Shown here: positions 1 to 64,000 of the stretch, piece by piece
How the letters are laid out: each line of letters starts with the position of its first letter
Numbering within the stretch: position 1 is the stretch's first letter
Origin: Candidatus Pacebacteria bacterium GW2011_GWA1_46_10
GTDB taxonomy: Bacteria > Patescibacteriota > Microgenomatia > UBA1400 > PJMF01
Direction of reading: 5' to 3'
Assembly (NCBI GenBank): GCA_001002135.1
Contig: LCLP01000001.1
Coordinates: 78,108 to 142,107, forward strand
Length of the DNA: 64,000 nucleotides
The notes under the pieces: model-generated
The model's input: the letters and a program-made list of their open reading frames with translations, nothing else
The model's database searches: none
Told to the model about the DNA's origin: nothing
Position numbers and translations under genes: made by a program

Positions 1-760
1 CTCGATTTTCTCCACCACAGTGGCCGAGGCACAACCGGTGCCGGAAGTGACTCTTGGTCATATACCGGCACCAAAGACGGCCGAAGAAGTGGCCCAGGAG
101 GCTACAACCCAAGAGGAAACTAGCACTGCGACTGGTGGTGGTTTGGATGACTTGTTAACCCAGCTTGGCGACGAGGCAGAAAGTAGTGCTCTTGAGGAAG
201 AAGCGACTACTAGCTCGGTTTTGAACTTGGCAACAGTGTCAGAGACAGAAAAGCCGGTCGTGACCTCAGAGCCGGTGATTCAGGGTGTAGCCGCGCCGGG
301 AGTGACAGTCACGGTTGAGGTCCATTCCGATGGCAACATTGCCGAGGCGGTGGTGGCTGATCAAGATGGCAACTTTACTCTGGACATCGCGGCTCTGAGT
401 AAACAACTTGACTCAGGTGAGCACACGGTGACGTACAGTTACACCGATCCGGATACTGGTGAACAAGTCAGCCGCACTCAGAGCTTTTTGGTGGCCGACG
501 CCTCTGGTCAACTCGCCCAGGCGGGAACAGAGACCACCTCGTTTGGTTCCGGCAGTCCGTTCCCGGTTCCTTCACCGGCGCCAACGCCCACTCCCACACC
601 GACTGCTCAGTCAACTGAATCAGCGATTATTTCCACGGACAGCGGTGTTTACCAGTCTGGTTCAGTTGAAAACACGATCGCGCTGATGGTGGGCGGAGTG
701 TTTTTCATTGCTGCTGGAGCTTGGAGTTGGTGGCTGGCCAAGGAAGTGAAAGAAAGTTAA
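1..760 (+). CDS. Surface/cell-envelope protein, partial (frame is open to the window start). It has a bacterial Ig-like domain, a Pro/Thr-rich linker and a C-terminal 'VENT' motif followed by a TM helix and a basic tail.
   Basis: The ORF reads through position 1, with no stop in frame upstream of the GTG at 20. Ig-like segment: GVTVTVEVHSDGNIAEAVVADQDGNFTLDIAALSKQLDSGEHTV. Linker: PVPSPAPTPTPTPT. The C-terminus is SVENTIALMVGGVFFIAAGAWSWWLAKEVKES. It is paralogous to the protein at 60584-61150. Confidence 0.55.
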   Translation, partial: SIFSTTVAEAQPVPEVTLGHIPAPKTAEEVAQEATTQEETSTATGGGLDDLLTQLGDEAESSALEEEATTSSVLNLATVSETEKPVVTSEPVIQGVAAPGVTVTVEVHSDGNIAEAVVADQDGNFTLDIAALSKQLDSGEHTVTYSYTDPDTGEQVSRTQSFLVADASGQLAQAGTETTSFGSGSPFPVPSPAPTPTPTPTAQSTESAIISTDSGVYQSGSVENTIALMVGGVFFIAAGAWSWWLAKEVKES

Positions 761-763
761 AGC

Positions 764-1300
764 TTGAAAGTAATTGACTTAACTCTCCCGTTGTTGAACG
801 GCATGCCTGTCTTCCCCGGTGATCCTGAAGTGAAGATTTACCCTGTTCAAGTTTTTGAGAAAGATCAATGGAATATGCTTCGGCTGGAAATTAATGGACA
901 TGACGGCACTCACGTTAACGTTCCACTTCACGCGACCGACAGAGGGAAAAATCTTGATGACTACCAAGTTGAAGACTTTTTTGGTCTCTGTCGCATTTTT
1001 CAAACGGAACAGGACATCCAAACTGGCAAAGGAGTAATTTTTACGGATCACGATCTCACTTATGACCTTGCTGAAGTAGTTGTTAAAAAGCAGCCAAAGT
1101 TCGTTGGTCTTTCTTCGCGGTTTGAGTTTGACATCGATGTAGAGCGGTTTTTATTGCAAAAAGGCGTGATTTCGTTTGAGAGACTGGCTCAAACCGATCA
1201 ATTACCAAAAGACAAAGCATTTCTGTTTTATGGTTTACCGCTCAAGATTCGAGCGGGGGATGGTTCGCCAGTGAGAGCCATGGCGGTGATTGAAGATTAG
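764..1300 (+). CDS. Cyclase-family protein (kynurenine formamidase / arylformamidase-like)
   Basis: It carries the cyclase signature HxGTHxDxPxH as GHDGTHVNVPLH. The start is TTG at 764, with an alternative ATG near 803. Confidence 0.55.
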   Translation: MKVIDLTLPLLNGMPVFPGDPEVKIYPVQVFEKDQWNMLRLEINGHDGTHVNVPLHATDRGKNLDDYQVEDFFGLCRIFQTEQDIQTGKGVIFTDHDLTYDLAEVVVKKQPKFVGLSSRFEFDIDVERFLLQKGVISFERLAQTDQLPKDKAFLFYGLPLKIRAGDGSPVRAMAVIED

Positions 1301-2481
1301 TTTTTGATTTTCAAAGTGTTATCCACGGCTTCCCACAACTCCCGTGAATCACCCTCGTACCCGAGAGACCAAATGGCAACGCCGGCCAAATCCAGTTGGT
1401 TGACATAGTCCAGTTTATAAGTAATCGAGCGCGCGTCTTCGTAGTACACTAGGTAGTAGCGGCCGTTTTTGATGTAGCTTAGATACGGGGCGAGCGCGTT
1501 TTCATCCCAGTGTTCGACTACCTCCAGTTCTTCCTTTTGGGTGAGCAGTTCTTTGACTCGTTTAAAACTGGCTGTCGCGCCTGATTGTGGAAGAGTGAAT
1601 GATTCTGGCTCTTGAGAAGTGGTTTCCCATTCGTAACCATAAAAGGGGATGCCCAGCAGCAGTTTATCAGGTGAGGTTTTTTTCACGAAATCTTTGAGAT
1701 AGGTGTTGATACTCTCTTTCCAACTGGTTTCTTTTTGGAAAAGTGGCGCTACAGGGCCAGCTCGCAGAGAGGAACTGCGGTGAAAGTCGTAGGCCATCAC
1801 CACAATGTAATCTACTAGTGGGGCAATTTTTTCGACTTCCCAGATCATTTGCTTACTACTGGCGGCGGCATACATGTCTACCGTTAACTGGATGTCTTCG
1901 TACGTTTCGTTCAAATGCTGGCGGAACTGACTGATGAATTGGGTATAACGCTCGCGTAGTGCTGGCGGCGCATCACCGATGTACTCGATGTCTACATTGA
2001 TACCGTTAAAAGGATAGGCCAGGAGCAGTGAATCAACTGCTTGGAAAAATGTGGTCTGGGCTGATGGCGAGGAGAGGAATTGTTCAATAGTGTCATTATC
2101 AAACTGTGACAAGACTACTTCTGTTTTGCCGCCATACGTCTTAGTTAATTGGTTGGCGGCCAAAAACTCTTCTGATTGAAGTTGATAGTACCCTGGCTCA
2201 GCGTTGCCGTTTACTGTGGTGACGATGTTGCCGTCAGCGTCAATGCTCAAGGCAAAATACGCCAAGTGGGTTAATTCAGGTTGGAGAGTGGCTGTCTTGA
2301 GGTTCCAGTAGGGCAGAAAGCCATAGACAATTTTTTGGGTTTTCAAATGGGGAAAAAATGGCAGAAACCGGGAAAGTGAGCTAGTCCCCAATGGCGAGGA
2401 AAGCGGTGGTTCCACCAAGACCCAAATCAAGACGAGTGCCACGATTAACCCCAAGAGAATACCGTTAATGATTTTTTTCAC
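1297..2481 (-). CDS. Glycoside hydrolase family 18 (chitinase-like) protein with an N-terminal membrane anchor
   Basis: N-terminal TM helix. A GH18-like motif GINVDIEYIG (DxDxE) and MAYDFH (MxYD) are present. The Tyr/Trp-rich TIM-barrel pattern is typical of GH18. Confidence 0.6.
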   Translation of the reverse strand: MKKIINGILLGLIVALVLIWVLVEPPLSSPLGTSSLSRFLPFFPHLKTQKIVYGFLPYWNLKTATLQPELTHLAYFALSIDADGNIVTTVNGNAEPGYYQLQSEEFLAANQLTKTYGGKTEVVLSQFDNDTIEQFLSSPSAQTTFFQAVDSLLLAYPFNGINVDIEYIGDAPPALRERYTQFISQFRQHLNETYEDIQLTVDMYAAASSKQMIWEVEKIAPLVDYIVVMAYDFHRSSSLRAGPVAPLFQKETSWKESINTYLKDFVKKTSPDKLLLGIPFYGYEWETTSQEPESFTLPQSGATASFKRVKELLTQKEELEVVEHWDENALAPYLSYIKNGRYYLVYYEDARSITYKLDYVNQLDLAGVAIWSLGYEGDSRELWEAVDNTLKIKN

Positions 2482-2507
2482 TACAGCTATTTTACCGCTT
2501 TCCTGTT

Positions 2508-4922
2508 TTACGGGGTGGCGGGGGGTTGGGCGCCTGTGTCGGTTTCAATCACGGTTTCTTCTTCGTTGGTGTAGTGTTTTTCGTAGATAATCTTGCCTTG
2601 TTCGTCCACCGCGCGATTACAGTCGCCGCAATACAGTGGCGTGACCGGGTCTTGATACAGTGTGTGGGTTTCTAAAATGAGTCCCTCGACTACCTCGCCG
2701 TACGCTGGCGGCAAGCCGGTTTCTGGTTTAATCCAGACCTCTTTTTGGACAATGCTGGAACGGGAAGGTTTACCTTCAGTCCAGTAGTACTCTTCATTGG
2801 TTTCGGTGCACTCGGTGTCTGTGAGGTCTTTTGGCAGACCGCTGGGGCAGACCGTTCCCTCGATCACGTCGGCCGGCTTTTCTTGCCAAACTGGTTCTTG
2901 GTCTCTCAAGACATAGCTCATGATATCGTTGAAGATTGGGGCGGCACCGGTGACGCCGGAGGCAATGTAGCTCATTTGTGAGTTGTCATTGTTGCCCACC
3001 CAAGTGACGGTCAAAAATTCCGGCGTGTAACCGATAGTCCAGTTATCTTTAAGATCGTTAGTAGTACCGGTTTTGACACTGACTATTTGATCAGGAATAA
3101 CCAGTTCGGAGTTACTCCCGAAAGCCAAGGTACGAGCATTGTTGTCCTGTAAAATGTGGCTCACTAGATACGCCGGAGCAGCTGCTATCACTCGCTCGGC
3201 CTCGCCGCGCCAGTGAGCATAAGGATCTTCTTGGAGTTCCTTAAGATCAGCTTTCCGCTGCTCAAGATCTATTTCCTCCAACACTTCCCCCTTAAAGTTT
3301 TCTACTTTGATGATTGGGGTAAGTGGGATTTTGACGCCTTGACTGGCTAGTGCACCAAAAGCCTGAGCCATATCGATCATTCGTACCTCACCCCCGCCTA
3401 GCGCCAGTGAAGGGCCGTAGTTGGCTGGGTCGTCCCAGCCAGTGATGCCCATTTTTTTAGCTTGGTTAATGAGCGTAGGGATGCTGATGGTTTCGATTAC
3501 TTTCACCGCCGGGATGTTGAGTGAGTTCCCGAGGGCTTGTCTCACTGTGACCGGTCCCTTGAAATCACCGGTGTAGTTTTTGGGGCAGTACTCCGGTTGA
3601 TTTGGCAGTTTAATACAGGTAGGAATATCGAGTAAAAGTGAGCCGGGATTGAGAGTTTTTTCTTGGAAAGCGGTGGCATAGACAATGGGCTTGATCGATG
3701 AACCAGGTTGACGTCTGGAGAGTGTCACGTTGACTTGGCCATCATGTTCACTGTCGAAGTAGTTCCTTGAGCCAATCATGGCCAAGATTTCACCGGTGTT
3801 TGGTTTGGTGATCAAGGCTGCTCCATTCCCCACTCGCAGGCCGGCTAAGTCGTCAATCTCGGCTGAGAGTGAAGCCTGGGCGGCTTCTTGTAAGTCAATA
3901 TCCAGACTGGTGGTCACTCGTAGGCCACCTTTTTCCACTGTTTCCTCGCCGTACTTTTCGTATAAAAGATCGCGGACGTAAAAAACAAAATGCGGTGCTC
4001 TGATATCAGTGGTTTTCAGGGCAAATTGCAAGGGAGTACCTCTGGCTTCTTCTGCTTGTAGGGGGGTAATAAAGCCCTCTTCGGCCATTCGCCGCAGCAC
4101 CTCTGCCTGGCGGTTTTTGGCACGGTTCGGATCAGAGCCGAATGGTGAGTAGAGACTGGGGGCTTGTGGCAGGCCAGTCAGCATCGCTGCTTCAGGCAAG
4201 GTTAAATCTTTAGCGCTCTTATCAAAGTAGTAATTGGCGGCTGACTCAATACCTACGGCGGTTCCCCCATAGGAAATGTAATTGAGGTACATTTCCAAGA
4301 TTTCTTCTTTACTGTAGATAATTTCGGTCATGATGGCCAAGACGGCTTCTTTCGTTTTCCGTTGGAAAGATTTTTCGTTCGTCAGCAGCGCGTTTTTCAC
4401 CAGTTGTTGAGTGATCGTTGAGCCACCTTGGAGTTGCTCGCCGGTAAAGTTATTTTTAATGGCCCGCAGAATCCCTTCCAGATCAAAGCCGAAGTGACCA
4501 TAGAAATTTTTATCCTCGATAGCGATGGTTGCCTGCAAGACGTGGGGCGGCAAGGTTTCTAGTTGAATAGGGATTCGGTTTTCGTCGACAAACACTTCAT
4601 AAAGCAAGACGCCATTGCGGTCAAAGATCTGAGTGCTGACGGCGAAGTTTTCTTGCGAGGTGAGCCGGCGGGGGGAGGGTAAATCCTTGATGAGGTAAGC
4701 CACGATCGCCAGTCCTGAAAAAAAGAGGGCCAAGAGGCTGTAGCGCCAGAGCGGGTTGGTAACGGGGAGAGTGAGGGCTTTGAAAAACCGACGTAACTTA
4801 CTCAAGTTGTTCGGTGCTTGATGAAGGCCCTTTTCCAGAGTATGAGGGAGACCAAGCAAAGCTTTTTTTAAAACCGTCAGTTTCTCAGTGCGGCTTTTTT
4901 GAGCAGGATAAAAAGTATTCAT
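2508..4922 (-). CDS. ponA: Class A penicillin-binding protein (bifunctional transglycosylase/transpeptidase)
   Basis: GT51 motifs IAIEDKNFYGHFGFD and GGSTITQQLVKN. Transpeptidase motifs SSIKP (SxxK), SLN (SxN) and KTGTT (KTG). N-terminal TM helix. Confidence 0.9.
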   Translation of the reverse strand: MNTFYPAQKSRTEKLTVLKKALLGLPHTLEKGLHQAPNNLSKLRRFFKALTLPVTNPLWRYSLLALFFSGLAIVAYLIKDLPSPRRLTSQENFAVSTQIFDRNGVLLYEVFVDENRIPIQLETLPPHVLQATIAIEDKNFYGHFGFDLEGILRAIKNNFTGEQLQGGSTITQQLVKNALLTNEKSFQRKTKEAVLAIMTEIIYSKEEILEMYLNYISYGGTAVGIESAANYYFDKSAKDLTLPEAAMLTGLPQAPSLYSPFGSDPNRAKNRQAEVLRRMAEEGFITPLQAEEARGTPLQFALKTTDIRAPHFVFYVRDLLYEKYGEETVEKGGLRVTTSLDIDLQEAAQASLSAEIDDLAGLRVGNGAALITKPNTGEILAMIGSRNYFDSEHDGQVNVTLSRRQPGSSIKPIVYATAFQEKTLNPGSLLLDIPTCIKLPNQPEYCPKNYTGDFKGPVTVRQALGNSLNIPAVKVIETISIPTLINQAKKMGITGWDDPANYGPSLALGGGEVRMIDMAQAFGALASQGVKIPLTPIIKVENFKGEVLEEIDLEQRKADLKELQEDPYAHWRGEAERVIAAAPAYLVSHILQDNNARTLAFGSNSELVIPDQIVSVKTGTTNDLKDNWTIGYTPEFLTVTWVGNNDNSQMSYIASGVTGAAPIFNDIMSYVLRDQEPVWQEKPADVIEGTVCPSGLPKDLTDTECTETNEEYYWTEGKPSRSSIVQKEVWIKPETGLPPAYGEVVEGLILETHTLYQDPVTPLYCGDCNRAVDEQGKIIYEKHYTNEEETVIETDTGAQPPATP

Positions 4923-4945
4923 TGTTTCCAGGATAGCAAATTTTC

Positions 4946-5623
4946 TTGGCTTGTGTTTGTGAAAGTAAAAGCTTATATATAAAGGAATACACCATGCTGA
5001 TCAAGCAAAATTTAGCTTTCAAAAATGTGACGATTTCCGGTTTACCCGGGGCTGGTTCCACCACGCTGTTGGCAATGCTGAAAGAAGCTTTGCCGGATTG
5101 GCAGGGTTTCAGCGGGGGTGAGTTTATGCGGCTGTATGCCACAGAGCAAGGGTTGTTTGACGGTAACAATACACTCCATCATTCTTCTCTGGTGTATGGC
5201 GATGATTTTGACAAAAAAGTGGATTTTGGCATGAGAGAAAAGTTGGAGACAGGGGAAAAATGGATCCTGGAAGCTTGGCTCTCCGGTTTCATGGCTCAGG
5301 GGGTGAAAGGGACACTGAAAGTGCTGCTTACCTGCAGTGACGAAGCGGTCAGGATTGATCGGATTGTCAATCGGGACGGGGTAACGATCGAAACGGCTAA
5401 AAAACATATTCACAAACGGTCCCAAGAAAACCTGGCAAAATGGGCGCGCTTGTACGCTCCGCAGTGGCAGGAATGGGTGGTTGAAACTGGCAAAGTAACC
5501 AAATCCGACCCAATTGATTTTTGGCGACCAGATCTCTACGATGTAGTAGTCGATACCTATTCGACGAATAGCAAACAGACACTTAATAAGGTTTTAGATG
5601 CCCTCAAAGCCCCGTCGCCGTAA
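4946..5623 (+). CDS. Cytidylate-kinase-like family P-loop NMP kinase. The likely true start is the internal Met of MLIKQNL near 4994.
   Basis: Walker A GLPGAGSTT. It has the size and overall pattern of a standalone (d)CMP-kinase-like P-loop kinase. Confidence 0.5.
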   Translation: MACVCESKSLYIKEYTMLIKQNLAFKNVTISGLPGAGSTTLLAMLKEALPDWQGFSGGEFMRLYATEQGLFDGNNTLHHSSLVYGDDFDKKVDFGMREKLETGEKWILEAWLSGFMAQGVKGTLKVLLTCSDEAVRIDRIVNRDGVTIETAKKHIHKRSQENLAKWARLYAPQWQEWVVETGKVTKSDPIDFWRPDLYDVVVDTYSTNSKQTLNKVLDALKAPSP

Positions 5624-6284
5624 CCGTGTTCGGAAAGTGGCGCTCTCGCGAGCCAACCACACGGCTTTTTTCCCGCTTTTAATATTGAGCTTCATCTTAT
5701 GGCTGGTCTATCGGGGTGTTTTTCGTTTTTCAGTGCTGTTTGATGAAGTGGTGGGAAAGGCCATTTTTTTCGGTTTACCAGTCTGGTTATACATCTTGGT
5801 CAGTGGCTTTCGGCGAATCGCTGACACTTTTGCCCCCTATAAAATGAGACGCGGCCTAATGCTTGGTTTGGCGTTCGGTGGCATTTTCGCCTTTGCGGCC
5901 AGCGCGGCCGCTGCTTGGCAGAGAGGGGCAGTTTTTCAAAGCTATGCTTTTATGACCAACGCGTTTTGGTGGGAGTTCTTTTTGGCGTTGGTCACCGGGT
6001 TTTGGGAAACGCTGTTTTTCTTTAGCTTTGTGATGTCGGTGGTGCAAAGCTTGAAGCAGCGCTGGCCGCTTGCCAAGCAAATCTTGTTGGTGGCTGGTAT
6101 TTTCTTGGTTTTCCACTTACCCAATATCGTCCTGCGCTTTCAAGGCGCAGCGATTTGGTACCAGGTGGTGCTTTTAACCCTCTTTGCTATTGGTCAGGCA
6201 TTTTTGTTTTATCGAGAAAAAAATGGCTACAGCTTGGTTATCTCTCAAGCTTTATGGGGGATGGTGCTCTTACTTCACTTTTAG
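5598..6284 (+). CDS. Polytopic membrane protein, possibly a CPBP (CAAX protease/Abi)-like intramembrane protease
   Basis: About six predicted TM helices. FLVFHL (FxxxH) and HLPN (HxxxN) are present, but the EExxxR motif is not clean. It overlaps the upstream gene by 26 nt. Confidence 0.35.
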   Translation: MPSKPRRRNRVRKVALSRANHTAFFPLLILSFILWLVYRGVFRFSVLFDEVVGKAIFFGLPVWLYILVSGFRRIADTFAPYKMRRGLMLGLAFGGIFAFAASAAAAWQRGAVFQSYAFMTNAFWWEFFLALVTGFWETLFFFSFVMSVVQSLKQRWPLAKQILLVAGIFLVFHLPNIVLRFQGAAIWYQVVLLTLFAIGQAFLFYREKNGYSLVISQALWGMVLLLHF

Positions 6285-6343
6285 CCAGAAACTGAGTCTG
6301 TCTGTTTTTTGAGGAGGGTTTACAATCTGCCTTTTAAAAGCGT

Positions 6344-6883
6344 ATGCACTACTTACTCCGTTTTATTCCTCGCTTGTTGTTGCTGACTTTTGGCGCCAGT
6401 GTCGTCTTGGTTTCGCTCTTGTCGGCCAATCGGGTGTTTTCACAAGGGGAAAACTTAGAACTCACTCGCCAAAAACTGTATTTTGAAGAGGAGGTGCTCC
6501 CCAATCACTTGTTGTACCCGGTGTTTATGGTGTTTAACAAAATAAAACTCGAGTTGGCTCAACCCGCTGAGGCCGTCGACTTGCAGCTTTTGTACGCCTG
6601 GCGAAGGTTGGAGTATACGGAGCGCCTGTTGGAAGAAGGCTATCAGTCACTCTCTTTTTCTACACTAACCAAGGCTTACAAGTACTACAACGCCGCGTTG
6701 ACGGCTGTGAAAACGATCACGCTGCGGCCAGAACAAGAAGAGTTTTTAAGTCAAGATGCCCTTCACTTTCGTGAGCGGGCGGCTAGGTTGGAATCGTACT
6801 TTACTGACCATGAGCAACAAGAGCTTATTAGGTTGAAATCGGATCAAACAGTTTTAACTCAAAGCATAATTGACTCCTTTTGA
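6344..6883 (+). CDS. Hypothetical protein with an N-terminal TM anchor
   Basis: A long ORF with a hydrophobic N-terminus (LLLLTFGASVVLVSLL). No recognisable family motifs. Confidence 0.4.
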   Translation: MHYLLRFIPRLLLLTFGASVVLVSLLSANRVFSQGENLELTRQKLYFEEEVLPNHLLYPVFMVFNKIKLELAQPAEAVDLQLLYAWRRLEYTERLLEEGYQSLSFSTLTKAYKYYNAALTAVKTITLRPEQEEFLSQDALHFRERAARLESYFTDHEQQELIRLKSDQTVLTQSIIDSF

Positions 6884-6950
6884 TCACTTTTTCTCTATTG
6901 ACACAAGCTAGTGCTCTGTGAGATTCTTGATGCCCTGTTAAAAGCGGGGT

Positions 6951-6996
6951 ACAAGTAGTTGTGCTCTTGTCTGAGAGAAAACACAACCTGTTGTGT
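6951..6996 (+). promoter_or_regulatory. Tandem NrdR-box-like palindromes upstream of nrdR-nrdJ
   Basis: Box 2 at 6981-6996, ACACAACCTGTTGTGT, is a perfect 16-bp palindrome matching the ACAC...GTGT NrdR-box frame. Box 1 at about 6951-6965, ACAAGTAGTTGTGCT, is a partial palindrome. The centre-to-centre spacing is about 30-31 bp, as in known tandem NrdR boxes. Confidence 0.55.
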
Positions 6997-7009
6997 TTTT
7001 TAATCGCGA

Positions 7010-7459
7010 ATGATATGTCCATTTTGTCAAAGTACCAACCTTTCTGTCGTCGACTCTCGAGAGGCTGAGGATGGTGAGGCCACTCGACGGCGCCGAAAGT
7101 GTAACAACTGTCAACGCCGGTTCACCACTTATGAGCGGGCAGAAGGCATTGACTTAAAAGTGATTAAAAAAGGTGGTGAAACTGAACCGTTTAATCGGGA
7201 AAAAATTAAACGTGGTTTAGTCAAGGCAACCTGGAAACGGCCAGTCTCCATGCAGGAGATAGAGCAACTGATCAGTGAAGTTGAGGCCAGACTGCGAGTT
7301 AAGGGACTACGGGAGGTGAAAAGCTGGGAGATTGGCAATTTGGTCATTAACAGACTAAAAAAGTTAGACAAGTTGGCGTACATGCTCTTTGCCACGGTCT
7401 ATCGAGACTTTGATAGTCTGGAAGACTTTAAAGAAGAGATTAGTAAATTAGAAAAATGA
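7010..7459 (+). CDS. nrdR: Transcriptional repressor NrdR
   Basis: N-terminal zinc ribbon CPFC...CNNC followed by an ATP-cone domain. The pattern MICPFCQSTNLSVVDSRE is typical of NrdR. Confidence 0.9.
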   Translation: MICPFCQSTNLSVVDSREAEDGEATRRRRKCNNCQRRFTTYERAEGIDLKVIKKGGETEPFNREKIKRGLVKATWKRPVSMQEIEQLISEVEARLRVKGLREVKSWEIGNLVINRLKKLDKLAYMLFATVYRDFDSLEDFKEEISKLEK

Positions 7460-7536
7460 GAATTTAAAGTTAGTTATTAAAAGTGAAATAGTGGATAGAT
7501 TCTGCGAACTACTTATTATTCATTGGAAAAACCTAA

Positions 7537-9717
7537 ATGCCACCCCGCTCTCCCGACTCTCTCCCCAAAAAAATAATGCGTTTTAGTGAACGCCGGTTAG
7601 CCAAAGGTTTGGGCGAGGCGGTAGCCAAGCGAACGATTTTGCGGACTGATGAAAAGGGGAGGTTAGAGTCTTGGGCTGACGTCGCTCATCGAGTAGCCTT
7701 GGGGAATTCTTCGCTCGTGCCCAAGTTTGGCAAGGCTCACCAACAGGCGGAGTACGAAATACTCAAAAAACATATTGCCAATGCCTCACTCTTAATGAGT
7801 GGTCGCCACCTTCAACATGGTGATGAGACCCAATCGGACAGAAATATGGAGGTTTTTACCAACTGTAGTACTGCTTCCAGCTCTTTCTTGTTGTTTTATC
7901 TCTTGCTGAACGGTTCTGGTGTTGGGCGTGCTTACGACGACGACTTAATGGTGGTCGATTGGAACTACATGCCGATTATTCGTTGTGTGCTGGATGAACA
8001 ACACCCAGACTTTATTTGGGGAGAGGACGAGAGTGTGCGGGATGCCAAGCACAAATACCGCAAAGTCTATTGGTTTGAGATACCTGACACCCGTGAGGGG
8101 TGGGCGCAGGCGGTCGAGAAGATCGAAACGATGGCTTTTGAGAAGAAATATAAGGATGATCTCTTGGTGATTGATTTCTCCAAAGTGCGGCCTAAGGGGG
8201 CGAAGATCCGCGGGATGCAGAACCGGCCGGCCTCTGGCCCTCGTCCCTTGATGCGGGCGATCCAGAAAGTAGCTACGGTCAAGGGTTCCGGGATGTCCCC
8301 TTGGCGCCAGGCGATTTTTGTTGATCACTATTTATCTGAATGCGTGTTGGTGGGTGGTGCGCGTCGAGCAGCTAGGATCGCCACTAAAACCTGGACTGAT
8401 CCAGAAGTACTCGACTTCATCTCGATTAAACGTGGTGGTTTTCTGTGGTCGGCTAATAACAGTGTGGCAGTAGATGAGAAATTCTGGAAGCAAAAAACCC
8501 GCCACGCCAAGAAAGTCTTGGAAGCGATTTTACAGGCTTCGTATCACGACAAGACCGGTGAACCAGGTTTTGTCAATCAACACAAGTTGGTTCAGAACGA
8601 CACCGGATTCAACGGTTACACTGATGGTAAATACGCTGAGAGTGAGAAATACAAACCGGCTCCCAAGACCCGCAAGATGTTGGCGGCGGTCGCCAAACGA
8701 GCCAACGCCAAATACTACACCCAAATTCCTAATCCTTGTGGTGAGATTACGCTTAATATGTTGGGTGGATACTGTGTCATTGCTGATGTGGTGCCATACC
8801 ACGCGCCAGATGTAGCTGCGGCTGAGGAGGCTTTCCGGGCGGCTACTCGAGCTCTGATGCGGGTTAATACGATGGATTCGCTCTATAAGCGGGAAGTAGC
8901 GCGTACCAACCGGATCGGCGTTGGCATGACGGGTATTCACGAGTACGCCTGGAACGCTTTTGGCTACAGCTTCCGGGATTTGGTTAATGAGGAAAAGTCG
9001 AAAGACTTTTGGCTGACACTATCCCGTTTTAAACGGGCGGTGGTGGAGGAGGCTGAAAAATACGCCAAGAAACTGGGTGTCGGCGTACCTCACACCAATA
9101 CGACGATTAAACCAGCTGGTACCACTTCCAAACTATTTTCCTTGTCAGAAGGAGCGCATCTCCCGGCGATGCGTGAGTACATGCGTTGGGTGCAGTTCCG
9201 CTCCGACGATCCGTTGGTGGCCAAGTATGGCAAGATGGGGTACCCGGTCAAAGAGCTCAAGAGTTACGCGGGGACGACGGTCGTTGGTTTTCCCACTCAG
9301 CCGGAGATTTGTCGTTTGGGCATGAATAACCACCTGGTGACGGCCTCGGAGGCAACACCAGAAGAGCAGTACAAGTGGCTGATGCTGATTGAGAAATATT
9401 GGATCCGTGGGGTGGATGAAAACGGTAAACCGTTGGAGCCGGATACGGGCAACCAGGTGTCCTATACTTTGAAATATGATCCGGAAAAAGTCAGTTTCCA
9501 AGAGTTTAAGAAAATGGTCAAAAAATACCAACCGCTGATCCGCACCTGCTCGGTCATGCCACGCATTGAGACCACGGCCTATGAATATCAACCGGAAGAA
9601 GCGATGAATGCCAATGATTTCATGAAAGTGATCCACGAGATCAGCGATGAAGAAGGGGTGCTGGAAGATATTGATTTAGAACAATTGAAGTGTGACACCG
9701 GTGCGTGTCCGATTTAG
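7537..9717 (+). CDS. nrdJ: Class II, adenosylcobalamin-dependent ribonucleotide reductase
   Basis: It has the catalytic Cys-loop PNPCGEI and a C-terminal Cys pair CDTGAC. It is large (726 aa) and sits immediately downstream of nrdR. Confidence 0.85.
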   Translation: MPPRSPDSLPKKIMRFSERRLAKGLGEAVAKRTILRTDEKGRLESWADVAHRVALGNSSLVPKFGKAHQQAEYEILKKHIANASLLMSGRHLQHGDETQSDRNMEVFTNCSTASSSFLLFYLLLNGSGVGRAYDDDLMVVDWNYMPIIRCVLDEQHPDFIWGEDESVRDAKHKYRKVYWFEIPDTREGWAQAVEKIETMAFEKKYKDDLLVIDFSKVRPKGAKIRGMQNRPASGPRPLMRAIQKVATVKGSGMSPWRQAIFVDHYLSECVLVGGARRAARIATKTWTDPEVLDFISIKRGGFLWSANNSVAVDEKFWKQKTRHAKKVLEAILQASYHDKTGEPGFVNQHKLVQNDTGFNGYTDGKYAESEKYKPAPKTRKMLAAVAKRANAKYYTQIPNPCGEITLNMLGGYCVIADVVPYHAPDVAAAEEAFRAATRALMRVNTMDSLYKREVARTNRIGVGMTGIHEYAWNAFGYSFRDLVNEEKSKDFWLTLSRFKRAVVEEAEKYAKKLGVGVPHTNTTIKPAGTTSKLFSLSEGAHLPAMREYMRWVQFRSDDPLVAKYGKMGYPVKELKSYAGTTVVGFPTQPEICRLGMNNHLVTASEATPEEQYKWLMLIEKYWIRGVDENGKPLEPDTGNQVSYTLKYDPEKVSFQEFKKMVKKYQPLIRTCSVMPRIETTAYEYQPEEAMNANDFMKVIHEISDEEGVLEDIDLEQLKCDTGACPI

Positions 9718-9718
9718 G

Positions 9719-10027
9719 TTATTTAATTTCTCCAGTAAGTTTGGCTGCTTCTGTGAAATTCTTTTTATAAATTGCTTGTTCCTTAGGTGAAAAGAGTGAA
9801 AGTACTTCAAATTCGATGGTTGTCATCATGTCTTTGGTTGTCAAGGAATGGGCAACCACGTAACCCAAGAAGTCCCAGTCTTTAGCCACTAACAATAAAG
9901 CGATATGGAGAGGAAAAACTCTTTCTTTTTCTTTTGTGACTGAGTATCGCTCTCCGGTTTTTAATTGCCTGATATCAAAATCATCCGGCAACTTCAGTAA
10001 AGTATTGATTTCTGTGAAATAGCCCAC
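9719..10027 (-). CDS. Hypothetical small protein
   Basis: 102-aa ORF, convergent with nrdJ. No recognisable motifs. Confidence 0.35.
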   Translation of the reverse strand: MGYFTEINTLLKLPDDFDIRQLKTGERYSVTKEKERVFPLHIALLLVAKDWDFLGYVVAHSLTTKDMMTTIEFEVLSLFSPKEQAIYKKNFTEAAKLTGEIK

Positions 10028-10119
10028 GTGTCTATTATAACCTTTGCTTTCAATATTTCCTTAAAAGTGATCAACCAGGCTCTTGCAGGTGGGATAATCT
10101 GCTTCTATAATCCCGACCA

Positions 10120-12684
10120 ATGCGGTTGCGGAAAATCCGGAAAAATTTCCAAAAAAAAACAAAAACCAACGCCCGTCATCTTACCGATCATAAAAAATCC
10201 CGCCAACATTTAAAAAAATCCCGAAAATTGAAAAAAATTAGTTTGATTGGTCCGCGCCGCGGCCGGCCGCGCAAGTCGTGGTGGTACCACACGCAGCAGA
10301 ATTGGCTGACTTGGATTAAGCGACAACGAAGAGCGCGTAGACATTTTATGGAGCGCTGGAGCGCACGAAAATATGCGGCACTTCGACTGATTGGTCTTGC
10401 TAAAGGACGAGGCCGTCCTCGGAAAACCGCTAAGGTAGTAGCTCGAGTCAGTGTTTTACTTGAGGAAAAACGCCGGCATTGGCGCCGTTGGTATCGGTGG
10501 TGGCACGTGCGCTGGCAAAAAGTAACTCATCGGTTATTGCAACTGGTTGGTGTGCGCCGTAAGCGCGGCCGGCCGCGCCGTCACTTTGAAATCGAAGAAG
10601 AAATCGGCGCGGTTGGGGCGAGACGCCGCCGTCAACCACGGCGTTTGGAATGGCGCGAAGCATTTTCGTTTTTAACGACGGTGTTGATTTTACTGTCCGC
10701 GTGGTGGGGATACCAGTTTGTGTTTGCTGGTTTACCGTCAGTGATGGATTTGGGTCAAAAAAGTCCGTTTTTGACCACCAAAATTTTGGACAGAAACGGT
10801 CGGGTCTTGTTTCGGATTTATGAGGATGAAAACAGAACGCTGGTGCCGCTGTCGGTGATCTCAACAGATTTGATTGAGGCGACGATTGCTATCGAAGACA
10901 AAGATTTTTACCAACACCATGGTTTTTCACTAGACGGCATCATGCGGGCTGTCGTGGCCAATATTAAAGGTCAGGCCATCGAACAAGGCGGTTCAACCAT
11001 TACCCAACAGCTCGTGAAGAGTCGTCTATTAAGTCCAGAACGCACTTTGCAGCGGAAGTTGCGTGAATTGATTTTGGCAATCGTGGCCGAGGGAGTATAT
11101 TCCAAAGAGGAAATCTTGGAAATGTACCTTAATCAAGTGGCCTATGGCGGTTCGACGTATGGGGTAGAAGAAGCTTCTTGGCGATACTTTCATAAATCGG
11201 CTAAAGACCTCAATTTAGCCGAAGCGGCACTGTTAGCCGGTTTACCTCAGGCGCCATCGGTCTACTCGCCGTTTAGTTCCAACCCAGAACTCGCTTTTGC
11301 CAGACAGCAGGAAGTACTCCGGCGGATGTTTGAAGATGGGTACATTACCCAAGAAGAATGGCAAGAAGCCAACAACGCCAAGATCGTCTTTGCTGAAGAT
11401 CGCATCGACATTCAAGCTCCCCACTTTGTGATGTATATCAAGAAGTTACTAGCAGAGCAGTATGGTGAGGATGTGGTGCAGACTGGCGGCTTAGAAGTGC
11501 ACACCACCCTTGACCTCACTTTACAGCGAGAAACCGAGAAAATCTTGGTTGCAGAACTGGATCGTTTAACACCCTTGCGAGTGGGGAATGGAGCGGTGCT
11601 AGTGACCAATCCTAAAACTGGGGAGATCTTGGCGATGGTGGGGAGCAAAGACTATTTTGACTTTGCTCATGACGGCCAAGTTAATGTCACGCTGAGACCG
11701 CGTCAGCCAGGCTCATCGATCAAACCATTGACGTATGCGTTGGCTTTGGAGAGCGGTAAAACGCCAGCCAGTATCATTGATGATGCGTCAGTAGTGTATA
11801 GCGTGGCCGGCAGCCCACCGTATGCGCCAAAAAACTACGACGGTAAATTTCACGGCAAAGTCACTCTCCGCGAAGCGCTCGCCTCATCGTATAACGTGCC
11901 AGCAGTTAAGACCCTGGCTGAGCTAGGAGTAGGAACGATGCTTGATCGGGCAACAGAGGTTGGTATTACGACTTGGAATGATCGTAGTCGGTTTGGCTTA
12001 TCGCTCACTCTGGGCGGTGGAGAAGTGACGATGGTAGAAATGGCCCAACTGTATGGAGCTTTTGCCAATAATGGGGCTTTAACGAAACTCCATTCAATTT
12101 TGGCAGTAAAGAACCAAAAAGGAGAAATACTGTACCAAAATACCTGTGTGACCGGTGAGGAAACTTGCTTTGAAAAGCAGGTCTTTGACCCCAAAACGGC
12201 CTTTTTAATTACTGATATTCTCTCTGATAATCAGGCTAGAACACCAGCTTTTGGTCCGCAGTCAGTCTTGAACATTCCCGGTCAACAAGTGGCGGTCAAA
12301 ACTGGTACTACTAATAGTTTGCGTGACAACTGGACGATTGGCTACACCACCGACCGGCTGGTGGCCGTGTGGGTGGGGAATAACGACAACACTCCAATGA
12401 GTTATGTGGCTTCCGGCATCACCGGTGCCTCGCCAATTTGGAATAAAACCATGCGGCTCCTGCTGGATCCGATTAACCCTCATGTTTTCGTGGTACCGGA
12501 CGATTTAGTAGAAGTAGCGGTGTGCAAAGCGACCGGCACTCTCCCGTGTACTGGTTGTCCTTTGATTACCACTGAGCTTTTTGTGCCAGGCACCCAGCCG
12601 ACTAATGCCTGCAGCCCCGCCGTTTTTGAGCCGCCGGTGGATAATGTTGAGGAACAAACAGCTCGTCCAGGCCTGGTTTTGTGA
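10120..12684 (+). CDS. Second class A penicillin-binding protein, with an unusually long, Arg-rich cytoplasmic N-terminal tail carrying three AT-hook-like GRGRPRK motifs. The true start is uncertain and probably lies downstream of 10120; a TTG at 10243 and an ATG at 10348 are candidates.
   Basis: GT51 motifs IAIEDKDFYQHHGFS and GGSTITQQLVKS. Transpeptidase motifs SSIKP, SYN and KTGTT. TM helix AFSFLTTVLILLSAWWGYQFVFAGL. The first roughly 40 codons are low-complexity A-tract DNA and are likely non-coding. Confidence 0.85.
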   Translation: MRLRKIRKNFQKKTKTNARHLTDHKKSRQHLKKSRKLKKISLIGPRRGRPRKSWWYHTQQNWLTWIKRQRRARRHFMERWSARKYAALRLIGLAKGRGRPRKTAKVVARVSVLLEEKRRHWRRWYRWWHVRWQKVTHRLLQLVGVRRKRGRPRRHFEIEEEIGAVGARRRRQPRRLEWREAFSFLTTVLILLSAWWGYQFVFAGLPSVMDLGQKSPFLTTKILDRNGRVLFRIYEDENRTLVPLSVISTDLIEATIAIEDKDFYQHHGFSLDGIMRAVVANIKGQAIEQGGSTITQQLVKSRLLSPERTLQRKLRELILAIVAEGVYSKEEILEMYLNQVAYGGSTYGVEEASWRYFHKSAKDLNLAEAALLAGLPQAPSVYSPFSSNPELAFARQQEVLRRMFEDGYITQEEWQEANNAKIVFAEDRIDIQAPHFVMYIKKLLAEQYGEDVVQTGGLEVHTTLDLTLQRETEKILVAELDRLTPLRVGNGAVLVTNPKTGEILAMVGSKDYFDFAHDGQVNVTLRPRQPGSSIKPLTYALALESGKTPASIIDDASVVYSVAGSPPYAPKNYDGKFHGKVTLREALASSYNVPAVKTLAELGVGTMLDRATEVGITTWNDRSRFGLSLTLGGGEVTMVEMAQLYGAFANNGALTKLHSILAVKNQKGEILYQNTCVTGEETCFEKQVFDPKTAFLITDILSDNQARTPAFGPQSVLNIPGQQVAVKTGTTNSLRDNWTIGYTTDRLVAVWVGNNDNTPMSYVASGITGASPIWNKTMRLLLDPINPHVFVVPDDLVEVAVCKATGTLPCTGCPLITTELFVPGTQPTNACSPAVFEPPVDNVEEQTARPGLVL

Positions 12685-12724
12685 GTTTACTACTTGGGTT
12701 TCCAGTAACAGCGTTACTCAATGT

Positions 12725-12916
12725 TCAACTGAAGAGCAAGATGAGGTAGGAAACAAGCAGGGTGATCAACAGCAGGATGGGGGCAATCAGTCGTTCGTTT
12801 AACGAAGCAGGGTTGCCAGTTTTTTGGGCGCGCTCCCGGCGTTTAGTCTGTAACGTCTTTTCTGTTTGTTGGGCGTTCTGGCGAATGGTGTCTAGTTCTC
12901 GATCAATCTTTCTCAT
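12725..12916 (-). CDS. Small hypothetical tail-anchored membrane protein
   Basis: 63 aa with a C-terminal TM helix (PILLLITLLVSYLILLFS). It overlaps the 3' end of cmk by 14 nt. This is a weak call. Confidence 0.3.
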   Translation of the reverse strand: MRKIDRELDTIRQNAQQTEKTLQTKRRERAQKTGNPASLNERLIAPILLLITLLVSYLILLFS

Positions 12917-13613
12917 GTGTTAATTGTCTCATTTCATGGACTCTGTGCACAATGGTATCAGCCACTTGGGCTGGGGTTAAGTCAGTGGTGTCCAGCACCC
13001 AGGCGTCTGGTACGATCTGGAGCGGGTCGGCGCTTCTGCCCATATCCCGTTCATCTCTTTCAGCGATTTCTTTGAGGATTTTTTCGAGTGTGATCTGAGG
13101 ATTGGTTGCCTGGATTTGTTTGACTCGCCGCTCGGCCCTGGCAGAAAGGGCAGCGTCTAGGAAGATTTTTAAGTCTGCGTCTGGTAAAACTCGGTAAGTG
13201 ATATCACGCCCCTCCATGACCACGTTTTTGCCTTGAGCAATTTCTTTTTGTTTTTCCACCAAGATTTTTCTGACCTCTAGTAAAATTGAAACTTTAGATG
13301 CCCCCTCGCTGATCTCTTTACTGCGGATTTTCCAGGATACGTCTTCACCGTTGAGTAAAACCGTAATCAGCCGACCGTCTTGCTCGTCTTGCCTGGGGCT
13401 GTGCATGGCCATTTTGGCTTGTTTGACCAGTGACACGATTTTTGCTTCATCATTAAAATCAACTCCGTGCTGGGCGGCCAGCATCGCCGCCATGCGGTAC
13501 ATCGCACCAGTGTCAATGTACAGAAAGCCAAGTTTTTGGGCCACTAGCTTTGAGGCGGTGCCTTTCCCGGCGGCAACTGGTCCGTCAATGGCGATATGAA
13601 AAAAGGACTTCAT
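12903..13613 (-). CDS. cmk: Cytidylate kinase
   Basis: P-loop IAIDGPVAAGKGT and the canonical Cmk N-terminus. Confidence 0.9.
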   Translation of the reverse strand: MKSFFHIAIDGPVAAGKGTASKLVAQKLGFLYIDTGAMYRMAAMLAAQHGVDFNDEAKIVSLVKQAKMAMHSPRQDEQDGRLITVLLNGEDVSWKIRSKEISEGASKVSILLEVRKILVEKQKEIAQGKNVVMEGRDITYRVLPDADLKIFLDAALSARAERRVKQIQATNPQITLEKILKEIAERDERDMGRSADPLQIVPDAWVLDTTDLTPAQVADTIVHRVHEMRQLTHEKD

Positions 13614-13676
13614 TTTGCTTTAACCTAAGCCAAAAAGGGGGTGATTCACCCCCTTTTATATTTTTAGTTTCCTTTG

Positions 13677-13907
13677 TTATTTTCGCCGTTTGGCTCGAGC
13701 TTTTCTAATTGGTCGTCGACGAGAGGTTTTTTTCGGGGTGTTTACCCAGTCTTCTCGGTCAGAGGTGAGTAGTCCTCCCAAACCAACTACCACCAAAATT
13801 ACTGGCCAAAGGTTCCAAAATCGTGTTGGTAGATAGCCCAGGTTGGAAGCCATAAAAATCAGCCCCATGACCACTAAGGCGGTGGGCCAGAATACTCTTT
13901 TTGGCAT
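13677..13907 (-). CDS. Small membrane protein with two TM helices and a basic tail
   Basis: 76 aa with two hydrophobic helices and a C-terminal RRRPIRKARAKRRK. Confidence 0.45.
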   Translation of the reverse strand: MPKRVFWPTALVVMGLIFMASNLGYLPTRFWNLWPVILVVVGLGGLLTSDREDWVNTPKKTSRRRPIRKARAKRRK

Positions 13908-14036
13908 AACAGACTCCTTTATTTCTTCCCTAAAGTACCGATCGCTGCGGGAAAGGCAGATTGAGTACCTTGATAGTAATGGAAATTATTGATTGAAACA
14001 AGAGGATTTGTGATGAGGAATGCCAAGAATGAGTGA

Positions 14037-14489
14037 TTATATTTTGAGTCGAGCCTGTTTTATTTCTCTTTGCATTTCGCGTTTCAGTGCTCGTTTCTTG
14101 AGTTTTTCGCGTTTCTCAAACTCTTGCCGGCCACGGCCAAGGCCGATAGTAAGCTTGATAGTTTTGCCTACCAACTCAAATGACAACGGGATCAGTGTCC
14201 AGCCCCTTTGCTCAGTGGCCTGTGCGAGCTGAGTGATTTCTTTTCTTTTCAACAGCAACTTTCTGGTGCGTTTGGGTTCGTAGTCGGTATTATCGGCAAA
14301 ACGATATGGGGTGATTTGGGCACCAACCAGATACAACTCGTTTTTGAGTGGTTTGACGAAACTGCCAGTTAAACTGCCGCTTTTACCGCGCAGACTTTTC
14401 ACTTCAGCCCCTGTCAAGACAATACCGGCTTGAACGGTTCGCTCAATTTCGTAGTCGTGCCTGGCTTTTTTGTTGGCAATCAATAACAT
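14037..14489 (-). CDS. smpB: SsrA-binding protein SmpB
   Basis: Typical SmpB sequence (KKARHDYEIE...GAEVKSLR...) with a basic C-terminal tail. Confidence 0.9.
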   Translation of the reverse strand: MLLIANKKARHDYEIERTVQAGIVLTGAEVKSLRGKSGSLTGSFVKPLKNELYLVGAQITPYRFADNTDYEPKRTRKLLLKRKEITQLAQATEQRGWTLIPLSFELVGKTIKLTIGLGRGRQEFEKREKLKKRALKREMQREIKQARLKI

Positions 14490-14530
14490 AATAGTCGCTG
14501 GTAGTATACCAGCGACCAGGGGAAAAGAGT

Positions 14531-16405
14531 TTAGAAAGTGATTTTGTAGACCAGTGAACCACTCACCACATAGGCGGCGTTTTCGGTCAGTGAAGCGGCG
14601 ATAGTTTCGGCTGAGGCCAGCGAGCTGCTGACGATTTCTTTATAGAAGCTGCCGTCTTTGCGCAAAATCACTACTCGTTGGTGAGCTTTTTCTAGAACCA
14701 GCAAGTACTCTGAGTCGGGATGGGTAGCAATCTCAAGAGCTGAATCAAACGGAGTGGGCTGTTCACCGACAGTGAACACTTGTGGTTGACCCTGGGTGTA
14801 TTTGAGAATCTGACCGTCTTGAGTGGTCAGCCAAAGGTCACCATCGATGGTCATGGCTGTAATAACGGAAAAGTCTAAGCCTTGTTTGTCGACGAGCCAC
14901 CCAACAGGGTCGCTTAAACCATCGGTGTTTTGCAGGTAACGGAAGATATTTCGTTCTGCGGGGTTGAGGACATACAGATACGTGGCAAATTTTTGCAGGA
15001 ATATCCCGGCGCGGTCTGAGTCACCTTGGGCTTTGAGGAGAGTGTGGGGGTGGCTCTCGCTCTTTAGATCATAGGCGTGGAGGCCGTCGGCCAGCACATA
15101 CAGTGTATCTTGGTCACTGCTCAGCGATTTGCCTGAGCCGATGTTGTCAAAAATGATCTGTTGGGTCTGTTTAGTGGTTAGATCAAGGAGTACGACGCGT
15201 TGTCCAGCAGCGTCAAGTGCCAGCAGAGTGTTATCGCTCAGAGCGATTTCCTTGGCGACAAAGCTAGCTTCGGCTAGTCTGAGGTCAAAGAATGGCTCTA
15301 AGTTTTGGGTTTCGGTGCCGGCAATCGACTCAGCGAAGGCTTGGGCGATTTGGTACTCCTCTTTGAGTTTTTTAATGGCTTGTTTTTTATCTGGATTGGC
15401 GGCGATGAGGTCTTCCAAACCCTGGAGTACTGCCCGCGCTTCTTCTCTGGCAGTAATTGGTTCACTCTCGGCAATACTTTGAGCATGAGCCAGTTGTTGC
15501 TGGAGTTCCCCTAGGCGAGGCTGTAAGGTATTAACTTCCTGGTTGATCTGGAAGCGTTTCAACAGAATAATGCCACCCAAAAGGAGGACGACCACACCGG
15601 CGTACAGGGAGAAGTTTTTGGTGAGAGTTGGTGGTTTTTTGCCCAGGATATTGTTACTGGGTTGGCGAAGAGCGCTGAGTGCTGTTTGCGTTTTTCTCCC
15701 CAGTCTTTTCAAAAGGTAGACCGGATTTTTCAGCAGTCTACTGGGGATTCGGTGTTTGACTGTTCGTACGATTGACCCGAAGTTAAGAAATCGTCGCTTG
15801 GGTGAAAGAGTTTTACTGGCAGTGACAGCCTCCATGGCACTTTCAGCGTCCAGGGCCGGATTATTTTCTACCCAGGCCATGGCAGAGAGGGCTGAGTTTT
15901 CTTTACTGTGTAGCTCGGTTACCAGTTGTGGCACTAGATCTTCGGTTTCTTGGTGTAAAACGTTTTTGAGTTCTGGAAAGAGACTTTTTGCCTGGTGAGT
16001 GACAAGGACAAAGACATCCTCTGTTTGTCGAGTCCCTTCCACGATTTTCAGCTCGCCATCAGAAGTGAGAATCTCGCCGATGCGGTGATTGCGTTTGAGG
16101 AAAACCGAACCGCTGTTGGTGGCGGCCGCACTTTTACTGTCAGCAAACAAGACCGCGGCCAACTGCAGCTGACACTCTTCTGATCGGGCTCGCTGGAGGA
16201 GATCAAGCAGGTCGTTGTGAAGTTGCGCGCTGTCGCTGATCTGAAAATGAGTCACTTGTTCGGTGAGGGTTTTGCCGACAGAATTGGCGTTTTTACCAGA
16301 GACCGAAATAACACAGGTGAGTAAACGAGAGGGGTGAGAGACGACTTGAGCCCAGCTGTTTACTTGGGGCAGGCCGGTAATCGGTGTCACTTGCAGGTTT
16401 GACAC
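14531..16405 (-). CDS. Large hypothetical membrane protein. It has a cytoplasmic N-terminal domain, one TM helix, a coiled coil and a C-terminal repeat (beta-propeller-like) ectodomain.
   Basis: 624 aa. TM helix FSLYAGVVVLLLGGIILL at about residue 280. The C-terminal part has a repetitive pattern of beta-strand blocks (..VVLLD.., ..LYVLAD.., ..LLVLE..). Confidence 0.5.
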   Translation of the reverse strand: MSNLQVTPITGLPQVNSWAQVVSHPSRLLTCVISVSGKNANSVGKTLTEQVTHFQISDSAQLHNDLLDLLQRARSEECQLQLAAVLFADSKSAAATNSGSVFLKRNHRIGEILTSDGELKIVEGTRQTEDVFVLVTHQAKSLFPELKNVLHQETEDLVPQLVTELHSKENSALSAMAWVENNPALDAESAMEAVTASKTLSPKRRFLNFGSIVRTVKHRIPSRLLKNPVYLLKRLGRKTQTALSALRQPSNNILGKKPPTLTKNFSLYAGVVVLLLGGIILLKRFQINQEVNTLQPRLGELQQQLAHAQSIAESEPITAREEARAVLQGLEDLIAANPDKKQAIKKLKEEYQIAQAFAESIAGTETQNLEPFFDLRLAEASFVAKEIALSDNTLLALDAAGQRVVLLDLTTKQTQQIIFDNIGSGKSLSSDQDTLYVLADGLHAYDLKSESHPHTLLKAQGDSDRAGIFLQKFATYLYVLNPAERNIFRYLQNTDGLSDPVGWLVDKQGLDFSVITAMTIDGDLWLTTQDGQILKYTQGQPQVFTVGEQPTPFDSALEIATHPDSEYLLVLEKAHQRVVILRKDGSFYKEIVSSSLASAETIAASLTENAAYVVSGSLVYKITF

Positions 16406-16420
16406 AGTTTGAGTATATCA

Positions 16421-16729
16421 CTATTCCCGTGAGGGAGTTTTCTTAGTGTGAGCTTTCTCAAAGATTTGGTCTCTATGTTTGTCTAACAATAGAAGTATTT
16501 GTTGGCGGATAAAAGTGGCAATACCTATTTTTCTTTGATTAGCTATTTTCCGAAGGAGTGAAAAATCTTCAATTGGAAAGCGGACAGTGACTCTCTGTTT
16601 TAAGTTTTTCGAGTAAAGAATTTTTGAGCTTTGATTGAATTTAACATAGTCATTTAAATTATGTTTTCTCCAAAAACTGACTTCTTCTTGATAGCTTTTA
16701 AAGCGTGGAATAGGTTCTAAGTTTTTCAC
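16421..16729 (-). CDS. BrnA/CopG-type ribbon-helix-helix antitoxin-like protein (orphan, no adjacent BrnT)
   Basis: GTG start preceded by AAGGAGA. Pattern FWRKHNLNDYVKF...KQRVTVRFPIEDFSLLRKIANQRKIGIATFIRQQILLLL matches the CopG_antitoxin (BrnA) family consensus FW..HD..Y.D....V.FP.LK...IS.RLP..LL..IK..A....Y..LIK.WL. Confidence 0.55.
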   Translation of the reverse strand: MKNLEPIPRFKSYQEEVSFWRKHNLNDYVKFNQSSKILYSKNLKQRVTVRFPIEDFSLLRKIANQRKIGIATFIRQQILLLLDKHRDQIFEKAHTKKTPSRE

Positions 16730-16773
16730 AGTTCTCCTTTTTTCTACTACTACCTCTTTGAAAGTGATACCTC

Positions 16774-16803
16774 AAATTTGGCTGCCAATTGGCAGCCAAA
16801 TTT
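16774..16803. terminator. 30-bp perfect palindrome AAATTTGGCTGCCAATTGGCAGCCAAATTT. Possibly a bidirectional intrinsic terminator after tsaD and/or the operator for the RHH protein.
   Basis: Its reverse complement is identical to itself. It would form a 13-bp stem flanked by U-runs on both strands. It lies 113 nt downstream of tsaD and 45 nt upstream of the RHH gene. Confidence 0.5.
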
Positions 16804-16915
16804 AGGGTGTCATCTCCACAGATGCCTATGGGTAGCTTCACTTCAATTTACCTGGATAACTTTATAATTCGTGGTCAACCTAACACTAATTTGACAACCT
16901 TGGAGATAAATGAGT

Positions 16916-17968
16916 TTAATCGTCGATTCGCCAACCTGGTTTGCGATCGAGGTTGGCAGAAGGCTTGAGTGACTTGAAGCTGCTGACTACACCGATCATG
17001 GCAGCGTTGTCGCCGCACAGTTTTTTGGTATACGGTACTCGCAAGGGTAATTGATGCTCTTTGGCGACTTGACGTAGTTTGCGACGCAGAGTCATGTTGG
17101 CGGCCACACCACCGCCAAGCCAGAGTTCTTTGACAGATACTTGATTAAGCAATTTAGCTAACTTGTACGTGATGTGATTAAAAACTCCCTCCTGCAGTGA
17201 GGCGCAAAAATCAGCAATGGTTTGCCGATCGAGTTGATTTTTTGTTTCCAGCTCATTAATTAAGCGTCTGGAGTGGGTTTTTAAGCCCGAGAAACTCATA
17301 TTAAACGTTTTTATCTCAGTCATTGGTAAAGGAAATTTGAAGCGAGTGGTGTCGCCCTTCTTGGCCAGCTGTTCCACCACCGGTCCGGCGGGGTAACCAA
17401 GATTTAAAAGACGGCCGACTTTGTCCAGACACTCACCGGCGGCATCATCGACGGTGGCGCCGAGGCGTTGATACCGACCGATTTGTTTCACGAGGACAAA
17501 TTCGGTATGGCCGCCAGAGACAATGACACTCAAGGCAGGCAAACTGGGTGAAATTACTTGGTTTGTCTTCGTGTTTAGTTTTGTTTTTAACCTTGGTTGG
17601 GCGAGGACCGAAAGCACATGACCTTCCAGATGATTTATCGGTATAGCAATTTTGCTATATTTTTTCGCCAGTTGGGCGGCATGATTGAGCCCCACTTCCA
17701 GGGCTGGTGCTAAGCCCGGTCCTTGAGTGACAGCAATGGCATTGATGTCTGACCAGTCTTTGCTAGCTCGGGTGAGGGCGGCTTTGATGGTTGGCTCGAT
17801 GTTCTCTTTGTGCGCCTGTTTGGCGACCGTCGGGAAAACGCCACCATAGTGTTGATGGAGTTGGGCTTGAGAAGCAATGATGTTACTGAGAATAGTTTGG
17901 CCACGAGTGACCGCGACGGCGGTTTCATCACAAGAAGTATCGATGGCAAGGATGATTGGCGCTGTCAT
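16916..17968 (-). CDS. tsaD: tRNA N6-adenosine threonylcarbamoyltransferase TsaD (Kae1/Gcp family)
   Basis: N-terminal ILAIDTSCDETAVAV and HxxGH metal-binding motifs. Length and ordering of motifs are typical of TsaD. Confidence 0.9.
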   Translation of the reverse strand: MTAPIILAIDTSCDETAVAVTRGQTILSNIIASQAQLHQHYGGVFPTVAKQAHKENIEPTIKAALTRASKDWSDINAIAVTQGPGLAPALEVGLNHAAQLAKKYSKIAIPINHLEGHVLSVLAQPRLKTKLNTKTNQVISPSLPALSVIVSGGHTEFVLVKQIGRYQRLGATVDDAAGECLDKVGRLLNLGYPAGPVVEQLAKKGDTTRFKFPLPMTEIKTFNMSFSGLKTHSRRLINELETKNQLDRQTIADFCASLQEGVFNHITYKLAKLLNQVSVKELWLGGGVAANMTLRRKLRQVAKEHQLPLRVPYTKKLCGDNAAMIGVVSSFKSLKPSANLDRKPGWRIDD

Positions 17969-19038
17969 GATTGAGGAGTTTTCACCGAGATTTTGCGCGT
18001 TTGCTCACCGGTTTCGTCAAAATGGATCAGCAGTTGTGGGCGTGATTTTTTGGGCCAAAATGGCGCGCCTTGCTGCCACCACTCGACTACCACGACAGTA
18101 TGAGGTTTGGTTAAATCATCAATATGCAAGCGCTCTAATTCAGTTTTTGAATCAATTTTCCAGAGATCTAGGTGAAAAAGTTTGCCGGTGATGCCATGCC
18201 GGTTGTAATCATATTCGGTTAAATAGGTGTAAGTAGGAGAAACAATTGGGTCCGAGATTTGCAAAAACTTGGCAATACCCTTGGTAAAAATGGTTTTGCC
18301 GGTACCAAGTTCACCGCTTAAGGCGATAACCAAGCCAGTCTTTTTGACGTGTGACCAGTACTTGAGCAGTAATTTTCCGGCTAATTCTTGAGTTTCTTGG
18401 TCGGTAGTAGTTTCGAAAACTGATTCGCCGTTCTGATGCCAAGTTCCGCGCACAGTCAGGGGAGTAGAGAGAGTAGTGTCGATGACGGTGGATGGTTCAT
18501 TTTTGGGCAACTGACCGTCGTCGATGATTAAATCAACCAAGTTTTTTTGTTTGGCTGAAAGTCGATTGAGTACATCATCAACCGAGTAAGGACGCTTTTC
18601 ACCAGACGCGTTGGCGGAGGTGGCGGTAATAGGACGACCAAGCGCCTCAGTGAGTTTGAGTACTAACGGATAGGCCGGGATTCTGACGCCGAGTGTCTTA
18701 AACTCGGATTCCACTCCAGCCGCTACCTTGCCTAAACCTTTGGAAATAATAGTGTATGGACCAGGTAAAAAGCGTTTATAGAGTTTCTTGGCTTGGTCAT
18801 TAAGCTCAACGTACTGTTCGGCCATCGGCCTGTCGGCTACGGCGATGGAGAGCGGTTTGCCCTCGCGGCGTGACTTATATTTCAGCAGTTTTTTGACCGC
18901 TTCTTGGTTGGTGGCATCAACTCCCACCCCATAGACCGTTTCGGTGGGATAGATCACCAAGTCACCAGTAGCCAAGCTCTGTGTTGCTTGTTTGACAATT
19001 TTCTCCAACGGCCAGTCTTTTGTCTTGAGAACTTTCAT
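17965..19038 (-). CDS. tsaC-tsaE: Fusion of TsaC/Sua5/YrdC (threonylcarbamoyl-AMP synthase) and TsaE (YjeE P-loop ATPase)
   Basis: The N-terminal half is a YrdC domain (VIYPTETVYGVGVDATN). The C-terminal half carries TsaE motifs SGELGTGKTIFTKG, SPTYTYLTEY and HLDLWKI. It overlaps tsaD by 4 nt. Confidence 0.8.
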   Translation of the reverse strand: MKVLKTKDWPLEKIVKQATQSLATGDLVIYPTETVYGVGVDATNQEAVKKLLKYKSRREGKPLSIAVADRPMAEQYVELNDQAKKLYKRFLPGPYTIISKGLGKVAAGVESEFKTLGVRIPAYPLVLKLTEALGRPITATSANASGEKRPYSVDDVLNRLSAKQKNLVDLIIDDGQLPKNEPSTVIDTTLSTPLTVRGTWHQNGESVFETTTDQETQELAGKLLLKYWSHVKKTGLVIALSGELGTGKTIFTKGIAKFLQISDPIVSPTYTYLTEYDYNRHGITGKLFHLDLWKIDSKTELERLHIDDLTKPHTVVVVEWWQQGAPFWPKKSRPQLLIHFDETGEQTRKISVKTPQS

Positions 19039-19094
19039 CAGTCGTATTGTACCAGGGATGATTACAAAGAACCGCCACTATCGAAAATGAGCAA

Positions 19095-19382
19095 GTGCGA
19101 TTTGAGCTCCAGCGTAAAGAAAAGGAAATCAGGGAAATCTCTAGGATTTTACAGGGTTTACTCATGAAAAGCCGCGATGAACGGCGAGTCTGGCTGCAAG
19201 AAAACGAGGATTTAATGATCAATCTAGCTGAGGAATTTGTTGACGAGTCGCTCTATAAACTCGATGGGGCGCAACTTGATAATGAGACACTTGAGCTCTC
19301 GGTTCAAGTGATGACAGAGTTGAGAAAAACCCTAGGATTATTTGAAACAGTAATTACTGGCAACGAAGAGCTGGAGGCCTAA
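19095..19382 (+). CDS. Hypothetical small protein
   Basis: 95-aa ORF between divergent genes. No recognisable motifs. Confidence 0.3.
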   Translation: MRFELQRKEKEIREISRILQGLLMKSRDERRVWLQENEDLMINLAEEFVDESLYKLDGAQLDNETLELSVQVMTELRKTLGLFETVITGNEELEA

Positions 19383-19421
19383 TCTTTTTCAGTCGAGCAG
19401 TTTGCTGTAGAATAAGGAGCT

Positions 19422-20072
19422 ATGGAATTTGATCGGTTAGTAGTTTCGTTTTTCGTCGATGAAGTGGTCGGCGGCTTTTTTATTTCTGTGCCGCCTGGAC
19501 ATGTGGCCTGCGTTTATGATCGCGGCCGCGGTGTGCTGGACCGTGTTTGGGGGCCTGGACTTCACCTAAAGATTCCGTTTTGGCAGGTCGCTAAGCTTTT
19601 TAACGCTCAAGTGCTTGAGTACTCGATCGATAAACACTTTGATCTGACTGCCAATAAAGAAGCACTCGGTGATCAGCCAGTCTTGACCTCGACTAAGGAT
19701 GGAAAAGATGTCTCAATTGAAGGTTCAGTGCTCTTTCGGATTGATCGCGAAAACGCTCCGGAACTTTGGGAAAACATCGGTGAAAACGTGGTTTCTAAGG
19801 TGGTACGACCATTTTCCAGAAGTCGTATTTCCTCAGTTATTAGCGAATATAGCCTGGATGAAATCAAAAACAATCGTTCTCAAGTGGAGGCGATTATTCG
19901 CGATGATCTGAATAAGCATTTCAGCGATCGCGGTCTTAATTGCGAAGGTTTCTTACTCTCAGAAGTAAGAGTCAAGACTGCGGCTGGTGGTGAGAAAACC
20001 GTGATCAGCGCTGACAAACCAATGGGAGAGCAGTCAGCTGAACAAACCTCGGTGGAGGTTTCCCAAGAGTAA
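19422..20072 (+). CDS. SPFH/Band-7 (prohibitin/HflC-like) domain protein
   Basis: N-terminal hydrophobic segment, then an SPFH-like core (GLHLKIPFWQVAKLFNAQVLEYS...VSIEGSVLFRID). Confidence 0.55.
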   Translation: MEFDRLVVSFFVDEVVGGFFISVPPGHVACVYDRGRGVLDRVWGPGLHLKIPFWQVAKLFNAQVLEYSIDKHFDLTANKEALGDQPVLTSTKDGKDVSIEGSVLFRIDRENAPELWENIGENVVSKVVRPFSRSRISSVISEYSLDEIKNNRSQVEAIIRDDLNKHFSDRGLNCEGFLLSEVRVKTAAGGEKTVISADKPMGEQSAEQTSVEVSQE

Positions 20073-20094
20073 GTGTGATCACTTTTTGCTTGAC

Positions 20095-20142
20095 TTGACA
20101 GATTTTTGGGTCTTAGTTATCATCACGATTAAAGTAGTGCTA
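20095..20142 (+). promoter_or_regulatory. Sigma70-like promoter TTGACA-17-TATCAT for groES-groEL, with an overlapping degenerate CIRCE-like element
   Basis: -35 TTGACA at 20095-20100. A 17-nt spacer. -10 TATCAT at 20118-20123. Downstream is TTATCATCA-N9-TAGTGCTAG. The 11-mer AGTGCTAGCAA is the reverse complement of TTGCTAGCACT found upstream of hrcA. Confidence 0.5.
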
Positions 20143-20196
20143 GCAAACACTGACTTCGTTTGCTATTTACAAGGCAACAGTAGATAAAGGAATATT

Positions 20197-20592
20197 ATGA
20201 AAAATCTGACAGTTTCTCAATTACAACCAATGGCTGGGTATGTGTTAATTGAACCCGCTCAAGCCGAAACAAAAACTGCTTCCGGTATCATCCTCCCAGA
20301 ATCTGACAGTGAAAAACCCCAATACGGGACTGTGTTGGCTGTCGGTGAAGGAGAGTGTGATGACTGTGAATGTGGTTGTGGTGGTTGTGGTTGTGGTTGG
20401 GAAGAGGAGCATGGTAAAGGTGAGAAAACTCACTCTCACTCCCATGATCAGTGTGATGGTGAGCCGCCGGTGAAGGTTGGTGACCAGGTGATTTACAAAA
20501 AATGGGGCGGGAATGAAGTACTGATTGACGACGTGGAATATCAGTTCCTTAAGTTTGAGGATATTTTGGCAATTATCGGTAATAAAAAATAA
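20197..20592 (+). CDS. groES: Co-chaperonin GroES carrying a roughly 36-aa Cys/His-rich insertion in the roof-hairpin position
   Basis: GroES core: mobile loop ...TASGIILPES..., VLAVGEG, VKVGDQVIYKKWGGNEVLIDDVEYQFLKFEDILAII. The insert ECDDCECGCGGCGCGWEEEHGKGEKTHSHSHDQCDGE at 20353-20466 is encoded by TGTGGT-type hexamer repeats. Confidence 0.85.
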   Translation: MKNLTVSQLQPMAGYVLIEPAQAETKTASGIILPESDSEKPQYGTVLAVGEGECDDCECGCGGCGCGWEEEHGKGEKTHSHSHDQCDGEPPVKVGDQVIYKKWGGNEVLIDDVEYQFLKFEDILAIIGNKK

Positions 20593-20684
20593 AAAAGTTA
20601 AAGCAAAAAATTAAAAGAAAGTAAAAAGTTGAAAGTCTTTCAACTTTGAATTTTTAACTATCAGCTAAAACAAGGAGGATTTTT

Positions 20685-22304
20685 ATGGCAGCAAAACAAC
20701 TTCTTTTCGGCGATGAGGCTCGACAAAAAATGCTGGCTGGGATTAATCAGCTGGCACAGGCAGTGGTCACTACCCTCGGTCCCAAGGGCCGTAATGTGGC
20801 ACTGGACAAATCGTGGGGTGCGCCGGCCGTCGTGCATGATGGCGTGACCGTCGCCAAGGAAATTGAATTGGAGGATAAGTTTGAGAACATGGGCGCCCAG
20901 CTAGTGCAAGAAGCGGCCTCTAAAACGAATGACGTGGCCGGTGATGGCACCACCACGGCGACACTGCTTGCTTGGAAATTAACCGACCGCGGCATGCAGC
21001 AAGTCAGTAACGGCGCTAACCCGATGATCATGAAACGGGGGATTGACCGTGCCGTCAAAGCGGTGGTCGACCAAATCAAGGCTGTGGCAAAGCCGGTTGA
21101 GGAAAGCGACTGGGAAAAAGTGGCCACCATTTCGGCCCAGAGTGAGGAAATCGGTAAAAAGATCGCTGAAGCGTTGCAGTTGGTTGGGAAAGATGGCGTG
21201 GTTGAAGTGGAAGAAGGCAAGACGATGGAAATCGAGATTCAACACAAAGAAGGAATGGAGTTTGATAAAGGCTATGCCTCGCCGTATTTTGTCACTGATT
21301 CGGAAAATATGGAGGCGGTGATTGAAGACCCAGCCATCTTGGTCACTGATCAAAAAATCTCTAATATTAAAGATATTTTGCCAATGCTTGAACAAGTAGT
21401 GAACGCCGGCAAGGGCTTGGTCATGATCGCTGATGACATTGAGGGTGAAGCGTTGACGACGCTAGTGGTGAACAAATTGCGTGGTTCTTTCAAAGTGCTG
21501 CCGGTCAAAGCCCCTGGCTTTGGTGATCGCCGCAAGGAAATGCTGCAAGATATCGCTGTTTTGACCGGGGCTGCTTATGTCAGCTCTGAAACCGGCAAGC
21601 AGTTTAAAGATGTGACGATGGAAGATCTAGGTGCGGCGGATAGTGTCAGAAGCACCAAAGATGCCACCCGGATTGTCGGCGGGAAGGGGAGTAAAAATGA
21701 CATCAATGCTCGGGTGGCTCAGATCGAAGCCCAGATTAAGGCCTCGACCTCCGAGTTTGATATTGAAAAACTCCAGGAGCGTAGAGCTCGGTTGACGGGT
21801 GGAGTGGCCGTGATTCAAGTTGGGGCCAATACCGAGCTGGAGATGAAGAATCTTCAGGAGCGGGTAAAGGATGCCAAAGAAGCGACGAAAGCCGCCATTG
21901 AAAGCGGGATTATTCCCGGCGGCGGTGTCACTTTACTGCAGGCTGAAAAGGCGATCGCCGCGCTGAAGTTGACCGGTAAAGATGAAAAAGCTGGGGCAGA
22001 TTTGGTGCGTTCCATCTTGGAGGAGCCGCTTCGGATGCTGGCTATCAACTCAGGTGAAGACGCCGATAAAGTGTTGAAAAAAGTCAGAGAGAAAAACGGC
22101 AAAACCTGGGGTTTTAATGCTTTGACTAACAATTTCGAGGACTTGGTGAAAGCTGGTGTTATTGAACCAGCCAAAGTGGCGATTGCCGCTATGGAAAACG
22201 CCGCTTCTGTGGCCTCGATGATTTTAACCACCGAGTGTTTGGTGACTGAGATCCCGAAAAAGGAAGAACCTGCTCCGGCGGCCGGTGGGATGCCGATGAT
22301 GTAA
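20685..22304 (+). CDS. groL: Chaperonin GroEL
   Basis: Canonical GroEL sequence (AAKQLLFGDEAR..., GDGTTTATLLA) and a C-terminal GGM-like tail AAGGMPMM. Confidence 0.95.
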   Translation: MAAKQLLFGDEARQKMLAGINQLAQAVVTTLGPKGRNVALDKSWGAPAVVHDGVTVAKEIELEDKFENMGAQLVQEAASKTNDVAGDGTTTATLLAWKLTDRGMQQVSNGANPMIMKRGIDRAVKAVVDQIKAVAKPVEESDWEKVATISAQSEEIGKKIAEALQLVGKDGVVEVEEGKTMEIEIQHKEGMEFDKGYASPYFVTDSENMEAVIEDPAILVTDQKISNIKDILPMLEQVVNAGKGLVMIADDIEGEALTTLVVNKLRGSFKVLPVKAPGFGDRRKEMLQDIAVLTGAAYVSSETGKQFKDVTMEDLGAADSVRSTKDATRIVGGKGSKNDINARVAQIEAQIKASTSEFDIEKLQERRARLTGGVAVIQVGANTELEMKNLQERVKDAKEATKAAIESGIIPGGGVTLLQAEKAIAALKLTGKDEKAGADLVRSILEEPLRMLAINSGEDADKVLKKVREKNGKTWGFNALTNNFEDLVKAGVIEPAKVAIAAMENAASVASMILTTECLVTEIPKKEEPAPAAGGMPMM

Positions 22305-22326
22305 CTTTAGTAAAGCTTAACAATGA

Positions 22327-22352
22327 AAAGCCCTGGAAACAGGGCTTTTTTA
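22327..22352. terminator. Rho-independent terminator, bidirectional between the convergent groEL and 22365-22931 genes
   Basis: AAGCCCTG-gaaa-CAGGGCTT followed by TTTTT. Confidence 0.7.
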
Positions 22353-22364
22353 CTATTTTTACTA

Positions 22365-22931
22365 TTATTTGACGTGAGTGGCTGGCAACCAACCTTGGCA
22401 ATCGCCTTGCTGGACCCAGTAAGCACCACCATTCTCGCTGGTGTTTAGGTAAGTCACTGACTGATGTGGGTCTAGGGAGCAATTACCGGGTTGTTGTTGG
22501 TACCAAAGAAAGTTGATACTCCAATTACTGGGGTTAATCACCACGGGCGAGTCTCCTCTTAGCGTAAGTTGTGCTCCCTTTTCATAATTTGGGGCGCAGG
22601 CGCTCAGTAATAAGGCGAGCAGAGCCAAAATGCTTAGCACTCGCCAAACTATTGGTTTTTTCTCGGTTGGTACTTGAGCGTATGCTGTTTCATCTCCGGC
22701 CAAAAACTTTTTGGCTACTGCTTGAATATTTTCCGGCAACTGATCCATCAACTTGTTGACTTGAGTGATAATCGTAGCGTTGGCGTTAAGGAGAAACTCT
22801 CTGATGTCTCCAATGGGAGAAAGATCAAACTCTGATTTTTCCGGCCGGTTTGACTCTTGGAGTTGATTGAGTGCCAAAGCGAAGGGGGAGGAATTGGTTG
22901 GTTGCTCAAGTGGTTGTTCTAAAGGTAGCAT
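22365..22931 (-). CDS. Hypothetical membrane-anchored protein with a Cys-containing extracytoplasmic C-terminal domain
   Basis: Central TM helix (VLSILALLALLLSA). Four Cys in the C-terminal part. No known motifs. Confidence 0.45.
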   Translation of the reverse strand: MLPLEQPLEQPTNSSPFALALNQLQESNRPEKSEFDLSPIGDIREFLLNANATIITQVNKLMDQLPENIQAVAKKFLAGDETAYAQVPTEKKPIVWRVLSILALLALLLSACAPNYEKGAQLTLRGDSPVVINPSNWSINFLWYQQQPGNCSLDPHQSVTYLNTSENGGAYWVQQGDCQGWLPATHVK

Positions 22932-22957
22932 GATGAAAATTGTAGCATCTTAAAGTG

Positions 22958-23030
22958 TAGCAAGGGTGAGATTTGAACTCACGACCTGCGGTTTATGAAT
23001 CCGCTGCTCTAACCACTGAGCTACCTTGCC
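22958..23030 (-). tRNA. tRNA with CAT anticodon (elongator Met, or tRNA-Ile2/lysidine)
   Basis: Reverse complement GGCAAGGTAGCTCAGTGGTTAGAGCAGCGGATTCATAAACCGCAGGTCGTGAGTTCAAATCTCACCCTTGCTA. It has a cloverleaf with the GTTCAAATC T-loop and CAT at positions 34-36. Coordinates are approximate to a few nt. Confidence 0.75.
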
Positions 23031-23104
23031 GCCGAATGGTCAATTATACCAACCACCAGATACTTTGACGAGAACTCCAGACAAGGCTATAATAACCGAT
23101 CTGA

Positions 23105-23173
23105 CGCGGGATAGTGTACGGTGCACGTGAGGCTCATAATCTCGCAGGCTGGGTTCGACTCCCAGTCCCGCAA
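23105..23173 (+). tRNA. Initiator-like tRNA-fMet (CAT) with a C1:A72 mismatch
   Basis: CGCGGGA...CTCATAA...GGGTTCGACTCCCAGTCCCGCAA. The 5' CGCGGG / 3' CCCGCA gives C1 opposite A72, as in bacterial initiator tRNA. The anticodon loop is CTCATAA. The D-arm is short. Coordinates are approximate. Confidence 0.65.
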
Positions 23174-23175
23174 CA

Positions 23176-23526
23176 TTAAAACAAAATTTTTCGCCACTCT
23201 TCCCAAGGAGTTTGCTCCTGAACCTCCCCCGACTGTTGTTCGATGATCACTTCATCGGGGATTTGAATGACATACTCGCCGGGTTTTTGCAGTAGCAGTT
23301 CATTGCGCAAAATTTTCTCTTTGCTCAAATCAGAGTTGGCAGATTCTAGTGCCGCTTCTTCCTGTTCGATTTGGTCGATGAGCAGTTGGTTGCTTTCCTC
23401 AAGTAATCGCACGTTTTGCGTGGCGACGTTACTTTTCTGAGCGGTTTTTTGTAAGGAAATAATAAAGAAAATGACGAAGACAGTAATGCCGAGGATAACG
23501 AGTGGGTGGGTGAACAGTTTCTTCAT
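23176..23526 (-). CDS. FtsB/DivIC-like septum-formation initiator (TM plus coiled coil)
   Basis: N-terminal TM helix, a coiled coil, and the LLLQKPGEYVIQ motif typical of the FtsB/DivIC family. Confidence 0.5.
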   Translation of the reverse strand: MKKLFTHPLVILGITVFVIFFIISLQKTAQKSNVATQNVRLLEESNQLLIDQIEQEEAALESANSDLSKEKILRNELLLQKPGEYVIQIPDEVIIEQQSGEVQEQTPWEEWRKILF

Positions 23527-23637
23527 TCTGAAAAATATTGCCTAAAAGCCTGCATCGTGATATTATAGGGCATCTTAAATCGCTTTTGATTAGTACTGCC
23601 CCAATCATAGCACTGCCAAAGAAGGAAAAGAAAAGTT

Positions 23638-24507
23638 ATGCAACACGCCGTTTTGGTTGACTCTCATGCCAAGTTTGAGCAGTTTTTACGTGAGAGTGGC
23701 AAGGCTAGCGCGACGGTCATTGCCTATAGCAAAGATATTGAGCAGCTGATCGAATTTGTCGGCGAAAAGGGGAAAACCCTCGTCGCTGAAGTGACGGCTG
23801 ATGATATTGATGAATTTAAAAACATCCTCAAACAGCGACGCTACACCAGCAAATCGATTTCCAGAAAGATCAATTCGATCAAAGCTTTCTTCCGCTATTT
23901 GATTGGTGAAGATGTAGTGGAAAGCAACCCGGCCGAGTCGATTGCTCACCCGAAAATCGAGCAGACTCCACCTCGGGTGCTGACACGATTGGAGTATCGA
24001 GCCTTACGTGATGCTTGCCGTGGTGATGAGCGCTTGTTTGCCATTGTTGAACTGTTGCTCCAGACTGGCATGCGCATCAGCGAATTGGCGTCACTGCAGA
24101 TGGATGATGTCGATTTAGACCGCGGGATTATGGTGATTCAAGCCCAGAACTCTCGTGATGAGCGCAAAGTACCCCTTAACAAAGCGGCCAAAAAATCACT
24201 GATGGATTATTTAAAGATTCGGCCAAGAGCGAGAGAGAAAACAGTGTTTTTGACTAAAACCTCTCGACCGTTTCTGGTCCGCAACATCAGAACCGCCATT
24301 GATCGTTATTTCCGGCTCGCCGGCATTAAAGACGCTAAGGTCAACGATTTACGCCACACCTTTATTGTGGAACAGCTTAAGGCTGGCACGCCGTTGGTGT
24401 ATGTCTCACAGTTAGTCGGTCATAAACGGATTACGACTACTGAGAAGTACTTAAACCTCATTGATGCACCAGATATGAACCCAAATGTGCAGATTGAGGA
24501 GTTGTAA
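23638..24507 (+). CDS. Tyrosine site-specific recombinase (XerC/XerD-like)
   Basis: N-terminal SAM-like core-binding domain. Catalytic residues: GMRISEL (Arg), DLRHTF (His-x-x-Arg) and GHKRITTTEKY (His and the Tyr nucleophile). Confidence 0.8.
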   Translation: MQHAVLVDSHAKFEQFLRESGKASATVIAYSKDIEQLIEFVGEKGKTLVAEVTADDIDEFKNILKQRRYTSKSISRKINSIKAFFRYLIGEDVVESNPAESIAHPKIEQTPPRVLTRLEYRALRDACRGDERLFAIVELLLQTGMRISELASLQMDDVDLDRGIMVIQAQNSRDERKVPLNKAAKKSLMDYLKIRPRAREKTVFLTKTSRPFLVRNIRTAIDRYFRLAGIKDAKVNDLRHTFIVEQLKAGTPLVYVSQLVGHKRITTTEKYLNLIDAPDMNPNVQIEEL

Positions 24508-24522
24508 GTATAATGGTTTCAA

Positions 24523-24807
24523 ATGTTGTTTAATAAACTAAAGGAATTTATAGGTGGAGGGAGTAACTTCTCTCCTGAGAAAGAGACTCCGATCTCGGAA
24601 TATGCTGATGATCACCTCTTAGCACTCGCACTTGAGAGCGAAAACCTTAACCTAAGACTGCAAGCCTTAAAGGAATTGGGGCGGAGACAAAAACTAAAAC
24701 AGCGAGCTTTGAGGGTATTGGAGCGAACAAGGAAACGGGGTGAGGGCCAAGAGCGGGAGTACGAAGACGAAGAGATTGATCGAGACCATGACTATAATGT
24801 TGACTAA
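24523..24807 (+). CDS. Hypothetical small charged protein
   Basis: 94-aa ORF immediately after the recombinase, followed by a terminator. Low complexity, rich in E, R and K. Confidence 0.3.
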   Translation: MLFNKLKEFIGGGSNFSPEKETPISEYADDHLLALALESENLNLRLQALKELGRRQKLKQRALRVLERTRKRGEGQEREYEDEEIDRDHDYNVD

Positions 24808-24828
24808 TCCGAAACGATAATTTAAGCC

Positions 24829-24851
24829 AGCTCTCTTCGGAGAGCTTTTTT
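24829..24851 (+). terminator. Rho-independent terminator
   Basis: AGCTCTC-ttcg-GAGAGCT followed by TTTTTT. Confidence 0.7.
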
Positions 24852-24898
24852 GTATTTTTGCGGCTCACAAGGAGAGAAAAAACTATTAGTATAAGGAA

Positions 24899-25885
24899 GT
24901 GATGAAAAAACGAGTATTATCCGGCATTCGAGCGACCGGCACCTTGCACCTGGGGAATTACCTCGGTGCGGTCAAGGGTATGCTGGAATTGCAGGATAAT
25001 CCAGACTACGAAACACTCTACATGGTGGCAGATGTGCATACGCTGACCACCCCGTTTGACGTGGAAAAACTGCGGGCTAATCGTCGCGAAGTAGTGTTGG
25101 ACTACTTAGCCGCGGGCTTGGATCCGGAGAAAAGTGTCTTATTTTTCCAAGCCGATGTGCCTGAGCACACGGAGTTAGCGTTTTACTTATCTAGTGTGGT
25201 CAATATTGCTCGGATGCAACACTTACCGACGTTTAAAGATAAGGTAAAACAATACCCGCATCATGCCACGATGGCTTTGCTTAATTATCCGATCTTGATG
25301 GCGGCTGATATTTTGGCGTATAAAGCAGGTTTCGTACCGGTTGGTATTGATCAAGAACCCCATCTGGAAGTAGCCCGGGAAATTGCCCGGAAAATGAATG
25401 AGCAATATGGGATGGATTTTCCAGAACCGCAACGCTTTGCCACTGAAGGCGAATACGTTCCGTCGTTGACTGGGGAGGGAAAAATGAGTAAATCAGTGGC
25501 AGGCAGTTATATTAATTTAACCGACGGCCTTGACGCCATTCGTGATCACTTGGCTAGCGCGCCAACCGATAGCGGCCAGGGGAAGGTGGTCCCAGCCACC
25601 GGCGGGGTAGCCAACTTACTAACTTTGGTTGAGCTATTCCAAGGTGAGAGTCAACGAAAAGACTATGAAAAAATGTACCTTGGCGAAGGCATCCATTACC
25701 AAGAATTAAAAGAATCGCTGGCGCAAGCGATTTATAAAGAGCTGCAGCCAATTCAAGCCAAGCGAACCAAATTAGCCGCTGACCAAAAGTATGTTGACAA
25801 CGTTATCGCCGATGGCGCCAAACGTGCTCGTGCGCTGGCTCGCCAGACAGTTGATGAAGTAAAAGTAAAAATGGGTTTGGGATGA
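24899..25885 (+). CDS. trpS: Tryptophan--tRNA ligase
   Basis: Class I motifs: HIGH-like TLHLGNYLG and KMSKS. Size is typical for TrpS. Confidence 0.9.
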   Translation: MMKKRVLSGIRATGTLHLGNYLGAVKGMLELQDNPDYETLYMVADVHTLTTPFDVEKLRANRREVVLDYLAAGLDPEKSVLFFQADVPEHTELAFYLSSVVNIARMQHLPTFKDKVKQYPHHATMALLNYPILMAADILAYKAGFVPVGIDQEPHLEVAREIARKMNEQYGMDFPEPQRFATEGEYVPSLTGEGKMSKSVAGSYINLTDGLDAIRDHLASAPTDSGQGKVVPATGGVANLLTLVELFQGESQRKDYEKMYLGEGIHYQELKESLAQAIYKELQPIQAKRTKLAADQKYVDNVIADGAKRARALARQTVDEVKVKMGLG

Positions 25886-26217
25886 AACCAACGATTGAGT
25901 TTACCGATTTTGCCAAACTTGATCTGCGGATTGGTAAAGTGATGGCCGCTGTTGTGCCGGAATGGAGTGAAAAATTGATTCAGCTGACCGTTGACCTTGG
26001 CCCAGAAATCGGCGAGCGGACAATTTTGGCGGGCATTAAACAGTGGTATGAACCAGACGATTTGGTTGGAAATTGGTATGTCTTTGCGGTCAATTTAGCA
26101 GAGAAAAAAATGGGCGAAGGGGTCAGCCAAGGAATGTTGTTGGCCGCCGATGGAGCAGACCACCCGGTACCACTAACGATTAACGAACCGGTGGCCCCCG
26201 GCACCACTATTCGGTAA
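25882..26217 (+). CDS. csaA: tRNA-binding domain protein (CsaA/Trbp111/EMAP-like)
   Basis: FAKLDLRIGKV...ILAGIK...VNL motifs of the Myf/EMAP tRNA-binding fold. The ATGA start overlaps the trpS stop. Confidence 0.7.
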   Translation: MKPTIEFTDFAKLDLRIGKVMAAVVPEWSEKLIQLTVDLGPEIGERTILAGIKQWYEPDDLVGNWYVFAVNLAEKKMGEGVSQGMLLAADGADHPVPLTINEPVAPGTTIR

Positions 26218-26263
26218 AACTTCGCGTTTCATTTTGTAGTTGTTTAATTTATTCTGATCTTTA

Positions 26264-26590
26264 GTGAGTACACAAGAAACCGATGCCCGAAGAAGAGTAA
26301 AGGCTGTGATTGGTATTGTTAGCTCCTATACTCCTGACGAACTTTCCCAAGCGATTAGAGCGGCCGAACAAAGTAGGCAGGGAAAAAATGAGGCAGAAAG
26401 ATTTAAGCATTTTGGGATATATCTTTTGTTGAGGGGATTTACAGAGGCAGACTATGACATCTTTCAGGAACAAATGAACGGATATCATAGCCCCGTGCTT
26501 GATTTTTTTTGCGCCTATATTGCCCAGGGTTCTGCTATGTTGTTAGAAAGTGAAATGGCTGTCCGTTTGACAGCTCTGTCTACGGAATAA
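26264..26590 (+). CDS. Hypothetical protein
   Basis: 108-aa ORF with a GTG start. The antisense 75-aa ORF looks non-coding. No motifs. Confidence 0.35.
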   Translation: MSTQETDARRRVKAVIGIVSSYTPDELSQAIRAAEQSRQGKNEAERFKHFGIYLLLRGFTEADYDIFQEQMNGYHSPVLDFFCAYIAQGSAMLLESEMAVRLTALSTE

Positions 26591-26610
26591 GTCAACGGAA
26601 ATTACTTGTT

Positions 26611-27144
26611 GTGGAACGCCAGTCGGAAAAAAGCGAACAATTTTTCAGCATTTCAAAAACCATGCTGTACGCTCTTGGCGCGTATTTAATTTTAGAAATA
26701 TCACTGGGCGCTGCTAATGGAAAAGCAAGAAAAAAGGTTAAAAGGCGAGCTAATGGCAAATGTGAGGGGTGTGACCGCCAGCTGGAGAAAATAGGTTCTA
26801 GATGGCAGAGACACAATAAAGGGAAAGCGGTGAATGTAGTTGGTCATCTCAACCATGCTAATGACGAGCGCTACCATGATGCCGATAATCTCCGCCATTT
26901 TTGCCGCTTTTGTGAAGCACTCTATCACGCTAAGCATATTGGTCAAGCTCACTTAATTGGTTTGACAGAAATAGATAATTCGTCGGCAGCCATGGCGTGG
27001 TTTACTGTTTTGGTTCGGGAGTCGCCAAGAAAGGAGTTTATGGATTTTTATCGTGAGAATAAACCAGTTCTAGATACACTATTGGCTCAGTTTAAAAAAG
27101 ACTTAGAATCATTTACTGAGAAACACGCTTACTGGCGAAGGTAG
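26611..27144 (+). CDS. HNH-endonuclease-like protein with an N-terminal hydrophobic segment
   Basis: CEGC...GHLNHANDERYHDADNLRHFCRFCEALYH gives a CxxC...H-N-H...N...CxxC zinc-HNH layout. The segment MLYALGAYLILEISLGAA is TM-like. The likely start is the ATG at 26662. Confidence 0.5.
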   Translation: MERQSEKSEQFFSISKTMLYALGAYLILEISLGAANGKARKKVKRRANGKCEGCDRQLEKIGSRWQRHNKGKAVNVVGHLNHANDERYHDADNLRHFCRFCEALYHAKHIGQAHLIGLTEIDNSSAAMAWFTVLVRESPRKEFMDFYRENKPVLDTLLAQFKKDLESFTEKHAYWRR

Positions 27145-27149
27145 TCTAT

Positions 27150-29147
27150 TTGATTAAAGTAAAGCGGTTTTGTTTTCTTACCGTGCTACAATACAGACTC
27201 AAGCTTATGCCTGGAGATACGCCAAAAACGCCAGAGAAAAAAGTGCCCAGAACTCCTCAACCGCCAATGAATGGTAAACCACCAAAAAAACCGTGGGAAA
27301 TGTTTGGTTTTGAGGTGAATATTAACCTTAATAGATTTTTTAACCGCGGACTCATTTTCTTGGTGATTTTCCTCTTGTTTTTGCCGTATTTACGCTCGCT
27401 GTTGGGGATTGGTGGCACGGAGTATGTGTCCTTAAGTCAGCTGGTGCGTGATGTGCGAGAGGAAAAGGTAGAAACGCTGCAAGTGACGGGCACAGAACTG
27501 CGGGCAGTTTATAAGGATGGGGCTCGCAAATACACCCTGAAGGAAGAAGGCCAAGAAGCCTTATCGATTTTGGATTCGGCCGGCATTGATATCGCGGCGG
27601 TGGACGTCAAGGTTGAAGATGTTTCTTTCGGTCAGTTGTTTTGGGAGCTCATTATCAATTTCTTGCCGATTTTACTGATGCTCTTTTTCTTTATGATGCT
27701 CTTCCGCCAAGCTAGAGGACAACAGGATGGTATTTTAGGCATTGGACGCAGTAAGGCCAGGGTCTTTGTCAAAGGCAAGCAGAATGTGACGTTTAATAAT
27801 GTCGGTGGCATGGATGAGGCTAAACAAGAACTTAAGGAAATAGTCGACTTTTTACGTAATCCCAAGAAATACATTAAGGTTGGTGCTCGCACACCCAAGG
27901 GCGTGTTACTGGTTGGTCCGTCGGGAACAGGCAAAACTTTATTGGCTCGAGCGGTGGCTGGTGAAGCGAGCGTACAGTTCTTATCCATTGCCGGCTCAGA
28001 ATTCATGGAGATGTTGGTTGGTGTTGGTGCCTCACGGGTGCGGGATTTGTTTGAGACCGCTAAAAAACTGGCTCCCTCAATTATCTTTATTGATGAAATC
28101 GACGCCATTGGCCGGGTGCGTGGACAGGGTAGTATGGGCGGCCATGACGAGCGTGAGCAGACTTTAAATCAGATCTTGGTCGAAATGGATGGCTTTACCC
28201 AAAACGATAACGTGATCGTCATGGCCGCCACCAACCGCGGCGACATGCTGGACCCAGCCCTTATTCGCCCTGGTCGGTTTGACCGTCGCGTGATGGTTAG
28301 CCTGCCGGACTTAGAAGAGCGCAAGTATATCTTGAAGATTCATGCCAAGGGGAAACCACTCTCGAAACATTTAACCTGGGAGAAAATCGCTCGCCGCACC
28401 GTTGGGTTTTCCGGGGCTGATTTGGAAAACATGCTCAATGAGGCCGCGATCGCCATTGCCCGCGAAAATCGGGCTGAAATCACTATGGAAGATATCGAAG
28501 AAGCGTCAATGAAAGTGAAATACGGTCCCAGCAAGAAACGCTTGCGCGAAGAGTTTGAGCGAGAAATGACGGCCTATCATGAAGCTGGTCACGCTGTGTT
28601 GGCTCACGTCCTGTCGTTTGCTGATCCGGTACACCGCATCTCGATCGTTTCGCGCGGCCAGGCGCTGGGTTTTACCTTTACGCCGCCGGAAAAAGATCGT
28701 TTGCAAATCTTAAAATCAGAATTACTGGATGATGTGGTGGTGATGATGGGGGGCCGGGCTGCCGAGATGCTCATTTTTAATGAACAGACCGCCGGCGCCA
28801 GTAATGATATTGAACAAGCCACGCGCCTGGCTCGCTCAATGGTGGTGGATTATGGGATGAGTCAGCTGGGGCCAATGAACTTTGGGCCGCAGTATGAGCA
28901 AAGCTACTTACGCATTTGGGGTGAACCTCATAAAATTTCCAGCCAATTACAAGAAAAAGTGGATGACGAGATTCGGGCTATTATCGAAACTGCCCAAACA
29001 AAAGCCGCCACCTTATTGAAGAAGTACCGCAAACAACTTGACGCTGTTTCTCAACGCCTCTTGGAGGTGGAGACGCTTGATGGCGACGAGTTTACCAAAG
29101 TGATGGGTATTCCCAAGGTTAAAAAGAGTGTCAAAAAAGCCAAGTAA
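27150..29147 (+). CDS. ftsH: ATP-dependent zinc metalloprotease FtsH
   Basis: Two TM helices. Walker A GPSGTGKT. Walker [12 protein letters not shown] region. Zinc site HEAGHAV. An alternative start is the ATG at 27207. Confidence 0.9.
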
Positions 29148-29167
29148 CCTGGTATTATGGTGAATGT

Positions 29168-29626
29168 ATGAAGTCGGTCACTGCCCGCCCGCGTAATTTC
29201 CCGTTGGTTCGCCGCTTGCTGCGAGTATTGGTGATGGCCTTGACCGCCATTTTCTTTTTTGGGGCACTGATTGTGCCATTTGAGATCGATGACCCCGACG
29301 CTAAGATTCGTAACTATTTTGATGGTATTTGGTGGGCCTCGACTACGGTTTCAACGGTTGGGTACGGTGACAAAGTCCCGGTCACCCCTGGCGGGAAGAT
29401 AGTTGGCATGTTTTTAGAATTGGTGGGCGCGGCGGTATTTTTTGGTGCTTTAGTTGGCACAATCACGGTTTATTTACACCAAACGCAAACTGAGTTTCGC
29501 TGGAAGCGGCTCCATGAAAAACTGGAGCAGATGGAGAAAGAAAATAAAGCCTTACACAGCAAGGTTGATTTTCTGGTGAAAAATCGTGGTGCTGTCTTGA
29601 AAAAACCACGCCAGGTAGGACTCTAA
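29168..29626 (+). CDS. Two-TM potassium channel (pore-only, no RCK domain)
   Basis: Two TM helices flank a selectivity-filter sequence TTVSTVGYGD. Short cytoplasmic coiled-coil tail. Confidence 0.75.
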   Translation: MKSVTARPRNFPLVRRLLRVLVMALTAIFFFGALIVPFEIDDPDAKIRNYFDGIWWASTTVSTVGYGDKVPVTPGGKIVGMFLELVGAAVFFGALVGTITVYLHQTQTEFRWKRLHEKLEQMEKENKALHSKVDFLVKNRGAVLKKPRQVGL

Positions 29627-29668
29627 CGCGCTGCTTTAGCACTCTTACTGTAGTGTTACAATCCTGTT

Positions 29669-30598
29669 ATGGCTCGCAAGAAGTTCCTGCTGGTGGATGG
29701 TCACGCGTTGATTTATCGCTCATTTTTCGCCTTTCCGCCGCAACTGACCACCAAAACCGGCCAAATGGTCAACGCCGTTTATGGTTTCTCCCGCATTTTA
29801 CTAACGGCCATTCGTACTATTGAACCAACCCACTTGGCGGTGGCCTTTGATCACCCCAAGCCGACCAAGCGCCACAAAGAATTTGCGGACTATAAAGCCC
29901 AGCGGCCGAAAATGCCGGTGGAATTGCGGCCGCAGATAGAGATGGTCAAGCAAGTGGTGGATGCGCTCAACATTCCGCAGTTTGAGGTTGAAGGGTATGA
30001 AGCCGACGACCTGATCGGCACTATTAATAAAAAAGTGGAAAAACTTGACCGCAGTCTATTAACCGTCATCGTCACCGGAGACAAAGACATGTTTCAGTTG
30101 GTTGATGATGATACCCACGTTTATTTGCCTGGCCGTGGCAAGGGCAAAGAGGATACGGAATATGATGAAAACGGAGTTAGAGGAAAGATGGGGGTACGAC
30201 CCAACCAAGTACCGGATCTCAAGGGCTTGATGGGTGACAGTTCTGATAATATTCCCGGTGTGGCCGGTGTTGGTCCAAAAACTGCGTCTGCTTTAATTCA
30301 ACGCTTTGGTTCGCTGGAAGAGGTGTATGACGCGGTTGAAAAGGGTATCGATGACCCGTTGCTCACCCCGCGTTTAGTTGAGAAACTAAAGAAGGACCAT
30401 GACTCAGCCTATGCCAGTAAACAACTAGCCACGATTATGAACGACGCGCCGATCAAATTTAATCTCAAAGACTGTGGCGTTACGCGCTATGACAAAGAGA
30501 AAATTGTGGCATTATTTACGGAACTTGATTTCAAATCACTGATCAACTTATTACCCCACGACTCGTTTGAAACCAGTGTGCAGGAGGCACTCTTTTAA
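29669..30598 (+). CDS. Standalone 5'-3' exonuclease (Pol I N-terminal / FEN-like nuclease)
   Basis: FLLVDGHALIYRSFFA. Acidic cluster VTGDKD. HhH2 motif GDSSDNIPGVAGVGPKTA. Confidence 0.85.
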   Translation: MARKKFLLVDGHALIYRSFFAFPPQLTTKTGQMVNAVYGFSRILLTAIRTIEPTHLAVAFDHPKPTKRHKEFADYKAQRPKMPVELRPQIEMVKQVVDALNIPQFEVEGYEADDLIGTINKKVEKLDRSLLTVIVTGDKDMFQLVDDDTHVYLPGRGKGKEDTEYDENGVRGKMGVRPNQVPDLKGLMGDSSDNIPGVAGVGPKTASALIQRFGSLEEVYDAVEKGIDDPLLTPRLVEKLKKDHDSAYASKQLATIMNDAPIKFNLKDCGVTRYDKEKIVALFTELDFKSLINLLPHDSFETSVQEALF

Positions 30599-31710
30599 TG
30601 AAAGTGGCGCTCGTTCATGACTACTTGCGAGAATTCGGGGGAGCGGAGCGCGTGTTGATGGCACTCCACGAAATGTACCCTGACGCTCCGGTCTACACTG
30701 CTTTTTACGATACAGCCGCGATGGGTATTCATGCCGGTCATTTCAAAGGGTGGGACATTCGTGAAACGTGGTTGGCTCGTGTGCCGCTGATCAAAAAACT
30801 CTATTCGCCGTTGCGTTTTCTGGCGTCCAAAGCCTTCGCCGATCTTGATTTATCGGGATATGATTTAGTGATTTCTTCTAGCAATGCCTACTTTGCCAAG
30901 GCAGTTAAAGTGCCAAATGGAGTTCATATTTGTTATTGCCATACTCCGCCACGAGCTATGTATGGCTATTCAGTAATGGGTGATTGGCGACGCAATCCGA
31001 TTACCCGTTTCGGCGGGACGCTTTTAAATCACTTTTTACGGGTGATTGATGTTAAAGTTTCACGCGAAAATGTCGATGTTTTTATTGCCAATTCAAAGGA
31101 AACTGCTCGCCGGATTAAAAAGTTTTATAAACGCCAATCAATCGTGGTTCACCCGCCAATCGACGTTCCGACGAAATCGAAGTTAAAAAGTGTGGCGGAT
31201 CGTCATTACTATCTTTATGCCAGTCGATTAACACTTTCCAAACACCCAGAACTGGCCGTGACAGCCTGTAATCAATTGGGATTGCCGTTGAAAGTAGTAG
31301 GGTTAGGGAAGATGGACACGACTTTAAAAGAGATTGCTGGTCCGACTATTGAAATGCTCTCTGATGTTTCAGATCAAGAATTAGCCGATCTATACGCTGG
31401 CGCCAAGGCTTTGCTTTATCCGTCTGAAGACGAAGACTTTGGCATGGTGCCAGTGGAGGCGATGGGGTATGGCACACCGGCGATTGCCCACCGCTCGGGT
31501 GGTCCCATAGAAACGATTGTTGAAGGGGAAACGGGGCTCTTTTTTGATGAATTGTCGGTAGAGAGCTTAAAAAAGGCGATCCAAAAATTTCAAGAACAAC
31601 CATTTTCGCCTGAAAAAATCGCTGCTCATGCCGCTCGATTTAACAAACCAGCCTTTAGGCGCGGTATTTCCAAGGTAATTCGAGAGGCTTCATTACTCTC
31701 AAAAAACTGA
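30598..31710 (+). CDS. Glycosyltransferase family 4 (GT-B, retaining)
   Basis: E-x7-E region EDEDFGMVPVEAMGYGTPAIA and GGPIETIVEGETG. The ATG overlaps the upstream stop (TAATG). Confidence 0.8.
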   Translation: MKVALVHDYLREFGGAERVLMALHEMYPDAPVYTAFYDTAAMGIHAGHFKGWDIRETWLARVPLIKKLYSPLRFLASKAFADLDLSGYDLVISSSNAYFAKAVKVPNGVHICYCHTPPRAMYGYSVMGDWRRNPITRFGGTLLNHFLRVIDVKVSRENVDVFIANSKETARRIKKFYKRQSIVVHPPIDVPTKSKLKSVADRHYYLYASRLTLSKHPELAVTACNQLGLPLKVVGLGKMDTTLKEIAGPTIEMLSDVSDQELADLYAGAKALLYPSEDEDFGMVPVEAMGYGTPAIAHRSGGPIETIVEGETGLFFDELSVESLKKAIQKFQEQPFSPEKIAAHAARFNKPAFRRGISKVIREASLLSKN

Positions 31711-31779
31711 TATATCAAAATTGATATATTGAAAATAATATTGATGCTTAATGTAATAAAGTTATACTGTTAAGAAATT

Positions 31780-32028
31780 ATGACAATTAATTCGGGAGAA
31801 AAACTTGGTAGTGGCGGACTTACACAAATTGCTGAAGGGGTTTAGGCCCGGGAAATTTCTGAAGAAGAGAAAAAAGTAAATCCAGAATTAGCTGTAGAGG
31901 TTTTCAACTATATAAGAGAAACAAGTGATTATTTGGCTCAAATGTTTATTGACATGATCTTAAAGGATTTGGACAAGAGAGATCCAGAAAGAGTACAGCG
32001 GATTCGTGAACTACTGCCCAAAGAATAG
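31780..32028 (+). pseudogene. 83-codon reading frame interrupted by a single in-frame TAG at 31843-31845. Either a pseudogene or a non-coding AT-rich spacer.
   Basis: MTINSGEKLGSGGLTQIAEGV*AREISEEEKKVNPELAVEVFNYIRETSDYLAQMFIDMILKDLDKRDPERVQRIRELLPKE is continuous except for one amber codon. The region is AT-rich. Confidence 0.2.
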
Positions 32029-32049
32029 TTTTTTTAATCTCCCTAGCCT

Positions 32050-32083
32050 TGACTTGCTAGCACTCACCAAGTATCATTGCTAA
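32050..32083 (+). promoter_or_regulatory. Sigma70-like promoter TTGACT-17-TATCAT overlapping a CIRCE-like inverted repeat (HrcA operator) upstream of hrcA-grpE-dnaK
   Basis: cTAGCACTC-N9-cAtTGCTAA at 32057-32083 matches CIRCE TTAGCACTC-N9-GAGTGCTAA at 8/9 and 7/9 positions. -35 TTGACT at 32050-32055. -10 TATCAT at 32073-32078. Confidence 0.55.
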
Positions 32084-32089
32084 CAGACT

Positions 32090-32812
32090 ATGATAGATCT
32101 TGTTGCCAGACAGATTCAAATTCTTCGTGCCATCATCGAAGAGTTTATTTCGACCGCTAAACCGGTCGGTTCCGACACCATTGATAAGAAATTTAATATC
32201 GGTGTTTCCCCGGCGACGATCCGCAACGAGATGGTCTACCTGACAAAACAGGGTTATTTACAGAAATCTCATATCAGCGCCGGCCGCATCCCAACACCTC
32301 TCGCCCTTCGGCTTTATGTCAATGAGCTGATGAAAGAGAAAGAGCTGTCGGTAGCAGACGAAGTCAGCGCCAAGGAGAAAATCTGGGAGCATAAAAGTGA
32401 GTTGGACGATCTTTTGCAGGAGGCCACTAAGGCTTTGGCTGAAAAATCACGGGCGATCGGGGTAGCCATGGCCAAAGACCACCACATTTTTTCCGCCGGT
32501 TATGCCAATTTACTCACCATGCCGGAGTTTTTCGATATCCGAGTGACCAGAAACGTCTTAAGTTTAATTGAGGAAGAATCACTCATGCAGCAGGTTTTTG
32601 ATTTAGGCAAAAGTGAGAACCCGGTCCATCTAGTCTATGGCAAGGAATTGGGTAACAAAGACTTGGAACCAGTGAGCATTATTTACACCGAGATCAATAC
32701 TACCGGTCAGGTCTGCAAACTCGGCGTTTTAGGTTCACACCGTTTTGATTATGCCTATATCATTCCAGTCATGAAATATTTTAAGGGGTTAATTGAAGAA
32801 ATTGCCGGTTAG
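32090..32812 (+). CDS. hrcA: Heat-inducible transcription repressor HrcA
   Basis: The N-terminal wHTH region (ILRAIIEEFISTAKPVGSDTI...ATIRNEMVYLTKQGYL) and the length are typical of HrcA. Confidence 0.9.
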   Translation: MIDLVARQIQILRAIIEEFISTAKPVGSDTIDKKFNIGVSPATIRNEMVYLTKQGYLQKSHISAGRIPTPLALRLYVNELMKEKELSVADEVSAKEKIWEHKSELDDLLQEATKALAEKSRAIGVAMAKDHHIFSAGYANLLTMPEFFDIRVTRNVLSLIEEESLMQQVFDLGKSENPVHLVYGKELGNKDLEPVSIIYTEINTTGQVCKLGVLGSHRFDYAYIIPVMKYFKGLIEEIAG

Positions 32813-32838
32813 GGAATTGTTTTTCAAAAAATTTTTGA

Positions 32839-33294
32839 GTGATGTCAAAAAAATCGCCAAAAACCACTCTTTCCATTGAATCGCTCCAACAGCAGATAGC
32901 AGAGTTGGAACAAAAATTCACCCAGACACAAGAAAAAGAGAAGCGAGCGTTGGCTGATTATCAGAATTTGGTGCGGCGCAACCAAGAAGAGCGCCTAAAA
33001 CTGATTCAAATGGCCAACCTTGATTTGATGTTAGCTCTTTTGCAGCCGCTTGGACACCTGGAGCGAGCGGTGGAACAGACGAAGGACAAAGGAGTGGCCA
33101 TGGTGCTTGAGCAGTTCAAGCGTACGTTAAACAGCTTTGGTCTTGAGGAAATTGAGGTCCAGGACCAGCCGTTTGATGTCGAAACCATGGAAGCCGCGCC
33201 GGGGAGCCAGGGGAAAATTGTCAAGCAAGTGATCCATAAGGGGTATCGATTGAACGGACGGGTGATCCAGCACGCCAAAGTGATTCTGGGGTAA
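32839..33294 (+). CDS. grpE: Nucleotide exchange factor GrpE
   Basis: Coiled-coil N-terminus and a C-terminal GrpE core (...VKQVIHKGYRLNGRVIQHAKV). Confidence 0.9.
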   Translation: MMSKKSPKTTLSIESLQQQIAELEQKFTQTQEKEKRALADYQNLVRRNQEERLKLIQMANLDLMLALLQPLGHLERAVEQTKDKGVAMVLEQFKRTLNSFGLEEIEVQDQPFDVETMEAAPGSQGKIVKQVIHKGYRLNGRVIQHAKVILG

Positions 33295-33303
33295 AGAGCT
33301 ATT

Positions 33304-33330
33304 CTAGCAGTCACTTGACTTGTCTGCTAA
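33304..33330 (+). promoter_or_regulatory. Second CIRCE-like inverted repeat immediately upstream of dnaK
   Basis: CTAGCAGTC-acttgactt-GTCTGCTAA. This is an imperfect inverted repeat with a 9-nt spacer containing TTGACT. Each half matches the CIRCE half-site at 7 of 9 positions. Confidence 0.5.
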
Positions 33331-33427
33331 AATAAAAATACGTAGTTTATAGTTAATAGTTCATAGACAGTCGGCTTATTGCTATAAACTTTTAGCTATC
33401 AACTATAAACTGAAGCAAGGAGGCAAT

Positions 33428-35344
33428 ATGGCATCAGGTAAAATTATCGGTATTGACTTAGGGACCACCAACTCGGCGGTGGCCGTGATGGAAGGTGGCT
33501 CGCCAAAAGTCATTCCGACTACCGAAGGGCGTAACCTAATTCCCTCGATTGTGGCTTTCAAAGGTGATGAAGTCTTGGTCGGTGACCCAGCCAAACGTCA
33601 GATGGTGATGAATTCCCAGTCCACCGTTTACTCGGTGAAGCGTTTCATGGGCCGCAAGTTTAAAGATGAAGCGGTTCAGAAAGCAGTCAAGCACATTGCT
33701 TATGAGATTGCCGAGGGCAAGGATGGCATGGCTATCGTCAAGATCGGCGGCAAAATCTATACGCCGCAGGAAATCTCGGCCAAAGTGCTGGCCAAAGCCA
33801 AGGCCGATGCTGAGAGCTACCTTGGTGAAAAAGTAGAGCGAGCGGTGATTACCGTGCCGGCCTATTTTGACGATTCTCAGCGTCAAGCGACTAAACAAGC
33901 GGGGAAAATTGCCGGTTTGACCGTGGAGCGGATTGTCAACGAACCAACTGCCTCAGCGCTGGCGTATGGTCTGGATAAAAAAGGCACCAGCACCATCGCG
34001 GTCTATGACTTGGGTGGTGGGACGTTTGATATTTCTATTCTTGAGATTGGTGATGGCGTTTTTGAAGTGAAGTCAACCAACGGAGACACATTCTTGGGAG
34101 GCGATGACTTTGACAACCGAGTGATCGACTACGTGTTGAGTGAATTCAAAAAAGAACACGGCAAGGACTTAGCCAAAGACCCGCAAGCCATGCAGCGGAT
34201 CAAAGACAGTGCCGAAAAAGCCAAGATTGAGCTCTCGAGCGCTCAACAAACCGAGATTAATCAGCCGTTTATTGCCCAAGGTGATGATGGTCAACCCCTC
34301 CACCTGACGATGACCTTGACCCGAGCCAAGTTGGAAGAGTTGGTTGATGACTACATCAAGGGTTCGTTCGAACCGGTCCGAAAGGCTATGAAAGATGCGA
34401 AACTTGAACCAAAAGATATTCAAGAAGTAGTTTTGGTCGGTGGCCAGACCCGCATGCCCAAGATTCAGGCAGAGGTCAAAAAATTCTTCGGCCGCGAGCC
34501 CCACAAAGGGGTAAATCCGGATGAAGTGGTGGCGGTGGGTGCCGCGATTCAGGCCGGGGTGATTGGCGGCGATGTCTCTGATGTGGTTTTACTTGATGTG
34601 ACGCCGCTGACACTCGGTCTTGAGACGTTGGGTGGCGTACGCACACCCTTGATCGAGCGCAACACGACCATTCCGACCAGCAAGTCGCAGATTTTCTCCA
34701 CCGCGGCTGATAACCAAACCCAAGTGGAGATCAATGTCTTGCAAGGCGAGCGTGAAATGGCCGCCGACAACCGGTCGCTTGGCCGATTTATCTTAGATGG
34801 CATTCCGCCAGCGATGCGCGGCACACCACAGATTGAGGTGACCTTTGACATCGACTCCAATGGTATTCTCAATGTCTCGGCCAAAGACAAAACGACCAAC
34901 AAAGAGCAAAAAATTACCATCCAAAACAGCACCAATCTTTCCGACGAGGAGATCGAGAAGATGAAGGCTGACGCGGAAAAACACGCGGAAGATGATAAAC
35001 AAAAGAAGGAATTGGTTGAGGCGAAAAATCATGCTCATGGGGTCGTTTTTGAGCTGGAAAAACAACTCAAAGACTATGGTGACAAACTTGACGAAAAAGA
35101 TAAAAAAGCGATCGAAGAGAACGTCAAAAAACTGAAAGAATTGGCGGAAAAGTCCGATGTTACCAAAGAGGAGTTAGAAAAAGCGGCTGAGGAAACGTTG
35201 ACCTCCGCTCAGAAGCTGGGTGAGGCAATGCAAAAGGCCAATCAAGCTAAAGCAGAGCCAACCAAGGATGAGGCTAAAGACGACAAAAAATCATCGGGCA
35301 GCGACAAAGATAAAGCCGAAGAGGGCGAGGTCGTCAACGAGTAA
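33428..35344 (+). CDS. dnaK: Molecular chaperone DnaK (Hsp70)
   Basis: Canonical Hsp70 motifs [29 protein letters not shown]-terminal EEVD-like tail. Confidence 0.95.
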
Positions 35345-35375
35345 ATTGCCCCAGTCAAACTACTAAAAAGACGGT

Positions 35376-36080
35376 ATGATCAACACGATGAAACTGTCAG
35401 TGATCATGCCAGTTTATAACGAAGCCGCCACTGTGGCGGCTATTTTGGAGAAGCTTGCTCGTGTGCCGGTGGTCGACGAGGTGATTGTGGTGAATGACGG
35501 CAGTACTGACGGCACGGAAGAAAAAATTCAAACTTTTCTCAAATCCAAAAAAAAAGGGGTGCGTAAAGTGAAATACTTTGCCAAAAAAAACGGCGGGAAG
35601 GGCTCGGCCGTTCGCCTGGGTTTAACCAAGGTGACCGGTGACTATACCATGATCCAAGATGCGGATTTAGAATACGACCCGGATGATATTCCAGAAATGC
35701 TCAAGCCCCTTAAAAAAGGGAAGGCGGAGGTGATTTACGGTTCTCGGTTTATTGGTCCCCATTCCAACTTGCTTTTCTGGCACCGTTTGGGTAACTCGCT
35801 CTTAAATTTGTCTGTTAACTTGCTCTATGACACTACTTTATCTGATATGGAGACCTGCTATAAACTCTTGCCGACCAAGTTGTGGCGAGCACTGAAAATT
35901 CGCGCCAATAAGTTTGATATAGAGCCAGAAATTACCTGCAAAGTCCTCAAGCGGGGCTACAAGATTTATGAGGTACCAATTACCTATGTTGGCCGCGACT
36001 TCTCTGAGGGGAAGAAGATCACTTGGCGTGATGGGCTGGACGCGTTCCGGGTGATTATTAGTTTACGGCTGGTGCCTTGA
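35376..36080 (+). CDS. GT2 glycosyltransferase (polyprenyl-phosphate sugar synthase, GtrB/CsbB/DPM1-like)
   Basis: LSVIMPVYNEA, VVNDGSTDGT and the DAD motif (IQDADLEYDP). About 230 aa, as expected for a GtrB-like protein. Confidence 0.8.
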   Translation: MINTMKLSVIMPVYNEAATVAAILEKLARVPVVDEVIVVNDGSTDGTEEKIQTFLKSKKKGVRKVKYFAKKNGGKGSAVRLGLTKVTGDYTMIQDADLEYDPDDIPEMLKPLKKGKAEVIYGSRFIGPHSNLLFWHRLGNSLLNLSVNLLYDTTLSDMETCYKLLPTKLWRALKIRANKFDIEPEITCKVLKRGYKIYEVPITYVGRDFSEGKKITWRDGLDAFRVIISLRLVP

Positions 36081-36200
36081 TACGCTTTAAAATAGAGCAA
36101 TTTTGCTATACCGGTTTTTCGATAGTTTCAGTAAAAATGGATATGTAGCAGTAATATGTCAAAAAGTGGGTCTAACAGTTTTGCGATAAAATAGTGTGGT

Positions 36201-38534
36201 ATGAATGTTCTTGGCAAGTTCCCTTCACTCTTGTATCACCGTCGTTTTCAATTTTGGGCTCTCTTTTTCTTCATCATCCTCATTCGTTTTTTGCCCTTTT
36301 TTCAGGGAAAAACGCTCGTTTTCGGTGATAACTACTCTCTACAGGTGCCCGGTAAGATTTTTGTGGCTAATTGGTTGAAACAAGGAGTGTTGCCGCTGTG
36401 GAATCCGTATATTTTTTCCGGTTTATCGACCGAAATGATGGATGCCAATCACTCGACGCTGTATCCAGACACGTTGTTTTTTGTCATTTTCCACCCGGCG
36501 GTGGCCCTCAACTTGACAGTCATTACTCACTTGCTGATCGCCTATGCCGGGATGTATCTCTTGGCTCGAACCTGGCTGAAGGATCATAGTTGGTCTTTAG
36601 TGGCAGCAGTGTTATGGATGTTGTCTACCCAGGTGACGGGCAGTATCAATAACTTAGCCACTTTACAGTCAATTGTTTGGTTGCCGTTGTTAAGCTTTTT
36701 TGGTTTGAGGTTGGTGACAGCAAAAGCCAGTCGTTTTTGGTTTAGTCTGGTTGTTTTAGTGCAGTTTCTGGGTGGTTTTCCCCAGCACGTGCTCTACGGC
36801 ATTATTTTGGCGGTTCTACTGTCAGCTTTTTTCCATTGCAAAAAAGTCAGTTTTAAAAACTGGTTTTCAGCCTGGTTTTGGACTGGTTTATTGACTGCAG
36901 GCATCGCGGCGGCGGCGTGGCTGCCATTTATTGAAGCCCTTCGGCAGTCAACTAGAGTACTGCAAACCGAGGCGCAGGCGGTGGTTGGCTCATTCCACCC
37001 GGCCACGTTTATTAAATTCGTTTTGCCCTACTTTTTTGATCACGCCGCCGCCGGCGTGAAATGGGGACCGGCCTGGAGCGGACAACCAAACGTCGGCATC
37101 TACCTGACTTGGCTTGGCTGGCTGGCGGTGATGAGTACTTTGGCAATTAAAAAACGTTCGGTCAAAAGAGAAAGCTGGTTTTTGGCTGGCATCACTGCAT
37201 TTACCTTGGTTTTTTCACTCGGTGGTTACTTACCGGGGTTTGAGGTAATTCAAAAACTGGTGCCGTTTTTCCGCATCGCGCGTTACCCCAGTATGATGAT
37301 GATTATCACCAACGTGGTGTTGGCGCTGTGGGTGGCGCGTGGGTTACAACAGTGGCGGGTGACAAAATCACAACACCGTTGGCTCGTGGGTGTTGGCTGG
37401 GGGGCACTGGTGATTGGCGGAGTGGGTTGGCTAGCACACCAATTTTGGTTTGAATCGTTGTGGCACGCCGGCGATCGTTTCGTTTCTTTTTCGCTGTCAG
37501 GCAGTCCCTTTCACACCCTTGATCGAGACAAAATAATTATGTTCGAAATAGTTAAAAATATCGTGTTTAACAGTCTTTTCTTTCTTGCATCTTTATGGGT
37601 TTTTACTAGTAAAAAGACCCAAATAAAACCCATCCTCTTAGTTAGCCTCATTGGTTTGGATTTGGTCTTTAATACTCGTGGTCAGTTCTTTTTTGCACCT
37701 CGGCAAATTTACGACACGGATTCGGTTGACAGTCGTCAACTAAAAGCTCAACTTAATCTACCAGCAACTGGCTTTCAGTACCGTTTACTAACGCGCAACT
37801 TAAACAAACCGTACACCGATTATGGTTCGTATTGGGAAGCGCTGGTGGTGCGCGCTCCATTTTCCGATTCGTTTGTTGATGCGCAAGGTTTAAAAGACTT
37901 TGTCCACGCCCAAAAACTGCGTGATGGTTTGACGCCAGGCTGGAACAGTGCGCTGGGTGTGCCGGCGGTCAATGGGTACACCACCCTCCTGCCGACTGAT
38001 TATGGTGAGCTGTGGGTCCGCACGGCCGAGGAGCCGCGCATTAACTTTATCGAAACAGTTGATCCAGCTGATCCGCTTTTAGATCAGTGGTCGGTACGAT
38101 ACTACTTAGTTGATCGTTGGTTTAAAATTGAAGAAGATCTCACCGCATTTCCGGTAGTTGGCGAATATGATCGCTGGCAAGTTTTGGAGCGGCCAACTGC
38201 CTTGCCACGGGTGCGTTTTGACGATGATACAGAGCCAGACCTCCTCGAGTTTCAAGAGAACCCAAATGTAGTGATGATCCGATTTGATAATACTGCCAAC
38301 CATCGGTACTTAGTTATCGCCGACCGCTTTGATCAAGCTTGGCAAGCCACTATTAACGGTCAGACAAAGCCAATCGAAAACTTCAACGGCATGCGGCGGA
38401 TTCCGCTTGAGCCCGGACGCAACACGGTGCGTTTGTGGTATTGGCCGAAGATGATAGTGCTGGGTGGAGGACTCAGCGTTTTAAGTATCATCTTGGTTGG
38501 AGGCTATCTGTGGTTGGTAAAGACAAAGCGATGA
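36201..38534 (+). CDS. YfhO-family polytopic membrane glycosyltransferase-like protein
   Basis: About 14 TM helices in the N-terminal 500 aa. The YfhO hallmark LPLWNPYIFSG is present. A large C-terminal extracytoplasmic domain ends in a final TM helix. It is paired with the upstream GT2 gene, as in csbB-yfhO. Confidence 0.6.
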   Translation: MNVLGKFPSLLYHRRFQFWALFFFIILIRFLPFFQGKTLVFGDNYSLQVPGKIFVANWLKQGVLPLWNPYIFSGLSTEMMDANHSTLYPDTLFFVIFHPAVALNLTVITHLLIAYAGMYLLARTWLKDHSWSLVAAVLWMLSTQVTGSINNLATLQSIVWLPLLSFFGLRLVTAKASRFWFSLVVLVQFLGGFPQHVLYGIILAVLLSAFFHCKKVSFKNWFSAWFWTGLLTAGIAAAAWLPFIEALRQSTRVLQTEAQAVVGSFHPATFIKFVLPYFFDHAAAGVKWGPAWSGQPNVGIYLTWLGWLAVMSTLAIKKRSVKRESWFLAGITAFTLVFSLGGYLPGFEVIQKLVPFFRIARYPSMMMIITNVVLALWVARGLQQWRVTKSQHRWLVGVGWGALVIGGVGWLAHQFWFESLWHAGDRFVSFSLSGSPFHTLDRDKIIMFEIVKNIVFNSLFFLASLWVFTSKKTQIKPILLVSLIGLDLVFNTRGQFFFAPRQIYDTDSVDSRQLKAQLNLPATGFQYRLLTRNLNKPYTDYGSYWEALVVRAPFSDSFVDAQGLKDFVHAQKLRDGLTPGWNSALGVPAVNGYTTLLPTDYGELWVRTAEEPRINFIETVDPADPLLDQWSVRYYLVDRWFKIEEDLTAFPVVGEYDRWQVLERPTALPRVRFDDDTEPDLLEFQENPNVVMIRFDNTANHRYLVIADRFDQAWQATINGQTKPIENFNGMRRIPLEPGRNTVRLWYWPKMIVLGGGLSVLSIILVGGYLWLVKTKR

Positions 38535-38660
38535 TGGTCGTCATTCTATAATGAGGGTACCCAGGCGTTTTTTTAAAAAGGGGAAGAGACTACTTTTTTA
38601 AACTCATTTGTAAAGTTTTTCCCTCGAGTTTATTACCGGTTTAGGGTAGAATAGCCATTT

Positions 38661-39524
38661 ATGGTTACGCAACGCGATTACTACGAAATTTTAGGTGTCA
38701 AAAAAGACGCCTCGGAGAGCGAGATCAAGTTAGCCTATCGCAAGATGGCCTTGAAATATCACCCGGATAAGAACAAAGCCGCCGACGCTGAGCAGAAGTT
38801 TAAAGAAATCAACGAAGCCTACCAAGTGCTCTCTGATACCAAGAAACGCCAGGCGTATGACCAGTTTGGTCACGCGGCTTTTGATCCGGCTCGCGGTGGT
38901 TTCGGGGGTGCTGGCGGCCCATTTGGCGGTTTCCAGCAGGGGCCGTTTACCTGGACGTATACCACCACTCGGGGCGGCGGTCAGCAAGGCATGGATTTTG
39001 ATTTCGGTGATCCATTTGAGATTTTCGAACAATTCTTTGGTGGTGGTTTTGGCCGCGCTCGCCGGCAACGCTACGGCATCGCGATCGATTTCATGGAGGC
39101 CGTACATGGCGTGACGAAGGAAGTATCCATTGACGGTAAGAAGCACAAAGTGACCATTCCACCTGGCGCTAACGACGGCACCCGTCTTCGGTTTGCCGAG
39201 TTTGACATCACGGTGGAAGTCAGGTCGCACCCCAGATTTAAACGTGATGGGTATGACGTTTTTCTGACCCAAGAAATTTCTTTGAGCGCAGCGGTACTTG
39301 GTGGCACGATCGAGGTACCCACCCTGAAAGAAGAAAAACTTAAGCTCAAAATTCGCCCCGGCACCCAATCTCACAGTCTGATCCGCTTGCGTGAAGAGGG
39401 TGTGCCACATTTGCGTGGCCGCGGGCGAGGAGATCTGTATGTGCGGATTGTGATCAAGGTGCCGGAAAAGTTGACTCGGGAGCAGAAGAGATTAGTTGAA
39501 GAATTAAAAAAGGTTGATTTGTAG
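38661..39524 (+). CDS. dnaJ: DnaJ-family co-chaperone of the type II / CbpA-like kind, with no zinc-finger domain
   Basis: J domain with HPD (YHPDKN). G/F-rich linker. Two C-terminal beta-sandwich domains. The CxxCxGxG repeats are absent. Confidence 0.8.
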
Positions 39525-39560
39525 ATACTTTTTGATATAATAAGAAGCTGAAAAGTTAGT

Positions 39561-39914
39561 ATGTCAACAGATCCAGAGAGAAAAATCGACCTAGAAGAAG
39601 AAAGTTCAGAGACAGAAACCTCCGTGGTTGTAGATAGGTTTCCCCCAGAACTAATAGAGGAGTTAGGGATTTTACTTGAACCGATGTGGCAAGAGGGATA
39701 TTTAGCTCCAGAAGGAAACCCCCTTATCTCTTTGGCTAGGAGATACGGGGTGCCTACTTTGCAATGGGCATTGCATGAAGTTCGATCAAAATATTTGAGA
39801 TTTTTCCCTCAAGAATTTGATTCAGATGAGGCTAAAGAAGCTCGGATAGTCACTCATAACCAGGCAATACGCCAACTTTATGATTGGGGAAAAGAGATAG
39901 GCATTACTTTTTAG
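39561..39914 (+). CDS. Hypothetical acidic protein
   Basis: 117-aa ORF after dnaJ, followed by a terminator-like hairpin. No motifs. Confidence 0.4.
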   Translation: MSTDPERKIDLEEESSETETSVVVDRFPPELIEELGILLEPMWQEGYLAPEGNPLISLARRYGVPTLQWALHEVRSKYLRFFPQEFDSDEAKEARIVTHNQAIRQLYDWGKEIGITF

Positions 39915-39984
39915 AAGAAACAAAAAACAATTAATTGTTTAATTTTTTAATAACATGCTATAATTCTCTCTGGTTGAACTGATG

Positions 39985-40016
39985 AAAGACGGACTTTACA
40001 AGACCGTCTTTTTTAA
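39985..40016 (+). terminator. Rho-independent terminator-like hairpin
   Basis: AAGACGG...CCGTCTT followed by TTTTTT. Confidence 0.6.
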
Positions 40017-40052
40017 TAGTCAAACCCAAGAAAGAGTGTATAAAGGAACTAT

Positions 40053-41576
40053 ATGGCTAATTTAAATCCAGTGGTACGAACAGAGTTTGCCGCGGCCATC
40101 GCCCAGATTGCCACCGAGCGAAAAATCGATCCAGAAGCAATTTACGAGGCGATTCGCCAGGCCTTAGTCTCGGCGTACCGCAAACAGGTCGGTATTTTGG
40201 AAGATGAGTTTCACTATTACGCTAAGATCAATAAGGACACCGGTGAATCAAAAATTTTCAAGGCTCCGGCTCTGGAGCGCGATGAAGAAACTCAAGAAGT
40301 CACCAAGTGGGATGAAACTAAATCGGAAGAAGTCACTCCGCCAGGCTTCGGCCGCATTGCCGCTCAGACCGCCAAGCAGGTGATTCTCCAGCGTATTCGC
40401 CGATCAGAAAAAGACCAAATCATCGCTGAGTTTCAAGATAAGATCGGCACCATCATGACTGGTCAAGTCTTGCGGATGGATCGCCGAAGTGTGGTCATCG
40501 ACCTTGGTCGTGGTCATGGTTGGATGCCCCCAGAAGAGCAGATGCGCGGTGAATTTTACCGTCTGAATGCTCGTATTGCTGTTTACATTAAAGATATTCA
40601 AGAAACCCCCAGAGGTCAGGCCGTGATTGTTTCCCGAGCTGACAAAAACTTAGTGGCCAAGCTTTTTGAACGGGAAGTCCCAGAGGTAGCTTCCAGTGCT
40701 GTTAAGATCGTCGCGATTGCCAGAGAGGCCGGCGTGCGGACAAAACTAGCTGTCCAGTCCACTCAAGAAGGAGTTGATCCAGTTGGCTCTTGTGTTGGTC
40801 AGCGCGGGGTGCGGGTCCAGAAAGTAATTGAGGAACTAAATAACGAAAAAGTCGACATTATTCCGTATTTTGATGATCAGGCTTTATTCTTAAAAGGCGC
40901 CTTAGCGCCAGCGGAAAACCTAGTAGTTGAGATTAATGAGGATAAAAAACTGGCTGTGGTCACCGCGCCGGATGATCAAGTGTCCCTGGCCATCGGTCGG
41001 GGTGGGCAGAACGCCCGTCTGGCAGCCAAATTAGTCGGGCTAAAGATCAAGATCGTTTCTGCCAGCGGCGATGTTACATCAGAGGTAACCGGTCAAGAAG
41101 AATATGAGATCGATACCTACGATGGTTTGGCGGGCGAGACTCGAGATATGTTGGTCCAACACAAACTGACGACTCTCAATGACTTGGTTCGTTTCCAGGA
41201 AAAGTGGCAGGCCATGCCGGAAATTACGGATGACCAGAAAAAACTGCTCATGAAACGCGTGGAACAAGACCTCAAGGAACAAGCCGAAAAAGAAGCGGTT
41301 AAGGTGGCTGAAGCGAAAAAAGCAGAAACAGCGGCAGTAGAAAAAGTAGCCGAGAAGGCAGCTAAAAAGGAAGCTAAAAAGACTGAGGCGGCTCCGACTG
41401 AAGAAACTCCAGTTGAGCCAGCAGAGGCGCCAGAGAGTCCAAAGGAAGAAGCTCCGGCTGAACCGGCGCAGCTGGTTGAGGCACCACCAGCGGCAGAAAC
41501 TCCAGCCGAAACTCCAGTTGAAGAGTTAGCTGAGCAACCAATTGAACCACAGGCTAAAAAACCAGAGGAGAAGTAA
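40053..41576 (+). CDS. nusA: Transcription termination/antitermination factor NusA, with a roughly 160-aa A/E/K/P-rich C-terminal extension
   Basis: NusA N-terminal domain, S1 domain, then KH1/KH2 (GRGGQNARLAAKLVGLKIKI). It continues into the low-complexity tail AEKEAVKVAEAKKAETAAVEK...PAEAPESPKEEAPAEP. Confidence 0.9.
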   Translation: MANLNPVVRTEFAAAIAQIATERKIDPEAIYEAIRQALVSAYRKQVGILEDEFHYYAKINKDTGESKIFKAPALERDEETQEVTKWDETKSEEVTPPGFGRIAAQTAKQVILQRIRRSEKDQIIAEFQDKIGTIMTGQVLRMDRRSVVIDLGRGHGWMPPEEQMRGEFYRLNARIAVYIKDIQETPRGQAVIVSRADKNLVAKLFEREVPEVASSAVKIVAIAREAGVRTKLAVQSTQEGVDPVGSCVGQRGVRVQKVIEELNNEKVDIIPYFDDQALFLKGALAPAENLVVEINEDKKLAVVTAPDDQVSLAIGRGGQNARLAAKLVGLKIKIVSASGDVTSEVTGQEEYEIDTYDGLAGETRDMLVQHKLTTLNDLVRFQEKWQAMPEITDDQKKLLMKRVEQDLKEQAEKEAVKVAEAKKAETAAVEKVAEKAAKKEAKKTEAAPTEETPVEPAEAPESPKEEAPAEPAQLVEAPPAAETPAETPVEELAEQPIEPQAKKPEEK

Positions 41577-41579
41577 TCA

Positions 41580-43049
41580 ATGGCATTACAAGATCGGCCC
41601 CCCATCATCACCATCATGGGCCACGTTGACCACGGTAAGACAACGCTCTTAGATTTTATTCGCAAGACCAATGTTCAGGCCAAAGAGGCTGGTGGTATTA
41701 CCCAGCATATCGGTGCTTACCAGGTGGAACACCAGGGTAAAAAAATCACCTTTATTGATACCCCAGGCCACGCGGCTTTTAACAAAATGCGCCAGCGTGG
41801 TGCCCAAATCACTGACATTATTATCCTGGTAGTGGCGGCCAATGATGGTGTCAAACCACAAACTATTGAGTCAATTAGATACATAAAGGAAAGTAGTGTC
41901 CCTTTTATTGTCGCAATCAATAAAACTGATCTTGAAGGGGTCAGGGTGGATGATGTCAAAGCACAATTAGCCGAGCAGGCAGTGCTGGTTCGTGGGTTTG
42001 GGGGTGAAGTTGAAGTGGTGGAGTTGTCGGCCAAGACCGGCAAAAACGTCGAGAAACTCTTGGATGTAATCGCAGTCATGGCGGAATTGGCCGAATTCAA
42101 GGCCGATCCACAGGCACCACTGGAAGCTGTGGTCATTGAATCCGCCCGTGATCCACACAAAGGCCCGATTGCTGATGTCATCGTGCAGCAAGGTACCCTC
42201 ACCCGCCGTCAAGACGTTATGGCCGGCACTATTAAAGGTCGGGTGAAACTACTCACTAATGAACTTGGCAAACAACTCAAAGAAGTTTTGCCAGGTTATC
42301 CTGCCGAGGTAGTTGGCTTGGAGGAAGCACCAGAGGTTGGGATGATTATTCGGGCTGATGGGTCGGCACAACCGAAACCCGCCGCTGCACCCGCACCAAC
42401 TACGCCCGTTTCCACTACTCCCGCCGGCTGGGAGGGTTTAGATATTGATCAGGCTTTTGGCGGCAAAGTGAAGCTCAACCTGCTTGTCAAAGCCGACGTC
42501 AAAGGGACGTTGGAGGCGATTTTACAAAACATCGATCAAGAAAGCGTCAATTTAGTTTTTTCTGGGGTTGGTCAGGTGACCGAGCAAGAGGTAGAGCTGG
42601 CCGATGCGACCAAGGCGATGATCATTGCTTTTAGCTTGAAAGTTCCCACGAGAATGAAGACGTTCGCCAAAGACCTAGGCGTCAAGATCAAAGAATACCA
42701 GATCATTTATCACCTGATTGAGGACTTGCAAAAACAAATGCTGAAGATTTTGGAGCCAACTATCGATGAGATAGTCACTGGTGAGGCTGAGCTTGTCCAG
42801 ATTTTTGAGATGCGTGGTGAACGGATCGCTGGAGTGAGAGTCAAAACGGGGGAAATCAAAAAATCAGATCTTCTCCACCTCAAGCGCGCCGACGAAATTC
42901 TCTTTAACCCCGTGATTGCCCAGATGAAGCACGGTAAGGATGATATTTTGGTCGCTAAAGCCAAAAGTGAAGCTGGCCTGACTTTTAAAAACAAAAAACT
43001 CGATTTTCAAGTTGGGGATATGATTGTGGCCTATCAGAAAGAGGAGTAA
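41580..43049 (+). CDS. infB: Translation initiation factor IF-2 (G domain onward, with no N-terminal low-complexity region)
   Basis: G1 [13 protein letters not shown]3 DTPGH. G4 NKTD. C-terminal beta-barrels. The gene starts 3 nt after the nusA stop. Confidence 0.9.
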
Positions 43050-43078
43050 TCTCACTGGTTTTTTTCAGGAGTTTGAAG

Positions 43079-43696
43079 TTATTTGGCTCGCGCTTTTTGC
43101 TCTTTTTCCCAAGTCAGCAGTTCTTTAAATGAGGCCTCAAAAACACCGTTTTTTTTGTTACTGCTGATTGCCCCGGCAATAGTGCCATGTTCGCGGTAGT
43201 AGCTTTCTAAGTAGGTTTTTAATCTGGCAATGGCTTGATCTAAGTTGCCTCGGCCGAATTTTGTCAGTCTTTCCCGAGAATATTGAACACCGGCTCGCTG
43301 GGGTGGGGGAAAAGAAGTGGGATCGGCAAACATCACTATTTCTTCACCCACCTCAACCATTATTTCAAAAGCCGAGGCTATTTCCGCTACTGGTGGTCTG
43401 TTTTCAGTTAGTCTCTGGTGAGTGTAGAGAAAATTGAGAGCGTTGATGATTCTCATCACCCCTTCTATATTGGTTTCTACTTTGGTTATTGTCTCTGGGT
43501 CCCACTCCCATTCTTTTGGCAGTTGTTCATCGAGTTGGCCGCCAGGTAAATGTTCGAGACCTGCTTGTTGTCCAAGAGCGAGGATTTCTTCGATGGTATA
43601 AATATAGGCAGCAATCTCTGGACCACCGGCGAAAACCATTTCTCCACCCTCGAGAGCTTGCCCGCTGTGAAAAGGTCTTTGATCTGGAGTGGTCAT
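43079..43696 (-). CDS. Hypothetical protein
   Basis: 205-aa ORF convergent with infB. No recognisable motifs. Confidence 0.45.
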   Translation of the reverse strand: MTTPDQRPFHSGQALEGGEMVFAGGPEIAAYIYTIEEILALGQQAGLEHLPGGQLDEQLPKEWEWDPETITKVETNIEGVMRIINALNFLYTHQRLTENRPPVAEIASAFEIMVEVGEEIVMFADPTSFPPPQRAGVQYSRERLTKFGRGNLDQAIARLKTYLESYYREHGTIAGAISSNKKNGVFEASFKELLTWEKEQKARAK

Positions 43697-43863
43697 GATA
43701 ATGTTGCTACTTTCATATCACACTACCACGATCCGATGCAATGTGGAGCTGTTAAAATAACCACCTCTTTGGTACACTATAGTTCTTATTAATCAACCAA
43801 TGGTTACTTTGCTTGTTGGCTAATTTTGGCAGCGAACAAGACAAAGGCAAAGAAAGGCATACC

Positions 43864-44133
43864 ATGGCACTGACTGCCGCCCAAAAAAACCAGATTATTA
43901 CCGACTTTGCGCTGTTTAAGGGGGACACCGGTTCTCCTGAGGTGCAGATTGCGCTTTTGACTGCATCTATCCAAGAACTGACTGATCACCTCAAAAAGCA
44001 CAAGAAAGACAATCACTCTCGTCGAGGGTTACTCAAACAAGTGTCCAAACGCCGTCGCCTGCTGCGGTTTTTGCAGAACAGAAGCGAAGAGCGCTATATC
44101 AAACTGATCAAAAAACTCGGTTTGAACAAGTAA
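43864..44133 (+). CDS. rpsO: 30S ribosomal protein S15
   Basis: [70 protein letters not shown] is a typical S15. I placed the start at the ATG at 43864, downstream of the ORF-track start 43813. Confidence 0.9.
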
Positions 44134-44324
44134 TTGGTTAGTTGTCTGGTATAATAATGGTTGATTGGAAAGGCCGCTACGACGGCTCTCGATCAGCAAG
44201 GAGTGGTTAGGATATAAATACTCCCTGCTTATTGAGACCCCGCCCTGCCTCACTTTCCAATCAAAAGTAATATGAATATTGATGCTCCATCCAGAGGAGA
44301 AACTACGCGCTTCGCGTAAGTCTT

Positions 44325-46724
44325 TTGGTGGAACAAGAAAGCTCTATGGCATACCCACAGTATCCCAAAACGTATAAAAAACAATTTAAAATCGGTGACA
44401 AAGACGTCACCGTTGAGATTGGCCGCTACTCGGAACAAGTGAACTCGGCAGTGTTAATTACCTGCGGTGAGACCACTGTTCATACGACCGTGGCGCTGGG
44501 ACGAAAAGTCGACCTAGGCTATTTCCCGCTCTCAGTCGAGTTTTCCGAAAAACTCTACGCCGCCGGCATTATTAAGGGCTCCCGTTGGGTCAAGCGTGAA
44601 GGTCGACCATCAGATGACGTGATCCTCAAGGCCCGTGTGATTGATCGAACCTTGCGCCCGTTGTTTCCGGAAGGGATTACCCATGAAGTGCAAGTGGTCA
44701 ACACGGTGTTCTCCTATGACGAAGAAAACGATCCGGATATGCTCGGATTACTAGGCAGTGCTCTCGGCATGGCTGTTTCCGAGATTCCGTTTGACGGACC
44801 GGTAGCAGGCTTGCGGCTTGGTTTTGTGAAGGAAACCGGCAAATTTTTACTGAACCCAACCAATACCGAACGCGAGATCAGTGATCTAGATCTAGTAGTG
44901 TCAGGCCGCGGTGATGCCATTGTGATGGTCGAGGCTGGGGCCAATGAAGTGGCCGAGAGTACCTTGGTCGAGGCGATGACCCTGGCTCAAAAGGAACTTG
45001 GTCAGATTTGTCAGGTGATCGATGAAATTGTTGGTGAGGTAGGTAAAGAGAAGATGGAGCTGGTGACTGAGGAGGAAAAACAAGCAACCGCTGATCTGGA
45101 GGCTTTGGCCGAGAAGATGTATAAAGACTTTGCCAAAGAGGTGCGTGAAGTGGTCGAGGCCGAAGGGCGTCTGGAAACCGTAGATTTTGAAACGATCAGG
45201 GAAAAAATCCTCGCCAGACTCAACGAAGGAATAGAAGATGAGGAACAATTGGTGACCGATAGACAGGTTGCCAGCGCCTTCAATCTGCTGTCCAAAAAAG
45301 AAGCGCGCAAGATGATTCTGGAAGAGAACACGAGACCTGACGGCCGTAAGACTGATGAGATTCGCCCAATCTGGTGTGAAATCGATCTGTTCCCACGCAC
45401 TCATGGTTCAGCCATGTTTAAACGGGGCGCTACTCAAGCAGTGACGATTACTACGTTGGCTGACCCAACTTTAGCTCAGCTGATTGAAAGTATCGAGGGC
45501 GAGGAAAAGCGCCACTATATTCATCATTACAATATGCCCCCCTACGCCTCGGGTGAAGCCGGCCGAATGGGCTGGCCCAAGCGCCGAGAGATCGGCCATG
45601 GCGCCCTGGCGGAGCGAGCGTTGGTGCCGATGCTGCCGGATCAAAAAGTCTTTCCCTACACCATCCACGTAGTGTCGGAAATCATGAGTTCCAATGGCTC
45701 CACTTCACAGGCGTCGGTCTGTGGTTCGACTTTGTCGCTGATGGCCGCCGGCGTGCCCATTAAGCGCCCCGTAGCGGGTATTGCGATGGGATTGATGTCT
45801 GATGGCAAAAAATACATTGTTTTATCGGACATTCAGGGTTTGGAAGACCATGTTGGTGATATGGATTTTAAGGTGGCTGGTACCGCGGAGGGTGTCACTG
45901 CTTTGCAGATGGATATCAAGTTAAAGGGTGTGCCACAAACTGTCTTGAAAGAAGCCCTCGATCAAGCGAAAGTTGGTCGCCTGCATATCTTGGATGCGAT
46001 GCTTAAGGTGATTAGTGAGCCGAGGAAACAAATTTCCCGTTACGCGCCGAAAGTAGTTCAGCTGGAGATCCCGGCGGATAAAATCGGCGAGCTGATCGGC
46101 CCGGGGGGCAAGATGATTAAGTCGCTGATCGAAGAGACTGGTGCTGAGATTAATGTGGATGAGGATGAGGAGCGAGAAGTAGGGATCGTTAATATTTCTT
46201 CCAGTGAGCAATCACAAATTGACGCTGCCGTGGAAAAAATCTCTAGTATGATGCGCGTGGTGGAGATTGGGGATGAGTTTGACGGTACCGTTACTCGCGT
46301 GGAGAGTTATGGTGCGTTTGTCGAATACTTACCTGGTCGCGAAGGTCTAGTGCACGTGTCGGAAATGTCGCTGACGCGCATTGATAACGTTAACGACGTG
46401 GTGAAATTAGGGGATACAGTCCATGTGCGAGTAAACGAGATTAAAGAAGACGGTAAGATTGGTTTATCCATGCTCTCAACCGAAGAGTCGGAGCAGAAAC
46501 GCTCCCAGCGTCGCCCTGGTGGCGATCGCGGTGGGGATGGCGGTTTTCAGATGCGACGCTTCGGCGGCAATGGCCGCGGCGGTGACCGTCGGGGAGGTGG
46601 AGGCTATCGTGGTGGCAGTGGTGGCAGTGGTGGCTACCATGGTGGTGATCGTCGGGGCGGCGGTTACCGGGGTGGGCGATCCAGTGGCCCGCGCGACGGC
46701 TTTCGCATGAGGGAAGAAAACTAA
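44325..46724 (+). CDS. pnp: Polyribonucleotide nucleotidyltransferase (PNPase) with a C-terminal Arg/Gly/Tyr-rich tail
   Basis: Two RNase PH domains, KH (GPGGKMIKSLIEETGA) and S1 domains. It is followed by a 70-aa tail RRPGGDRGGDGGFQMRRFGGNGRGGDRRGGGGYRGGSGGSGGYHGGDRRGGGYRGG. The likely start is the ATG at 44346. Confidence 0.9.
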   Translation: MVEQESSMAYPQYPKTYKKQFKIGDKDVTVEIGRYSEQVNSAVLITCGETTVHTTVALGRKVDLGYFPLSVEFSEKLYAAGIIKGSRWVKREGRPSDDVILKARVIDRTLRPLFPEGITHEVQVVNTVFSYDEENDPDMLGLLGSALGMAVSEIPFDGPVAGLRLGFVKETGKFLLNPTNTEREISDLDLVVSGRGDAIVMVEAGANEVAESTLVEAMTLAQKELGQICQVIDEIVGEVGKEKMELVTEEEKQATADLEALAEKMYKDFAKEVREVVEAEGRLETVDFETIREKILARLNEGIEDEEQLVTDRQVASAFNLLSKKEARKMILEENTRPDGRKTDEIRPIWCEIDLFPRTHGSAMFKRGATQAVTITTLADPTLAQLIESIEGEEKRHYIHHYNMPPYASGEAGRMGWPKRREIGHGALAERALVPMLPDQKVFPYTIHVVSEIMSSNGSTSQASVCGSTLSLMAAGVPIKRPVAGIAMGLMSDGKKYIVLSDIQGLEDHVGDMDFKVAGTAEGVTALQMDIKLKGVPQTVLKEALDQAKVGRLHILDAMLKVISEPRKQISRYAPKVVQLEIPADKIGELIGPGGKMIKSLIEETGAEINVDEDEEREVGIVNISSSEQSQIDAAVEKISSMMRVVEIGDEFDGTVTRVESYGAFVEYLPGREGLVHVSEMSLTRIDNVNDVVKLGDTVHVRVNEIKEDGKIGLSMLSTEESEQKRSQRRPGGDRGGDGGFQMRRFGGNGRGGDRRGGGGYRGGSGGSGGYHGGDRRGGGYRGGRSSGPRDGFRMREEN

Positions 46725-46838
46725 GTTGTCGCTGCTTTACAATTTTTTTCTTTGCAGTCGAACTCACTCGGCCTACGGCCGGCTTCAAATCCGTTTACTG
46801 CAGGAAAATGAAGAGAGAAGTCTTGTATACTTGATTCC

Positions 46839-47687
46839 GTGAAATTATCTGCCCTGAAAAATTCCGCTGGTGTCTATGGTTTGGTGGCGCTCGACGAGGC
46901 GTATGTCTTGGCGGAACTGATGGGGTTATCGCTCAAAGAACCATCACATGAAGAGATTTTACAGTCCATTTTGGCGATGTTGACTCGAGTTTATTCTGAA
47001 CACGCCACCGGTGTTGTTTTTGATCCGGTGTATTCATTGCCGTTTCTAGACCAAAAACATGATCAAGCGGGTACGGTGATTCGGTTGGAACAACCCGCGC
47101 CGCCCGATCCGTTGACGGTCCCTAAGTTTCCGCCTAACTGGGGAATCGAGCATATCCGCAATCTGTATGGGGTAGCGAAGCTGGAGTTGTATTACCATCC
47201 GGCAGAGGAAACGGCTTCGGCAAAGAAAAAACTAGTTTCGGAGGTCTTTGATTTTTGTCAGTACGAAAAGATTGATTTTCTCCTGAAACTAATTATCTAC
47301 CACCCGCCCAAAGAGACGCTCACGACCGCGCAATTTCAAGAAGTTCAGCTGGAAGCGATTAGTGAGCTACAGCGCTCTGCCAATCTGTTGGCTGTGCAGT
47401 ATCCCCAAGATCCACTGGCCGCGGCGACGTTGACCAGCGAGTTGGATATTCCCTGGTTAATGATCGATGACGGAGTGAAATACGACAAATTTAAAGATCA
47501 ACTACGAGTGGCGTTGGAGAACGGCGCTCAGGGGTTTCTGGTGGACGAGGTGTTATGGCAAGAGGTCGGGAAGATGCGCCTCAAGGATCAGAGTCCCGAT
47601 TTGCCGGCGATTGAAAAGTTTTTACAAACCACTAGTAAAGACCGCATGATTGAATTGATGCGGATTGCTGGCGAGGAGCGAGAATAA
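46839..47687 (+). CDS. Hypothetical protein with weak resemblance to the LacD/class I aldolase-like TIM-barrel family
   Basis: The N-terminal pattern LVALDEAYVL...VVFDPVYSLPF resembles the LacD-type ALAFDQRG...ILLDPEYGLP. The call is tentative. Confidence 0.4.
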   Translation: MKLSALKNSAGVYGLVALDEAYVLAELMGLSLKEPSHEEILQSILAMLTRVYSEHATGVVFDPVYSLPFLDQKHDQAGTVIRLEQPAPPDPLTVPKFPPNWGIEHIRNLYGVAKLELYYHPAEETASAKKKLVSEVFDFCQYEKIDFLLKLIIYHPPKETLTTAQFQEVQLEAISELQRSANLLAVQYPQDPLAAATLTSELDIPWLMIDDGVKYDKFKDQLRVALENGAQGFLVDEVLWQEVGKMRLKDQSPDLPAIEKFLQTTSKDRMIELMRIAGEERE

Positions 47688-47743
47688 AATTTGTGAGATA
47701 GCCAACTGTCTGCGCCCTTTTTATTTGTTACAGTGATGTCAGG

Positions 47744-48379
47744 TTGAGCAGTATTTTTCAGAAAGGATCTATGCACTACGAACTACCCCAATTACCGTAT
47801 GACTACAATGCGCTGGAACCACACCTTGATGCCAGGACGATGGAGATTCACCATACCAAGCACCATCAGGGATATGTCGATAAACTCAATGACGCAATGA
47901 AGCAAGTGCCGGAGCTTGATGTGGAAGTGACTGAACTAATGGGTCACTTGGACGAGATTAAAGATGAAGCGGTTCGCAAAGCTGTCCGCAATAACGGCGG
48001 CGGTCATGTCAACCACTCGTTGTTTTGGCAGGTGATGTCGCCGGAGAAGAGTGAACAGGGTGAAGCACTCCAAAAAGCGCTGGCTGAAGCCTTTGGCAGT
48101 CTGGATAATTTTAAGACTCAATTTGCCGCGGCTGGGGCGGGTCAGTTTGGCTCTGGTTGGGCGTGGTTAGTGGTTGACGCTGGTAAGTTGTCGATTATGA
48201 GCACGCCGAACCAAGACAACCCGTGGATGGAGGGGAAAACCCCGATTCTGGGACTTGATGTGTGGGAACATGCCTATTACCTCAATTACCAAAATCGTCG
48301 GCCGGACTATATCGCGGCGTGGTGGAACGTGGTGAATTGGATGAAAGTCAGTGAGTTGTATGATCAAGCGATAAAATAG
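47744..48379 (+). CDS. sodA: Fe/Mn superoxide dismutase
   Basis: [21 protein letters not shown] and the C-terminal DVWEHAYYL metal-ligand motif. The likely start is the ATG at 47771. Confidence 0.9.
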
Positions 48380-48402
48380 GTTGAAGGCACCAGTAAATTG
48401 GA

Positions 48403-48430
48403 AAAGGAGGGCTTTGTTCTCCTTTTTTTT
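48403..48430 (+). terminator. Rho-independent terminator after sod
   Basis: AGGAG-ggctttgtt-CTCCT followed by TTTTTTTT. Further hairpin/T-run elements lie at 48440-48510. Confidence 0.55.
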
Positions 48431-48528
48431 GTCAAAATCACACCTTTTTTTTTCGCTTAATATTCGCTACTGTATATTGAAGTGGTAAAGCCGGTAGGAG
48501 GCTTTTTTATTTCTAAAAGCCAAAAGGA

Positions 48529-49116
48529 TTGATGTTGCAAGTTATTTTAGATGTCGAGACGCAGAAAATTTTTGACGAAGTCGGTGGCTACTTTCCTGAT
48601 CGGTTGAAGATTTCTTTCGCCGGCATCAATGTCAGAAGCGGCTACGGTGAGGCCGGTGAGTTTCGCTCCTACTTTGAAAAAGATATTCCTAAACTGCTGT
48701 CGCTGCTGGAAAAGGCTGATGTAATCGTCGGTTTTAATATTGATGATTTTGACTTGCCCACTTTCACACCATACTACAACGGGGATGTTAGTCGGTTTCC
48801 CACTTTGGACATTATGAAACGGATTAAAAACAGCACTGGTCACCGGGTGGGTTTGGACGCCGTGGCCAAAGAGACACTTGGCAAAGGCAAGATCGGCAAT
48901 GGCATGGACGCGATTCAGTTTTTCAAAAACAAAGAGTGGAAGAAACTGGAGAAATATTGTCTGCAGGATGTGAAAGTGACGCGGGACTTGCTGGATTATG
49001 GCTATTCCAAAGGTCAGGTGAAGTTCCGCAATAAATGGAATCGGCTCGTCACCGCGCCGGTGGATTTTACCTATACTCCCAAAAAACATACTGGGATCCA
49101 GATGAGTCTCATCTAA
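48529..49116 (+). CDS. DEDDy-type 3'-5' exonuclease (RNase H-like superfamily)
   Basis: Exo I LDVETQ (DxE). Exo II VGFNIDDFDLP. Exo III YCLQDVKVTRDL (YxxxD). The fully overlapping antisense ORF has no motifs. Confidence 0.65.
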   Translation: MMLQVILDVETQKIFDEVGGYFPDRLKISFAGINVRSGYGEAGEFRSYFEKDIPKLLSLLEKADVIVGFNIDDFDLPTFTPYYNGDVSRFPTLDIMKRIKNSTGHRVGLDAVAKETLGKGKIGNGMDAIQFFKNKEWKKLEKYCLQDVKVTRDLLDYGYSKGQVKFRNKWNRLVTAPVDFTYTPKKHTGIQMSLI

Positions 49117-49159
49117 TTTTTCCACAGTGTCATTTAAATGTCAGGTTCGGTCAGCATAC

Positions 49160-49378
49160 TGAAAATGTCTTGGCGGTATGCCGCCGAAGTTCATCTAGTA
49201 GAATACCTGGTTTGTCACCCAGGTGGTGCGGGTGCAAATCCCGTCGGCGGCGCCAAGACATTTTTGACTTTTAATTTTCTATTGCTATAGTACGAATACC
49301 TGGGTGACAAAAGATATTCTTCGAAGGATGAACTTCGATGAAACCCAAAAGACCCCCGATAAAATCGGGGGTTTTTTG
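49160..49378 (+). ncRNA. Structured RNA leader (riboswitch-like) upstream of the Nudix genes. It has a three-way-junction aptamer-like fold, a duplicated switching segment and an intrinsic terminator.
   Basis: Long-range helix AAAATGTCTTGGCG (49162-49175) pairs with CGCCAAGACATTTT (49251-49264). Second tier GCCGCCGA pairs with TCGGCGGC. Inner hairpins are ACCTGG-tttgtcac-CCAGGT and GCGGG-tgcaaat-CCCG. The duplicated segment GAATACCTGGGTGACAAA (49294-49311) is complementary to TTTGTCACCCAGGT of the first hairpin. Terminator: CCCCCGAtaaaaTCGGGGG followed by TTTTTT (49351-49377). Confidence 0.4.
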
Positions 49379-49416
49379 ATGGGCTGAAACTATCCTGTCG
49401 GTGTTAAAATTCCCCT

Positions 49417-49959
49417 GTGGTAAAACAAACTCAATTGTCCCCGAAGATTTGCATGACTGCCTCTGGTTTTCTGGTGCACAACGGCAAAGTCTTGCTGATT
49501 AAGCACAAAAAACTCGGTTACTGGCTGGCACCGGGCGGACACGTGGAAGAAGGTGAGTTGCCCCATCAGGCTGCGGAGCGGGAAGTGTGGGAAGAGACTG
49601 GTCTGAAGGTGAAAGCGGTTTCCGCCGGCACGCTTTTGCAATCGAGTAGTCAGACCAGTTACCACCCGCTGCCGTTTGCGATTAATCTGCATTGGATCAG
49701 CAAAGAAAATTACCAAGCACGGCTCAAAAGCAATAATCCAACCAAGCCTCACCCAAACAAACTCTGGCCCAAGGGCTGCGAACAGCACGTCGTCTTGGTG
49801 CATTTAGTACAATCTACTGGCAGCTTGGATTTCAAACAAAATCTGGAAGAAACGGATGGTATCGGTTGGTTCGGTCTCAAAGAGTTAGAGGAACTGGAAA
49901 CGATTCAGGAAATCAGAGAGGAAGCCAAGCTGGCACTGGAATATGGAAAAAATGAGTAA
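49417..49959 (+). CDS. Nudix hydrolase
   Basis: Nudix box [24 protein letters not shown] (GX5EX7REUXEEXGU). The likely start is an internal ATG near 49453. Confidence 0.8.
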
Positions 49960-50431
49960 CCAATTAACTGACAAAGTGAAGTTTGTTCAAAAAGTGGCCT
50001 TAATTCATGAGGATAAGGTGCTGATTCTTAAACGTAGTAATGATTCTCAATCCAGACCAGGAGCGTGGGATTTACCTGGCGGAAATACTGAGTGGCCAGA
50101 TCTTACACAACCAACAGGAAATTCTCATACGGCGGATATTGTGCGTGAGGTTGAAGAGGAAACAGGATTAAAGATTAATCCTGAAAAATTTAACGATCAA
50201 AGTCTTGTTCTGTTTTATACTTTTTTTGAGCCAGATATTCAGCGTTATTCATTCAATTGCGGCTGGCGAGTGCTGTTGTCAAACGATTTTGATCCAAACT
50301 CAATTGTTATCTCGAATGAGCACACTGACCAAGTGTGGATCTCACTGACAGAGCTTGATCAATATGATTTCGGTGAGCCGATTGGTACGTACATCAAAAC
50401 CATCATCCGCAACGCGTTGCAGAGGAAATAA
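49943..50431 (+). CDS. Second Nudix hydrolase (divergent Nudix box with an insertion)
   Basis: PGGNTEW...[13 protein letters not shown] resembles a Nudix box with a roughly 12-aa insertion. It overlaps the upstream Nudix gene by 17 nt. Confidence 0.6.
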
Positions 50432-50434
50432 TTC

Positions 50435-51187
50435 ATGAAAACGAGTCTCAAAATAGCCGGCCTGAAGGCTTCGGTTGCTGATGCCACCATCCTGCGAGGG
50501 ATTGACTTGGAATTGAAGCAGGGTCAGATGGTGGTGATTATGGGGCCGAATGGTTCCGGTAAATCAACGTTGGCCAAAGCACTGACTGGTCACCCGGAAT
50601 ACACGGTCAAGGGTTCAGTAAAATTGAACGGCAAGGAATTGCTGGGGTTAGCTCCTGATGAGCGGGCGAAGGCTGGGTTGTTTTTGGCCTTCCAGTACCC
50701 GGTCGAGATTCCCGGGGTGAAGGTCTTGAATTTTCTCTGGACGGTCTACACCCAGCAACACCCGGAACGCACCAGGCGCATTCACCCTTCAATCGTTGAT
50801 TTCCGCGATTGGCTGGTTGGCAAGGCCAACGAACTGGGTATTCCTGATAGTTTACTGATGCGCGGTTTGAACGAGGGTTTTAGTGGCGGTGAAAAGAAAC
50901 GGCTGGAAATTCTGCAGATGGCAGTGATGCAGCCAAAATTTGCCATTTTGGATGAAACGGATTCAGGTCTGGATATTGACGCGATTAAGACTGTGGCGGA
51001 GGGGGTGAATAAAATTCAGCGGGAGACGGACATGGGGGTGATTGTGATTACGCACTATCAGCGGATTTTGCAATATCTCAAATTTGATATTGTTCATGTG
51101 ATGGTCAATGGTCGGATTATTAAGAGCGGCGGTCCGGAGTTGGTAGAGGAGTTGGAACAAAGGGGTTATGGCGAGATTCGCGGCTAA
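50435..51187 (+). CDS. sufC: Fe-S cluster assembly ATPase SufC
   Basis: Walker A GPNGSGKST. ABC signature LSGGEKKR. Walker B ILDETDSGLD. About 250 aa. Confidence 0.9.
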   Translation: MKTSLKIAGLKASVADATILRGIDLELKQGQMVVIMGPNGSGKSTLAKALTGHPEYTVKGSVKLNGKELLGLAPDERAKAGLFLAFQYPVEIPGVKVLNFLWTVYTQQHPERTRRIHPSIVDFRDWLVGKANELGIPDSLLMRGLNEGFSGGEKKRLEILQMAVMQPKFAILDETDSGLDIDAIKTVAEGVNKIQRETDMGVIVITHYQRILQYLKFDIVHVMVNGRIIKSGGPELVEELEQRGYGEIRG

Positions 51188-52598
51188 AAAAACCAGTAAA
51201 CCAGGTGATAGCTTGATTCGCGATGATTACGAGCACGGTTATTCGTTCGACACGGATTCGTATGAATTCAAATCGGGCAAGGGGTTAACGGAAAAAATTA
51301 TTCACCAGCTTTCCCGGATGAAAAATGAACCGAAGTGGATGTTGGAGACGCGGCTGCGGGCGTTTGGTGAGTTCCAAGCGCGACCGAACCCAATGTGGGG
51401 TGGGGATTTATCGCCGATTAAGTTCGACGATATTTCATATTACTTGAAGCCAACTGAAAAGGTGGTGAAATCCTGGGCGGATGTACCCAAAGACGTCAAA
51501 GAAACCTTTGATCGCATTGGTGTGCCGAAGGCGGAACGCAAGTTTCTGGCGGGAGTAAAGGCGCAGTACGACAGTGAGGTGGTCTACGGGTCGCTGAAGA
51601 GCACTTGGGTGAAAGATGGCGTGATCTTCCTGTCGATGGATGAGGGGCTGGCCAAGTATCCGGATTTAGTCAAAGAATATTTTGGTTCAGTCATTCCCTT
51701 AAATGATAATAAGTACGCGGCCTTGAACACGGCGGTTTGGTCGGGCGGATCGTTTGTTTACGTGCCAAAAAATGTCCACGTCAAAATGCCGCTGCAAACG
51801 TATTTCCGGATTAACGCAGAGGCGTTCGGGCAGTTTGAGCGGACGTTGATCATTGTCGATGAGGGGGCGAGTGTGCACTACATTGAGGGCTGCACGGCGC
51901 CGCAGTTTAACAGTACGTCTCTTCATTCTGCGGTTGTTGAAATTATTGTCAAAAAAGGCGCGCGCTGTCAGTACACGACGGTCCAAAACTGGTATAAAAA
52001 CATTTACAACCTGGTGACCAAACGCGCCCACGTGAGTGAAGAGGGGCAGATGGTCTGGACGGATTTCAACATGGGTTCCAAGGTGACGATGAAGTACCCC
52101 AGTTTCATTCTAGCCGGCAAGGGTGCCAAGGGGGAAACGCTGTCGATGGCGCTGGCCGGTGAAGGTCAGCATCAAGATACGGGTTCTAAGGCGACGCATT
52201 TAGCGCCATATACGTCTTCGACGATTATTGCCAAATCGATCAGTAAGGGCGGGGGGCGCACGAGTTACAGAGGTAAGGTTTTTATCTCGCCCAACGCCCA
52301 CCACAGTAAAAACACGGTCGTTTGTGACGCGCTATTGCTTGACGACAAATCCCGCTCAGATACCTATCCCGTTGACCAGGTCTACAACAACCAAGTGGAG
52401 ATTCAGCACGAGGCGACGGTGTCCAAAATTGGTGACGACCAACTCTTTTACCTCATGACTCGCGGTATGAGTGAGGAAAACTCCCGTAAAATGATCGTCA
52501 ACGGGTTTATCGCGGATCTGGTTAAAAAACTTCCCCTTGAATACGCGGTGGAAATGAATCGGCTGATTGATTTTGAAATGGAGGGTTCGATCGGATGA
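51168..52598 (+). CDS. sufB: Fe-S cluster assembly protein SufB
   Basis: The conserved SufB beta-helix core and C-terminal region (...GQMVWTDFNMGSKVTMKYPSFILAGKGAKGETLSMALAGEGQHQDTG...). It ends on TGA, overlapping the sufD ATG. Confidence 0.9.
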   Translation: MARFAAKKTSKPGDSLIRDDYEHGYSFDTDSYEFKSGKGLTEKIIHQLSRMKNEPKWMLETRLRAFGEFQARPNPMWGGDLSPIKFDDISYYLKPTEKVVKSWADVPKDVKETFDRIGVPKAERKFLAGVKAQYDSEVVYGSLKSTWVKDGVIFLSMDEGLAKYPDLVKEYFGSVIPLNDNKYAALNTAVWSGGSFVYVPKNVHVKMPLQTYFRINAEAFGQFERTLIIVDEGASVHYIEGCTAPQFNSTSLHSAVVEIIVKKGARCQYTTVQNWYKNIYNLVTKRAHVSEEGQMVWTDFNMGSKVTMKYPSFILAGKGAKGETLSMALAGEGQHQDTGSKATHLAPYTSSTIIAKSISKGGGRTSYRGKVFISPNAHHSKNTVVCDALLLDDKSRSDTYPVDQVYNNQVEIQHEATVSKIGDDQLFYLMTRGMSEENSRKMIVNGFIADLVKKLPLEYAVEMNRLIDFEMEGSIG

Positions 52599-53086
52599 TT
52601 ACTTATACGATTAAAAAAAATCAGTCCAAAAAAATTGAACTGACCAAGCCCGGCCAGTATACCGTTGAATTAGTAGGCGAGGGAGCAGAGGCCTTGGTGT
52701 CCGGTGTGTTTCAAACCAAAGATAAAGAAACTATCGCCACGGAAATCTTAATTCACCACAAATCCCCCCACACCAGCGCCAAGACCACTCTCAAGGGAGT
52801 GGCTCGCGACCAATCGTATTTGCGCTTTAAAGGAAAAATTATTATCGATGAGCACTGCGGCGACACCCGCTCCTTTCTCACCGAGCGCGTGCTGCTTCTT
52901 TCCCCCCAAGCCAAAGCCGAGGCCGTACCCGATCTGGAAATTAAAACCAGCGACGTCTCTTGCTCCCACGCCGCTAGTGTCAGCAACATACCGGAAGAGC
53001 ACATTTTTTACCTACAGGCACGTGGGTTGGACCGACGCAAAGCGGAGGAAATAATTGTCGAGGGGTTTTTAACTGTATCTAACTAA
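52595..53086 (+). CDS. sufD: Short SufD-like protein (C-terminal SufBD domain only)
   Basis: 163 aa with SufB/D-type C-terminal motifs (...FLTERVLLLSPQAKAEAVPDLEI...SHAASVSNIPEEHIFYLQARGL). It is translationally coupled to sufB. Confidence 0.7.
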   Translation: MITYTIKKNQSKKIELTKPGQYTVELVGEGAEALVSGVFQTKDKETIATEILIHHKSPHTSAKTTLKGVARDQSYLRFKGKIIIDEHCGDTRSFLTERVLLLSPQAKAEAVPDLEIKTSDVSCSHAASVSNIPEEHIFYLQARGLDRRKAEEIIVEGFLTVSN

Positions 53087-53460
53087 TCTAATAGATAAAT
53101 TCTTACTGCTTCAATGACTGCTTTTTTAAATTTAATGATACATGTATTCATATCATTACCAGTGCTATTACCCAAAGTGTCTTTGAGAAATTTGTCGTCT
53201 TTACGAGGTGAAGCTTTCAAAGTAACTCTGAATGAACAGTTTGGAAATGGCGTAAAAGTTGCCCAAAAAAACCTTTGTTCTCTTTTTTTCTCTCCCCGTC
53301 CAAAATAAGGAAGGAATAGTTCTATGCCTAATTCATTAACGTTTTCAAGAGTGTAATAATACCGAACACTCGAAAGCTCAACATCTATATCCTTTCCTTG
53401 TTTTATCCCTTCGTATCCGAGCGGGTTGTGTTCTAGGTCAGGTACGGAAGGTGATTTCAT
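53083..53460 (-). CDS. Hypothetical protein encoded in an AT-rich insert. It is the downstream part of a longer minus-strand frame, 53703-53083, that contains a single in-frame TGA.
   Basis: A 125-aa ORF. The same frame extends upstream to the ATG at 53703 (RBS AAAGGA) with only one stop, TGA at 53661-53659. GC content is locally much lower than the flanks. Confidence 0.35.
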   Translation of the reverse strand: MKSPSVPDLEHNPLGYEGIKQGKDIDVELSSVRYYYTLENVNELGIELFLPYFGRGEKKREQRFFWATFTPFPNCSFRVTLKASPRKDDKFLKDTLGNSTGNDMNTCIIKFKKAVIEAVRIYLLD

Positions 53461-53756
53461 TGTAGCCGCCCACTTAGCTTTTAGCTTAGAAATTTTTACT
53501 CCAACTTTGTGTTGTTTTAGCTCGTCAATAATGGGTTGTAATTGTGAAAGAAGGGTCTCAATGAGTTTCTGAGCTTTTTCGATGTTTTCTGGGTCACCAT
53601 ATAAATGGTATCTATTTTTATCTTTCCCTGTATTTGCACGTGAGCTTAGTTCTTGTGCTCATCTTCTTGCTTCATCAAAAATTTCTGAGGAGTTACCTGA
53701 CATTTTTCCTTTCACTTAGTTAATGCCAGGGAATGATTATATCAAAATAGGTCATT

Positions 53757-62229: not shown

Positions 62230-62877
62230 TTGATTCACCAGGGTGTGATAAAATACAGGGGTATGGATAAGGGTGTGCAGTTGAAGAAACTGCAAGATGA
62301 GTTAGAAACCTCCTACGAATCTCTCCCACTGGCAACAAAACGAGAAGATTTAGTGCACGGCGAAGGGGAGATTTTTATGATTGGTGAGGGACCAGGGTAC
62401 TACGAGGCAGTCCAGCGCCGACCGTTTGTCGGCCGCTCTGGGCAATTGTTGCGGCGAAGTTTGCAGGAAATTGGTCTCTCGCCGGAAACGACCTGGATCA
62501 CCAATATTATCAAGGTTCGACCGCCGGAAAATCGTGACCCGACGGTGGAGGAGATCGAGGCTTTTCGACCGTCACTCAATCAGGAATTGGAGATCATTAA
62601 ACCGCTGTTGATCGTCACCCTCGGGCGTTTTAGTCTGGCCAAGTTTTTGCCTGATGTGCGAATCTCCCAAGTACACGGGCGGCTGCATAAGGTAAACTGG
62701 GAAGGCAGACTCGTTTTTGTGTTGCCGATGTATCACCCGGCCGCCGCCTTGCGCGGCACGCGAGTGATGGAATCGTTTAAAGAAGACTTGAAAAAGTTGC
62801 CCAAGATTCTGGAGTGGGCACGAGAGCAGAAAGAAGTGTGGCAGTTAAAGGGTGATGTGCAAGAAGCTTTGTTTTAA
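62230..62877 (+). CDS. Uracil-DNA glycosylase, family 4-like (no Fe-S cysteines)
   Basis: Motif A GEGPG...RPFVGRSGQLL. Motif B HPAA. The protein has no Cys at all. The likely start is the ATG at 62263. Confidence 0.8.
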   Translation: MIHQGVIKYRGMDKGVQLKKLQDELETSYESLPLATKREDLVHGEGEIFMIGEGPGYYEAVQRRPFVGRSGQLLRRSLQEIGLSPETTWITNIIKVRPPENRDPTVEEIEAFRPSLNQELEIIKPLLIVTLGRFSLAKFLPDVRISQVHGRLHKVNWEGRLVFVLPMYHPAAALRGTRVMESFKEDLKKLPKILEWAREQKEVWQLKGDVQEALF

Positions 62878-62942
62878 AAAGCGACAGCAACTTTATTTTG
62901 AAAAATAGTATTAATTACAAGCAATAGAAGGATTTTTATTTC

Positions 62943-64000
62943 ATGAATCAATTAAAAATTGTACCGATTGGGGGCTTGGGTAAAGTCACCCAAAACATGT
63001 ATTTGTATGAGTATGCAGATGAAATGCTGATGGTGGATTGCGGCATTGGTTTCCCGGACGAGTATATGCCGGGGGTCGATACGCTGATCCCAGATACCAG
63101 TTATTTGCACGAGCAGCTCAAGAACGGTAAAGAATTAGTTGGCATTGCCCTGACCCATGGTCATGAAGACCACATGGGTGCCTTGCCGTATATTTTGCCG
63201 GAGCTCAAGGAAATGCCGCCGATCTGGGGATCTGAGCTGACGGTGGCCTTTGCCCAGAAAAAATTAACTGACCAAAAAGTTGACGTCTTTATCAATACAT
63301 TTAAAGATCACCAGAAAGTTACGTTTGGTCAGCACTTCCAAGTGATGTCGATCGCGGTGACCCACTCCGTGCCGGACACCAAACACTTAGTGATTGATAC
63401 ACCAGAGGGGGTGGTGTATCACGGTTCGGATTTCAAATTAGATGATCATCCACTCGACGGCGTAAAAACTGACCTGGCGGCGATGAAGACGCTGGGGAAC
63501 CAAGGCATTTTGGTGGCGCTGGTTGATAGTTTACGTTCAGAACAACTCGAGCACTCGGCGTCAGAAACCACGGTCGGGCCGGAACTGGAAAAACTAATGC
63601 GCCACACCAAGGGTAAGTTCATTGTGACCTTAATGAGTTCTCATATTCATCGGATCCAGCAGATCGTGGACTCGGCGGTGCGGCTCGGTCGCAAGGTAGT
63701 CTTCATTGGCCGCTCGGTGGAACAAAATGTGGAAATCGCCAGCAGTCTCAAGAAACTCCATATCCCCAGAGGCACGATGATCGATAAGCGGGACGTGAGT
63801 AAAGTGAAGGATAAAAATTTGTGTGTGGTGATCGCCGGCAGCCAAGGCCAAGAAGGTTCGTCATTGATCCGCGCCATTTACGGTGAGCACCGCCAAATTC
63901 AAGTCTTGCCGGATGATAAAGTGGTCTTTTCTGCCAATGTCATTCCAGGCAACGAAATTCCGTACTATCGGGCGATTAACCAGTTGGCCGGCAACGGAGT
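62943..64000 (+). CDS. rnj: Ribonuclease J (metallo-beta-lactamase/beta-CASP), partial; it continues beyond the window
   Basis: HGHEDHMGALPY (HxHxDH). The beta-CASP region is open to the window end. Confidence 0.85.
   Translation, partial: MNQLKIVPIGGLGKVTQNMYLYEYADEMLMVDCGIGFPDEYMPGVDTLIPDTSYLHEQLKNGKELVGIALTHGHEDHMGALPYILPELKEMPPIWGSELTVAFAQKKLTDQKVDVFINTFKDHQKVTFGQHFQVMSIAVTHSVPDTKHLVIDTPEGVVYHGSDFKLDDHPLDGVKTDLAAMKTLGNQGILVALVDSLRSEQLEHSASETTVGPELEKLMRHTKGKFIVTLMSSHIHRIQQIVDSAVRLGRKVVFIGRSVEQNVEIASSLKKLHIPRGTMIDKRDVSKVKDKNLCVVIAGSQGQEGSSLIRAIYGEHRQIQVLPDDKVVFSANVIPGNEIPYYRAINQLAGNG

What the first reader, a model, noticed from the sequence alone, without database searches (positions are those of the whole stretch)
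20353..20466. GroES with a 36-residue Cys/His-rich metal-binding insertion replacing the roof hairpin, encoded by a hexanucleotide repeat
Between the conserved VLAVGEG and VKVGD blocks, GroES carries ECDDCECGCGGCGCGWEEEHGKGEKTHSHSHDQCDGE, with 8 Cys and 5 His. In a heptameric GroES dome this would place seven metal-binding loops around the roof orifice. The DNA is a near-perfect (TGTGGT)n tract, tgtggttgtggtggttgtggttgtggttgg, which is the kind of sequence that expands or contracts by slippage. The His/Cys-rich GroES domain I know of (Helicobacter HspA) is a C-terminal tail for nickel handling, not a roof-loop insertion, so this loop-embedded version is unusual.
Basis: partly seen in the sequence, partly recalled or inferred. 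Interest (0 to 1): 0.65.

Follow-up and report, generated by a model that had tools for sequence, protein, structure and literature searches.

The report
GroES with a cysteine-rich metal-binding roof
The co-chaperonin GroES of this tiny groundwater bacterium has had the tip of its dome-roof loop replaced by a cysteine- and histidine-rich stretch that resembles a metal-binding metallothionein; hundreds of related bacteria carry versions of it, evolution has preserved it, and I found no paper that describes it.

Summary
The feature is real. groES (20197-20592, +) lies directly upstream of groEL. Its roof segment is 41 residues instead of the usual 13-14. Pfam, PDB alignment and an AlphaFold model all place the extra residues at the tip of the roof (dome) hairpin.

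It is not an assembly artefact: the identical protein is indexed in 65 assembly blocks. It is not chance either, because the window's proteins average 0.5% Cys.

It is a lineage trait. Of the 120 closest GroES, 83 have Cys-rich roofs of 17-69 residues, and two genome loci reach 97 and 101 residues with 22-23 Cys. A second lineage, Roizmanbacteria, has a compact roof with a six-cysteine motif in 119 of 120 hits.

The cysteines are under purifying selection. Among the close relatives all seven are kept while TGT and TGC alternate and synonymous sites are saturated. Length changes occur in repeat units, but no variant of the window's own sequence was found.

My best reading is a metallothionein-like metal-thiolate crown on a working co-chaperonin, functionally like Helicobacter HspA but placed elsewhere. 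Metal binding is inferred, not shown. I found no publication on it. I rate it a new variant of a known kind.

The parts
20095..20123 (+). sigma-70-like promoter of groES-groEL (TTGACA-17-TATCAT, 11 of 12)
   Evidence: consensus scan; a pattern match only, function not shown
20141..20165 (+). inverted repeat TAGCAAAC-N9-GTTTGCTA in the 5' leader; a degenerate CIRCE-like operator (12 of 18 to TTAGCACTC-N9-GAGTGCTAA by my count)
   Evidence: A closer CIRCE match lies upstream of hrcA at 32057-32083. Its role as an operator is inferred
20197..20592 (+). groES (co-chaperonin, 131 aa), identical to the '10 kDa chaperonin' of Candidatus Pacebacteria bacterium GW2011_GWA1_46_10
   Evidence: ORF; Pfam Cpn10 1.1e-25; 100% identical database entry; GroES fold by AlphaFold2 plus Foldseek
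20263..20316 (+). mobile-loop region (about residues 23-40, AETKTASGIILPESDSEK) with the hydrophobic I31-I32-L33 that corresponds to the GroEL-binding tripeptide
   Evidence: alignment to M. tuberculosis and M. leprae Cpn10; nearly invariant in 95 relatives; boundaries approximate; GroEL contact inferred from E. coli GroES (own knowledge)
20347..20469 (+). roof segment E51-P91 (41 aa; 7 Cys, 4 His, 12 Asp/Glu, net charge -10), standing where canonical relatives have a 13-14 aa beta-hairpin
   Evidence: AlphaFold2 pLDDT below 50 for residues 56-85
20356..20394 (+). N-terminal cysteine cluster C54-x2-C57-x-C59-x-C61-x2-C64-x-C66
   Evidence: all six Cys conserved in the three closest relatives with TGT/TGC alternation
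20371..20400 (+). (TGTGGT)2-GGT-(TGTGGT)2-TGG tract that encodes CGCGGCGCGW
   Evidence: codon choice in the roof is homogenised (7 of 7 Cys are TGT, 8 of 9 Gly are GGT) compared with the rest of the window (49:47 TGT:TGC; GGT is 37% of Gly)
20398..20430 (+). acidic/basic linker W68-T78 (WEEEHGKGEKT), including His72
   Evidence: long roofs in relatives have an E/K/S/D/H-rich central linker
20431..20445 (+). His-Ser repeat H79-S-H81-S-H83
   Evidence: the number of SH units differs among members of the nearest >=90% cluster ((SH)5 against (SH)3)
20452..20454 (+). Cys86, the only cysteine left of the C-terminal cluster; relatives have CxC or CxCxCxC here, and the window has Gly88 where they have Cys
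20685..22304 (+). groEL (539 aa) with an ordinary GGM-type C-terminal tail
   Evidence: groEL follows groES in all 30 related genome loci checked
22325..22350 (+). terminator-like hairpin plus T-run after groEL
   Evidence: pattern match only

Best explanation
This is the cell's ordinary, heat-shock-regulated GroES. The tip of its roof hairpin has been replaced by a metallothionein-like module: an N-terminal Cys cluster, a charged linker, an HxHxH stretch and a remnant C-terminal Cys.

In the GroES heptamer the seven roof hairpins converge on the seven-fold axis at the top of the dome. The ring would therefore display 49 thiolates and 28 imidazoles as a crown around or above the roof orifice, away from the GroEL-binding mobile loops.

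I propose that this crown binds soft or borderline metal ions (Zn, Cu(I), Cd, Ni, Fe(II)) in metal-thiolate/imidazole clusters. An abundant, stress-induced protein would then double as the cell's metal buffer or sink in a genome whose proteins are otherwise very poor in cysteine. Co-chaperonin activity would be kept.

Shown here: position, composition, conservation, selection, operon context and spread across relatives.
Inferred: heptamer geometry (from solved GroES structures), metal binding, which metal, and the physiological role.
For: (1) It is a bona fide GroES. Pfam Cpn10 scores 89.9 bits. The core has a confident GroES fold. The mobile loop is conserved. groEL follows immediately here and in 30 of 30 related loci. 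No second Cpn10 is present in the 64 kb window.

(2) The insert is at the roof tip. That element is dispensable for co-chaperonin function, since T4 gp31 lacks the roof loops (PMC6318259).

(3) The composition is that of metallothioneins. Across 86 non-identical roofs: 24% Cys, about 1% aromatics, CxC 250, CC 167, CxxxC 124, CxxC 78. The window roof is 17% Cys against a 0.5% background.

(4) HxHxH runs (HSHSH, HDHDH, HEHEH, HNHNH) join the cysteines in the window's subclade. Histidine is a metal ligand, not a redox residue.

(5) Purifying selection acts on the insert. All 7 Cys are kept in 4 orthologues while third codon positions alternate and dS is saturated. Insert dN is 0.14-0.43 against core dN of 0.07-0.11.

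(6) The trait persists and recurs. It is found in 83 of 120 nearest homologues, in roofs up to 101 aa with 23 Cys, in a second lineage with a semi-conserved six-Cys motif in 119 of 120 hits, and in at least two separate clades on a GroEL tree.

(7) The Cys count has no strong parity rule: 54 even to 32 odd, and 63 to 47 in Roizmanbacteria. The protein is cytoplasmic. Both points argue against a fixed disulfide knot.

(8) AlphaFold2 gives no confident apo structure for the roof, as expected for a module that folds around metal.

(9) There is a precedent. Helicobacter HspA, a GroES with a Cys/His-rich extension, binds two Ni per monomer and serves nickel storage and detoxification (PMC5116745).
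Against: - No metal-binding measurement exists, and nothing here identifies the metal.
- The inserts match no metallothionein family in Pfam. The only hit is E=0.074 for one 22-mer, below the cutoff.
- The roofs are far more acidic (27% Asp+Glu) than classical metallothioneins.
- Cys positions are not conserved between subclades, and single Cys->Tyr/Arg changes occur within >=90% clusters. Any site must therefore be redundant rather than precise.
- No metal transporter or metal regulator was seen next to groES.
- The window's version has lost part of the C-terminal cluster (Gly88 where relatives have Cys).
- The heptamer could not be modelled, so whether the crown points outward, plugs the orifice or faces the cavity is unknown.
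Confidence: 0.5

Rival explanations
1. Redox module. The roof thiols act as a protein-borne thiol buffer or sacrificial antioxidant. Alternatively they act as a redox switch that forms disulfides within or between subunits under oxidative stress, protecting or regulating the chaperonin and its clients.
For: Cysteine is very rare elsewhere in the window (0.53%), so an abundant GroES would hold a large share of protein thiols. Vicinal CC pairs are frequent (167 in 86 roofs), and in HspA such pairs form disulfides (PMC5116745). Metallothioneins themselves are antioxidants (PMC11273490 abstract). A dedicated redox co-chaperone, CnoX, works with GroEL/ES in other bacteria (PMC13451151 abstract). 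The window encodes a superoxide dismutase.
Against: His-rich runs in the window's subclade are not explained by redox chemistry. Odd Cys counts are common. The protein is cytoplasmic and comes from mostly anoxic groundwater organisms. The strong Asp/Glu enrichment next to Cys suits cation binding better. This reading does not exclude metal binding.
Confidence: 0.2
2. Structural staple. The roof cysteines, with a structural metal or disulfides shared between neighbouring subunits, lock the seven subunits together or close the roof orifice. The role would be to stabilise the heptamer or seal the cage, not to handle metal.
For: Seven roofs meet at the axis (solved GroES structures, own knowledge; GroES fold confirmed). 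The compact Roizmanbacteria motif CC-x2-3-CC-x4-5-CxC keeps a near-canonical length, which looks more like a defined site than a sponge. Canonical-length relatives already carry a Cys pair at the hairpin base, VLACG...KCP.
Against: A staple needs few, well-placed ligands. It does not explain growth to 60-101 residues and 16-23 Cys, or the free variation of length and spacing. Most bacteria need no such staple.
Confidence: 0.12
3. Neutral low-complexity expansion. A slippage-prone (TGY-GGY)n / (CAY-TCN)n tract grew in a loop that tolerates anything, and has no function.
For: The roof is dispensable in gp31. Repeat-unit indels occur between near-identical sequences. Roof length varies from 17 to 101 aa. 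The window's tract has homogenised codons. AlphaFold2 predicts no structure for it.
Against: Cysteines are kept across orthologues whose synonymous sites are saturated, with TGT/TGC alternation. Cys richness persists through clades whose GroEL proteins are only about 75% identical, and in a second lineage with column-wise Cys conservation of 60-84%. Relatives do not keep the DNA repeat, only the amino acids. Without selection a TGY codon would decay to Tyr, Arg, Ser, Gly, Phe or Trp.
Confidence: 0.07
4. Iron-sulfur cluster site. The roof cysteines ligate Fe-S clusters, making GroES a carrier or sensor linked to the SUF system.
For: The roof has many Cys. SUF assembly genes lie in the same window (50435-55738).
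Against: No roof shows a recognised Fe-S spacing that is conserved across the family. Positions drift freely, unlike known Fe-S ligands. The SUF genes are 30 kb away and not linked to groES in relatives.
Confidence: 0.05
5. Assembly or sequencing artefact in a repeat.
For: None beyond the presence of a short repeat.
Against: The identical protein is indexed in 65 assembly blocks from several studies. Six contigs read have identical DNA. Orthologues carry the same insert with different codons.
Confidence: 0.01

Closest known systems
Helicobacter pylori HspA (GroES with C-terminal domain B)
   Same: A working GroES that carries an extra Cys- and His-rich module. In HspA the module has 4 Cys and 8 His, binds two Ni per monomer and serves nickel storage and detoxification; seven modules project from the heptamer (PMC5116745). 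The window protein likewise adds 7 Cys and 4 His to an otherwise normal GroES. Relatives show CC pairs and HxHxH runs much like those of domain B.
   Different: HspA's module is a C-terminal tail at the rim of the ring. Here the C-terminus is ordinary (…ILAIIGNKK) and the module is inside the chain at the roof hairpin, so the seven copies converge on the axis. The roofs here are Cys-dominated (up to 23 Cys, often no His) and hypervariable in length, and they occur in free-living or episymbiotic groundwater Patescibacteria rather than a gastric pathogen. No homology between the two modules was shown.
Metallothioneins (as a compositional class)
   Same: High Cys content (17% here, median 25% in the family). 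CxC, CC and CxxC motifs dominate. Almost no aromatic or hydrophobic residues. No confident apo structure. Metallothioneins are defined as low-molecular-weight Cys-rich proteins with high affinity for d10 metals (PMC4101491 abstract).
   Different: It is not a free small protein but a loop of a 10-kDa chaperone subunit. There is no sequence match to any Pfam metallothionein family. It is much more acidic (27% Asp+Glu). Metal binding is untested.
Bacteriophage T4 gp31 co-chaperonin
   Same: It shows that the roof element of GroES can be altered radically without losing co-chaperonin function (PMC6318259). Foldseek also retrieves gp31 with the window model.
   Different: gp31 deletes the roof loops and widens the opening. 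Here the roof is enlarged and chemically specialised.
Mycobacterium tuberculosis Cpn10 'dome loop'
   Same: It is the best sequence and fold match among solved structures. The insert replaces exactly its dome-loop residues 53-61. From my own knowledge, not checked here, the acidic dome loop of this protein has been reported to bind divalent cations.
   Different: The Mtb loop is 9-13 residues, has no Cys, and would bind hard cations through carboxylates.
Structural-zinc lobe of medium-chain alcohol dehydrogenases (GroES-like fold)
   Same: From my own knowledge: a four-Cys zinc-binding lobe protrudes from a GroES-like beta-barrel. MDR enzymes appear as weak fold matches to the window model (ranks 36-47, E 0.25-1).
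   Different: It belongs to a different protein family and is monomeric within a larger enzyme. I could not test whether the lobe emerges from the equivalent loop, because the tools give no residue-level structural alignment.

Membership tests
GroES / Cpn10 co-chaperonin (PF00166) | Sequence match to the Cpn10 profile above the curated threshold | tested here: met
   89.9 bits against a cutoff of 21.1, E 1.1e-25, matched in two stretches either side of the insert
GroES / Cpn10 co-chaperonin (PF00166) | GroES beta-barrel fold | tested here: met
   AlphaFold2 core pLDDT 81-91. The top 35 Foldseek PDB hits are all Cpn10, GroES or gp31, with target-normalised TM 0.64-0.78 for the Cpn10/GroES chains and lower for T4 gp31 (0.52) and the double-domain chloroplast Cpn20/Cpn23 chains
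GroES / Cpn10 co-chaperonin (PF00166) | Mobile loop with hydrophobic tripeptide for GroEL binding | tested here: met
   TASGIILPE aligns to the TASGLVIPD loop of M. tuberculosis Cpn10. G30, I31 and L33 are invariant or nearly so in 95 relatives. Actual binding was not tested
GroES / Cpn10 co-chaperonin (PF00166) | Encoded with groEL in one operon | tested here: met
   groEL starts 93 nt downstream, with one promoter-like site upstream and one terminator-like site after groEL. The same order holds in 30 of 30 related loci
GroES / Cpn10 co-chaperonin (PF00166) | Forms heptamers and assists GroEL-dependent folding | not testable with these tools
   Needs biochemistry or complementation
Metallothionein (class) | Cys content of about 15-30% with CxC, CC and CxxC motifs and few aromatics | tested here: met
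   Window roof is 17% Cys with 1 aromatic residue. Family median is 25% Cys; CxC 250, CC 167, CxxC 78; aromatics about 1%
Metallothionein (class) | Small independent protein | tested here: not met
   The module is an internal loop of GroES
Metallothionein (class) | Homology to a described metallothionein family | tested here: not met
   Six roofs scanned against Pfam at E<=10. No hit for the window's roof; one sub-threshold hit (Metallothio_2, E 0.074, 14.4 bits against cutoff 23) for a 22-mer
Metallothionein (class) | Binds several metal ions in thiolate clusters | not testable with these tools
   Needs ICP-MS, native MS or spectroscopy
HspA-type GroES (Helicobacter) | Cys/His-rich extension at the C-terminus (domain B) | tested here: not met
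   The protein ends ...FEDILAIIGNKK, like ordinary GroES. The module spans residues 51-91. HspA's definition is taken from PMC5116745
HspA-type GroES (Helicobacter) | Nickel binding and a role in nickel storage or detoxification | not testable with these tools
Only 64 kb of the genome was available and I did not survey it for nickel enzymes
Phase-variable simple-sequence contingency locus | Long uninterrupted repeat tract with length polymorphism within a population, switching expression | tested here: not met
   The tract has 4 hexamer units interrupted by GGT, with 3.2 perfect copies by TRF. Units are in frame, so no on/off switch. There is one sequence in its >=90% cluster, it is indexed in 65 assembly blocks, and six contigs read have identical DNA. 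Repeat-unit indels do occur between related strains of other members

The most novel reading that the evidence does not exclude
The seven roofs do not act as independent sponges. Together they build a polynuclear metal-thiolate (or Fe-S) cluster on the seven-fold axis that plugs or gates the dome orifice and faces the folding chamber. The chaperonin lid would then itself be a metal-delivery or redox-active device acting on the client protein enclosed in the cage (a 'metallochaperonin'). This would have been invented at least twice in ultra-small Patescibacteria that lack dedicated metallochaperones.
Probability: 0.1. Interest if true: 0.85.

Novelty: new variant of a known kind. Interest (0 to 1): 0.68.

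Why it matters
GroES is one of the most conserved and best-studied proteins. Apart from Helicobacter HspA it is regarded as a plain lid.

Here, whole lineages of Candidate Phyla Radiation bacteria have turned the roof of the lid into a cysteine-rich module. It ranges from a compact six-Cys motif to 101 residues with 23 Cys, which would be about 160 thiols per heptamer, and selection has kept it.

If it binds metal, three things follow:
- Genome-reduced bacteria with cysteine-poor proteomes solve metal (or thiol) buffering by grafting the function onto an abundant essential protein.
- There is a second, independent case beside HspA of a chaperonin coupled to metal homeostasis.
- The roof hairpin is shown to be a natural, highly permissive site for seven-fold symmetric peptide display, which is useful for protein engineering.

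It is cheap to test. The protein is 131 aa, its partner GroEL is adjacent, and natural variants with 0 to 23 roof cysteines exist for comparison.

Tried and rejected
- Pfam scan of six isolated roofs at E<=10: no family, so homology to metallothioneins or zinc-finger domains is not claimed.
- AlphaFold2 of the window GroES (95-sequence alignment) and of a compact Roizmanbacteria GroES (120 sequences): the cores are confident, but the roofs have pLDDT below 50 and about 55 with no secondary structure. No structural inference about the roof was possible. The tools return no coordinates and model no heptamer, so roof geometry and Cys-Cys distances could not be measured.
- Foldseek against the PDB: only ordinary co-chaperonins. 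Alcohol-dehydrogenase-type GroES-like folds scored too weakly to map the zinc lobe.
- Profile search of the 50%-identity representative library: the whole clade collapses to about four representatives. This was of little use for counting members, but it led to the Roizmanbacteria lineage through P0131.
- I considered that W68-EEE-H-G-K in the linker is the remnant of the canonical hairpin tip (V-W-E-S-G-V-K). The MAFFT alignment does not place them together, so I dropped the idea.
- A single origin of the insert looked likely on an 80-column GroES-core tree. A 520-column GroEL tree does not support it: bootstrap 0.005 for all insert-bearers and 0.235 without L003. The number of gains and losses is left open.
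- Search for a canonical CIRCE upstream of groES: none within 3 mismatches, only a degenerate inverted repeat.
- Search for a second groES: none in the window. The rest of the genome was not available.
- L031 (Frankiaceae) matched only the low-complexity insert and was set aside as chance.
- DNA for P0007 could not be fetched.
- Seven literature searches found no description of a Cys-rich GroES roof. The library lacks most subscription journals, so absence is not proof.
Full report
**1. What is in the sequence**

Window 20197-20592 (+) is a 131-codon ORF. A 539-codon ORF follows 93 nt downstream. Pfam identifies them as Cpn10/GroES (89.9 bits, E 1.1e-25, matched in two stretches) and Cpn60/GroEL.

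Between VLAVG (ending at G50) and VKVGD (starting at V92) the protein reads EGECDDCECGCGGCGCGWEEEHGKGEKTHSHSHDQCDGEPP. The counts are not:
- There are 7 Cys (54, 57, 59, 61, 64, 66, 86) and 4 His (72, 79, 81, 83).
- The segment that departs from a normal roof is 41 residues, with net charge -10.
- The TGTGGT tract is short: (TGTGGT)2-GGT-(TGTGGT)2-TGG at 20371-20400, with 3.2 perfect copies by Tandem Repeats Finder.

**2. Where the insert sits**

phmmer against PDB sequences aligns residues 9-56 to M. tuberculosis Cpn10 residues 5-52, and residues 92-128 to its residues 62-98. So 35 residues stand where that structure has the 9 residues at the tip of its dome (roof) hairpin.

An AlphaFold2 model built on 95 relatives gives a confident GroES barrel (pLDDT 81-91), with residues 56-85 below 50. 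Foldseek finds only co-chaperonins among its top 35 PDB matches.

The mobile loop with its hydrophobic I-I-L is intact and nearly invariant in relatives. The insert is therefore inside GroES, at the roof, and does not touch the part that binds GroEL.

**3. Not an artefact, not chance**

The identical protein is the '10 kDa chaperonin' of Candidatus Pacebacteria bacterium GW2011_GWA1_46_10. It is indexed in 65 assembly blocks. Six contigs read from different groundwater assemblies carry identical gene DNA.

Seventy ORFs of the window average 0.53% Cys, and none has more than 4 Cys in 40 residues. Seven Cys in 41 residues has probability 1.5e-9 at that background.

**4. It is a lineage trait with an extraordinary range**

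- Of the 120 best database homologues, 83 have a Cys-rich roof of 17-69 residues with 2-23 Cys. The other 37 have a canonical 13-14-residue roof such as GSVWESGVKEIKSP.
- Species-representative genomes add GroES of 185 and 189 aa, with roofs of 97 and 101 residues and 22-23 Cys (L027, L028).
- Across 86 non-identical roofs the composition is 24% Cys, 15% Asp, 12% Glu, 11% Ser, 11% Gly, 6% Lys and about 1% aromatics.
- CxC (250), CC (167), CxxxC (124) and CxxC (78) are the dominant spacings.
- Long roofs have an N-terminal Cys cluster, a central E/K/S/D/H-rich linker and a C-terminal Cys cluster.
- His-rich runs (HSHSH, HDHDH, HEHEH, HNHNH) are largely confined to the window's subclade; 11 of the 13 roofs with three or more His are P0001-P0013.
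- Every one of the 30 related genome loci checked has groEL directly downstream.

**5. A second lineage**

One divergent representative (P0131) led to GroES of Candidatus Roizmanbacteria. In 119 of the 120 best hits the roof is compact (16-24 residues) and has 2-7 Cys (3-7 in all but one). The semi-conserved motif is PGK-x-CC-G-xx-CC-x-DDDK-C-x-C-xx-MV. Six alignment columns are 60-84% Cys. The CCGGGCC element also occurs in Pacebacteria roofs.

**6. Evolution**

*Selection.* A codon alignment of the window gene with its three nearest orthologues (79%, 75% and 71% protein identity) shows the following:
- All seven cysteines are conserved, while TGT and TGC alternate at every one of those columns.
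- Synonymous sites are saturated (dS above 1).
- Insert dN is 0.14-0.43 against 0.07-0.11 for the core.

The insert evolves faster than the core but is clearly under purifying selection. What is kept is the amino acid, not the DNA repeat.

*Codon homogeneity.* The window's own tract is unusually uniform: 7 of 7 Cys are TGT and 8 of 9 Gly are GGT. The rest of the window has 49:47 TGT:TGC and 37% GGT (p about 0.009 and 0.002). This suggests recent repeat-unit turnover in this lineage.

*Indels.* Indels between orthologues are whole Cys-Gly or Ser-His units. Inside clusters at >=90% identity, 4 of 10 clusters show such unit indels: (SH)5 against (SH)3, one SC unit, an ACCDD unit, and SNDCKC. Occasional Cys->Tyr/Arg changes also occur. 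Slippage does shape length in the family, yet the window's species shows no variant.

*Number of origins.* On a 520-column GroEL tree the roof-bearing genomes fall into two clades plus one singleton. One clade has bootstrap 1.0. They are separated by genomes whose canonical-length roof carries a Cys pair at the hairpin base (VLACG...KCP). Monophyly of roof-bearers has bootstrap 0.005, or 0.235 without L003. There were several gains or losses, possibly starting from that Cys pair.

**7. Context**

- groES-groEL has a near-consensus promoter-like site (20095-20123), a degenerate CIRCE-like inverted repeat in the leader (20141-20165) and a terminator-like hairpin after groEL.
- A closer CIRCE match lies upstream of hrcA-grpE-dnaK at 32057-35344.
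- This looks like the cell's normal heat-shock chaperonin operon. No second Cpn10 is in the window.
- No metal transporter or metal regulator lies nearby. SUF Fe-S assembly genes and a superoxide dismutase are 27-35 kb away.

**8. How it most likely works**

Solved GroES structures show that the seven roof hairpins converge on the axis at the top of the dome (established knowledge). T4 gp31 lacks the roof loops and still works (PMC6318259). The roof is thus a permissive site where seven copies of an insert are brought close together, here 49 Cys and 28 His per ring.

Five observations point to binding of soft or borderline metal ions in redundant thiolate/imidazole clusters:
- the metallothionein-like composition;
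- the accompanying HxHxH runs;
- the lack of a parity rule for Cys number;
- the cytoplasmic location;
- the absence of any predicted apo structure.

An abundant stress protein would thereby serve as metal buffer or sink in a cysteine-poor proteome. Helicobacter HspA is the precedent: its Cys/His-rich domain binds two Ni per monomer and serves nickel storage and detoxification (PMC5116745).

I give this reading about 0.5. Metal binding, metal identity and physiological role are inferences.

The rivals are:
- a redox buffer or switch (0.2);
- a structural inter-subunit staple (0.12);
- a neutral low-complexity expansion (0.07), which the selection data contradict;
- an Fe-S site (0.05);
- an artefact (0.01), which is refuted.

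**9. Comparison with what is known**

- The protein is a member of the GroES family on every testable criterion.
- It works like HspA but is not an HspA-type protein. The module is internal at the roof rather than C-terminal, it is Cys-dominated and hypervariable, and it occurs in unrelated organisms.
- It resembles metallothioneins in composition. It is neither a free small protein nor homologous to any described metallothionein family.
- It is not a phase-variable contingency locus.

**10. Novelty and limits**

Database records call these proteins simply 'co-chaperone GroES'. Seven full-text searches found no description of a Cys-rich roof. The library omits most subscription journals, so this is not proof of absence.

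I rate it a new variant of a known kind. It is surprising to a chaperonin specialist because of its position on the seven-fold axis, its size range and its spread through two lineages.

Limits:
- There is no experimental evidence for metal binding.
- No heptamer model could be made.
- Only 64 kb of the genome was available.
- The trees are simple distance trees.
- The total number of roof-bearing GroES could not be counted, because only the best 120 hits are listed per search.

Noticed in passing
window 20141-20165 and 32057-32083: The groES leader carries the inverted repeat TAGCAAAC-N9-GTTTGCTA, a degenerate CIRCE. A closer CIRCE match (CTAGCACTC-N9-CATTGCTAA, 3 mismatches) sits just upstream of hrcA (32090-32812), followed by grpE and dnaK. 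The two share CTAGCA...TTGCTA, perhaps the local HrcA operator.
   Followed up: partly
window 38661-39524 (+): The DnaJ homologue has a J domain and the DnaJ C-terminal domain but contains no cysteine and gave no zinc-finger domain hit. It is a class II type DnaJ, in a genome whose GroES has gained a Cys-rich module.
   Followed up: partly
L010, L012, L013, L015-L019, L021-L025, L030 (groES at about 3001-3300 in most): GroES of related genomes with canonical-length roofs carry a correlated Cys pair at the base of the roof hairpin (VLACG ... KCPVK). On the GroEL tree these genomes sit between the two clades with expanded Cys roofs, so the pair may be the seed of the expansion.
   Followed up: partly
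P0131, P0269-P0387 (Candidatus Roizmanbacteria GroES): A second Patescibacteria lineage has a compact 16-24-residue roof with a semi-conserved six-Cys motif CC-x2-3-CC-x4-5-CxC in 119 of the 120 best hits.
   Followed up: yes
window 16916-19038 (-): tsaD (16916-17968) overlaps by 4 nt a 357-aa ORF that combines Sua5/TsaC and TsaE domains: a fused t6A-synthesis protein next to its partner. The same arrangement is seen in relatives L038 and L040.
   Followed up: no
window 47744-58765: Fe/Mn superoxide dismutase (47744-48379). SUF Fe-S assembly genes: ABC ATPase 50435-51187, SufB/D 51168-52598, an unusually short 163-aa SufBD-core ORF 52595-53086, SufS-like 54126-55367, NifU_N/SufU 55370-55738, and FeS_assembly_P 58457-58765.
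   Followed up: no
window 7010-9717 (+): NrdR repressor (zinc ribbon plus ATP cone) immediately upstream of a B12-dependent class II ribonucleotide reductase.
   Followed up: no
window 20245-20445 (-) and 20249-20473 (+): Alternative-frame ORFs through the repeat encode poly-Thr and poly-Val runs. They are by-products of the TGTGGT tract and show no sign of being genes.
   Followed up: partly
P0266 (144 aa, from the representative search): A GroES from another lineage has a roof insertion of about 40 residues that is not Cys-rich (…EETFEYIKFKIDLLFKCYENHVRDLEHYPHESG…). This suggests the roof hairpin is a general hotspot for insertions.
   Followed up: no
L031:3001-3132 (Frankiaceae contig): A genome-collection hit matched only the insert (EGECDDCE...). 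It is most likely a low-complexity chance match in an unrelated ORF.
   Followed up: no

Follow-up and report, generated by a model that had tools for sequence, protein, structure and literature searches.

A supposed riboswitch in a Pacebacteria-like Patescibacterium is probably a tRNA-shaped RNA gene whose anticodon loop is oversized, together with a downstream small RNA co-evolved to pair with it

The DNA analysed here is a 64-kb stretch (the window) from a Pacebacteria-like Patescibacterium. Inserted between two of its housekeeping genes, which encode an exonuclease and a Nudix protein, is a self-contained two-RNA cassette on the forward strand (49138-49378), whose features are collected in Table 1. 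An earlier note had interpreted this gap as a transcription-attenuating riboswitch of the tandem Nudix genes, in which an aptamer with a closing helix and two hairpins is followed by a switching sequence and an intrinsic terminator. The sequence features of that description are all present and its helices exist and exceed chance: the region 49100-49420 contains two perfect inverted repeats of 14 nt and one of 11 nt, whereas the longest found in 2000 dinucleotide shuffles was 12 nt and none reached 14 nt. The fold z-score of the region is -6.8. Both hairpins, ACCTGG..CCAGGT and GCGGG..CCCG, were recovered, as was a partial direct copy, GAATACCTGG at 49201-49210 and 49294-49303, but the GAAT part of this copy is genome-specific and missing in homologous cassettes.

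Table 1. Features of the cassette and of the adjoining Nudix promoter (positions in the window).
Feature	Position	Strand	Evidence or remark
Putative promoter P1	49138..49160	+	Conserved block ATGTCAGGTT ... CATACT
Leader-trailer helix, 5' arm	49162..49175	+	14-bp perfect inverted repeat
tRNA-like RNA, type A	49180..49252	+	Rfam RF00005, covariation, RNAalifold
Leader-trailer helix, 3' arm	49251..49264	+	Includes discriminator and encoded CCA
Promoter P2	49264..49291	+	TTGACT, 16 nt with TG, TATAGT
Predicted ~81-nt antisense sRNA	49298..49378	+	Complementarity, duplex covariation; start inferred from P2
Intrinsic terminator, common to both transcription units	49346..49378	+	Seen in 9/9 cassettes
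Nudix extended -10 promoter (49402-49410) and GTG start codon (49417)	49402..49419	+	Outside cassette

The supposed aptamer proved to be a tRNA cloverleaf. Rfam was scanned with the whole window at gathering thresholds and with the region at E <= 10, and the tRNA model RF00005, whose gathering score is 29, reached 51.5 bits. Even with E <= 10 the region had no match to a riboswitch family; FMN, which came closest, had 13 bits where the threshold is 66. Besides terminator look-alikes tRNA was the only match, and Rfam riboswitch and sRNA classes were discarded as candidates. Folded by itself, this sequence has the cloverleaf as its minimum-free-energy structure. Its acceptor stem pairs 49180-86 with 49245-51 (acceptor-region repeat GCCGCCGA/TCGGCGGC at 49180-49187/49244-49251), the anticodon loop has 8 nt (UUUGUCAC, 49211-49218), the T-arm loop reads UGCAAAU, and a discriminator G at 49252 is followed by an encoded CCA at 49253-55. 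The compact fold of the earlier note is therefore real, but it is a four-way and not a three-way junction, the D-arm (GUUC/GAAU) having been overlooked. ARAGORN returned the gene only at its 90% threshold, as tRNA-?(Thr|Asp)(tgtc). Missed by this program otherwise, it lies where some assemblies annotate a 50-aa protein.

Closer relatives, whose exonuclease is 80-84% identical, carry the same cassette in two paralogous types, A and B, which amounts to nine distinct copies. Sixteen more distant relatives keep the exonuclease-Nudix pair and lack the insert, which is also absent from L054. The tRNA-like gene was lost from the L036-L038 lineage, where only an sRNA remnant persists (an orphan in L036). 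Types A and B exchange between contigs encoding an identical exonuclease protein, one genome (L043) has two paralogues that share the GUCA loop, and in inverted orientation the cassette is also met between the genes for superoxide dismutase (SOD) and exonuclease, where no gene follows it. Judged from these sequences, the cassette is an accessory element of patchy distribution in one Patescibacteria group. No further copy was found in the 64-kb window. Viral contigs scanned with exact or degenerate patterns of the anticodon arm, D-arm and T-arm, and JGI metagenome contigs scanned with the anticodon arm, gave chance matches or an ordinary phage tRNA, and phage and E. coli genome records yielded nothing useful when searched by BLAST with the cassette or the tRNA-like RNA. 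Ten contigs of the same population were also considered for covariation and were uninformative, with 0 differences over the stretches compared in nine.

In the alignment of the nine copies, 95.5% of cloverleaf cells are paired and 10 pairs changed on both sides, counts which, as those given below for the duplex, come from one narrow clade and do not represent independent events. None of 500 shuffles scored as high, at most 57% of cells paired when partners were slid, and RNAalifold independently gave the same cloverleaf. The homologues score 37-49 bits against RF00005. A canonical elongator tRNA would be expected to show such a covariation-supported cloverleaf with a score above the Rfam tRNA threshold, but also a 7-nt anticodon loop with U33 and purine 37 and the tertiary core U8, A14, G18-G19 and U54-U55-C56, and these two sets of features are not found. 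All nine copies have A8, A9 and a loop of the form NNN-GUCA-N, in which GUCA is invariant; this loop has 8 nt in 9/9 copies and effectively 10 nt in 5/9. Pair 31:39 is mismatched in five of the nine, the base before G34 is A or C instead of U in two, and the discriminator is U73 in eight. Type A has A18 (and no G18) and G55, and type B has U14. Both real tRNA-Met genes of the same 64-kb window are canonical.

The identity of this RNA is equivocal. G73, an Asp identity element, occurs in one of nine copies, and the pairs G1-C72 and C2-G71, which are of Thr type, in all nine. Compared with a panel of 24 tRNAs, type A resembles tRNA-Asp (42-48 of 58 core positions identical to E. coli tRNA-Asp, against <=40 for the 23 others) and type B clearly resembles none of them; with the family profile, aspU is matched at E = 3.6e-5. 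No firm isotype was assigned, type A being Asp-like, type B unmatched and ARAGORN ambiguous between Thr and Asp. Group I introns are known at position 35/36 of Patescibacteria tRNA-Asp (PMC13011429), but a link with these was rejected, since there is no intron here and the extra base lies at another site.

The closing helix described in the earlier note joins leader and trailer and locks the 3' end of the tRNA-like RNA. It is found in 9/9 cassettes with 4-5 different sequences (GUCUUGG/CCAAGAC, ACUCCA/UGGAGU, CUCUGGC/GCCAGAG, UGUUCCGG/CCGGAACA and GCUCUG/CAGAGC), is better than in shuffles of the leader in eight of them (p <= 0.014), and its 5' arm has a core, GUCUUGG at 49167-49173, conserved among type A copies. 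The pattern is that of a helix kept by compensatory changes. Upstream of it, a block AAGTTACGGTTTnTGTCAGGTT-N10-CATACT/GATACT/AAAATT is conserved in front of all nine cassettes; 5-7 nt lie between the end of its -10-like hexamer and the 5' arm of the helix, and its spacing fits sigma-70 geometry poorly. This block is the putative promoter P1 of the tRNA-like gene.

Promoter P2 has 10/12 matches plus the TG of an extended -10, and only 13 sites of that strength exist on both strands of the 64-kb window, including both tRNA-Met promoters. Its TTGAC and TATAnT columns are invariant over the nine cassettes while the intervening spacer varies, which argues for selection for a promoter. As this invariant promoter of sigma-70 type stands between the tRNA-like gene and the segment complementary to it, the latter is most likely a separate sRNA gene of ~80 nt. 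The complementary region begins ~7 nt after the -10 hexamer in every copy, which is the predicted 5' end of the RNA. Of the two promoters that a pair of RNAs would need, P2 is strongly conserved in sequence and P1 is a conserved block only. A small peptide encoded by the sRNA was considered and rejected, as the frame opening at the seed is not conserved: it has 3-7 codons in L040, L043(-) and L052(-), and the peptides are dissimilar.

The 14-bp alternative helix of the earlier note (49211-49224/49298-49311) exists and is kept by compensatory changes, but the pairing is longer than had been noticed: a second block of 11 bp (49185-49195/49327-49337) extends it to an interrupted duplex of ~40 nt. 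The sRNA seed (49298-49311) can pair with the anticodon loop together with the 3' strand of its stem, and the block at 49327-49337 with nucleotides 6-16 of the tRNA-like RNA. For the 5' strand of that stem the sRNA has no match, so the seed would stay unstructured. All nine copies have 13-18 consecutive pairs. In total 86.9% of duplex cells are paired, against 72.3 +/- 1.6% in shuffles (0/500 as high) and 32-44% with partners slid; 16 pairs changed on both sides, and so did 47 cells compared with 20 in shuffles. These figures come from a long-range alignment anchored by hand, with block 1 placed on the invariant UGAC and block 3 at the register of maximum pairs, and are thus biased toward block 3. 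The cognate pair is the strongest in 9/9 rows and columns, with duplex energies from -20.9 to -29.2 kcal/mol; for the two paralogues of L043, cognate energies are -22.9 and -29.2 kcal/mol, against -9.8 and -6.8 kcal/mol for the cross pairs. Moreover, the duplex comparison yields 19 G.U against 4 A.C, which points to selection on pairing of plus-strand RNA and not on DNA. The complementarity is hence extended, cognate-specific and evolutionarily maintained, and the paired segments of both folds, for which the note had proposed a covariation test, changed in a compensatory manner in the nine homologous cassettes. We infer from these data the start site of the sRNA, the activity of both promoters and pairing in trans in the cell.

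Several other explanations have to be weighed. A metabolite-sensing riboswitch, of a new class or a divergent ykkC/NAD type, that attenuates the tandem Nudix genes would account for a structured RNA, an alternative helix and a strong terminator upstream of these genes in the window, and for the conservation of that helix; two mutually exclusive folds followed by a terminator, with both folds conserved in nine cassettes, are indeed what the note had recognised. Its regulatory reading does not hold, because the aptamer has a tRNA fold and no riboswitch-family match, and because an invariant promoter separates it from the switching sequence, with which it was thought to form one unit. The terminator itself was confirmed, and it recurs in every cassette with stems differing in sequence, but neither fold overlaps its stem; the hairpin is compatible with the cloverleaf and with the long-range duplex in 9/9 cassettes and thus lacks the logic of an expression platform. 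Furthermore, the Nudix gene has its own extended -10, TGTTAAAAT, past the terminator: TGnTA(A/G)AAT stands 5-8 nt before the Nudix start codon in all relatives, including L001, L037, L052 and L054, which are free of the cassette, and the Nudix N-terminus aligns with that of L001. With its inverted copies that have no gene downstream, and its absence at 16 loci of the same synteny, the cassette is by its arrangement independent of the Nudix gene, and we consider a riboswitch to be next to impossible. The T-box family fares no better, RF00230 being unmatched at E <= 10 and an antiterminator impossible. That the inverted repeats serve recombination or transposition, or are what a small mobile element with a tRNA fragment left behind, and have no RNA function, seems very improbable. 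It would agree with the strain-level patchiness, the two positions, the two orientations and the remnants, and with an imperfect 19-nt direct repeat flanking the cassette (49159-77/49384-402, 15/19 matching). It does not explain the excess of G.U over A.C, the conserved promoter and terminator motifs or the selective lack of complementarity for one stem strand; in addition, the cassette is surrounded by housekeeping genes, with neither a transposase nor an integrase close by, the window has no other copy, and the second copy of the direct repeat falls in a conserved region just upstream of the Nudix -10. An outer inverted repeat (49122-38/49404-20, 76% identity), tried as the terminal repeat of a MITE, and the direct repeat, tried as a target-site duplication, are both within chance range. 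The right-hand copies of these outer repeats sit in the conserved Nudix promoter and N-terminus.

An ordinary, essential tRNA-Asp (GUC) or tRNA-Thr (NGU), whose odd features are tolerated and whose downstream repeat is incidental or tunes its expression, is unlikely but deserves more credit. It agrees with the Rfam score, with the nearness of the type A core to E. coli tRNA-Asp and the profile match to aspU, and with the density of tRNA genes, as three per 64 kb is what is expected of a ~1-Mb genome. An 8-nt anticodon loop can function in translation, as in yeast mitochondrial tRNA-Thr (PMC3113583), and standard tools miss tRNA-Asp and tRNA-Asn genes in Patescibacteria (PMC13011429). Nevertheless, the core is altered (A8, and A18 and G55 in type A) in a genome with canonical tRNA-Met, and the rarity of G73, the non-U base before G34 and the effective 10-nt loops fit poorly with a decoder. 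An essential gene would also hardly be missing at the syntenic site of close relatives, lost in L036-L038, doubled as two GUCA paralogues in one genome or of different type on contigs with an identical exonuclease protein. Somewhat less doubtful, though still improbable, is a single cis-acting bistable transcript from the upstream promoter, in which cloverleaf and closing helix alternate with an extended hairpin, the internal promoter being secondary; such a switch might control whether the tRNA-like RNA is processed or released. In 9/9 cassettes the full-length transcript has the long-range duplex as its minimum-free-energy fold, which exceeds the forced cloverleaf in stability by 2-15 kcal/mol even though the latter is transcribed earlier, and no terminator separates the two parts. 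Against it stand the invariance of the P2 hexamers around a drifting spacer, a complementarity that starts at the predicted RNA 5' end in every copy, and the orphan sRNA-only copy. The bistable transcript and the pair of separate RNAs are not exclusive.

We therefore favour, as the probable though by no means certain reading, an RNA gene of tRNA shape, with its anticodon loop oversized, that precedes a small RNA co-evolved to pair with the product of this gene; with similar assurance we see in the cassette a module of tRNA-like RNA and antisense sRNA rather than a riboswitch. Our literature search found no described precedent for such a two-RNA cassette. The first RNA would be a non-canonical derivative of a tRNA that keeps the cloverleaf, with A8, a loop of 8-10 nt around GUCA and a 3' end paired with the leader. 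P2 would drive an RNA of ~80 nt that ends at the intrinsic terminator and whose single-stranded 5' end may nucleate on the large loop and zip along one stem strand, as known antisense RNAs do. Pairing would then unfold or sequester the tRNA-like RNA, and the duplex might be exposed to RNase III. Read-through from the upstream promoter would give a fusion transcript that folds first, under kinetic control, into the cloverleaf and whose thermodynamic ground state is the long duplex.

The role is most likely that of a closed pair of regulator and target, for instance a toxic tRNA mimic held in check by an RNA antitoxin, or a tRNA mimic under regulation. More specifically, and with little confidence, the cassette could be an RNA-only toxin-antitoxin or abortive-infection-type module whose stable tRNA mimic is predicted to be harmful when free. 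The enlarged GUCA loop could jam ribosomes, cause frameshifts or sequester either an aminoacyl-tRNA synthetase or a tRNA-modifying enzyme; the sRNA, which is less structured and has a strong promoter, would keep the mimic unfolded or marked for RNase III, and the mimic would be released once transcription stops. If true, this would explain the cognate-specific co-evolution and the orthogonal paralogues of one genome, why the upstream promoter is weak and the downstream one strong, and the gain, loss and relocation between strains. To our knowledge, almost no non-coding RNA biology has been described in Patescibacteria. Should the two RNAs indeed pair in cells, this group would gain an RNA-RNA module of regulation or conflict, and bacteria a new use of the tRNA scaffold, in which the anticodon loop is enlarged as the docking site of a dedicated sRNA. 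A practical lesson is that riboswitch-like architectures should be checked against tRNA models first.

Among known systems, bacterial tRNA-Asp(GUC) shares the cloverleaf, the D-stem and T-stem (identical between type A and E. coli aspU) and a GUC within the anticodon loop. The cassette RNA differs from it by the loop of 8-10 nt, A8, the missing G18, G55, the acceptor pair C2-G71 and, in most copies, the discriminator U73, as well as by a 3' end paired with the leader and a dedicated antisense partner alongside. The +1 frameshift suppressors sufD and sufB2 are tRNAs with 8-nt anticodon loops. Together with yeast mitochondrial tRNA-Thr1 (PMC3113583), they resemble the cassette RNA in having one extra loop nucleotide in an otherwise intact cloverleaf. 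However, these are aminoacylated decoders with canonical cores, whereas in the cassette RNA the core is altered and the loop, often effectively of 10 nt, is targeted by an RNA that co-evolves with it.

YrlA Y RNAs are tRNA-like RNAs with ends closed by a stem and no free CCA; the hallmarks of Y RNAs and YrlA are a Ro-binding stem with a tRNA-like module, adjoining rsr. The closing stem of the cassette RNA extends the acceptor arm, whereas that of YrlA extends the anticodon arm, YrlA had no Rfam match in the region, and no TROVE/Ro domain was found among 28 Pfam-scanned proteins encoded at 32-63 kb of the window. We know of no cognate antisense RNA described for YrlA or tRNA-Other. The latter, a pseudo-tRNA or tRNA-like small RNA of Bacillus cereus (PMC3399842), is, like YrlA and the cassette RNA, tRNA-shaped and not an ordinary decoder. 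Similarly, the type VIII RNA-only toxin-antitoxin systems with tRNA-sequestering CreT toxins (PMC8501985) and 3'ETS-leuZ, a sponge RNA cut from a tRNA precursor (10.1101/2021.04.25.441314), are small two-RNA modules tied to tRNA biology, with cognate specificity, a patchy distribution and a stable RNA of defined structure whose partner is less structured. CreT, unlike the cassette RNA, whose toxicity is hypothetical, acts on the ribosome through codons and has a CRISPR guide as its repressor, and the sponge of 3'ETS-leuZ sits outside the tRNA body.

T-box riboswitches, marked by a Stem I with a specifier loop and by an antiterminator T-box motif pairing with NCCA, also have an RNA that pairs with a tRNA anticodon and then a terminator. 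The cassette has no Stem I, specifier loop, T-box motif or Rfam match to this class, its pairing of ~35 nt would unfold the tRNA, its terminator is not in competition, and no aminoacyl-tRNA synthetase or amino-acid gene lies downstream. Finally, IS10 RNA-IN/RNA-OUT, ColE1 RNA I/RNA II and hok/sok are antisense pairs that nucleate on a hairpin loop, and the cassette resembles them in that a single-stranded 5' end meets the loop of its partner and spreads down one stem strand. In these systems the two RNAs come from opposite strands of the same DNA and complementarity is free, whereas the cassette RNAs lie in tandem on the same strand and would offer a natural example, testable from sequences, of RNA-RNA complementarity held purely by compensatory evolution.

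Between the exonuclease gene and the tandem Nudix genes, a compact fold, a competing long-range helix and a terminator had been read in an earlier note as a riboswitch leader (49160-49378). Every feature listed there is present in the sequence. The segment 49100-49420 contains perfect inverted repeats 14, 14 and 11 nt long, the longest in 2000 dinucleotide shuffles of it being 12 nt. The helices of the proposed fold stand, but a fourth one, GUUC/GAAU, had been overlooked; similarly, the alternative 14-bp helix is real but is prolonged by an unnoticed 11-bp extension. The supposed aptamer turned out to be a tRNA cloverleaf: the Rfam tRNA model matches it with 51.5 bits vs a gathering score of 29, no other Rfam family has a meaningful match to the region even at E <= 10, and the cloverleaf is the minimum-free-energy structure of the isolated sequence.

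Positions of the cassette (tRNA-like gene, leader-trailer helix, promoter P2, predicted sRNA, terminator), its neighbours and its homologues
Feature	Contig and position	Remarks
Two tRNA-Met genes	window 22957-23174	divergently transcribed; one elongator, one initiator
Terminator-like hairpin	window 48487-48511	GCCGGnnGGAGGC then T-run; just upstream of exonuclease gene; conserved in relatives
50-codon ORF	window 49138-49290	overlaps tRNA-like gene
Perfect inverted repeat, 14 bp	window 49162-75 / 49251-64	encloses GCCGCCGA / TCGGCGGC and two hairpins
Rfam tRNA match	window 49180-49252	
Second perfect complement, 14 bp	window 49211-24 / 49298-311	
11-bp extension	window 49185-95 / 49327-37	
Strong terminator	window 49346-78	
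Extended -10 promoter, first Nudix gene	window 49402-49419	TGTTAAAAT; ends 6 nt before GTG start codon; conserved with or without cassette
Type B 3' remnant	L040 815-900	rearranged
Type B cassette	L039 994-1217	intact
Type A cassette	L043 1629-1851, minus	inverted
Orphan type A remnant	L036 2260-2369, minus	degenerate promoter, sRNA and terminator
Aminotransferase gene	L043 2582-3622, minus	
Type B cassette	L043 3819-4044, plus	direct

By its sequence, this is a tRNA-like RNA with a cloverleaf rather than a standard tRNA. ARAGORN did not detect it at default settings; at a 90% threshold it called 'tRNA-?(Thr|Asp)(tgtc)' and an anticodon loop of 8 nt. In both D-stem and T-stem it matches E. coli tRNA-Asp exactly; position 8 is an A, the D-loop lacks G18, the T-loop UGCAAAU places a G at position 55, and the 5' leader is base-paired with the discriminator and the encoded CCA. 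The two tRNA-Met genes of the window, by contrast, present U8, GG and UUC, no encoded CCA and no flanking helix; a near-consensus sigma-70 promoter precedes each of them at the distance of a very short leader, which shows that the organism uses sigma-70-type promoters. The exonuclease is encoded identically by ten same-population contigs from independent assemblies, nine of which, aligned to the window over this region, show zero differences, so that the 8-nt loop is not an assembly error; these contigs carry no covariation information. The overlapping 50-codon ORF, annotated as protein-coding in several public assemblies (L019, L020, L024, L026), is almost certainly spurious.

The window covers housekeeping genes of a Pacebacteria-like Patescibacterium, encoding HrcA, DnaK, DnaJ, NusA, IF-2, PNPase, SOD and the Suf operon as well as the RNase-H-fold exonuclease and two Nudix proteins. 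The exonuclease-Nudix order is kept in sixteen related species, whose loci contain no tRNA and whose gap, where the genes are directly adjacent, ranges from a few nucleotides up to about 180. Searching proteins with the exonuclease retrieved closer relatives (80-84% identity) with the same arrangement and Rfam tRNA matches of 37-49 bits, giving nine distinct cassettes of two paralogous types. Type A (window, L040, L047, and the minus strands of L043 and L052) has a UGCRAAU T-loop, no G18 and an NCCA-AGAC trailer, and type B (L039, L042, L043 plus strand, L051) canonical D- and T-loops, U14, U73 and no CCA. Common to all nine are a GCCGCCG-type acceptor stem, A8-A9, an NNN-GUCA-N loop, the leader-trailer helix, a TTGACA-N16/17-TATAKT promoter (P2) immediately 3' of the trailer and, farther downstream, a complement of the tRNA-like RNA and a terminator. 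In the predicted sRNA just 5' of the terminator, the conserved motif AAGUCAA(A/G)AA, which echoes the GUCA of the loop, occurs in L047, L039, L042, L043 (plus strand) and L051, with GAUGAAACCC in its place in the window and other type A copies. In some genomes the two types coexist: type A lies in inverted orientation between the SOD and exonuclease genes, and type B precedes Nudix; this layout, flanking the exonuclease gene in L043, recurs in L049 and L050.

Two structures, the compact fold and the long-range pairing, are conserved through compensatory changes across the nine cassettes, and are accompanied by promoter and terminator motifs and by cognate specificity. In the cloverleaf, 95.5% of cells are paired and 10 of 22 pairs changed on both sides; none of 500 shuffles scored as high, at most 57% were paired with partners slid, and RNAalifold independently predicted cloverleaf and terminator. 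The leader-trailer helix forms in every copy despite four or five unrelated sequences, and surpasses leader shuffles in eight of nine cassettes. For the long-range pairing, a gap-free alignment joined tRNA-like nucleotides 1-48 to the sRNA seed, anchored on an invariant UGAC, and to a second block at its best register. There, 86.9% of cells are paired vs 72.3 +/- 1.6% in shuffles (0/500 as high), a figure that the register chosen biases towards block 3, the anchoring of block 1 being independent of pairing; sliding partners left 32-44%, and 16 pairs and 47 cells changed on both sides. When each anticodon arm was matched with each sRNA 5' end (9 x 9 duplex energies), the cognate was best in every row and column (-20.9 to -29.2 kcal/mol), even between two paralogues of one genome; the two L043 cassettes thus appear orthogonal, with weak predicted cross-pairing. 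G.U exceeded A.C in the duplex core (19 vs 4), which indicates that selection acts on the plus-strand RNA and not on DNA. No consistent complement exists for the 5' strand of the anticodon stem, so that the sRNA 5' end cannot fold back on itself.

This organization is not that of a riboswitch controlling the Nudix genes. In each of the nine cassettes the terminator hairpin can form alongside either fold, and the invariant P2 separates 'aptamer' from 'switching sequence'. Downstream of the terminator, the Nudix gene has its own extended -10 motif, TGnTA(A/G)AAT, also found in relatives without cassette; as it lies 5-8 nt before the start codon, the mRNA is probably leaderless. Moreover, inverted type A cassettes abut the SOD gene 3' end, where there is nothing to regulate.

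We propose instead that the downstream segment is transcribed on its own, as an RNA of about 80 nt starting near 49298, whose short reading frame is not conserved. Its free 5' end would dock on the enlarged loop and zip up with the stem's 3' strand, after which its second block would open the acceptor/D-arm junction. Read-through from the upstream promoter would yield a single fusion RNA, with the cloverleaf as first, kinetic fold and the long duplex as ground state; in computed folds of this transcript, the duplex lies 2-15 kcal/mol below the forced cloverleaf.

The distribution of the cassette is patchy. Among contigs whose exonuclease protein is identical, L039 and L041 have an intact type B cassette, whereas in L040 a type B remnant stands directly after the exonuclease stop codon and a complete type A cassette comes next. 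One lineage keeps a decayed sRNA alone, between SOD and exonuclease genes and with no tRNA-like gene (L036, L037, L038), and the region is empty in L054 and in every relative at <=78% identity. Such type swaps, remnants and absences argue against an essential tRNA and for a putative accessory module. A class I/II or class V aminotransferase gene lies on the opposite strand between exonuclease and Nudix in L043, L037, L046, L049 and L050, preceding any type B cassette there, making this gap a variable spot. Specificity, promoter-strength asymmetry and turnover would fit an RNA-only toxin-antitoxin module.

Literature searches yielded no account of a tRNA-like RNA whose antisense partner is encoded in tandem and co-evolves with it. 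The cassette, predicted from sequence, combines parts of known kinds and has so far been met in a single Patescibacteria subclade. Its nearest analogies include pseudo-tRNAs (PMC3399842), tRNAs with 8-nt loops (PMC3113583), loop-nucleated antisense pairs, tRNA-linked RNA toxins (PMC8501985) and sponge RNAs derived from tRNA precursors.
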